Positions 1 to 64,000 of a stretch of DNA of 64,000 nucleotides are shown piece after piece (the first letter of the stretch is position 1; every line of letters begins with the position of its first letter). Origin of the DNA: Entomortierella parvispora E1425 (Eukaryota > Fungi > Mortierellomycota). The DNA lies in contig BQFW01000013.1 of assembly GCA_020891255.1 (NCBI GenBank), positions 2,356,001-2,420,000 of the forward strand. The letters run 5' to 3'. The notes beneath the pieces are model-generated. The model saw only the letters and a list, made by a program, of their open reading frames with translations. It searched no databases and was not told the origin of the DNA. The position numbers were made by a program, and so were the translations under genes.

Positions 1-10640: not shown

Positions 10641-12358
10641 TCAGTACAGTTTGTCAGCCATAAGTGACTGAGGTGACGGCGCCTGTTTTATCCGCCACTC
10701 GTCTATCTCCTCCTTGGTCATGACATCAAAAACATCTCTCATATCCGCAACATCGCCGCCTAAAAGCGCATCTGTGATGTCTGGAACGCCTCTTCGAAGC
10801 TTCCTCACCTGATGTGCTGATGTGGATTCATCTTGTTACATGACAGTTTCCTCGTGTGTTCTCCGAACAGCGTCTGCGTATTGACATCTTCTCCTATAGG
10901 GTGTGTTCGGAGTGGCCGGGATGGCTGGAATGGCGAGTGCGGTAGATCGAGGTTCGCGTGCGATTGCTTCGAGTAAGGCAACACCATCCAGAAGACCAAG
11001 TGTGCAGCTCTTGATCGCACGGGGTTCCAGCCAGAAAAAACTCCAACAGTCCATCAAGTCCGTGAGAATTATAACAGGACAGTAATTTGACGACAGGCTT
11101 GCCGCGAGGAGCTGCAAAATAGCTTGCATGGTGTTGGTCTCCCCAACAGACTTCTTCAATTCAACGCCGATCTGTAATCCACTAGCATAGTTCCTATCGT
11201 TGACGAAGGCCTTCTCCATGAGAGCCAAATCGGTAGTTCCCCTGAGATCATACTTGATGCTCGCTCCCGGGGTATTGAGGAGGCTGCTGTTTCCAGAAGC
11301 GCGATAAAAAATGACATCCTGGGGAAGTGTGATGTACTTATCCAGCCATGCTTCATAGTCGTGTGCGTGAGCAGCTTCATGCCTGCCATCCCAGGAGAAA
11401 GGTTGGATATGCTTCGTTGTGGGAGGGGTGGTAAAGACTGCGGTTTGTCTTTGAAGGCCGTGTTCAGCCAAAATGTCATTGTAGTGCTGCTGGGTGACTT
11501 TCGAGATCGAGATTACGGTTTTTTTCTCCTCTTTCAGTTCTAAATCATAAAAGAAGTGAAGTCATGAGATAGCTGCTACATTGACAGTATGACATAGTTC
11601 CATAATCGTACCTTTAAAAGCAGTCTCCATTCTGTCAAATCTTCCGAACATTGCAGTCTCGAAATCGCGCTTTGTGCCTGCGAATTAAGCATTGGTAAAA
11701 TTGGAAAGGTTTAAAAAAATGGTAATCATGGGCTTTCCGTCAGGAGAGTATACATGTCACCGAAAGGCATACCTGCATGGGCTATGTGAAGCAGCAAGAA
11801 ATGAGGGTAAATAAAACAAACAACTACAACAGCCTGTCACAAACAAACTTATGCGAGTGGGAATGGAGATTGTTGCTTACCTTGAGAGGGTGGTTGGACG
11901 ACAATGTAAATGAGGCTTTTGTCTGCGCCATTTCGAAAATAAGTCTCAAGACTCTCGAGTTCGTCATCAAGCTTTTTGCGAGACGCAGTAGAAAGCTGTC
12001 CCTTAGTGGCCCCACCGTCGATATGAAAGAGAGTGAGCTTGTCAGCAGCGATCTCGTTGAATTCGGGGTCTTTTTTTTTCTTGATTTCGTCCTTGAGCGT
12101 GCTGACAGATTCTGATGATGCAATATCAACAGGGAATGAGCTCGATTCTCCATCCATGATACAGTTCAGGCGGAGCGTCTTGCCGGCCATGGAGATCTCG
12201 GGCATGACGGATAGAGAGGCGGCTGGTTTCGAGGACGTGTCTGCTGCGGTAGAATGACTTGTAGAAGTCCGCGGTGGACTCGTCGAGCTTCCTGCTGATG
12301 ATCCTTGTGGGAGATTGCTGCTTGATTTCGCTTTCCCTTTGCCTTTGTTCTCTGACAT
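10641..12358 (-). pseudogene. Crinkler (CRN) copy 2, premature stop near the C-terminus (possibly a truncated functional protein)
   Basis: Offset +5400 from copy 1; exons 12358-11881, 11781-11773 and 11539-10641. TCG>TAA at 10836-10838 and a 21-nt in-frame deletion near 10680. Retains GVELKK. Confidence 0.8.
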
Positions 12359-12589
12359 TGTGCCGAAAATGGTTCGCTTCAAAGTGGGGGATGGTTTTGA
12401 CTGAGAAAGACGAAGGAGCGGAGGGAAAGAAGCGTGGGGCAAGGGCGAAACGATGCGGCTACTTAATTTTCGTATGTAAGAACGTCTGTCCGCCAATCAG
12501 CTCTGCAGCACTTGCGATAGATCCGTCTTCCGCGTCTTTTTTGTCTCCCACGCGCGAACACGAACTTTCTTCTCCTTCTTCCACTCCCC

Positions 12590-13400
12590 GTCTCCTTCTT
12601 TTTACATGCACCCGTTCCCTGGACACCACCTCGCCACCAATCTCACCATTGCATCTGCCCCTCAATGTGGATCATAGACGACCAATCTGCTTCGGTCGCC
12701 TGAATCATTTGGAGACCAATGCCCCATTGGTCTTATGGTCAAATTGCTGAATAATGCCCTACCAATGCACCTCCCTTCTCAATAAGAATGGTTTATGAAT
12801 GCTTCCACCACATCAGGATCCATGCAGCTGGGAGCAGTCCGATGGTCATTTTGTAAGGCCAGTCCATTAGCGAGGATTTCATCAGTCTTGTCGACAATGC
12901 TTTTCTTGTCCATGTAGGCAACCTACCATCCCGTTGCATATCATGTCTTGTGCAGCTAGAGTGAGGTGGAACCTGGGACGTTCAGTACTAAAACTCACTG
13001 GTTTTCTGGCGATGTGGAGGGGCAATCTGTTATAGGAATCTGTCTCTGTGGCCTGAGGAGCTGCTGTTTGCCTCTTTGCGCAACTGACGTGGGTTCTATG
13101 GTCTGCTGTGCTAATAGCCGGTATTTACTCGTCTTCTCGGCTTTGTAGGAAGGCAGGACATCGGCAAAATCAACCCGAAAAATGACGTGTTGCCTTCACG
13201 TCTTCTTGAAAAAAGGCTCTAATTTCCAACAAAAGGACAGGACTAGGGGTGCCTATTGCAAAAGCATGGAGCAGGAGGCACTTCTCTTTGTTACACACCA
13301 GTTCCGGTGGTCCCGTTTAGCAGAGTCTTCTTTCAAAGGTATTGCACAAACCTCGATTTTTTTGATTTTTTTTTTTTCTGTTGAACTCATTTTCTATTTT
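12590..13400. repeat. Old dispersed repeat (~800 bp), also at ~49070-49890
   Basis: Shared colinear blocks, e.g. ccctggacaccacctcgcca, ccgatggtcattttgtaagg, cgtcttcttgaaaaaag...aaaaggacagg. Confidence 0.8.
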
Positions 13401-13439
13401 TCACATTTCTCTCTCTTGCTCCTCTCTCACACACACACA

Positions 13440-14241
13440 ACGCGCACTCTCTCTCCCTCTCTTGCCCACTCTCTCTGTCTCTCCAACAAGTTAAATCTTA
13501 TTATATGCATGTCCTTCTCTATTTCTCTTCATGACGAATTTGTCACCGATGTGGACTGTGGACTGAATGACAATGGGCGTTCGGGGGAAAATCCCGTGCA
13601 AAGCGTTCTCGTGGATCCATTATCCTTCACTTCATGACCTTTGTGTCATGGAAAGGTCCATAACTTTACATTGATGGTCTGCAGCACCTGTCATTCTTGT
13701 AAAGAGTCTCTCCTTGCGCTTGTTCGAATCCAGCCTGAGCCTCTGGTTAGCAAGGTTGCCATCCAAATTCGATCATGTTTGCTCTTGTCTTGTTAACACC
13801 GATGCGTGGCTATGGACTGAGGACAATGGGCGTTCGGGGGAAAATCCCGTGCAAAGCGTTCTCGTGGATCCATTGTCCTCACTTCATGACCTTTTGTGTC
13901 ATGGAAAGGTCCACGGCCCTACATTGATGGTCTGCAGCACCTGTCATTCTATGAAGGGTCTGCCTCCTTGCGCTTGAATTCGAATCGAGCCTGAGCCTCT
14001 GGTAAGCAAGGTTGCCATCCAAGACAGCGCGTTTACAACTCCCCTTTCTACCTCCTTGCATGCAGTTCATACTCGCTCTCTCTCTCTCTCTCCCTCTCTT
14101 GCCCACTCTCTGTCTCTCCAAACAAGGTAAGTCTTATTATTTGCATGTCCTCTATTTCTCATCATGACGAATTTGTCACGATGTGGGCTATGGACTGAAG
14201 GACAATGGGCGTTCGGGTGAAAATCCCGTGCAAAGCGTTCT
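13440..14241. repeat. Three imperfect tandem copies of a ~230-320 bp unit
   Basis: Core gacaatgggcgttcgggggaaaatcccgtgcaaagcgttctc at ~13569, ~13823 and ~14201. Confidence 0.9.
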
Positions 14242-16392
14242 CATGGCTCCGCGACTTTATTCAGGATATTGGTGTTTTTGGCAATTCTTTGTGAATATCA
14301 GTTAAAAGCACAGGGGCATGGGAAAATATGTCTCATATTGAAGTTCAGGTACTACAAAATATCGTGAGTCAACTCAATCTTGCATACCCACAGCTCTGTC
14401 TGCAGTTGGAGAGAGGGATACTCAAGTCCAGATCTGGAACGGGATGGTGATCACCACTGAAACAAGGATTGACTTCAGTCATTTTCGTGGACGCGGATTA
14501 TAAAGAGTCTGGCCCAGCCAAACAATAGAGATCGGTCTTTTTTCCAGTCAATAAGGCCTTTCAAAAACCATGGTGTAGGTGTGTCCCTTTGGTGTTGGAG
14601 TCCTACGAGTAAGAGTGGAGTCACTCGCAATTCTTTAAGTTGACACGTTTTTGAAGTATCGCAGCTGCGACATGGTGGATCTGGACACCCAGTAAAATCT
14701 CTTGGAAAATTGGACAAAAAATGGATATACGGTGACGGATATGATATACGCGAGCGGCCTGGAAAGATCGAATGAAAAGTTTGCGAAAGCACTTATTTCC
14801 CTTGCAACCGGACGCGGAAACCTCCCAAAAAAAAAAAAACAAAAAAAAAATCGCGTCCTGACGCGCTTGAATCAGTCCTCTCCGCCAGAGCACATTAAAA
14901 CGAAGGGACTTGGAGGAAGCATCCATCGTGACAATTCTCGCTCCGTGCCTACATTGGGATGCACATGTCCATCCAAGGTCCAAGGAAGGAGCAATCTTGG
15001 AGGAGCACTTTGCACCCGCTGGCACAAAAAAAAAAAATCTCAACGACTTTGCACGGTGTTGCTTTTTGATCCTTCGGGGTCGGCTCTTTCAATCCTTGCT
15101 TCATTATCATTTTTGAGGGTGCAAAGCTTCACGAGTTACTCAGGAGGTATAGCACTTCTGGAATAAATGCAGTTTTTTCTGCAGAGAGCCAAGTAGAGTC
15201 ATTTACCTCTGTTGAACTTGCTGAGAGTTACGGTTGCGTACTTGGCAGTGCCAAAAAAAAAGGACAGGGCAGGGACCAGTAAACGGCTTGTGGCAGCCTT
15301 ACGTCCATTGCGACGTTGCTTCAACACCAGTATCAATTAGGGGGGCGTATTGGGTGGATCGATCAGTAGCAGAGTCCGGCGCGAGGGCAGCAATGACACG
15401 TGATAAAGAGGAGAGGAGAGGGCAGGAATTGAGGGCAGGGATGGTGAGCGGAGACAGAGCGATCAATTGAGGTTAGTGAAGAGAGATGTATAAAGACATC
15501 AATTGAGGAATTGAGGAGAGAGATGGAGGTGCATAAGGGATCAACGATGATGGACGCATAAAGAACAAGGGATTGAAATAGAAGGGATGCAAGAATGCAT
15601 AAAAAGGATCAAAGGAGAAAGTCAAAAAACAACGGGAGGAGTGAAAAAGGAGGGATGCATAAAAACATTCTAGGGCAGTAACTGGCTTGTAGCAGCCAAG
15701 AGTTTACTAGTTCTTACGGTGGGTACTCTTTCTCTTCTCCCTGCATTACCACGAGGTGGTGCTTTGGACGGATTAGTCCGAGAGAGCGAGCTGGGAGAAG
15801 AAAAGGAGGAGAGAGGGGTAAGGGGTGAGAGGGGAGGGAGAAAGGATTTGTTGCAGTCAGCGTGTGGTAGCTATGCGTTCATAGCGCGTTGCTGAAGCCA
15901 CAATACTTTTTTTTTTTTTTTTTTTTGAATCGTTGTGTTTTCCAAAGTCACTCACCGATCGTGAGGGGGTGGATATGGAATGGAACAATGAGAGTGAAAG
16001 TAAGAAAGTAAGGGGCTTGATCTCCTTCCCTTGCACTCCTGACAAAATGACACGGGCCTGTCCTTAGGTCGCTGATTGCTCCATGAGAAAGTTAGTTACT
16101 GTTGCCTTGAGCTGTTTTGTTAGTTCCACGAGATTTTTCAAGTATAAAAAGAAGCTACACCTGCCATATACGCCTCAACCCAACCAAGCACCGTCACACG
16201 AGCAAGTATTGCCGCAACGACCTCTACCCACCTACACGCACTCTAATATATCATCGTCAATACTTCTGGTATACCATACAACTGGAACTTTGCGATTCAC
16301 TAATGGAAAACAGAAACACTCTTGCCTGACCTGCGCATTTGCCTGATCCTCTCTATCGTCTATCATTTATTTCTAGTGTGGCTAAACACAAG

Positions 16393-16755
16393 ATGTATCG
16401 CCTTACGCTGAGCTTCTCTATTATACTGAGTTTGATATCCTTCTCCGACGCAGATTTTACCATCTCAAGCGGCTACATCTGTAAATGGTCGGACCATTGT
16501 CAAAGAAATCAAGCGTGGTGTGGGACGAAATTCAATATTGGATCAGATGAATGGATAAGATATGCAACCACAAAACATGAGAACAAAGGTATCAAGTGCG
16601 GGGATGTGTGTGGAAGTTCTAATGCGAACAATTGGTGCTTTGATGCATGCAACAAGGAGTATGGGAATGTTTGTTGGATTGGCTACAAAGTTCTAGAATG
16701 CAGATGCAATTCTATGGGTCGCTATTGCAGCACAGACGATGTAGAAGATTGTTAA
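16393..16755 (+). CDS. Small secreted cysteine-rich protein (120 aa, 12 Cys) with a CS-alpha-beta/defensin-like C-terminal Cys spacing
   Basis: Signal-peptide-like MYRLTLSFSIILSLISFSDA; C-x3-C-x8-C-x3-C-x7-C-x8-C-x-C-x6-C-x7-C at the C-terminus; intronless. Confidence 0.8.
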   Translation: MYRLTLSFSIILSLISFSDADFTISSGYICKWSDHCQRNQAWCGTKFNIGSDEWIRYATTKHENKGIKCGDVCGSSNANNWCFDACNKEYGNVCWIGYKVLECRCNSMGRYCSTDDVEDC

Positions 16756-17793
16756 GGAGATACATATGTAGTAGGCAGTGTCGAAGATCACGAAGACTCA
16801 AGCCTTTATCCGAGAGCCAGGACCATCATAGTTCCTACCATCATAGTTCCTACCCTGTTGTGGAGACCCACCCTTCATCTGTTTTGTTCGCGAATAAAAG
16901 AGAGTGCAAATTACACTGTCCTTGCCAAACGGATAAATAGAAGTATTATATACGCAAGGATGGCGGTACAGGGCTGATAACGATGAGAGACATCCCAAAA
17001 GAGGGCAGTTGACAGAGAATTAGGCGACGAAGACACTGGATAAGTATGAAATACCTCGCATCAGGGGATTCTCGTTTACGAAAGGAGTAACCCAGTCAAG
17101 CGTCGAGGATGTGCGGGGCAAGGGGTCCCGGCAACGTAAGTAAGTATGGGTACGAGTAATGACAAGACGGACGAAGAGATCTGCTTTAATGAGAGAGCGC
17201 TGGAGGCGCTGATATATCTTCGTCAACTAAAAATATTAGAGGGGAGAGAGAAAAATGGTGGAAGAATCAAACATTGAGGAGAGAGAGGGAGGGATATTGT
17301 GAAGAGGAGAGGAGTGCGTACAGAGTTCCCAGAGGATGAGATTGACGTTTTCAGAGGTGGTGGTGCAGTAACGGATCGTAATGGAGAGGAGAGGGATGGG
17401 ATTTGGCAGAGGAGACAGGAAAAGAGATGAATAGCGGACGGGGTAGAGACAGGAGGGCAGGCAAGAGGGAGAGGAGAGAGATGGGGATGGATAACTGGCT
17501 TGTAGCAGCCAAGCGTTCATAGCGACGTTGCTTTCTGATCCTTCGATGTCGGCTTTTCCTATCATTATTGTCAAGGAATGGTTTGGAGGAGGGGACGGTT
17601 TTATTGCTTTCAAAGTACTGTCATGAAGGATTGGCTGCTGGAGACAGATCGTGTGTTTGCCGCCGATGGGGTCCACGGCACATTTGACGTCAATAATTGT
17701 TCAACAGCGGCTGCCACAGTATTCTGTTCTTCTCATTGCCCTCTTTTGGTCGAGGGGTCTCCCCGAAGGCCATTCTACATTCTGCGAGGTGCA

Positions 17794-19011
17794 GTACTTT
17801 TGCGAATCCTGTTCCTGCTTTCAACGTGAGCCATCCTCGTCTGAATCCTGCACGCCAAATATTGTCGTCGTCGGATACGTTCAACAGCGCCTGAGTAGCA
17901 TACGCGGCTTGGAAGACCAGATATGGATTCTCAGTGGACTCTGATTCCCGAAGAAGATCCGTGAGTGGTCCATGGATGTTAATGCGGTCGACCTCTCCAA
18001 TATCGGCGCCCACCATCGCATCTAGCACACGCGACACCGCAAGAAGTAGATGGTGTCGATTTCGAATGCTCTCCGGGTGAGTGGACTGGAGCTTAGTCTG
18101 TGGAGAGTCAAGAACCCTCACAAGGTCGCCCGAATCGATAGATCCTAGTGCGGCGCCTTGGATCACCTTAGCCAGTCCTTCCAGAGAATGTAGATTCAAA
18201 ATTGCAGAGTTGTTGATAGTGTCGATGAATGCCGTGATAAAAATCCGAGAATATTCGCTATCGAGCACTGGGGCCAACAGGACAACTTTGGTAACAGTGG
18301 CTGCATCCTTCAGGGCATCCTTTTTAAATGCCTCGACAATCTGCACAGATGTGGTTTGTAGGCGATCCTTCTCATCCAGGGTTTTCCATGTACTGTGTCG
18401 CCATTTAAGAGCATCCGGTGAGAGAACATCCTCTAGGACTGACTCCTGCAGCAGTTCGAGACTATAGGCAAGTTGATAGGTACTTTGAAGTGACTCGTCT
18501 GGACCTGGCAGCGCGCACCGAGCAGGCTCAGGATTCACGTCCTTGCTGAAGAACAGCGGAGACTGCTGAAAGCTGGAAGCCGCTGAGAGAGATGTTTGAT
18601 TGAGAGATGGAAGATGTGCTGGTAGCCGCCGCTATGGATACTTTGATCAGAGACGATGATGACATGACGCCCTTGCAGATCTTTTTCTCGTCTAGTTTTT
18701 GCCTAGTAAAAAGTCGTTATGAGGTTAGAGACACTTGCAAGAAATCGCTCAATGCTGACAGGAGCAAAAGAAGAGTGGCCTACCAAAGAGTCTGTGCTCT
18801 CTGTCTGCACTTGGCAGCCTCTCCTGTTCTTTGGAGTGATCCAGCACCACGGCGAGCTCCCGGAGCGCATCAACCTTGCCAGTCAGGGTAGCGGTGGCTA
18901 CTTGGCTCTTTCGTAGCGCTTGATGACCTTCCTTCTAGAACCTTATGTTTTTCGGGCGGCCACTATATGTGCCCTTGCTAGCTCCAACGGCTTTTGTGCA
19001 GGAAGCGTCAT
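17794..19011 (-). pseudogene. Truncated duplicate of the NLR-like gene (N-terminal and ARM-like part only, no NACHT)
   Basis: Exon 1 has a deletion and a TAG (~18899-18901); 2-nt loss in a (TC)n run at ~18585-18595; homology stops at GFAKV (17794). Confidence 0.85.
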
Positions 19012-19728
19012 GTCGACCCTACTGTGCTGCATGCTGCAGGTCAGAGAGATGGACAAGAGGATCGGTAAAAATGTAAACAGGAGGGTGAGTTGCGAACAAA
19101 GTCGAAGAGGAAAGAAACAAAAACGGAGGAACGGTGCTCCCCTTCCTGAGGCCGTTTCTTCCCGCTAACCACATCGGCCATGTGAGAATTCACAATCCTG
19201 TGCACAAAGACACAAAAGCGTATTGGTACATGTTGCGGCTGTTGCTGTTCCTGCGTTAAGTTCCGCGTTTGCTCTCTCTTGCTTAGGGGCCAGTTATGGA
19301 TGACAGTATATAAGAACTCACCCTTGATTAGGAGTCCAAGGATGGAGGTGCATGGGGCTCATGGATGAAATGACCACGTCGTCCATGGCGACTGCCATTG
19401 ATTGTCCCTTGGTGCGTGTCTGTCCTCATTGTGCAGTGTGGTTTCGTGTGAAGATGGACATGCGACCAAAAGGAGAACAAAAAAGAGAGCGACAATAATG
19501 TGGCTTAGATTTGCACTCGCATATGCGTCTCGCACAGATGGATGCGCGTACTGACACCGCGTCTCTTTTCCTTCCCCTCTCCCCTCTTCACTCCACTCGT
19601 CCTCCTCGCACTTCCTCCTCGCTTGATCTCCTCGCTTGATCTCCTCCTATGATCAGCTTGGCCCTGCTCCACCACTCATGCCTTCACCCTTCCTGCGAAA
19701 TCAATCTCTGCTTTATCTGAGCAGAGTC

Positions 19729-20435
19729 ATGTCCGCTTGACCGTCCATGCTCGCCTTGCATGGTCTTCATTTCTGCAAGGCAGGCATTCTCAGACTGGGA
19801 CTACCCCCGACTTGTTCCCCCCTGTTGGGATCCCTCTCGTATTTCCGTAATGCATGCATGCTTGCATGTTATGCATGCATGCTTGCATGTTATGCATGCA
19901 TGCTTGCATGTTATGCATGAGCCCAGCTGGACATGTCCCTGAATGTAAGTGGAACGACGAGCTCCTCCGAATGCAATTAGAACTAAGACTCATGGCTCCT
20001 CCTCCTCCTCTTCAATATAGTAATGACTTGACAAACAAGACATCCGGCCAGCCTCACGAAGGGCCTTAAAGTCAGGAGGACCTCAGCCGTGGCTCTTGAA
20101 CGCATGAAACAAGCTAGACGAATACCGCGTGTCGCAAGTGGGATGCCCTTCCCACCAATCTAACAAGCTCAAAAATGAGCGCTGGACGAGGCGCACCGCA
20201 GGAGAACCGTGAGCTGAATTCTCCTATCCTGTTCACCAAGAATACGGATACCTATGGTGCAACGGCTATCTACACGGGATGTTATCGATCCACGCGCATA
20301 CTTGGTTCATGAAGCGAGCAGGAAAAGATGACAAAGAGTTGTTGGTGTCGTCAGCGATCTCCTCCGACCAAACCGACCCAACTTTCCTCAAATGCTTCTT
20401 ATTTTTCGTCAGATTGGTGGCAAGGGACAAGCGCT
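19729..20435. repeat. Copy 2 of the 7204-7865 segment
   Basis: Colinear with 7204-7865; directly abuts block A copy 2. Confidence 0.85.
19850..19920. repeat. 21-bp tandem repeat ATGCATGCATGCTTGCATGTT x3.3
   Basis: Units at 19850, 19871, 19892 and partial 19913; the paralog at ~7325 has only one short unit. Confidence 0.95.
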
Positions 20436-22017
20436 GAGAGAAAGCCTGCTGGGATGCAGTGCCGTCTCCTAAATACCCATAACCGCCTTTACGCTGTCGC
20501 GCTGGAGTGTGCCAACCGCATCGATATTCCACACGATGTGGTCCTCACTCTTCACATTCTACTCTTCACATTCTTTGCTGCCACATTCCTTGTTCATGAG
20601 TTGAACCAGTTTAATGCACTGTCTACTTTTCATATTAGTTTGACCCCACTGCACATCGGTCATGCCTCACTCTCGGACGAATCAAGACAAATCTTCAGAC
20701 GGGACGGATGCCGGTTGGAGAGCTGAACTGAGAGGTCTTTCTATTTTCGTGAATGTGTTAGTGGCCACCCTCGGACAAGGATTGCTTTTATTCTTTGATG
20801 CAAGGATGATGCAAAAGTCTGGTCCAGGAGTAGGAAAAAATTGCCCGAACAATAGGACTCGGTCTTACATCCACTCATCAGGATGTGATACCGCTATCCC
20901 ATGGAACAAGGATTATTATACTTGTAAGTATGTTCCCAAGTCTGTATAATTCGCAGCTACTCGATAGTATTCTTGCTGGACCTCGGGTTTATTTCATTTT
21001 ATTCTAGCGTTGTTGCGACTCGGGCGACAAACAAGGCCCAACAGGACTGCCGGAATTAGTCTGGGAAGGTGTTATCACTGGAAAATGGAGAGTTCGAATT
21101 ATTTGGAAAAGTAGAAGACAGGGCGCGTCGTTGTTCATCCTAGCCTTTTTTTTTCTCTTTTTCTTTGGGGGGGGACAATAGCAAAGATGCCGGAGCAGTC
21201 CTTGCAATGCTGCAGGTGCCTATTTGTTGAAAAGATTGACGATATCCTTCTACTTGTGTAAGTAATCTTTGCTCTTGGATTCTGATTAACTGTCTTATTG
21301 GATATTAATACGATATTGGCAACCCCTCTGGACTACGCAATCTTGTCAATTGTTGCCATTTCAATAATTTCAATAAACAATGAGCCACGGTGCAAGGGTT
21401 GATATGCACCCCTCGAACAGATGAAAATGTGGTGTGCCGCTCCATCCCTTTTGCTCGTTGATTGTCTCTCTTGAAACTACTCGCCTGGTGCCAAGGAGCA
21501 GGCGGTCTATAAGATTGGGAACGGTTCGGATAGTGCTGCACACAGTCCAAGACAAGTAAAGACGTTGTGGTCAAGATTATCATTGACTCCGTTGTCCGAT
21601 TGGAAGAGCAAGAATATCAGGTAATACAGGTACCTTCATCAGGCAGCACAGTTGTCTGTTCTTCGTAGATTGTAGCTGCGTCATCTTTCTTGCTTGACAT
21701 CTACATGCTCAGAGCATCGAGGATTCTCAGGAGTCAACGAGGCATCCAAATGCAGTCAATTAAAAAAACGAGTGCCAAGGATGAAAAGGAGGAAAGCACA
21801 ACGAGAATGAGAGTCTATCATCAAGACTGTCGCCACCTATACCCTGTCCTTGTTTAGTTCCAATTCAAACGGACTGTCATACCTAAATCGTACCCCTAAC
21901 CAGAAGCAAGATGGCGAAGTTGAATAGCAATCCACACTTTTGAACATCCTTTCCTTCAACCATACTTATACTTTTTTACCAGTACAGTCTTTCACAGCGG
22001 GCGATATCTAACGGTCA

Positions 22018-25000
22018 ATGAAGCCCCACACACTGCACGCCCTCGTGGCGCTTGTCAGCGTGGCTTGCTTTGTTGGGTCTAGCCACGGCGTCGATAGTTA
22101 CAGTCAGGGGCACGACGGGGCTGGCGCGCTAGCCGCTGAGAAGCCCGTTGACGACCAAAAGTGGTCTAGTCGTCATAACCACAGGAAGCATGGGCACGAA
22201 CAAAAAAACCGCCACCACAAGATGCCAAATCATCCTGGTCATCACCATCATTCAAAGAAGCAAAAGTGCAAAGGTAAACAAGAGAGATAAATGTGAAAAT
22301 CTTGACGCGTTTTCGCTCACTGCAACGCGTAGCCCATCCTCTCTCATTCTTCCTGCAATAACAGAGAGAAGATTACTGAAGTGCCTTCTACCATTTTCTA
22401 TTTCTTTCTGGCAATGACGCCAAGTAGAGCAACTGAATCTTGTCTGCGACAGCATTGTCATTGACAAGATCATCTGTCCCTGCAAGAAAATCGTGCCTCT
22501 TGCTGAGGGCGACTCTGGCGCAGATGTGGCAAATGGCGATATAACAGCTGAGTGGAACACCCCCATACGCCAGGTCTACATCCCAATGGATGAACCTTGC
22601 TCCAACAAGCTTCCACCCATTTGCACCATGCCCTCCGAGACGGGTGCTGTTGACAACTCTGACAATGATGAAAACAGCAACTTTGACACCACTCCTGATA
22701 GCGATAACCACGGTTTTATTCCCAGTGAGCCTGAAACCAACGAGAGCAACGATGAAGGCGACAATGAAGATGAGGACGAGATCAATGACGATTCCTCGGC
22801 TGCCTCAAACCAGGCTCTACTCCCAACCGCCGATGCTTCCGAAGATGTTATGGCCCATCTCTGGGACAAGGGCCACTGCCACCATCGCACGAAGCATGGT
22901 AAGGACCATATCCATCCTCACAAGAAGCATGCCAAGGATAATGGCCATGGGCACAAGAACAAGCACCCATATCGAGATCGTTGCGTGGCTGTTGGCCATT
23001 TCTGTGGCAACCAGCTCTACGGATGCAACTTTGTGGCAACGAGCTTGTACTACTGCTCTCATGTTGGCGACATCCCTAAGACGATTCTCGAAAATGCCAA
23101 GGTCTGCGGCGGCAACAATGGCAACTGCGCGTGTAATTCGGAAAACACCCTCTGTGGCTCCCAGCTCCCTGCCGAGTGCAATGCCAACCCCAACTCGATC
23201 TACTTCTGCCCTGGTGGTAAAGGCCAGTGGGAACACCTCAAGCAGTGCGATCCTGGTACGAAGTGCAATCAGGAAGGCAACGATGGCGCCAACTGCGGAA
23301 GCACAAACTGCCAATGCCTTGGAGATAAGACCATATGCTCCGATGCATTCCCTGCTGGATGCAAGCTCATCCCCAATAGCATTTATCAGTGTACGCCTAG
23401 TAACAAGCCCGTTCTCATCAAGACCTGTGATGAGTCTCGAACCTGTGTCACCCATGCAGACGGAGCTGTTTGCACACAGGGCGACTGCAAGTGCCCCGTT
23501 GACGGCAAAGTTTGTGGCAGCGTATTCCCTCTCAAATGCCGCATCCACGCAACAGGCTTGTATACCTGCACAAAGGGTGCAGATCCAATCTTCTTGAAGG
23601 ATTGTTTGCCTGGAAAGTGCGTATCGTCTGCATCCTTACTCGGTGCAACGGCTGTCTTTCAGGACAGCCGATGCATTGCACCCTGCACCTGCACTGACAA
23701 GAGACTTGTAAGATCCCTTTAACTAGGCCGCGTTAGAGCCTGGAAAATTGATGATCACTGTAATATTCTACTAACGCTCAATGAACTATATGCATCTTGC
23801 TCCCACCATCTCGTTTTTGATAGGTTTGCGGATCCACCTTTTCACCCTCTTGCAACTACGGCCAGAATATTCTTTACAGTTGTTCTGGTGCTGGAGCGCA
23901 TCCAGTTCATATCAAGGACTGCAGCCCACAACAATGCATTGTACAGGCCGGGGATAACACGTGCGGCCCTAACCCGAACCCATGTGTCTGCCCTGCTGGT
24001 AGCAAGGGTCTGATCTGTGGATCTTCTCTCCCTCCCAAATGCAATGGAGACCCAACGACCATCTACGACTGTTCCGGTGGCGAAGGAACGACTCCTGTGG
24101 TTGTCAAGCATTGCGACCCTGGTACCAAGTGCCTTACAGATGCCAATGGCGACCCAACATGCGGATTCCAGAAATGTCAGTGTTCAGGCACGAAAACTCA
24201 CTGCTCGAACCAGTTCCCACGAGACTGCAAGCTTCCACCCAATAGTGTGGTTCAGTGCAAGAATGGCAAGCCAACTGTGGTTGAGACATGCCCTGATGAT
24301 CGAACATGTGTGTCGGTCCCATCTGGCGCCTTCTGTGCATCAAACAGTTGTATTTGCCCAGACGATGGACAGATCTGTGGATCGGCATTCCCCTTGTCAT
24401 GCAAACTGCAACAGACATCTTTGTACTCTTGCAAGAAGGGTGGATTGCCAGTCCTGCTCGAGTCCTGTCTGCCTGGATCGTGTGCGTCATCTCAGGCGAC
24501 TGTCACTGCGACGGCTGCAATCTTTGACGCGTTGGCCATCATGGATACATGTGTGCAGCCTTGCACATGCACTGGTTCTGGCAACGTGTGTGGATCGACC
24601 TTCTCACCCTCTTGCACCTATGGCCAGAATTCTCTTTACAGTTGTTCTGGTGCTGGCGCATATCCAGATCTCATCCAGGACTGTAGCCCAGAACAATGCA
24701 TTGTTTCACCCGATGATAACAATTGTGTCCCTGATCCACCAACGACAGCTGGCCCTACAATAGGAGGTGGTCCACTAGGAGTCCCAACAACCGCAGCTGG
24801 AGGTGGTCCACTGGATGTCCCAACAACTGCAGCTGGAGGTGGTCCACTAGATATCCCAACAATTGGAGGTGGTCCACTAGTTGTCCCAACAGCTGCAGGT
24901 GGTCCACTAACTGTCTCAACAACTGCAGGTGGCCCACCAACGACAGCTGTCCCAACAACCACAGGAGGTTCACCAACTGCAAGTGGACCACGAACTACAG

Positions 25001-28000
25001 GCGTCCCAACAACTACAGGTAGTTCACCAACTGCAAGCGGATCACCAACTGCAAGCGGGTCACCAACTGCAAGTGCTCCACCAACTACAGGTGGTCCACC
25101 AACTACAGGTGTCCCAACAACCACAGGTGGTTCACCAACTGCAAGTACTCCACCAACTACAGGTGTCCCAACAACCACAGGTGGTGCACCAACTGCAAGT
25201 GGACCACCAACTACAGGCGTCCCAACAACTACAGGTAGTTCACCAACTGCAAGTGGACCACCAACTACAGACGTCCCAACAACTACAGGTAGTTCACCAA
25301 CTGCAAGCGGATCACCAACTGCAAGCGGATCACCAACTGCAAGTGCTCCACCAACTACAGGTGGTTCACGAACTGCAAGTGCTCCACCAACTACAGGTAG
25401 TTCACGAACTGCAAGTGGATCACCAGCTACAGGCGTCCCAACAACTACAGGTAGTTCACCAACTGCAAGTGGACCACCAACTACAGGCGTCCCAACAACT
25501 ACAGGTAGTTCACCAACTGCAAGTGGATCACCAACCACTGGTAGTTCACCAACTGCAGGCGGATCACCAACTGCAAGTGGATCACCAGCTACAGGTGTCC
25601 CAACAACCATAGGTGGTCCACCAACTGCAGGTGGTTCACCAACTACAGGCATCCCAACAACCACTGGTGGTCCACCAACTGTAGGTGGTTCACCAACTGC
25701 AAGTGCTCCACCAACTACAGGTATCCCAACAACCACAGATGGTCCACCAACTGCAAGTGGTGGCTACCTAACATCCGTGTCAACATCCCCTTTGACTACT
25801 TCGACCCCAATTGCCGCCACTGTGTCTCCCTCCTCGTCTGACTCATGGACGCTCCGTTCAACTCAAATCAACACCACTTCCTTCACCAGTGAACCCTACG
25901 TGGCCAATGGGTACATTGGGGCCCGTCTGCCAGCTGAAGGAGTCGGTCTAAGGATCCACCCCGCCATCGACTATAACACGGACAATGGAACGCAGGACTG
26001 GCCCCTCTACAGCCTGAGGCAGACAGCATCCATCGTGGCGGGGTTCTACGACCAACAGGACACGACCAGAGGCAACAATTTTGTAATTATCCCTTCCCTT
26101 TTCGTTTTTGTTTTTGTTCTATTCTCATGAACGATGATCATTCCCCGCATCATCTTGTCTTGATCAATGCGGCTTAGCTTCAGTCGATTGACTTTTTTTT
26201 TTCTTTACTGCTTTTCTATTCGCTCTCATGCTCTGCCTTTGCCGCCATCTTTTGTCTTCTCTCCATCAAGGACATAGCTGGAGGTCATCAGGTCATTTCG
26301 CTCCTACCCACTTGGACCTCCCTATTCCTGACCGTGTCTCCGAACCAGGGAGATGGCCCATCCGCTACTTACAAGGTTGGAGTTCCTCTCGACCATATCA
26401 AATCCTACTCTCAGACCCTATCTTTGCGAGATGGCATCGTTCAAACGAACGTCTCTTGGTCCCCCTTCAATGCCACCAACAGCTCAATAACAGCTGCCTC
26501 AACGGGATCTGATCTGATTCAGCTCAATTACACCGTTCTGGCTCACCGCTCTCGACCCAACCTTGGACTAGTCCGTCTCGACATCTCGGGTCTTTCTGAC
26601 GGCCAAAATGTCATCATCACCGATGTACTGGACGGTGCTGGAGCCCGCAGGGTCGAAGGCGAGCAGGCAGGAAAGTTGGATACCAAGGAGCTAGCAAATG
26701 CCATCTTCTCTTCTGTGAGACCTACTGGCATCGACAATACAACTGCATGGGAGATTTCAACCTTGCAGTTGATCGGAGGAAATCAGACGGCACTGACGGC
26801 TGTGGATGTCCCAGAGAGTGTTGGTCTTGGCACCAACCAATCCACCATATCTCAGTCCTACTCTTTGACGGCACCTCGGGGCGGTCAGCTCTCCGTGTTC
26901 AAAGCCGTCGGAATCGCTTCCTCAGACGCCTTCAATGGAACAGAGAGAAAAACAGCTCTGGAGGCAGCCCAGAAAGCGCTCGCGGACAGTTGGGATGAAC
27001 TCGTTTCTGAACATACATCAGCGTGGGAATCACTGTGGTCCGAAGGTGGTGAAGTTGTGATTCATGGTGCCAATATCTCAAACAGCGGAAAGTCGGTTTT
27101 GGACGATATTCAGGAAATCACTACATCGAGTCTCTTCCACCTCTTGTCGAACGTTCGTCAAGGATCCGAGAATACAGGATTGGGCGACAACAGTATCGCG
27201 CCTTCTGGCTTGACATCTGATTCGTATGCTGGCGGAATCTTCTGGGATGCCGAGACATGGATGTATCCAAGTCTATTGTCTCTATTCCCAGACTACGCCA
27301 CGAGCATCAACAATTACAGGACAAAGCTCTTGGGACAAGCTATTGAGAATGCCAAGCAGAACAACCGAGAAGGGTTGCTCTACCCATGGACTTCCTTCCG
27401 CTACGGAAACTGCACAGGTAAGGAGGTTTTGTGTGGTTCATAAGTTTTAGTTTTGGAGTTCGATACTAATATACCTTGTAAACGTGACTCATAGGAATTG
27501 GACCCTGTTACAACTATGAATATCACTTGAACAACGACATTGCTCTTGCTCAATGGCAATACTTCCTGGCCACAGGAGACAAGGTCTGGTTGGAGGAGAA
27601 GGGCTATCCGATCATGAAGGGTGTGTCAGAGTTCTGGGCCAGCCAAGTCATCAAGGATACGCAGTCTGGGTAAGCTCAAATCGATGCGATGTACAGTAGA
27701 TGATCTTTTTTTTTTGTTGTTACTAATGGTCATCGACTCGTTTGCTATCTTTTATGAAATAGAAACTACAATACATCGAATGAGGTAAGATAAAAACAAA
27801 TGACGTGCACCGTTGCTTTTCTATTACTCACATGCTATCGCTCTTCTTCTTAGACTGACCCGGATGAATTTGCCAACAACAAGGACAATGCTGCCTTCAC
27901 GAACGCAGGCGCAGCCATTACACTTCGCAACAGTATTCAGGCGGCATCTATCCTTGGTCTCTCTAACGAAGTACCTAGCAATTGGAGCGACATTGCCGAC

Positions 28001-29146
28001 AAGATCACGATTCCATATGGGGACTCCGGAAATATCGTGCTGGAATACGAAGGCTTCGACGCATTCACTCCCGTGAAACAGGCTGATGTTGTATTGCTCA
28101 TTTACCCTCTCGAGTACAAGGTCCGGGACGCAAACGCGGATATGGCCTTTTACACCGGTGCAACCAGCCTCAACGGTCCAGCAATGACTTTTCCCATCTT
28201 CAGTATCAATTCGGCCCAGCTGTCCACGCAGGGTTGCGAGGCCTTCACATACCTCCTTCAAAGCAGTCAACCTTACACTCGAGGACCATTCGCTCAGTTT
28301 TCGGAAGAAATCAACGATGTCTTTAATGACAATGGAGGCACCGATCCAGCCTATACCTTTTTGACGGGCCATGGCGGCTATCTCCAGATTTGGACCCATG
28401 GCTTAACAGGATACCGGTCTCGTCTTGACTGCTTTTACTTGGATCCAAGTCTGCCTCCTCAATTGGCGCCAAAGGGATTCACTGTCCGGGGTATGAAATG
28501 GCAAGGAAGTGTCTTTGATGTCACAGTCGCCGGTAATCAAACGACTATCACGCGACGATCTGGTGGAAATGCCACGGCCTGTGTTCAGATCGGAGATCGA
28601 AACAACAAGAATGGAAAGTACCAGCTTGCCGTGGGAAAGACTTTAACTGTGCCTACATATCGAAGTGACCTGAACGGAACTTTGGTCGCCGGGAACAAGG
28701 CCCAGTGTGCATTGACGGTCACCTCTGATTCTTCGACGGCACCAGGACAATACCCCTTGGCTGCCGTGGATGGATCCAATGCAACCTGCTGGAGATCCGC
28801 CACGAAATCACCAGCGTCGTTGTTGATTGACCTGGGCAAGGTTCAAAATATCACGGGATTCCACTTCAACTTCAAAAGCAACCCTCCCAACTCTTATACC
28901 GTATTCGCTGGATCAAGCACCAACACCGAGGATATGAAGCAGGTCGGAGAGGTTGACAAGGTCAAGATCACGGCCCCCTATGATCCTCAGACGGCGGGTA
29001 TCGTCATGGTGCGATTGGGCAATACCAGTGATATCTCTCTGGCTCAGTCGATCCAAGCCCGCTTTGTGAAATTAGTGGTGGAGGGTGCACTGATTGATGA
29101 TGGCTCCAACTATGGCGCTACCGTGGCCGAGGTTGTTGCCTTTTAA
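22018..29146 (+). CDS. ATH1: Secreted modular GH65 acid trehalase (~2143 aa): signal peptide, His-rich/acidic tracts, 9 Cys-rich modules, Pro/Thr/Gly stalk, GH65 N/central/C domains, C-terminal F5/8-type-C-like domain
   Basis: Inferred exons 22018-22273, 22428-23707, 23824-26082, 26271-27417, 27495-27669, 27763-27784 and 27854-29146 (6432 nt, in frame). GH65 motifs PYVANGYIGARLP, DSYAGGIFWDAETWMYP, YEYHLNNDIA, TDPDEFAN, VKQADVVL, FLTGHGG. Confidence 0.9.
24740..25765 (+). repeat. Coding Pro/Thr/Gly mucin-like tandem repeats (GGGPLDVPTTAA; PPTTGVPTTTGGSPTASG)
   Basis: Repeated ccaactacaggt / ccaactgcaagtgg units. Confidence 0.95.
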
Positions 29147-30067
29147 ACATTTATTTGTGCCTTCCAAATAAAAAAATTATTTATAATACTGCAAGTATTA
29201 TTAATAATAGTCTATTTAACACCTGAGTTATGCCGAGAGGGACAGAAAGAAAGGCGTCAAAAACGACATCCACTCATTGTGCTGCTACCAAGAGGTCTCA
29301 ACCATATGCTGTCTTTAAGGCTCCATCCGAGGCTCAGACTTGTGCTATCATGGCTGTCTGATAATTGAGGTCTAAGGGAGGTAAAGGACGCATTAGATGC
29401 ATTATTCGAGAGAGAGGGCAGAGGAAAGAGTCGCGTTCAAGTGGCATCCGAGCGGTCCAGGATGACAGCTGGTCTTACCTTGAGATTTAGAGGCAGCTGT
29501 GAGTGCAGCTGTGGTCAAGGAGGAGTTGTGAATCAGTGTTTGTGCGAGGAAAGGAGGAAAGGAGGAACGGAGGAAGGAGGGAAGGGAGTCTTTGCATGGT
29601 CATAAACAGAGAAGGAGCCAAAGAACCACCCTCTGACATCACCGAGCAGTCTCCAGTCGGGAGTGCTGCAACACCGCCATGTCGCGCCTCTTTCTTTGTT
29701 CTCTTTCACTCTGTTAGGATGCACATTCTTGCTTTGTCTTTGTATATCCACCCTTGCCGCCTTTTATCGTCCTTTGGCTCAAAGAGCAACACGCCACAAC
29801 ATAGAAGGTAATCAGGTCGTCAATAGGCCAATGATGTTTTCCAATGGAGGTTTGTCATGTCTTAGCTATAGATATACAAATGATCTTGGAGAGCCAGGAT
29901 ACACGGCGCGAAAGCCATTTTTTACATGCGTTAAAACCAATCTGTAGAAAAGACCGCCTCTGCAGACCCAGGATAAAGGGTGTGAAAGCCATATTTTTAT
30001 ATACGCTAGAACCAATCTGTAGAAAAGACCGCTCTTGGAGTCCCATGCTAGAATTTGTTGGATGGCC

Positions 30068-30330
30068 CTTCCATCCATCCATCCTCCCATCCATCCATCC
30101 TCATTTCATCCATCCTCATTTCATCCATCCTCATTCATCCTTCCTCATTCATCCACGCTCATTCATCCATGCTCATTCATCCATCCTCCCGTTCGTCCAT
30201 CCTCATTCGCATCCATCCATCCTCCTGCCATCCATCAATTCATCTTCCTGTCCATCTATTAATACCATTCATCCAGCGGCCAGTCCCTCCTTCCATCTTG
30301 TGTCTCGGCGTCCAATCCCTCCGTCCCTCC
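30068..30330. repeat. (TCCA/TCA)n low-complexity tract
   Basis: catccatcc/tcattcatcc reiterations. Confidence 0.85.
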
Positions 30331-30804
30331 ATCATGACGAAGAGATGACCAGCAAAGGAACTGTTCCTCCCACCAATGCAAAAAAACTTGACCCATCGAA
30401 GGCCTCAGAGGAGACGATTGTACGATCTGCGCCTAACTTCTATCTCCTCATCGAGTCAACTTCGATATCGGCGAGCGACACAAAGTCAACCATTTAGTCC
30501 TGGATGCAGGCATTCCTCTCGTCATATCTGGTTATCTTGAGCATCCTAACAAGCAAGGCTCAACCATTATCACCCCACGAGGCAAAAGGCTGGCGGGTCT
30601 CAAATAAAACACTCTAGTCTTCACTTCCAAAATTCAAACTGAAACAACAAATATGTTGAACTCTGTATATGTCCTGTCGGTACTCTTGTGTTCCATCTCC
30701 TGGAATTGTGGATGGTACGTATATCTGTTGAGGTTTCTGGCTTTTCTTTTCCGACCTTGCTTGTGTCCACTCCACCCTAACTCTATTGTAATTTACTCTG
30801 TACA

Positions 30805-32429
30805 GGACCCTGCGAATATGTTGTTTGACAAGCCGGAATGGTTCGGCTATTATTTGATGCCTCGGAAAGATCCCGACAAACAACTTTCAGCCGCAGCCCA
30901 CTATGCAACTGCGAGCAATCTCTTTTCAGTGGCGGGTGTTGTTTCAAAGAAGAAAACTCATGCCCAGCGAGGTACCGGTTGACGCCACGCTCAGGATGCT
31001 GGAGCCAACGTTGCATCCATCGAAAATCATACCTGATGAGGAAAAGGCCGTTTAGCGATCAACTACTTGTCCAGGATATCTGATCAAGTTCCTTGCGAGA
31101 TGGCAGGTTGTACAGTGCTCTCCCGGGTGAACGGTTATGGCTCGCAAGGAATACCATTCTACTACCTATGGACCTCCAGCGAATGCTTTTCCCGTGTGCC
31201 GAGGAGTATGCCAAGGGGCATGAAAGTTGTGCCGATTGGCTGCAGTGGAAAAGAACTTTATGTTGGACAAGGACATTTACTCTAAACGACCAGCAAAGAC
31301 AAGGATAGAAGCTCCTAAACAGAACGTTCGACTGGTGCGCACGTTGTTTCTCTTGACGCACTTGCGGAAGGTGATTTTACAGGATGCCATCGCCTTGATG
31401 GACCTCCCCGACGTGCCGTTTCGCCACGATGACCACCGAATCTTCCAACAACCAGCACTAAGCTTGATTAACTCGTTATTCAGGCAGTTCAGAGTCGATT
31501 TAAGCAAGTGTACGCAGTCCACAAATCACCCATGGAGGATAGTCTTATTGCCAACGCGCCTGCTATTCACAACGAGTTTCGCACAGTGCACTCTTCTGTT
31601 CAGCACCTAGGTCACTCTCTCGCGGTCAACACCAAATAATCCAGCAACCTAAGTTGTCGCTGGACGCCGTTACTCAGCAGTTCACTACCGAGGATGTCAT
31701 AAACATGCAGACTCTGGATCGTGTGTATTGCTATATGGAGAAGATAGGAGAACATGGTTCATACAGCGGCGAGAGAGACGACGTCCCCCGGGCCGCCGAC
31801 GCAGCCTTCAGCTCCACTAGAAACTGAGGATGGACTGGCATGGTGCGGAAAACTGCAAAATAGAGCAGAGCCACAGGGTTCGGCAGGAAGATCAGGAGGG
31901 GGCCAGGGTGGAGAAAAGAAGGAGTGCAATAAGGAGGACGGACGCGAAAAGAGACAGGATGGGCCCATAGGTCAGAATGACACGGTCGAAGACTCTCCAA
32001 TCTTGGGGCAGAGACTGGTGGCACTGGAGACGGAGTTGGCCTCTCGGTATGACCAAGTGCCGCCCCAATACTCTTGAGGAGGTTGATCGTACAATGCCGC
32101 CCCGAAATGCTCCATTTCAACAGCAGAGGGACGAATGGTTCAAGGATGTGCAAGAGCGTCACTCGCTCCGCGTATTAAAGAAGACATTCAAGTCAAGGTG
32201 GCGCAAAGGAGGTGGAAACACGTTGGCCAAGACATTCTCGTTCAAGAAGGCCACTGTGTTATCCATTCTTCAGCAGATCCTGTACGATGAGAACGGAACA
32301 ATGGTCGAGAGAGAGGCGCGAGTGTTGGCATTCATTGTCAAGGGCTTGAATGCCGGTACTACACCGAGACAATACTATCTTCTTGTTCAGAAGAAGAGCA
32401 TGCCCAGAGCTGGATCAGAGGAGCCTTGA
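30805..32429 (+). mobile_element. Decayed Crypton-like (CryptonF) element: Ndc10-II-type tyrosine recombinase + GCR1_C-like domain
   Basis: KKTHAQRGTG*RHAQDAGA...NYL (HxxR and Tyr), LARNTILLPMDLQRMLFP, LRKVILQDAIAL...IFQQP, DEWF...LKKTFKSRWR...FSFKK; several stops and frameshifts. Confidence 0.7.
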
Positions 32430-33776
32430 AAGAATAAAATCCAGTTAGGATCGCCGTGATGATTGTTCTCGTTTCTTGTCTTCCTTTCTTTCTTGTCAGC
32501 CATCCGTCATTTTCGTTTCCCCTGCGACAAAAAAAAAGACATTGATCAAGCGGTAGATCAAGTTGTACCGACTTCTTTTCGGGCTCAGTTGCGTTTGTCT
32601 TCTGCTCCTGCCTCGCCATTATTATGTGCACACGTATATGAACATAAGTGGAACCTACCCGCCTTTATCACATTCAGTCAAAGGTAATGTGCCCCTGCTC
32701 GTTGTGCATGCTTTGGCCACTATAGTCCATGTGTCATCAAAAGACCCCTACTCTTTGTGGTGAGACTATGGTAGGTGAGATCGTGCCAATATAATAAAGC
32801 TCATCTCGAAAGCGTGGTGCCCCACGTAGCTGATAACGTTGCGTGTGTTCACAACTTGACGACAGATGTCTCCAATAATTTGAATGCATGCTTGCGCGCT
32901 CTTTGAGCCTCCCTCCCATACAGTGTCAATGCAGAGAAAGAAGTCATTCTCAAGAGCGCTGCTCGGCACTTGGGCATGTTGCAACTTGTATCAATTGGGC
33001 CAAAGAGGCAGACGCTCAAACCTCAAATGTCTTCCCATTGAGACGCCCAGCGGGTATTGGGTGTCTGGACGCTGTCCTGCGGAGACTTTCAATCAACGAT
33101 GGAAGAAGTAGTGAGTCTTCGCTCAAGGTTGCAACGCGTGTCTACAGCTTTAATGACCCTCTCATTCCACTCCACTCCAACCCCTACCACTCCATTCCAA
33201 CGCCTACCGCTCCAAAACTCTAACCCCTACTACTCCAAAACTCCAAACCCTGCCACTCCAACACTCCAACCAGTCCCAACTTAGTTACCATAGCCAGATA
33301 GACATATATATACCCCCTCCCTCCAACTCATAAACATCATTCGCTTCTCCAAATCTGCCTCTCCCTGTCCTTGTACTCCCCTTGGTCCCTGCCTTGTATT
33401 CCCCCCCTTGCACCTATTACAAAGGTCTTCTATCCAACTTCCTGTCACAGACACTGTGAAAGGTAGTCAAAGAGCCGAGGTCAAATCATGTGGGAGCGAC
33501 CTTCAAAATGTTACTGGGGAGTAAAATTCATCGCAGTGATGCGCTTGACGTGGAAGGAAGAATTCCTCAGATTCCAGTGGCAGTGGCCGTGAAGATTTTC
33601 CGAAAATTGACGCTAATGAGGAATTTTTACTGGGGCAGAACCATTGATATTTGACAAGGGAGCTAAGAATTCTTTAACTGCAAAGGAAGGCCGTCATCAA
33701 AAAAAAAAAAAAAAAAAAAAGTGCAAAGGCAGGCCGAACAAAGTGCAGTCAACTAAACAAAACGAGTGCCAAGGAC

Positions 33777-34225
33777 GAAAAGGAGGAAAGCACAACGAGA
33801 ATGAGAGTCTAACATCAAGACTGTCGCCCCCTATACCCTGCCCTTGTTTATTTCCAATTCCAACTGACTATCATGCTTAAATCCTACCTTGACCAGAAGC
33901 AAAGAAAAGGAAGAAAGCACAACGAGAATGAGAGTCTAACATCAAGACCGTCACCCCCTATACCCTGTCCTCGTTTAGTTCCAATTCCAACGGACTGTCA
34001 TACTTGACTCCTACGCCAGAAGCAACGATAAGGAGGAAAGAACAACGAGAATGAGAGTCTAACATCCAGACTGTCACCCCCTATACCCTGTCCTAGTTTA
34101 GTTCCAATTCCAACGGACTGCCATACTTAACTCCTACGCCTGACCAGAAGCAACAAAAAGGAGGAAAGCACGAGAATAAAAGACGTCTCAAGAGACTCTC
34201 ACCCCTATACCTTGTTTATTCCGAA
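33777..34225 (+). repeat. ~127-bp unit repeated ~3.5 times upstream of the ricin-bearing gene; single copy at ~21783-21910 upstream of the trehalase gene
   Basis: Unit aaggaggaaagcacaacgagaatgagagtctaacatcaagactgtc...ccagaagcaa. Confidence 0.9.
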
Positions 34226-34288
34226 TCGCGAACCACATATTCTTTTTTACCAACACAGTCTTTCACAGCGGGCGATATCTAACGGTCA

Positions 34289-37200
34289 ATGAAGCTCCAC
34301 ACACTGCACGCCCTCATGGCGCTTGTCAGCGTGGCTTGCGCTGTAGGGTCTAGCCACGGCGTTGATGGTTACAGTCAGGAGCACGACGGGGCTGGCGCGC
34401 TAGCCGCTGAGAAGCCCGCTGACGACCAAAAGTGGTCTAGTCGTCATAACCACAGGAAGCATGGGCACGAACAAAAAAACCGCCACCACAAGATGCCAAA
34501 TCATCCTGGTCATCACCATCATTCAAAGAAGCAAAAGTGCAAAGGTAAACAAGAGAGATAAATGTGAAAATCTTGACGCGTTTTCGCTCACTGCAACGCG
34601 TAGCCCATCCTCTCTCATTCTTCCTGCAATAACAGAGAGAAGATTACTGAAGTGCCTTCTACCATTTTCTATTTCTTTCTGGCAATGACGCCAAGTAGAG
34701 CAACTGAATCTTGTCTGCGACAGCATTGTCATTGACAAGATCATCTGTCCCTGCAAGAAAATCGTGCCTCTTGCTGAGGGCGACTCTGGCGCAGATGTGG
34801 CAAATGGCGATATAACAGCTGAGTGGAACACCCCCATACGCCAGGTCTACATCCCAATGGATGAACCTTGCTCCAACAAGCTTCCACCCATTTGCACCAT
34901 GCCCTCCGAGACGGGTGCTGTTGACAACTCTGACAATGATGAAAACAGCAACTTTGACACCACTCCTGATAGCGATAACCACGGTTTTATTCCCAGTGAG
35001 CCTGAAACCAACGAGAGCAACGATGAAGGCGACAATGAAGATGAGGACGAGATCAATGACGATTCCTCGGCTGCCTCAAACCAGGCTCTACTCCCAACCG
35101 CCGATGCTTCCGAAGATGTTATGGCCCATCTCTGGGACAAGGGCCACTGCCACCATCGCACGAAGCATGGTAAGGACCATATCCATCCTCACAAGAAGCA
35201 TGCCAAGGATAATGGCCATGGGCACAAGAACAAGCACCCATATCGAGATCGTTGCGTGGCTGTTGGCCATTTCTGTGGCAACCAGCTCTACGGATGCAAC
35301 TTTGTGGCAACGAGCTTGTACTACTGCTCTCATGTTGGCGACATCCCTAAGACGATTCTCGAAAATGCCAAGGTCTGCGGCGGCAACAATGGCAACTGCG
35401 CGTGTAATTCGGAAAACACCCTCTGTGGCTCCCAGCTCCCTGCCGAGTGCAATGCCAACCCCAACTCGATCTACTTCTGCCCTGGTGGTAAAGGCCAGTG
35501 GGAACACCTCAAGCAGTGCGATCCTGGTACGAAGTGCAATCAGGAAGGCAACGATGGCGCCAACTGCGGAAGCACAAACTGCCAATGCCTTGGAGATAAG
35601 ACCATATGCTCCGATGCATTCCCTGCTGGATGCAAGCTCATCCCCAATAGCATTTATCAGTGTACGCCTAGTAACAAGCCCGTTCTCATCAAGACCTGTG
35701 ATGAGTCTCGAACCTGTGTCACCCATGCAGACGGAGCTGTTTGCACACAGGGCGACTGCAAGTGCCCCGTTGACGGCAAAGTTTGTGGCAGCGTATTCCC
35801 TCTCAAATGCCGCATCCACGCAACAGGCTTGTATACCTGCACAAAGGGTGCAGATCCAATCTTCTTGAAGGATTGTTTGCCTGGAAAGTGCGTATCGTCT
35901 GCATCCTTACTCGGTGCAACGGCTGTCTTTCAGGAGAGCCGATGCATTGCACCCTGCACCTGCACTGACAAGAGACTTGTAAGATCCCTTTAACTAGACC
36001 GCGTTAGAGCCTGGAAATCGATGACCATTGTGATATCCTACTAACGCTCAATGAATTATATGCATCTTGCTCCCACCATCTGGTTTTTGATAGGTTTGCG
36101 GATCCACCTTCTCACCCTCTTGCAAGTACGGCCAGAATACTCTTTACAGTTGTTCTGGTGCTGGAGCGCATCCAGTTCATATCAAGGACTGCAGCCCACA
36201 ACAATGCATTGTGCAGGCCGGGAATAACACGTGCGGCCCTAACCCGGACCCATGTGTCTGCACACAAGGCGGTCAGGTTTGTGGTAGCAGCCTTCCTCAA
36301 GTCTGCAATGCTCCCCAGAATGCAATCTACGACTGCTCTGGCGGTGCTGGAACCACACCCAAGCTGGTGAATCAGTGCAACCCTGGTCTGACTTGTATCA
36401 CCCACAATGACGGCAGTGTCAACTGTGGTGGCCAAACCTGCAAATGCAGCAATACTCAAACTGCTTGCTCAAACGAGTTCCCCGACAGTTGCGCTCTCAC
36501 TCCTAATTCTGTGTATCGATGCTCGTCTTCCGGTAAACCCGTTCGGGTCAAGACCTGCACAGATGGGCAGCTGTGCATCTCACTTTCTGATGGCGCAGAC
36601 TGCACAAGCAACAGCTGTAAATGCCCATCATCTGGCGACCTTTGTGGTTCACGATTCCCACCAGCATGTGGCCTCATCGCCTCAGCTCTCTACACCTGCA
36701 CCCAGGATGGCGACCCAGTGCTGTCTAAGGATTGTACTCCAAGACGATGCTCAACAGCGTTATCGGCTCTGACAGGTGTCATGACCAAAGATCGCTGCGT
36801 AAATGCTTGCACATGCCCGACTGGCGGCTTTGTAAGTTTGGTTCATTTGTTTTTGATAGATATCTTGTCATATCTCATTTGTCCTGGCTGCTAATATTTC
36901 TTGAAATTTCTCACCTCAATTGAAATAGATGTGCGGATCGACCTTCCCTCCTCAATGTAAACTTAACAGCAAAGCTCTGTACTCCTGCAGTGGTGCAGGT
37001 GCTAAGCCTGTGATTAGTTCGACATGCGATAATGGCTGCATTGTCAGCGTCGGTGACAACTCTTGCTCTGATGGTCCAGGATGTGTCTGCCCTGCTGGAA
37101 GCAAGGGTCTGATCTGTGGATCTGCTCTCCCTCCCAAATGCAATGGAGACCCAACGATTATCTACGACTGCTCCGGTGGCGAGGGAACGACTCCTGTGGT

Positions 37201-40200
37201 TGTCAAGCATTGCGACCCTGGTACCAAGTGCCTGACAGATGAAAATGGCGAGCCAACATGCGGATTCCAGAAATGTCAGTGTTCAGGCACGAAAGCTCAC
37301 TGCTCGAACCAGTTCCCACGAGACTGCAAGCTTCCACCCAATAGTGTGGTTCAGTGCAAGAATGGCAAGCCAACTGTGGTTGAGACATGCCCTGATGATC
37401 GAACATGTGTGTCGGTCCCATCTGGCGCCTTCTGTGCATCGAACAGTTGTATTTGCCCAGACGATGGACAGATCTGTGGATCGGCATTCCCCTTGTCATG
37501 CAAACTGCAACAGACATCTTTGTACTCTTGCAAGAAGGGTGGATTGCCAGTCCTGCTCGAGTCCTGTCTGCCTGGATCGTGTGCGTCATCTCAGGCGACT
37601 GTCACTGCGACGGCTGCAATCTTTGACGCGTTGGCCATCATGGATACATGTGTGCAGCCTTGCACATGCACTGGTTCTGGCAACGTGTGTGGATCGACCT
37701 TCTCACCCTCTTGCACCTATGGCCAGAATTCTCTTTACAGTTGTTCTGGTGCTGGCGCATATCCAGATCTCATCCAGGACTGTAGCCCAGAACAATGCAT
37801 TGTTTCACCCGATGATAACAATTGTGTCCCTGATCCACCAACGACAGCTGGCCCTACAATAGGAGGTGGTCCACTGGATGTCCCAACAACCGCAGCTGGA
37901 GGTGGTCCACTGGATGTCCCAACAACTGCAGCTGGAGGTGGTCCACTACATGTCCCAACAACTGCAGCCGGAGGTGGTCCACTGGATGTCCCAACAACTG
38001 CAGCTGGAGGTGGTCCACTACATGTCCCAACAACTGCAGCTGGAGGTGGTCCACTGGATGTCCCAACAACTGCAGCTGGAGGTGGTCCACCAGGTGTCCC
38101 AACAACTGCAGCTGGAGGTGGTCCACTAGTTGTCCCAACAGCTGGAGGTGGTCCACCAGGTGTCTCAACAGCTGGAGGTGGTCCACTAGTTGTCCCAACA
38201 ACTGCACCTGTAGTTACCAGAGGTCCACCAGGTGTCTCAACAGCTGGAGGTGGTCCACTAGTTGTCCCAACAGCTGGAGGTGGTCCACTAGTTGTCCCAA
38301 CAGCTGGAGGTGGTCCACTAGTTGTCCCAACAACTGCACCTGTAGCTACCGAAGGTCCCCCAACGACAGGTGTCCCAACAACGACAGGTGGTTCACCAAC
38401 TGCAAGTGGTTCACCAACTACAGGTGGTTCACCAACTACAGGTGGTTCACCAACTACAGGTGCTCCACCATCTGCAAGTGCTCCGCCAACCACGGGTGGT
38501 TCACCAACTGCAAGTGGTCCACCAACGACAGGTGGTTCACCAACTACAGGTGCTCCACCATCTGCAAGTGCTCCGCCAACCACGGGTGGTTCACCAACTG
38601 CAAGTGGTCCACCAACGACAGGTGGTTCACCAACTACAGGTGCTCCACCATCTGCAAGTGCTCCGCCAACCACGGGTGGTTCACCGACTGCAAGTAGTCC
38701 ACCAACTACAGGTGCTCCACCATCTGCAAGTGCTCCGCCAACCACGGGTGGTTCACCAACTGCAAGTGGTCCACCAACTACAGGTGTCCCAACAACCACA
38801 GGTGGTTCACCGACATCAAGTGGTCCACCAATTACAAGCCCAACAAGCACCGGTGTCCCAACAACCACAGCCTCCCCAACAACTACCACAACGGCTTGCC
38901 CTCCAGCAGCGACTGGGGTCATCACAAACCCGACTTCAGGAATGGTCTTAAACGTAGACGTGGGCTACACCAGTCCAGTAAGTGCTTTTGCGAGTAGGCT
39001 GATGATTGTTGGAGGGAGCAACCAAACATGCAATCTACTAATGATGTTTCCCGCCTTCATTTTCTTGGACATGTTTTCTTTAATCCAGAATACTCAAGTT
39101 ATACTGTGGGCAGGCAATGGATCAGCTCTCGCGTGGAATGAGTTTTGGACATTCAATAATGGAGTCATATCACTCGCTGCAACAAACGCTACCAACCCAG
39201 TTATACCCCCAGCTACTTACTGCCTAGACACACAGGCGGTTACAGGATCTAATGACAATGTGGTTATAAACCCTTGCAACGGGTCAACCACACAGCAGTG
39301 GACCATTAGTTCATCAGGCGCCCTTACGAACGTTGCCAGTGGCAATTGTGCGACTATATCCAATGTTATAGATCTCTTTGGCCATGGATTGGCGATAACT
39401 ACATCCCCCTGCAATGGCGATGGTGACCAGATCTGGGCCGCCCCACCTGGGTGGATCTGTCCCGGTCAGTCTTTGCCTCCACCATGCAATCAGGCCCCAG
39501 CTGCAAGTGGGGAAATCACAAACCCGGCCTCGGGAATGGTCTTAAACGTAGATCGGGGCTTTCTCACTGCAGTAAGTGCTTTTGCGATTGGACTGATATT
39601 AAGTGGAGAGAGAGCAAACCAAACATGCAATGTACTAATGATGTTTCCCACATTCATTTTCTTGATGTTTTCTTTATTCAAGAATAATTCAATTGTGCTG
39701 TATCCAGGCAACGGAACAAATCTCGCATGGAATGAGCTCTGGACTCTCAATAATAGGACCATATCAGTCACTGCAACAAACGGTAGCGGCTCAGCTATAC
39801 CCCCATTTACTTACTGCCTAGACACACAGGCGGTTGCAGGATCTAATGACAATTTGGTTTTGAACCCTTGCCAGCCCGGGTTACTCTCACAGGAGTGGGC
39901 CATTACTTCATCAGGCGCCATTATTAACCTTGCCAATAGTCAATGTGTGGCTATATCAAGTACATATAATGTCACTGCAATTCCTGCGTTGATCATGAAT
40001 GTAGCCCAATGCAATGGCAGTGATGACCAGGTCTGGGCCACTCCACCTGGGTGGCGCTGTGGATCCAGTTATTCTTTGCCACCACCCTGCAATCAGGCTC
40101 CAGCTGCGACTGGGGTAATCACAAACTCGGCCGCGGGAATGGTCTTAAACATAGACAATGGCAATCTCACTGCAGTAAGTGCTTTTGTGAGTGGGCTGAT

Positions 40201-40654
40201 TTGTTGGAGAGGGAGCAACAAATCATACAATGTACTAATGTTGTTTCCCACATTCATTTTCTTGGACATGTTTTTCTTCTTCAAGAATACTTCGATTATA
40301 TTGTACGGAGGCAACACCACGTGGAATGATCTTTGGACACTCAACAATAGGGTCATATCAGTCGTTCCAACAAATTTGACCAACCCACCTATATCCGCGG
40401 GTGAATTTTGCCTAGACACTGCGGCGGGTACAACACCTAATGACAATGTGGTTCTGAACCCTTGCAGCGGGTCACTCACACAGGAATGGGCCATTACTTC
40501 ATCAGGCGAGATCATGAACCTTGCTACTGGCGATTGTGTGACGGCATCCAGTCCAAATGTAACTACATCCCCTTGTAGTGGCAGTGGCAACCAGACCTGG
40601 GTCAGTCCGACTGGGTGGGCCTGTTCCGCGCAAACGATTCACGTACTACCGTAA
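34289..40654 (+). CDS. Secreted modular lectin-like protein (~1888 aa): same N-terminal chassis as 22018, 13 Cys-rich modules, Pro/Thr/Gly stalk, three ricin-B (R-type, CBM13-like) domains
   Basis: Inferred exons 34289-34544, 34699-35978, 36094-36831, 36929-38977, 39089-39571, 39683-40174 and 40286-40654 (5667 nt). Ricin hallmarks YCLDT, NPC..QQW/QEW, C..DQIW, repeated three times. Confidence 0.88.
37840..38895 (+). repeat. Coding Pro/Thr/Gly tandem repeats of gene 2
   Basis: GGGPLDVPTTAA-type units expanded relative to gene 1, plus APPTTGGSPTASG units. Confidence 0.95.
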
Positions 40655-43600
40655 ATCGAATCCGAACAAATTCGAATAAATTCAGTGCACAATGCTTTAT
40701 TCATTTATTGCAGCTCATAGGAGGTCTTTCACAGTGTGTCCTTGTTGATCGCCGACCGTCTGACATAGTACATGTATTCTTGCTGGCTTTCTTGTTGCTT
40801 GTCCTGTGGGTTGCACCCCCAGCACTTTACTGCCCGCTGGTTTCCATTGGCCAAGAAATTGCTCTTGTGCTCAATGAACATCACCAAGAGGTGATGATGG
40901 TGGTACAGCACCATCGCCTCTAGTTCAAGAGGCTATCGCAAAGCGAGGAATTCACGCACCAAACAGGAGTCGAACTCGATCGACCCCTCACCACTGCTCA
41001 CTGGAAACTTTAACATATGTGAGGCGCCTTACGGTCAACTCGTTGGGTTCGCCCACCAGTATTTATTTACCACTGTATTATCGGTGAACCTAGCATAGAA
41101 AAAAACATGTCAGATTTGCCTGACAAAGTGGCATTTCCTTTCACATTGTAGAAGAGCAGCCTATCGGGCGGGCGAGCCCTTTTGCTACTGCGGTGTAAAG
41201 CGCCTAGTAAATAAAGCTTCCAGAGACAGTGCCGTGAGGTCGAGGGTCCGATCTCAGCTTGGTGCGCCCTCGTTTGCGCTAGCCTCACGAGTTAGAGGCG
41301 ATAGTTTGTATCAGTTTGTATCACTACCTACAGCACTTGCTGATATTTATCCCATGTGGATTAGTTAACAGGGGGCACTGAGTCAAAGTGCTAAGTATAC
41401 GAGGTGGTTCAGCCCACTAAAAACAGCTGTCGGCCATATGCAGGATCATGTTCTATGTGAAGGCGGTCGGACACCAATAGCCGGACAATAAACAAGAAAT
41501 TTTCCTAGGATGAGGCCGTCCAGCAAGCAGGCAAGGTGTTCCAGGCGGTGGAAGGCGGTTATTGCGAGGAGGTCTCGATCTTATTAGCAGGCGACGAGTC
41601 TGCCAACTGGCCGCATAGGGACGTGGTAGTACGGGCGGACGGGAGACTCGATTCCACTGACCACGCCATATATACTACGCTGGTTGCTAGCGTAGAAGGG
41701 GATGTTATGACAAAACCCTCGTGTGGATCTGGTAGAAAGATCAAAGTTGCAATAAAAAAAAATGTAGAAGAGCAGCCTATCCATACCGAATTATCATATA
41801 ATGACATCGAAATGTCACCAGACATTACCAGAGTTTGTTAATACCTCTGACGGAAAGTCGGATCTATCATTGCAAACAAAGCCATCGATGGTTAGAAAGG
41901 GTTTGGAACGCATTCGACGCACTAGACGTGTCTGCTCAAAATACTGTATTACCTTGCTACTGCCTTGGCCGGGGCCCTGAAGAGGCTGAGGCTGGGGCAG
42001 ATGAAGTGGAGTCAGAGGCTGGAGCTGGGGTTGAGGCTGGAGCTGAGCCAGAGGCTGGAGCTGAGCCCGAGGCTGGGGCTGGAGTTGAGGCGGAGGGAGC
42101 TGAGCCTGATAACAATAGAGTGGACATACACTGTAAGAAAAACGAACCTTTTCACTTCAAATATCGAGTCATCCCGACTTACTGGTCTGCTGCCTTGCTT
42201 GGGAGTGAGTCAAAGGATGGCGAGGGCGAACTGTTGAGAAGAAAAGCTTGAGTAGGCAATCGACACTGGTGTAAGTTCGTGAAGAGGTGTACTGTAGTTT
42301 CTTGCTAGCTGTACCCGTACTCACCTGTTCTGGACGGCAGTGCCTGCGATCGTGTCTGCGATCGTGAACTTGATCCCGAAGCCGGCGATGTTTGCGTCGG
42401 TCGAAGCGGGATTGTCTGCGGGCTTGGCCCAGGCGGGTATGTCCGCATCGGTCGAGGTGGGGTTGTGATCGGTCGAGGTGGAGTTGTCTGCGAAACTTAG
42501 CCGAGGCGAAACTGTCTACAGAGTTGATCCCCATACCTGTGGCGTCGGTGTTAATGCCTTGATGGATGGTTGCAGCTTTTTTAGTGATCGGGTCTGTGTT
42601 TGCGATTGAGCTGGATCCCTTATGTGGCTGCATCTGTGTCTGTCTCCGTGTCCGTGGATCTGTCGAAGAGTCTGAAATAGTCCGTTTTCGTCTTAACTAA
42701 GTCCGTGTCTGCGCTCGCGTCTGCATTTGTGAGCCAAACCCTGGCCCTGAGCCCCAGCCTGGCCCTGATTCTAGGCGCGAACGCTCCTGTCTCTTTGTGT
42801 GCACACGGGTCTGCACTAGGCCCTTGAACGGTGATCCTGTGGAAACATATTGCGATGTAAGCCTCGACAATTTGTACTGTACATGTCGCAAAGAATGGGG
42901 GGGGGGGGGGGGAATTGCCTTAGCTACCTGGCAATGGCGCCGGTGCACTTGAACTACTTGCCAGACGGGTTATTTCTTGGAGTTGGCTTTTGGGGACTAT
43001 TATAGAAAGAAACATGAGTGTACTGCCCATTGTGTCTGGTTGACAGCGGGCGAAACAACCCAAGCAAGACGCACCTCAAGCCTCCAAGTACGGTGAAGCA
43101 AAGAGTGTTGAGAGTGAGGTGGTTGGAGAGAAGAGGAAGCAAGAGTATCAGAGGGCGGGGAGTGAGAATGGGAAAAGGCGACAGGAAGGAACGAAACAAA
43201 ACGTAGGAGGAAACGAGGGCGAGGGATCAGCTGCCGTTTTTTTTTGTTTGCCATCACATCGAAACCACCGCCATCGCAGAGACACCGCGTTGCCCTTTGC
43301 GCGTTTCCCGCTGTTTCCCCGCGCCCTGGTGTTCTCGGGACAGTTTGGGAGTGCTGCTCGCATGAGGAGACTCACGCTCGGTCTCCAATTGAGCCCCCTG
43401 TCTCTTTGATGGCCCGATTTGGACAGGACCATCCCAAACAAGTGCCCCCGCCTCTCTCTCAAAACTGTTTGTGCTACCACGGGAGCATGGCGAAACAATA
43501 GAATCTGTTAGCGGAATATGGATTCTTGTCAACATAGAAAGAAAACGAAAGATGGGCGTGGCTCACGACAGAGCTCTTCTCTGCTTGCACTCTGCCAAAG

Positions 43601-44659
43601 GCAAGGCGTTTCCTCAAAGGTCCTTTCAGTGGTGGATTCTGCACTTGAGCATGGAAAAAGAAACGCGACGGTGGTTCATGCACTTTGCCAAATGCAAGGC
43701 ATTTTCCTTTTCTCTGTCGACTTTGCGCTGATGGCCCCCCCTATTTTTCACGTTGATGGATATGACACGCACAACAAATCGGACGCAGGTCCTGGCGGAA
43801 GAGGATGGTGCAAGGCTACATGGATACCCCAGCGTGCAGAATCGGACTTACCCGAATCTATCCCAACAAACAGCTTCGGTGTTGGGGCATCCGCAACAAT
43901 CATTACCTAGCAATCGGCATGCCTGGCAAGTTTTCTTTATCATGGGAAGGAAGCAACTGAAGACGCTCTACGTGACTGACAAGGGCAATTGTGCAGTGGT
44001 TATCCACTCAACAGAATGGATGTAAATCATACATTGCAACGTCTTTTGTTTCTTGGCAGGCTGCCGCCTTTCCGCTTCCTGCTCTGATCCACAACGACCC
44101 AGTCTTGTTGTATAGCGCCTGAATGGATTCTAAGAGATCCTTGTCCTCATCAGATATATGGGTCTTGGAATGTATCTCCTTTAATTCGGCCAAGATACCA
44201 TTGCGTGCCGCCGGATCTTGTTTTTTGATACAGATGCCAATTTTACTACAATCTTTGTTGGGGCTATCTCATTGTCTTTGACAGGCGTCTCCATGTATTC
44301 CAAGCTGCTGCTACTCGTCTGAACTTGATGGGGTTCTTGTCATTAACCACAAGCGCAATATGCTTGCAACATCCTTGCGTTCGTTGGAAGCGAGAATATG
44401 AGGCAGGCAACAATATCCCCAAGTAACTGATCGTTGCCAAATCCAGAACAATGCTGTAGAAGGACATTACCGCATCCTCAGCATCAGTGAGGAGGTTATC
44501 CTGGAACGACCGTACCTGAAGTTTTGAATGGTCATCTGAACCGAAAACAAAATCGCCAGAGTATCCCAAAGCTCATACCTTTGCCATATATGTCTCTGCC
44601 CTGATCCTTGCTTCCGTCCCATCTCTTTGAACCGCATGCATTCGACCAATGTTTAAAGA

Positions 44660-47600
44660 GCCACGATAAAGCTTGCGCTGATAGTGCGGTATCACAGGGG
44701 ACAGTGTTGAAGAGGACGTGTACCCCTGGATCGGTTCCACCTGGCATCAACACTATCCTTCTCTTGGTCGGATCACAGTTGTCGTCGTCAATTTCCGTCA
44801 TCAGTCCCTTGATGTTTATCGAGTCTGCTTTGTCAAAACAACCAAGTCTGCGGAGTGTGGGACTTGAGAAGGATGGGCCGGCAGGAACAGAGGTGGATGA
44901 ATTGACAGGGGCCGAGGAAGAAGGGCTGGCAGGGACCGCGGAAGACGAGCTGGCCGGGGAAATGGCTGGTGCTGACGATGACGACGAGCATGTTGTGGAG
45001 GAGTAGTATTTGTTATGATCATACTTCTTTTGTCGTAGGTCTTTGATTTCCGCCCGTATGAGCACTTTCTGCATGTTGGTCTTGAACTGGTCGGTCACCG
45101 ACACTCCGGATACTCGAGCATCCTGAAGATTGGACTTCAGGGTCTTGAGTTGCCTCTCAATTTTAGCTGCTTTCCTGTTTCGTCCTTGAAGGGCCTTTTC
45201 CTTTGCTTTGATGATATCGGTAAGTCGTCCGCGATCTCTTTTGCCCACGGTTTCGTCATGCCCTCATTTTCGAGTTCCAGCTGCCTCAGTTGGCTATAAG
45301 AAGGCTCCCGCTGCTTTTTCGATTTCTTCATCTTAAGCCGCTTTTCCTTAAACAAATTCTTTGGGGCATCTTCTCGAATCCCATGTCCCATAATTCGCAC
45401 AGTGTTTTTGTAGATAAACGTAAGCCTATCATGCACAAAACGATGTTAGGGTCATGTTCTTGGTAATGTTCGAATTCGAATACAGTGTCATTCACTCTTG
45501 GCACAAGACCTCTTACCGATCAGCAAATACAAGCCCGTATTTTTGGCAGATGGAATGGATAACACTCATGTCAAAGAAGGCGCCAAATATGATGGGAGCA
45601 TTCTTTACTCCAAGTGCTTGAGTTTAACACAAGGTTCCTTTGGCATCGAAAACATCAAAATGCTCTTTTTTTGATGAACAAAGTGCCTCCCGAATCCCTG
45701 TTGAGCCCAATGGGAGTGGATGAAGTTTTCCTGCCGCAGATGTCGGATAGGGCTTCTTCGTAAAATTGCCAAAACCCATCGCTCGCAGTAGATGATTTGC
45801 CAAGTAAGCAAACGGCCCTGTCGCTAGGACATGTCGCGGGATGGTGCCTGGTGTGGGATTTGGTGTAAAGGGTCTCAGTGCATTGATGATTTTTACCGCT
45901 GCATCGACCTCGTTCTCCTTAAACGTGTGCCTGTCGAAGAGATGTTGTCGTACAATGTCCTTTGTGATCAACCCCGACAACTCGCCGATATCAAGTAGTT
46001 TGCAGATCACCGCTTCCAAACCGCGTAGGCGTTTCGAGGTTGGCTCCGCTTTCCGCATCAACTCTAAAACAGGACTCATGTACAAGTCAAACGCCACGTA
46101 GTTTAAATAGACAATGTCGGGGACTTGTATGACCTTACCTTTTTCAGCGGCCACTGCATCGCAAGGGTCAGAAGTCGCATTCTCGCTATCCCCTTTCACC
46201 TCCTCCTCTTTGGCCTCTTCCTCCAGAGTCTCTCGGAACACGTCATCCTCATCCATCTCCTCATCGTCATAGTCGCTATCGTCACCCAACATAACCTCCT
46301 GGTGATCGACGTCATCGGTAGAGCCCTGAGATTGTGTGCTGGCTATGTTGATGAGACGGAGCAATCTTTGGACACGGTCGACACACGAATACAGTGGTTC
46401 ATTGCCGGTCGGATCCGCGAGAATCAAAGTTGATCCAGACCACTCCTTGGTGCATTTGTGAACGGTCCGATCCAACTGATCCAGTAAAGAGAAAAGTTTT
46501 TTGCTTGATTCCACTCGATTTCGGGGCTTTCGAGCGGCCTTTCTGCACTCTTCGCCAAGGGTCGCAAGTGAGTTCTCACGAGATATCGAACCACTGCCCT
46601 CTTTAGGTCGCCGTAGATATTTCCGTTCCAGATATTGGCAATGTTGGTTGCAGTCGTCCTGAGAAAAATGTTTAGTGTCTGCGATAATCCTGGTGGGCAT
46701 TCGGCGTTTTTCTCGAAAGTTGTTGTCATCACTAGCTGTCTTCTGGACACACTCGACCAACGTTGTCCAATCCGGATGATTGTTCTCCTTCTCCGTCTTT
46801 CGCTTTTTTTTCTCTTTCGGCTCCCAGTCCCTGTCTGAAGGAAGAAGCTTCTCGGCGAGGAAACCCAAGAAGTTCTGGCTGAAAAGATCGCATAGATCAG
46901 GCGCCACTTGGGCGTTCTTGTCCTTGGACTTCGTGATTTTCTTTAGGAGGTCGCGAGAGACCTTGGCAACCCTGACCACGGGCTCTTTCTGACGTTTAGG
47001 ATCGCGGATCTGGAAGTCGGTAGGTAGAAGGTCTGTGATATCTACACCCTCCCAGTCGTCACTCAAACAGCCCTGAAATACCTGTAGTGGAAACAGTGTT
47101 GAAAATGTCAGCAAGAGATTAATCGTGATACGGGAAAATTAACCGTTCGTCACAGAGCCTCATAAGTTACCTCCACATGTGCCTTCATACATGCCGCCTG
47201 CACCTCTTCCATGTGGTCCGATAGAAGTGCCTGACTCTCGCCGAGTAGATCGATGATTGCTTCCTTCGTATCAACGTCAACTCTTTGCATAGGATCCTCT
47301 TTATAGGCAGATCGCACACACGAATCAGGGCCTCCTTGTCTAGGTGGTCCTCTTGCATTTTCAGCTCGACCTCCTTGGCGCCCCATTTCTCTTTCTTTTC
47401 GACAGCGTCATGCTAAAACAGCTCGAAGTTGTCTTTTGCGAACACGTTGAAGATCTCCAACTGTCGAGCGTTAATTTTCGCCACAAAATCCATGACAGAT
47501 ATGCTGCCCTGTGGTCTTCCCAGATTTTGCTCCAGATCTCTAATGGCGCCTTGAGGAACATTCTGTGGTAATCGGACTCGAGTAGATTCCTTTTCCAGCA

Positions 47601-48709
47601 GGCTGGCTCGGGCGGCTTCCATTATATCTGCATCATTTTTTCTCTTGCTGGTCTTCCCGTTCTGAATTTTTTGACGGCGACCTCAACATCGCCTTTCCCC
47701 ACTTTCCTCAAGTTCCATGTACTATGCATGACAAATATGATGTTAGGGACCTGGGAATCGTTCAATAGGTTCATTTGCCTATGCCAGTAATACTTACCAC
47801 TTTCCGAGGAAGCACCTTTCTGCATCCTCAAGATCAAATCCAATCTTGTCTTTTCTGTGGATTTGGTGACTTTGCTCCAGGACAATACTTTGCCAGTGGT
47901 GCTCCTTGCGTCGACGGTAGACCGGCTGACTGGGCGGTGACTGGTGGTGCGACAACTGAGGGCACAAATACGGATAGCGTGGAGACTTATTTAGAGGAGG
48001 TTCCTGGTGGTGCAAGGATTGATGGCGTAGAGACCGATGGCAGTAGCGATTGGATTACCTGCGGCGCAACATTTGAGACAACCAGTGGACAGTAGGTCCG
48101 CATATGTTCAAAGGAATCAGCGACGTGCACTAGTGCGACGACAGGCGCGAGAAATGGCTCTATGACAAGAGTAGAGGCGCGCTTGGAGGCGACGAAGATC
48201 TTGACTTGCAAAAGATGAGCGAGCCTGCGCAAAGGAGCGGTGAAGGCATCAGGCTGATAACGTCATCGGCAGCAGAGTCTTTGAAGCCAAAAGCAGTTTG
48301 TCGGGTGCGGTTCATAATATCAGCAGTGAGGGCGGACAGGGATTTATTGCACTCGTCGACGACGAGCCCAAAATGCTGTTGAAGGACCTTCAGAGTCTTT
48401 TGAACATTTTCCGCCCCTAGAAGAGCGTTGTTTTGATCACGTACGAGAAAGTCCACGCATTGCTGCAACATCAGTGCCCTCTTGAGTCTGCTCAGACAAT
48501 CGGCTATTCGCCTCCTCTACAAAATCATCATCATCGATGAACGAAAGTGTCGTCTGAAAAGGGGAACATGAGTACTGTGTGGACTTGCTGACGATATGAG
48601 CAGGCAATCCAAAGTAAGAGGCAACCAGTGCCTTTTTCGAAGAGGCGCCAGAAACATCCAGCAAACGAATCTCCATGTCCATGTCCATGGAATCTTGGCT
48701 GCTCGACAT
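44660..48709 (-). pseudogene. Decayed multi-exon gene of a large basic/acidic protein family with a RuvC-I-like motif; candidate eukaryotic TnpB/Fanzor-type nuclease remnant
   Basis: Fragments join across introns (47082-47143; ~45427-45516), stops (47150-47152, 45624-45626) and frameshifts (~45250, ~46530-46720). Hydrophobic-strand-GTDPG motif IVLMPGGTDPGVHVLFNTVP (Asp at 44730-44732). RuvC-II, zinc finger and RuvC-III not found. The family assignment rests on my recollection of related fungal proteins. Confidence 0.5.
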
Positions 48710-48758
48710 TGCTCCTTAGGCAATGTCCATAAACTCGGAGATTAGGGATGGGTGTTGA

Positions 48759-48826
48759 GGATGTTAGGGGTGCAGAGAGGATGTTAGGGATGCAGACAGG
48801 ATGTTAGGGATGCAGACAGGATGTTG
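48759..48826. repeat. 20-bp tandem repeat GGATGTTAGGGATGCAGACA x3.4 containing TTAGGG
   Basis: Units at 48759, 48779, 48799 and partial 48819. Confidence 0.9.
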
Positions 48827-49069
48827 AGGTGGGAGAAGAGAGGAAAGAGACGCGCGACTGCGGTTCGTGGCTCTCTGGCGAGTTTACCTGCTGGCCAATC
48901 ATCACCTACTGTGCATGTACTGCACCCCAAATCCGAAAACAGACGGAGTGGAACGCAAAACGGACACCCTTTCCTTGTCCCAAATCCTAAAACAGTCTTT
49001 CTCTCGTCCATCTCATCCCTTTTCTTTTCACATGCGCCTCTTCCTCCCGCCCCTTTGCCTCTTCCTCCC

Positions 49070-49890
49070 GCCCCTTCGCCTCTTCTTGCACCCTGGACAC
49101 CACCTCGCCACCCACCAATTTCACCACTGCATCTGCTCAATGCATCATGGACGAACAATGTGCCTCGGCTGCTGGAAATCCATCCTGCCCAGGAGCCACA
49201 GTCAATGCCAGCACCCCATTCTTGTTCTATCAGTGCACCTCCCTTAATGATTCTTGAGTGCCTCCACTACATTCAGGATCATCCATGCAGCTAGGGAGCT
49301 GCCCGATGGTCATTTTGTAAGGTCGAGTCCATCAGCGAAGATTCCATCAGTCTTTGTCGATACGTAACCAATGCATTTCCTGTCCATGTAAGCAACTTAC
49401 AATCACATTGCATACCTGAATGTCTTGTGCAGCCTGCGCAAGGTAAGATTCAAAACCTGGGTCATTCAGTACTGACGCTCACAGGTTCTCTTGTGATGTG
49501 GAGGAGCAATCTGTAGTAGGAATTTGTGTTTATGGTCTGGGGAGCTGATCTTTTGCGTAACTGACGTGGGTCCTATGGTCTGATGTGCTGCTAACCGGTG
49601 TTGCTCATCTTCTCGGCTTTGTAGGAAAGTAGGACATCGGCGAAATCAACGTTCATAGGCCCTGCATCACCCGGCAAAGGACAGGTTGCCTTCGTGCGTC
49701 TTCTTGAAAAAAGTCTCCAATTTCCGACAAAAGGACAGGGCAGTGGGTGCCTACTACAAAAACATGTGGCAGGTGAAACCTCTTTGCTGCTCGCCACGTC
49801 CGATGGTCGCGGTTAGCAGAGTCGGCTTTCAGAGGTATTGCACACACATCTTTTTTTTTTTTTTTGTTCTGTTGAACTCATTTCCTATTT
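49070..49890. repeat. Second copy of the 12590-13400 dispersed repeat
   Basis: Same orientation, colinear conserved blocks. Confidence 0.8.
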
Positions 49891-50614
49891 TCACGTTTCA
49901 TATCAGATGATCCCTTTGATGTCAGTCTCTGCAGCTTTCCAGTTTCAGGCCAGCATGTTCTCTCAGAAGAGTCATTATATGGAAACTCTTCATTGATGAA
50001 GATTACGGTGAGTGCTTTTTGTTTCCAGTCGATCCTCTAGCAGTTGGAATACTCCTAGTCTCACTTGTCTCCGACGTGTGTTCCACCAGGAGGCAAGAGT
50101 GCTTACATCATTGTGACATTCAGGGTCTTGTCGTCCATGAAGATCAACAAGAAAGCAGGGGACACGGCAGGAATCAAAGGGCTGACTCGAACCATTAAGC
50201 TGGATATAACTGCAAGGGGCGATGCGACTCCTTGGAATGGAATCGGATATAGTTATAGTTGATCGATAGTCTTTTTCTACGAGATTGGCAACTTGGAGGA
50301 CTTGATACTAGGTCCGATTACAATGAGACGCACATCAGGGCGAGATATACAGCTTTTGTAGCAGTGTACTCTTTCTTGGACAACAATAAAATCGCCTTCT
50401 CTTACTTATTGACAAACTGGACTTCAATTACTGAGATACTGTGGCCATCCGCGATTAAAGACTATTGAAAGGTTGGATATCGGACGCGATGGGTGCAGTC
50501 AACGAATGTCGCTATCTCAACAACTGCGGATCTTTCATTATCGCGCTCGAAAGTGAACGATGCACTATTTTTTTTTTCTTTACTTTTTTCTTTCATAAGT
50601 TTTTAACTAGAAAC

Positions 50615-52366
50615 TCAAGGAAACGCCTGGTTCAGTTTCTGTAATTCTCTACTTTCCAGCCCAACTCGATCTCGTCGCAGGGTGACTTGATACGAGTTCC
50701 CCTGCTTAATCAAAGCCCAAGATGGGTACTCGCTCCTTGTCCAGTCAATCTTTCGACTGCCACTACTACCACTACCACCATTCTCCTTAGTGAACTCGCG
50801 CATCTCGGTCGTGTTCTCGATCAACGTGGCCAAGTCGGCCTTGGCCACCGCATCGTTCATGAACATGTCCATGACCACAATCACCACCACGATCAACGTC
50901 AGGATCCCCATAAAGATCAAGGACCACAGCTCAAACTGGATCCCAGGCACAAAACTATAAGGTGTGACCTGAGCCGACACATTCGACCGGAACGGATACA
51001 TGCGGTCCGCAATCTCCTTGGACAGATGCACCATATCCTTTGCAACTTCGTCTATACTTTCGACCCCGGGCGCCCTGGCGGTGATGCCAAGTTCGGTCAA
51101 GGTCGGTGCCAAAGCATTGTAGACATTAAAGATATCGTTCCCCAGATTCCGGAAATCGGATTCATCAAACGACGTGGCATTGCTGCCGGGATTGGTCCAC
51201 ACCGTGAACCGCATCTCGCGGCAAGAGATCATATCCACAGCGACAGACCCATGATCGGTGTTGATGGTATTGGCTTCGTACCCAATACAGTGGACCACAG
51301 TGGTGTTGTCCGTTTTGGGGGTCGCGGTATTGTAGACCAGAGTGGCCTTGTTGGACGCGCGGCGGCCTACCAAGGGAGGCGTCAAGGCAGAAGCATTCAA
51401 AGCCTTGAAAATAGAAGTGTAGACGGGATTGGCCGATCCAATTAAATTCTTGGCGGCCAGAACCAGATCCTCGCCCGTGGTCAGGGTTACCTGGAAGCTT
51501 GCAGTCGTGACCGCGACAAAACCCAAGGCCTTGTCATTGCTCCCAGCAAAGTTGGCTGAAATCTGGGTGGCGGGTCGTTCCGCCAAGTAGGAACCGAACT
51601 TGACATTCGCGGTTGCGACGGCAGGTGGGACTGTGGTGACCAGCTTTGCATTGAAAAACACACGGATGGGAGCATCCAGGACATGACCCAAATCCAAATA
51701 TTGCGAGAGGTTGGCTCTCATGGACATAAGGCTGCAATGGGACGAGGTAGGTTCGCATACGGGGTTTTGATCTGGGTTTGAGAAGGTGAACAACTGCCGA
51801 ATGAGGTAGAATTGTCGAGGGATGATGGGGCTCTCGGGCGAGCAGCTTCCAACGAAACAATCACTGACATCAAAGATGCGACCGGGAGTACTGTTGGCCA
51901 ACACTTGAAATTCGGTTCCCTGGATTTCCGTCTTCTCGTACCAGTTAAAGAGGGAAGTGAGCATGGTCGAGGAGTTAACGCGGACCGCTTGGTTATAGAC
52001 TGGGATGGTGTTATAGGAGGTATTGAAGATAAACGGCACCGTACCTCCGTACTTGAGGCCCATGCTCGACTTGATACCGCTTGTTACAATGATGGAGATG
52101 GATTTACCGGCCAGCGTAAATAGCAGGATAACACTTAAGACACTCGCTCTGTAGCTGATAGAGCGCCTTTTGGCCGCCCAAATTTCATTCACGAGACCGA
52201 CGAGACCGCTAGAGGCGGCAATACGAAGGCGGAGGTCTGAATGATGGGTTCTCTGGATCGCAAAGTTCAAGAGACGACCAACACCAAAGGTGTAGAGACC
52301 ACCAAGAACGGCGCTAATGAGACCAATGATACCCGTATATTGGAATTCTACGAAATATGAGGTCAT
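50615..52366 (-). CDS. Uncharacterised membrane protein (583 aa): 2-3 N-terminal TM segments, large N-glycosylated ectodomain, one C-terminal TM
   Basis: Intact single-exon ORF; hydrophobic segments at aa ~12-36, ~75-98 and ~483-505; many N-x-S/T sequons. Confidence 0.85.
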   Translation of the reverse strand: MTSYFVEFQYTGIIGLISAVLGGLYTFGVGRLLNFAIQRTHHSDLRLRIAASSGLVGLVNEIWAAKRRSISYRASVLSVILLFTLAGKSISIIVTSGIKSSMGLKYGGTVPFIFNTSYNTIPVYNQAVRVNSSTMLTSLFNWYEKTEIQGTEFQVLANSTPGRIFDVSDCFVGSCSPESPIIPRQFYLIRQLFTFSNPDQNPVCEPTSSHCSLMSMRANLSQYLDLGHVLDAPIRVFFNAKLVTTVPPAVATANVKFGSYLAERPATQISANFAGSNDKALGFVAVTTASFQVTLTTGEDLVLAAKNLIGSANPVYTSIFKALNASALTPPLVGRRASNKATLVYNTATPKTDNTTVVHCIGYEANTINTDHGSVAVDMISCREMRFTVWTNPGSNATSFDESDFRNLGNDIFNVYNALAPTLTELGITARAPGVESIDEVAKDMVHLSKEIADRMYPFRSNVSAQVTPYSFVPGIQFELWSLIFMGILTLIVVVIVVMDMFMNDAVAKADLATLIENTTEMREFTKENGGSGSSGSRKIDWTRSEYPSWALIKQGNSYQVTLRRDRVGLESRELQKLNQAFP

Positions 52367-53721
52367 ATCAAGGGAAGCAGAGGAATTGGGAAGGTGTGGA
52401 GGATGAGAGGGGGAGAGCGAGAAGAGACAGTAGTGTTAAAGGTTGAGAGAAAATGACAGAAAAGGCTGGCGAGGGCGAATAGTCCCTACTGCATGGCGAA
52501 GCCCGTTACTGAGGGACCATGAGGCAAATGCACCAGGTAAAGGCGACAGACATCCCGAGGAGGAAATAAAAGGTTCGATGAGCACTTCCAGACCCTCTGT
52601 TCAAAGAGAAAAAAGAGAAATGCGGAGCTGTAATATAGAAAAAAAAAAAAAAAAAGAAAACAATGCACAGCCCAAGCTATCCATGGAGAGGTCCATGGTT
52701 CCTGGTAAGGGTCCATGAGCAAGATAATGGTAATGAGATCTGGTTAAACGTGATAGCACGGTCTAAGATCTCTTGGCAGCCCATGAGATCGAACGGTCCG
52801 TGACACCCTCCAGCCTTCCAGCTGGGTTAAAATCAATCAAGAGCACAAAGCAGCTTTATTTTTCAATCCACTTCTCGTGCTGCCAGCGGAGAACAAACAA
52901 AAGAGGTTGGCACTCTCTGCAATTATTCAAATCTTGCACATGTTGTAAACAGGCAGATGGTTGAAGGTGGTCTTGATGCTCTTCAAGCTCACTCAAACAC
53001 CGAGCACGATTCACCATTAAAATAATAACCATGATGCTTTCCACTGGGTCTCCAACTCGATCCAACTCGATCCAACTCGATTCAACTCGCCGTTACTACA
53101 AATGAAGCCTCCGACTCGTCCCTTCATATAGTGCAAGTCACTGCTGCACTGTTCAAGTCGTCGATCTGAGATCTCCAGAATACGCCTAAACTGAGAGTAG
53201 CCCCTGGGATTGTACATTCTTGTACAGCGATTTAAGAAAGAAAACTCCTTGTGCTGACTATGTGAACGAATATGGCGCAAATCCACACTTTTCTCTTACC
53301 TCGCAGCGGTGACTTTGTGCATCTGAGGCACTGGCAGAGGTGGCTTCTCTCGTCGACCGATGGCAAAAGGGGCGATGGGAGCGTTAGATCGGTGGACCTG
53401 CTGCAGAGCGCCGCGTTTATAGTCCAAACGGCCAAGGGTTGTCGATCCAGATGAGCACCTCAAGCAGTGCTGTTGTCAGGGTGTTGATCACGTACTCCAA
53501 CCTGGCATGTCCATTTGACATCCAAGTCTTCCTGATCAACAAAAGATCCTGAACATCGCACTCCAGAAAATGGAATACAGGCTGCATAGAAGTAAGATAC
53601 TCTTCTGTGGCGTGTTTCGAGGCGCAGACAAAGATCGAGATGAGAGATGTGTTGGAAAGTAAACAGTCGCCTGCCAAAGTACAGCCATATGTTGGCTTGC
53701 AGCCAGTATCCTTCGAGGAAT

Positions 53722-53931
53722 TCAGAGATCCAGTGCTGTATGCAAAACAGCGATCGAAACCTTCCAGAGAGTGAGCTCATCCGTAGTGATAACGTCGAGC
53801 CGAGGGCTCATTTCGGCCTTGATTGCATTCTTGAGCTTGCCGGCAGACTTACTGGACTTAATCTTTACAGGAAACGCGGTTGATTCGACGTCAACAAGAC
53901 AGAGCAGGGTCAGCAAAGTGTTGTCGGACAT
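53722..53931 (-). pseudogene. Solo Crinkler N-terminal domain fragment
   Basis: LTLLCLVDVESTAFPVKI...LKNAIKAE...DELTLWKVSI, followed by a stop; no recognisable effector domain. Confidence 0.7.
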
Positions 53932-54043
53932 TTGTTTGATGAAAAGATTGAAGTCAACCTGGCATTGGCTTTTTGAATTGCATCATGGATGGGAAATGTG
54001 AATTTCTAAGCCACAGGGCCAAAGCACATCTGCCTAGAGTGAT

Positions 54044-54126
54044 GGCAAATGGCAAAAAAAAAAAAAAAAAAAAGGCAAATGGCAAATGGCAAATGGCGAA
54101 ATGGCAATGGCGAAATGGCGAAATGG
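54044..54126. repeat. (AAATGGC)n-like minisatellite interrupted by poly-A
   Basis: ggcaaatggc...ggcgaaatggc reiterations. Confidence 0.85.
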
Positions 54127-56590
54127 GAAAACACGAAACGCCCAACCGGGACGCAGCAAATGCACGAGAAGAAGATTATCTTCTTCTTGACGCAAATGCT
54201 GCAAGCAGAACAGCTTGAAGGCCATGCATTAAAAGAAGATCTGTCTTCCGGCAATCGCGGTTGTAACGTTTGGTCGAGGCACACGACTGGATCGACAGAC
54301 GGACGGAGGACAGACGAGAGAAGGCAGATAGATGGACAGACGGACAGATCCAAGAAAAATTAATCTTTTGGGATATGGGCATGCTCTCTTCTTTGCGTCT
54401 CCCTTCTTTTTTCTTCTTTCGCGCCCTTGCGCCCTTTGCCTTGTCTCTTCTTTTTCTTACGTTCTCCCATCGTCTCATTCTCCATTCTGGCTTTCTCAGA
54501 CTCAGCAGCAGCAGTTATCTCCATCCGACCACCCTTTGTCTAAGCTGGCCCCATCCTACCACGCCCATCCTCGCTGGTCTATCCTCCTTCCCGTGGCAAC
54601 CAGAAGACTCTACAAACTCCTCCTCCTCCTCCTCCTCCTCCTCCTCGCCCCTCAAGAGCCTCTTCCACGGCTACTCCCACGGGCACACCCTTGCGCCTGT
54701 TTGGATGAGGTCTGTTTCTGCCCGGTCTGCCATCGCAGCATCAACAACCATCACCTCGACCAATCTCCTGAAGGATCATTCATACTTTGCTGGCGCGAAG
54801 GAGGTGAGTCATGCTGCCACCAGGAGCATATTGAGAACAAGATATTCATGTAATGCAGCTACTCATCTGTTCAATATGAAACTCCCAATGGTACTGTCAT
54901 CCCTGACACGATTGCCGACTCGACAAAGTGCTTGGAGCTCCCCTGATTGATCCTGCAAAGCCAGATCCACCTCTCAGTGACGTTGACTTTCAGTTATCAT
55001 TTGATTCATTGGGCAACAGAGATAACGGCATAGTGCAACTATCCTGGAAGCGTCGGGATATAAGGATGAATGAGGCGCTTCAAAATAAGTTCAGACAACG
55101 ACGGAAGCCAACCGACAACGCAGGAAGGATTATCGTCGACCTGAAAATCATCATGTAGGTTTTTCTGCTGAGATTTGAACGCCGTGGACCTGATGTTGAT
55201 AATCTAGGAGCCCGCTTCTAGCGTGCAGAACGCGGTCCGCTGAGCGCCCTCTCCACATATCCTGGCTATTCTTTTTTACTAACAAAGTTCATATATCATC
55301 CCTTCATTTCACTAGAATTGCCTGGAGTTCAGAGGAATCAACAGTGCTATTTTATTGAAGCGCGCTCGTAACGCCAGTGGCCGCAAGGGCCCAGAAGAGC
55401 CGGACATGACCCCCTGAGAGTCCAGCAGCTCAAGAATCTGTAGAGTTGGAGCATCGCCAGATCAACCACAGCAATAACAGGAACAGCATTCAAAGATCCC
55501 TCAGTGTTGTGTCAGAGGGGCAAACTCTGCGCAGTATGTCAGTCAGTAGCGGGAATGCTGAGGTATGGCGGCTGCAGCAGCTGGCCCTCAACAGCCGTCA
55601 GACCAGGAATTGATGACGATTGTAGTGATATTCATTAACCCAGTCTTCCCCTGAAAAATGCAGGACTCGGAGAATCCACTCCCCCTGCAGAAACTTTTGA
55701 ACGAACGATTACTACTCTCCGGGGACAGCGTTTTTGATGGTGGCATCCCACGCCAGTCAACCCAAGCTGCTTGAGTTGGCCTATTCAGGATCGATTTTGA
55801 GACACGCGTCGTGAGCGGGAACAAGGGCTGGAAACGAGGAGCGGATATAGCAATCGGACCGTGTCGGAGGGACGCGAAGGAGGCGCGATCACGGGGACGC
55901 AGGCTCTCCGCCAGGGTCCTCAACAATACATGTTCTAGGTATGTGTCAGACATGAACCCTATTGTGTATCCGTGCTGTTTGTCACTGTAATCACGCGCTC
56001 AGTCCGCCCAAAGTTTACGTCCTTCGGCTCAAGAGCTTGCTCATCGGACCAGTGATGTCCAGCCCCGATGCTCTCCTTCCAAAATCTCGTTTTGCATACA
56101 AGAACCTTGATCGGCAGGGCAGACAGGGCTCAAATAAAGAAAAACAACAGAGAGAAAAAAAAAGTTCCGGTTGTGGAGAAAAGCGTCTGAGTACAAATTA
56201 AACTTGGCCGCTTGTGGAGGGGGAGAGAGTTAAACTTGTTTACGTGTGGAGAAAGAAATCTGTCGTTGTCCTGTCGTCTCTTGTTTTCTTCGCCCCTTTC
56301 CCCCACCCGATCAATGGTCCTTGTATCTACGAACAAAGGGTCTTTGTGATCGCTCGCCAGCTTCTTTTACCTGGTTCTCTTGGCTCGAGGCCGACACCAG
56401 ACTCCGACACCATAGCAAAGTTCAACCCCAAAGCTTTGTGGTTGTATGAACAGCTCGTTCGTATAAAAGGTTTCTTCCGCTCACCTCCATTCTTTTTTCC
56501 TCAGACTCGATTCTCAAACCCCCCGCTCCTTACGCCTTACCCCTCCCTTCTTTCTCCCATCTTTTTTTTTTTCTTATTCTTTTTCCAAAA

Positions 56591-57364
56591 ATGATGGCCA
56601 CAGCAGAACTCCTCAGCATCCTCTCGGTGATTGCTTACTTTATCCCCCTTTGCGGGTTCATGGTCCGTTACGCCCGCAGCCTCTGGTCGACCTACCTCTA
56701 CTTTGCGGCCTTTTGTGTCCTGCGAATTGCCTGCTATAGTGTGAGTGCCTACTATACCTCGCCTGCGGTGGAATACCCAAGCATCCGTTACTTGCACTTT
56801 TACATTGCCAAGATCACCCTAAACACGATTGGCGCCATTACCATGATGATCGCGATTGGAGAGCTGTACAAGTCCATCATGCCCAAGATCCACCACCACC
56901 ACAACCATCTCCGGACCAACTTTGAGAAATTTGCTTTTCATCATATTCGGGTCCCCTTCATTCCTTTTGCAGCCTGCTTCATTGCAGGCTGTATCTTGGC
57001 CAGCCCCACGTATTCTCCCGCCAAACAGCACAATGGCGATATCCTGCGCAAGTTCTCGATTGTGGTCCTTTTGGCCATCAACACATTGTTCATGTACATT
57101 GCTTCGACGCATAGCTACAAATACCCTGCGCACAGGAATGCGTTTGTGATCAACTTTACCTCCACTGCTTTCTTCACCGTGGCGGTCATCTACAACATTG
57201 TCATCACCTACAACGTCTCGACTGGCGATTACGTCTGGCCCGCCTTTGCGTTTGCGGTCGTTCCAGAACTCTGCTCGTTGGCGATTCTGTCGGCGGATTT
57301 GCAGACCTACTTCTTGGGCCACAAGAGCGATGAGATCATGACTGATTCGAAGGAACAGGTCTAA
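56591..57364 (+). CDS. Fungal multi-pass (about 7-TM) membrane protein, RTA1/DUF7702-like
   Basis: Intact 257-aa ORF with ~7 hydrophobic segments; AFCVLRIA motif in TM2. Confidence 0.75.
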   Translation: MMATAELLSILSVIAYFIPLCGFMVRYARSLWSTYLYFAAFCVLRIACYSVSAYYTSPAVEYPSIRYLHFYIAKITLNTIGAITMMIAIGELYKSIMPKIHHHHNHLRTNFEKFAFHHIRVPFIPFAACFIAGCILASPTYSPAKQHNGDILRKFSIVVLLAINTLFMYIASTHSYKYPAHRNAFVINFTSTAFFTVAVIYNIVITYNVSTGDYVWPAFAFAVVPELCSLAILSADLQTYFLGHKSDEIMTDSKEQV

Positions 57365-58017
57365 AACGGCAAGGAGCACATAAAAAAAAGCTTTGTCGAT
57401 ATTCTCCTTCCCCTCCAAAACGGGCAGGGATCATCCTCATTTAGGTCGAATATTCATCAGAGTTTTTTTTCCTCGTCTTTGTCTGGGCTCCACTTTACTG
57501 TATATATTGTATACCCTATCTGCTCATTCGATCCTTTCTTTGATTTGCAAGCCACCGCTGTACTTTAACCGATTCTTGGACATCCTCATGTCCGTACAGT
57601 TGCAAGAATAAAAGTAGCCATCATGATGCGTGACAATCTTGACACGTTCTCTTCATCGATTCCATTGATTCAAGTCAATTATTCACCTTCGCCTCGTCGC
57701 CTGCCTTCCCTTCTTTTGATTTCTTTTCATGTCAACTGTTCTGGCCACTGACCGTGAGGTTCTTGTGTCCTCTGTCAACCACATTCGTCCTCGATGTTGG
57801 CTGTACATTTCAGCTTCTGCAAAAAAATCGTAGTCGTTCTTCCAACGCGATTCCCACTGCCCCTCACCCTGCTCCACTGCACTAGATCTTTGTGATTTTT
57901 TCAAGTTCCTACTTTCCTTTCTTTGGATTCTCGTTATGTCTGGACCCCTCCTTGGAACACCATTTTGACACCCCCGCCTTTTTTTTTTCTTTTCTTCTGG
58001 AGTCGTGCCAGTCCCTG

Positions 58018-58215
58018 ATGTCTCCGAGTATTAATTTGTCTGTCCTGCTAATTGCCGTTGTTGCTGTCCTGAACCGTTCCAACAAATGAGTGCTGATACT
58101 TGCGGTGGAAGCGGCCCCAGTCGGGATCGCTCCGGATGGATCAATGACATGTCCGACCACTGACGGAGTTACTGATATCGGCACCGCGACCGCTGATAGA
58201 CTTCAAGCTATTTGA
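58018..58215 (+). pseudogene. Disrupted paralog of the small secreted protein at 60227
   Basis: LLIAVVAVLNRSNK*VLILAVEAAPVG resembles LFVAVVAILDRRENAVSAAPVG; TGA at 58087-58089. Confidence 0.5.
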
Positions 58216-58858
58216 CGTAGACAAGAAGAAGCCCTCCTTCCAATTAGATACCAGTTTTAGGCTTGGTCCAGGCCTAAGTGTATAGCAGATGACAAGCTTA
58301 CCGTTCATATAGTAGGTCGTGGACCCAGGGAATATTAAATCTGTCAGTGTGGAGTCCTTTGATAGTCTCGTCGATCCTTCGCTCGATCTTGGTCTAAAAC
58401 CCCGACGCCTGCCATTTCATAGATTTTTTTGGTTCTCAGGACTGAGCTCAAACGAGTCTGTGTCATCCGTATCCGAGAAGCTGATAGTAATTGGATGGAG
58501 GAGATTATGATTAAATAGTTAAATAAACAGCAATAATGAAGTTCACAACTTCAATCAAACTTACTTGGTGTGGTGGGCTCTGTGGAAGTGGTGGTGGTGG
58601 TGAGGAGGACTCGATCTCGTTCACTTCTTCCGCGTGAGAGCGGGTCTGGCTCCTGGAAGATGCCTGATTTCAACCAAGAAAGTGGAAGGATGAATAAAGA
58701 CGAGAATAAAAACAAAGAATCTAGCGAGAAAAAACAGGCGTTGGTTAACTTACCTCATCTGAAGGTCGCCCTGTGGAACGAAGACACTGGTTGATTGCTC
58801 AGAAGAAACCAAAGCGCCTACGTATCTCCCTCAAAAAACTTGAACTTTGGCATTTTGC

Positions 58859-59002
58859 TTAGCCATTACTTAGAGGCTAAGCTAGATTGATTAGCCATTC
58901 CTTAGAGGCTAAGCTAGATTGATTAGCCATTCCTTAGTGGCTAAGCTAGATCGATTAGCCATTCCTTAGAGGCTAAGCTAGATTAATTAGCCATTCCTTA
59001 GA
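58859..59002. repeat. 32-bp tandem repeat x4.5 with an internal stem-loop
   Basis: TTAGCCATTCCTTAGAGGCTAAGCTAGATTGA at 58859, 58891, 58923, 58955 and partial 58987; TTAGCC/GGCTAA pair. Confidence 0.95.

Positions 59003-64000: not shown

Follow-up and report, generated by a model that had tools for sequence, protein, structure and literature searches.

A GH65 trehalase gene fused to a Cys-array scaffold in Entomortierella parvispora E1425: a probable young chimera

Two neighbouring genes of Entomortierella parvispora E1425 encode proteins that begin almost alike and end in different carbohydrate-related heads. The question is how one front half came to carry two heads. The window is the whole stretch of DNA analysed (64,000 nucleotides; contig BQFW01000013.1, positions 2,356,001 to 2,420,000, forward strand, assembly GCA_020891255.1); all positions given below are those of the window. 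The initial annotation described a common chassis onto which payloads are swapped, the stalk repeats acting as recombination joint. The reading preferred here, and held with good confidence, is that gene 1 is a young chimera in which a front half of the gene 2 type and a copy of a stalk-less trehalase gene meet at a non-homologous joint.

Two genes with a common front half

Gene 1, the chimeric gene (22018-29146, + strand; 2143 aa), is an assembled model of 7 exons (22018-22273, 22428-23707, 23824-26082, 26271-27417, 27495-27669, 27763-27784, 27854-29146), with no internal stop and with all introns of the GT..AG type. It encodes a signal peptide, His-rich and acidic tracts, 2 Cys supermodules, a Pro/Thr stalk, and a GH65 acid trehalase with an F5/8-C domain. 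The stalk (24730-25760, + strand; 344 aa, rich in Pro, Thr, Gly and Ser) was delimited from the window repeats and the translation and consists of 36-nt units followed by 18-nt units. Exon 23824-26082 holds a module, the stalk and the start of the GH65 part. Pfam matches are PF03636, PF03632 and PF03633 (GH65 N, middle and C) and PF00754 (F5/8 type C). By domain content the head is a GH65 acid trehalase of the ATH1/ATC1 type; the F5/8 type C domain is also present in fungal relatives.

Gene 2, the resident, donor-type gene (34289-40654, + strand; 1888 aa), has 7 exons (34289-34544, 34699-35978, 36094-36831, 36929-38977, 39089-39571, 39683-40174, 40286-40654), all introns again being GT..AG. 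Its front half is that of gene 1 with 3 supermodules, followed by a stalk (37829-38893) and three ricin-B (beta-trefoil) units (38894-40654, + strand; starts at 38894, 39482 and 40085). These units, delimited from repeats, Pfam and the gene model, are about 78% identical to each other in DNA, and each has an in-frame 111-nt intron. They correspond to ricin-B/CBM13 (PF00652, Ricin_B_lectin, E 1.1e-30, three stretches) and carry two Q-x-W motifs each, six in all. Elsewhere in the genome they have no close copies or fragments, the relatives being about 38% identical on C15, plus one unit in the C9 gene; the triple ricin part has no close relative within the protein length range searched. Tandem genes with one front half, a GH65 trehalase on one and three ricin-B domains on the other, had been proposed from the sequence; self-BLAST, Pfam and uninterrupted frames bear this out.

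Self-BLAST of the window aligns 21964-23991 with 34235-36261 (98.57% over 2028 bp) and 23982-24932 with 37081-38043 (96.27% over 964 columns). Common to both genes are the 54 bp preceding the ATG and an upstream repeat unit of 127 bp; further along, they share the signal peptide, the His-rich and acidic tracts, the positions of two introns, the Cys array and the stalk start. The upstream repeat is present in single copy at 21747-21909 (+ strand; 89.7% to 33739-33902) and is homologous to the three tandem units ahead of gene 2 (33739-34153, + strand; window repeats and self-BLAST). The spacer (29154-33738) contains dispersed repeats and no payload cassette recognisable by sequence comparison or ORF domain search; ORFs in 29.2-33.7 kb and 40.6-42.3 kb have no domain besides a weak GCR1_C match. 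The locus sits within a duplication-rich region.

The 819 bases found in gene 2 and not in gene 1 (36262-37080, + strand; self-BLAST and gene models) correspond to one further Cys supermodule and the intron 36832-36928. The matching deletion junction in gene 1 (23982-23991, + strand) is the 10-bp overlap of the two alignment blocks, and the second supermodule of gene 1 is a hybrid of gene 2 supermodules 2 and 3. Since the extra module resembles its neighbours at just 75-79%, it is an old one that gene 1 has lost. The front half of gene 1 is thus the derived one, because it has a hybrid supermodule and is missing an old module.

Past 24932 / 38043 the stalks are alike at repeat level only (74-81%). 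The initial annotation placed the end of similarity inside the stalk (~24.8 kb / ~37.9 kb), and alignment is indeed lost there (24.9 kb / 38.0 kb), but this is not the fusion joint: the two stalks share their two repeat types, arranged in one order, and are almost equally long (344 vs 355 aa). The joint lies at 25760/25761. Each fusion lies within a single open frame (ORFs 24097-26130 and 36929-40654, the first continuous from 23824 as one exon) and is therefore independent of splice prediction.

The stand-alone parent and the history of gene 1

The genome has two GH65 loci in total, gene 1 and a stand-alone gene, EMPS_03855, on contig C5; a genome search found no GH65 fragments besides these. 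DNA alignment identifies 25761-29153 (+ strand) as a DNA-level copy of EMPS_03855, introns included, which starts at codon 12 of the signal peptide and ends 7 nt beyond the stop. The alignment starts exactly at 25761 (95.06% over 1841 columns for 25761-27600), and likeness ends at 29153 (96% for 28600-29153), the own 3′ flank of gene 1 starting 7 nt past the stop. The GH65 part is stop-free and collinear with the 996-aa EMPS_03855. Its introns sit where the annotated EMPS_03855 has them, and a spliced RNA contig from the paralogue confirms two of these. The likeness begins at codon 12 of the parental signal peptide (MIISSFLLNSLGYLILVSTSPF... vs ...PTASGGYLTSVSTSPL...), and 25762-25800 encodes a relic of that peptide (GYLTSVSTSPL vs GYLILVSTSPF).

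All GH65 relatives found (n = 31, 437-1035 aa long) are stand-alone, none with an array or stalk extension. In all 12 relatives whose N-termini were read, the enzyme directly follows its own signal peptide, with no stalk. A second sample under the species label (X3) shows the stand-alone GH65 form only, with a stand-alone 5′ end at the same breakpoint and a loose end before 25761. Derivation of EMPS_03855 from gene 1 is rejected by the outgroup N-termini and the X3 contig. Under simple tandem duplication, a third GH65 copy, standing alone, would be expected about 12.3 kb upstream; this model is rejected, as there are only two GH65 loci and the flanks are unduplicated. With both parents identified, the breakpoints mapped and the direction polarised by outgroups, gene 1 is a chimeric gene.

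Neutral divergence is about equal in both halves of gene 1 (6-9%). In the front-half pair, the non-coding sequence of the upstream region and intron 2 differs by 7.4-7.8%; the GH65 pair has a dS of 0.089, with 6.3% difference over its two introns together. These values may fit a single event for both halves; the timing is rough, and the two duplications may be separate events. The tract 22149-23664 (+ strand), which includes intron 1, is nearly identical to gene 2: over its 1516 bp there is 1 difference where 21.7 are expected (Poisson P(<=1) = 9e-9), and its flanks differ by 3.5-7.8%. Because it spans an intron, this near-identity reflects recent gene conversion and not selection; the front half of gene 1 therefore looks younger.

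The dN/dS ratio of the GH65 pair is 0.41 over 486 codons and near 0.9 across the first 107 codons. Polarised amino-acid changes number 34 in gene 1 vs 9 in the parent. Of 214 near-invariant GH65 columns, gene 1 keeps 204 and has unique replacements at 10 (G79D, F83Y, T105N, Q109I, Y561F, L609P, S669P, Q707E, N719D, P870S in GH65-part numbering), vs 0 in the parent. The GH65 head of gene 1 thus evolves faster than its parent, in a relaxed pattern that fits decay as well as new function.

The following history is proposed. Gene 2 (Cys array, stalk, ricin-B) would be a resident member of a Mortierellaceae-specific secreted family. A copy of its 5′ portion, beginning with the upstream repeat unit and reaching some point in the stalk, would have been joined in frame to a DNA copy of EMPS_03855 that ran from codon 12 to just beyond the stop and retained its introns. 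The joining would have been non-homologous: the trehalase upstream region and start codon would have been replaced and half of the signal peptide left as an internal relic. Later, gene 1 would have lost one supermodule through recombination between repeats, and gene conversion would have homogenised a 1.5-kb stretch of it with its counterpart in gene 2. The stalks would have diverged by gaining and losing repeat units, and the GH65 head would have evolved faster than its parent.

The Cys-array family, its heads and a putative role

The Cys-array family comprises 179 clusters among 1.84 billion representatives, and every named family match that was looked up belongs to Mortierellaceae. On these matches, the scaffold is assigned to a putative Mortierellaceae-only family of very large secreted proteins. 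The supermodule (about 250 aa) consists of four small disulfide-rich modules with 8-10 Cys per module and has a conserved intron; up to about two dozen matched array stretches occur in one family protein. Listing the heads on the Cys module in relatives, as the initial annotation proposed, revealed further ones besides GH65. At least four kinds of C-terminal head are found: domain X (in 20 representatives), domain Y, ricin-B (on P0143, P0053 and the C9 gene) and GH65, the last on none of 150 family representatives. The array carries domain X and the C9 ricin unit without a stalk, and domain Y via a stalk of about 30 aa. No other recent copy of the front half was found in the genome: there is one near-identical pair, and the next best match is 48% identical.

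Pfam gave nothing for the Cys modules (E<=0.01), for domain X (15 members) or for domain Y. A weak Clostridium P47 match (E 0.004) was dropped, being absent in 15 relatives. A search of the ESM Atlas by features with domain X, and a PDB sequence search with profiles A3, A4 and A5, returned nothing and nothing meaningful, respectively. No published description of the Cys-array family, which has no Pfam or PDB match, was found. The terms CBM, carbohydrate-binding module and additional domain are never used in a 2024 review of GH65 (PMC11442529). The module family and its fusion to GH65 are new here; a GH65 enzyme with such an extension has not been described.

The AlphaFold models have pLDDT of 88.5 and 88.9. 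Single-module and four-module models match only 14 PDB chains at Z>=2. Seven or eight of these are chitin binders of the CBM14/peritrophin type (Der p 23, chitotriosidase CBM14, Avr4, Blo t 12, tachycitin; VIA Z 2.1-4.3, all <5). The best Foldseek matches of one module are PAFC and bubble protein (TM 0.53-0.54, E 0.5-0.7), with 28-30% identity over 57 columns, the full 64-aa protein covered, and VIA Z 4.1. The four-module model has no Foldseek match at E<=0.001, and a search of the ESM Atlas by shape gave TM of about 0.3 only. PF01607 (six-Cys pattern) is not matched at E<=0.01, and profiles A3 and A4 match no solved CBM14. A distant structural kinship of the modules with chitin-binding or antifungal mini-proteins is possible, but the fold matches are weak and chitin binding by the Cys array is a guess.

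The Cys array could hold the protein on a polymer of the surface, perhaps chitin or chitosan of the wall, while the stalk, presumably O-glycosylated, would be a spacer that displays the trehalase or lectin head. It is suggested tentatively that the scaffold is a lineage-specific surface-display platform onto which heads were grafted repeatedly (X, Y, ricin-B and, latest, GH65). If so, gene 1 would be a graft no older than about 0.09 synonymous substitutions per site, and the fungus would gain a wall-tethered trehalase beside the free one. Should the array anchor proteins in the wall, these soil fungi would have in the family a means of diversifying their surface. Gene 1 would also be an unusually clean example of a gene born by fusion in an early-diverging fungus, with both parents extant and breakpoints at base resolution. 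It further offers a fossil signal peptide inside a protein, a measurable conversion tract and a head that outpaces its parent.

Rival readings and known systems

An error of the assembler, fusing a stalk-bearing gene wrongly to a trehalase gene, is very improbable. About 1 kb of short-period repeats adjoins the joint, and no short-read bridge over it is displayed. However, short-read contigs from the same sample fall into two distinct types of GH65 sequence at 25794-26490, one that of the window and one that of C5, and therefore a second diverged copy exists; the sole loose end at 25761 belongs to a C5-type contig. The joint is in frame, and the copy shows 5% divergence of its own and a separate 3′ flank from 7 nt past the stop. 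The joint at 25761 rests on an assembly with 409x Nanopore coverage and Illumina polishing (PMC8759367) and on there being no loose end that conflicts with it.

A less remote reading, although still an unlikely one, is that gene 1 arose by segmental duplication as a by-product with no function, is expressed little or not at all and is drifting to a pseudogene, so that only gene 2 and the C5 trehalase matter. X2 is the sole RNA library (Logan contigs); no run was listed with an RNA label, but a spliced contig shows that X2 is RNA. Its contigs represent the stand-alone C5 trehalase abundantly (depth 189); one contig at depth 3.1 has gene 2 variants, and none is >=99% identical to the GH65 part of gene 1. 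This lack of a gene 1 contig, like the excess of derived changes, the 10 replacements at near-invariant columns and the dN/dS near 0.9 in the first 107 codons, fits such drift; however, contigs show presence, not absence, and the RNA sampling covered one growth condition (PMC8759367). The reading frame of 2143 codons is unbroken, the splice sites of all six introns are preserved and the overall dN/dS is 0.41. By a rough estimate assuming roughly 2.5-4.5% divergence on the own branch of gene 1, about 3-6 stop-creating substitutions are expected neutrally in the 985-codon GH65 part (P about 0.004-0.05).

That the locus is a dedicated chassis-and-payload system, with stalk repeats as joint and heads repeatedly exchanged as in polymorphic toxins or adhesins, is considered improbable. 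What remains of the chassis and payloads is one secreted front half with two carbohydrate-related heads and a family with at least four head types, but not a dedicated swapping system. The adjacency of genes with near-identical front halves and unrelated heads, a scaffold-side break in or at the end of the stalk, and the duplication-rich region would also suit it. However, the GH65 donor and its 31 relatives have no stalk and the break lies inside donor signal-peptide codons, so the stalk as shared joint is not supported; nor is it a general one, as other family members attach heads with no stalk or a short one. A single recent copy pair is present in the genome, and there are no spare head cassettes between or after the genes or elsewhere, no GH65 fragments and no close ricin copies. 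GH65 is absent from all 150 family representatives, and the triple ricin part stands without close relatives in the lengths searched. The non-homologous origin of gene 1 from two extant parents is accordingly preferred.

An array of binding modules, a Pro/Thr linker and a catalytic domain form the usual layout of secreted fungal carbohydrate enzymes; the claim that no fungal system with this layout is described is not supported. Like modular secreted CAZymes (e.g. CBM1-linker-cellulases), both genes combine a signal peptide, small disulfide-rich modules, a Pro/Thr linker and a GH or CBM13-type head in one polypeptide; all parts lie in one frame behind the signal peptide, binding by the array being putative. 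They differ in that the modules form an unrecognised family without Pfam match, in the N-terminal position of the array behind His-rich and acidic tracts, and in that 0 of 31 GH65 relatives have such an extension.

Tandem small Cys-rich beta modules with a mucin-like tract recall peritrophins, peritrophic-matrix mucins and CBM14 proteins (Avr4, tachycitin, Der p 23). Unlike CBM14/peritrophin-A, the modules have 8-10 and not 6 Cys, form a four-module supermodule with a conserved intron and do not match PF01607. Bubble protein and PAFC of Penicillium, the best structural matches to one module, are free 64-aa proteins and not arrays, with no sequence-profile link to the Cys modules. Polymorphic toxins and modular adhesins also have a conserved N-terminal part and alternative C-termini in neighbouring paralogues; here, however, the heads are not toxins, and there are no immunity genes, silent cassettes or recombination sequence shared with the donor.

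In an origin of the jingwei type, a chimeric gene arises from duplicated pieces of two parental genes. Gene 1 resembles such chimeras: its parents, gene 2 and EMPS_03855, are extant, the upstream region and 5′ exons come from one and the enzyme body from the other. It differs in that the enzyme part was copied as DNA with introns and is not a retrocopy, that the break lies in a signal peptide, now an internal relic, and that its age is blurred by conversion with the neighbouring parent.

Layout of the two neighbouring genes

The two genes, both on the forward strand (gene 1, 22018-29146; gene 2, 34289-40654), share a front half and differ in their heads, GH65 in one and ricin-B in the other. 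This likeness is far beyond chance and bears out the initial annotation. Self-comparison of the window aligns 21964-23991 with 34235-36261 (98.57% over 2028 bp) and 23982-24932 with 37081-38043 (96.27%), the copy of gene 2 being longer by 819 bases (36262-37080). Beyond 24932/38043, likeness is limited to 18- and 36-nt Pro/Thr repeats (74-81%). The Cys-rich part has no Pfam match; downstream of it, Pfam assigns three GH65 domains (N, middle and C) plus one of F5/8 type C to the first copy, and three ricin-B domains to the second. The fusions lie within uninterrupted reading frames: a gene 1 exon (23824-26082) runs from a Cys supermodule through the entire stalk into GH65, of which it encodes the first 107 codons; a gene 2 ORF (36929-40654) spans a supermodule, the stalk and the three ricin units. 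The assembled models have seven exons each (gene 1, 2143 aa; gene 2, 1888 aa), every intron being GT..AG. Given the front-half matches, the Pfam heads and the fusions within open frames, the described two-gene layout is therefore real.

A 127-bp unit, which may be a regulatory repeat, is found upstream of both genes: one copy for gene 1 (21747-21909) and three in tandem for gene 2 (33739-34153). Each ricin-B unit of gene 2 has an intron of 111 nt (GTAAGT..AG; 38978-39088, 39572-39682, 40175-40285). These introns are in frame and stop-free, so an ORF of 1241 codons is open through all three; their retention would add 37 aa to each lectin unit.

The published E1425 assembly includes 19 nuclear contigs (38.66 Mb) and the mitochondrial genome, obtained by Nanopore sequencing (409x) with Illumina polishing; RNA-seq was done on one mycelium library (PMC8759367). 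Short-read contigs of the source sample cover every bin of 23800-29400. At 25794-26490 they include two sequence types, that of the window and that of the GH65 gene of contig C5; the only loose end at 25761 is that of a C5-type contig. Support for the joint of gene 1 comes from the long-read assembly and from an in-frame, separately diverged copy.

Origin of gene 1

Gene 1 is most likely a young chimera whose two parents are the scaffold gene next to it and a trehalase gene that stands alone. The genome holds exactly two GH65 loci, the second being the annotated stand-alone trehalase EMPS_03855 (contig C5, 996 aa). Its DNA matches 25761-27600 at 95.06%, across an intron, and 28600-29153 at 96%, ending 7 nt past the stop of gene 1. 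The likeness starts at codon 12 of the EMPS_03855 signal peptide (N-terminus, MIISSFLLNSL-GYLILVSTSPFTTATPIAANVSPSSSDSW; gene 1 at the joint, ...PPTASG-GYLTSVSTSPLTTSTPIAATVSPSSSDSW). The 31 GH65 relatives found have lengths of 437-1035 aa, and a signal peptide directly precedes the enzyme in 12/12 relatives whose N-terminus was read. A 7.5-kb contig from a second sample labelled E. parvispora is ~92% identical to 25761-29149 and carries, upstream of 25761, stand-alone signal-peptide DNA with 30 letters identical to the C5 gene. The stand-alone GH65 form is therefore ancestral. The GH65 part of gene 1 is a DNA-level copy of this gene with introns kept; it was cut within the signal peptide, and a stalk end was fused to it in frame. 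Recombination between stalk repeats had been proposed as the joint; the donor EMPS_03855 is without a stalk, so the joint did not arise by homologous recombination between such repeats. Microhomology at the joint is at most 3 nt (TGG) by our own reading. Right after an intron acceptor (26271-26279), four substitutions in nine bases change AQT of the parent to DIA in gene 1.

Of the two front halves, that of gene 1 is the derived copy, having lost a module by deletion via recombination between repeats. The module found only in gene 2 resembles its neighbours at no more than 75-79% and is therefore old; supermodule 2 of gene 1 is a hybrid whose start is like supermodule 2 of gene 2 and whose remainder is like supermodule 3, the two stretches overlapping by 10 bp (23982-23991). 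Divergence between the front halves is a mosaic: 7.4% upstream, 3.5% in exon 1 (six amino-acid changes around the signal peptide), 0/154 in intron 1, 1/1281 in exon 2, 7.8% in intron 2 and 1.6-3.6% in the later Cys part. The near-identical tract has one difference in 1516 bp versus 21.7 expected (P ~9e-9). Selection as its cause is ruled out by the included intron, so the tract stems from recent gene conversion. The GH65 pair (gene 1 and EMPS_03855) has a dS of 0.089 and, over its two introns together, 6.3% divergence. The unconverted non-coding front half (7.4-7.8%) is close to these values, so both halves were seemingly copied at about one time, perhaps as a single composite event. The genome has no further front half this similar, the next best being 48% identical.

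Segmental duplications form a mosaic upstream of the genes (4520-7083 and 9907-12483, 93.5%; 2570-4486 and 17794-19684, 82-88%; 7325-7861 and 19900-20434, 89%). The surroundings of gene 1 are therefore prone to duplication. Dispersed repeats make up the intergenic spacer (29154-33738), which has no recognisable domains. One 145-bp piece (29900-30045) has at least 25 copies genome-wide, many of them within 5-40 kb of the start of a contig, and could be a subtelomere-associated element.

The Cys-array family and its heads

The Cys part consists of supermodules of ~250 aa, with four related modules (55-65 aa) in each and, in most paralogues, a phase-0 intron following every supermodule. Further arrays are found in the genome on contigs C14, C5 (three genes), C9, C4, C2 and C11; EMPS_03839 of Entomortierella parvispora was among the members that searches returned. 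A supermodule profile searched against 1.84 billion representative proteins gave only 179 clusters. The named matches looked up are all Mortierellaceae (Entomortierella, Lunasporangiospora, Linnemannia, Mortierella, Actinomortierella, Gryganskiella). The family is lineage-specific and modular; no description of it was found.

Other C-terminal parts were found on the Cys array elsewhere in the family. Among the 150 best representatives of the profile search, the commonest is domain X (~450-500 aa, few Cys), carried by 20 of them, P0034 being one protein listed with it, and by the three C5 genes (1139-1148 kb, 1153-1156 kb, 1778-1785 kb); it has no match in Pfam, PDB or Atlas. Domain Y is carried by the C14 gene (~4 repeats), the C4 gene and two family proteins (P0063, P0076). 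Ricin-B is found in P0143 (Mortierella sp. NVP41), P0053 and the C9 gene, whose single unit has an intron at about the equivalent place to those of gene 2. None of these 150 carries a GH65 head, and a search of proteins 683-2172 aa long turned up no close relative of the triple ricin part. The family can fairly be summed up as 'one scaffold, several heads'. The last Cys module runs straight into domain X or, in C9, into the ricin unit, domain Y is preceded by a linker of ~30 aa, and a long stalk is found in some members only; the stalk is thus not a general joint. The C9 array (64-78 kb) is very long (~14 kb) and ends stalk-less in a ricin-B unit closing with ...QLWTLPLGWGC, which resembles the ends of the gene 2 units.

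AlphaFold models of the supermodule and of a single module are confident (pLDDT 88.5 and 88.9). For one module, the best Foldseek matches are PAFC (Penicillium antifungal protein) and bubble protein (TM 0.53-0.54, 28-30% identity, E 0.5-0.7). Exhaustive structural comparison gave only 14 chains with Z>=2, all at 4.5 or less, 7-8 of which are chitin binders of CBM14/peritrophin type (Der p 23, chitotriosidase CBM14, Avr4, Blo t 12, tachycitin); no sequence-profile link from the modules to these matches was found. The best guess from the models is a putative chitin- or wall-binding array.

State of gene 1 and comparison with known systems

The reading frame and all splice sites of gene 1 are intact. 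Compared with its parent over 486 codons, it has a dN/dS of 0.41. Polarised with 22 outgroup sequences, 34 amino-acid differences are derived on the gene 1 side and 9 on that of the parent; of 214 near-invariant columns, 10 have a unique replacement in gene 1 and none in the parent. An intact head of 985 codons after such divergence mildly favours constraint (rough estimate, P 0.004-0.05 under neutrality). Among contigs of a run labelled 'DNA?', one of the C5 trehalase lacks intron 27418-27494 to the base and the other intron approximately; the run is therefore the mycelium RNA-seq library of the genome paper. The C5 trehalase is abundant in it (depth 189): the stand-alone gene is strongly expressed on CMMY medium (medium from PMC8759367). 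One low-depth contig (3.1) carries gene 2 variants at 24777-24780. No contig matches the GH65 part of gene 1 at >=99%; such contigs show presence, not absence, so gene 1 may still be expressed.

The initial annotation thus holds for the layout and, of its swapping interpretation, for the several heads, neither for the stalk joint nor for the analogy to polymorphic toxin-like systems. None of four defining features of the latter was found here: a joint sequence common to donor and recipient, spare cassettes, partner genes and a large number of recent exchanges. In layout the genes match the familiar modular secreted carbohydrate enzymes: putative binding modules come first, then a Pro/Thr spacer that presumably bears glycans, then the head, catalytic or lectin. 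Gene 1 would represent two known kinds, the modular CAZyme layout and chimeric gene birth.
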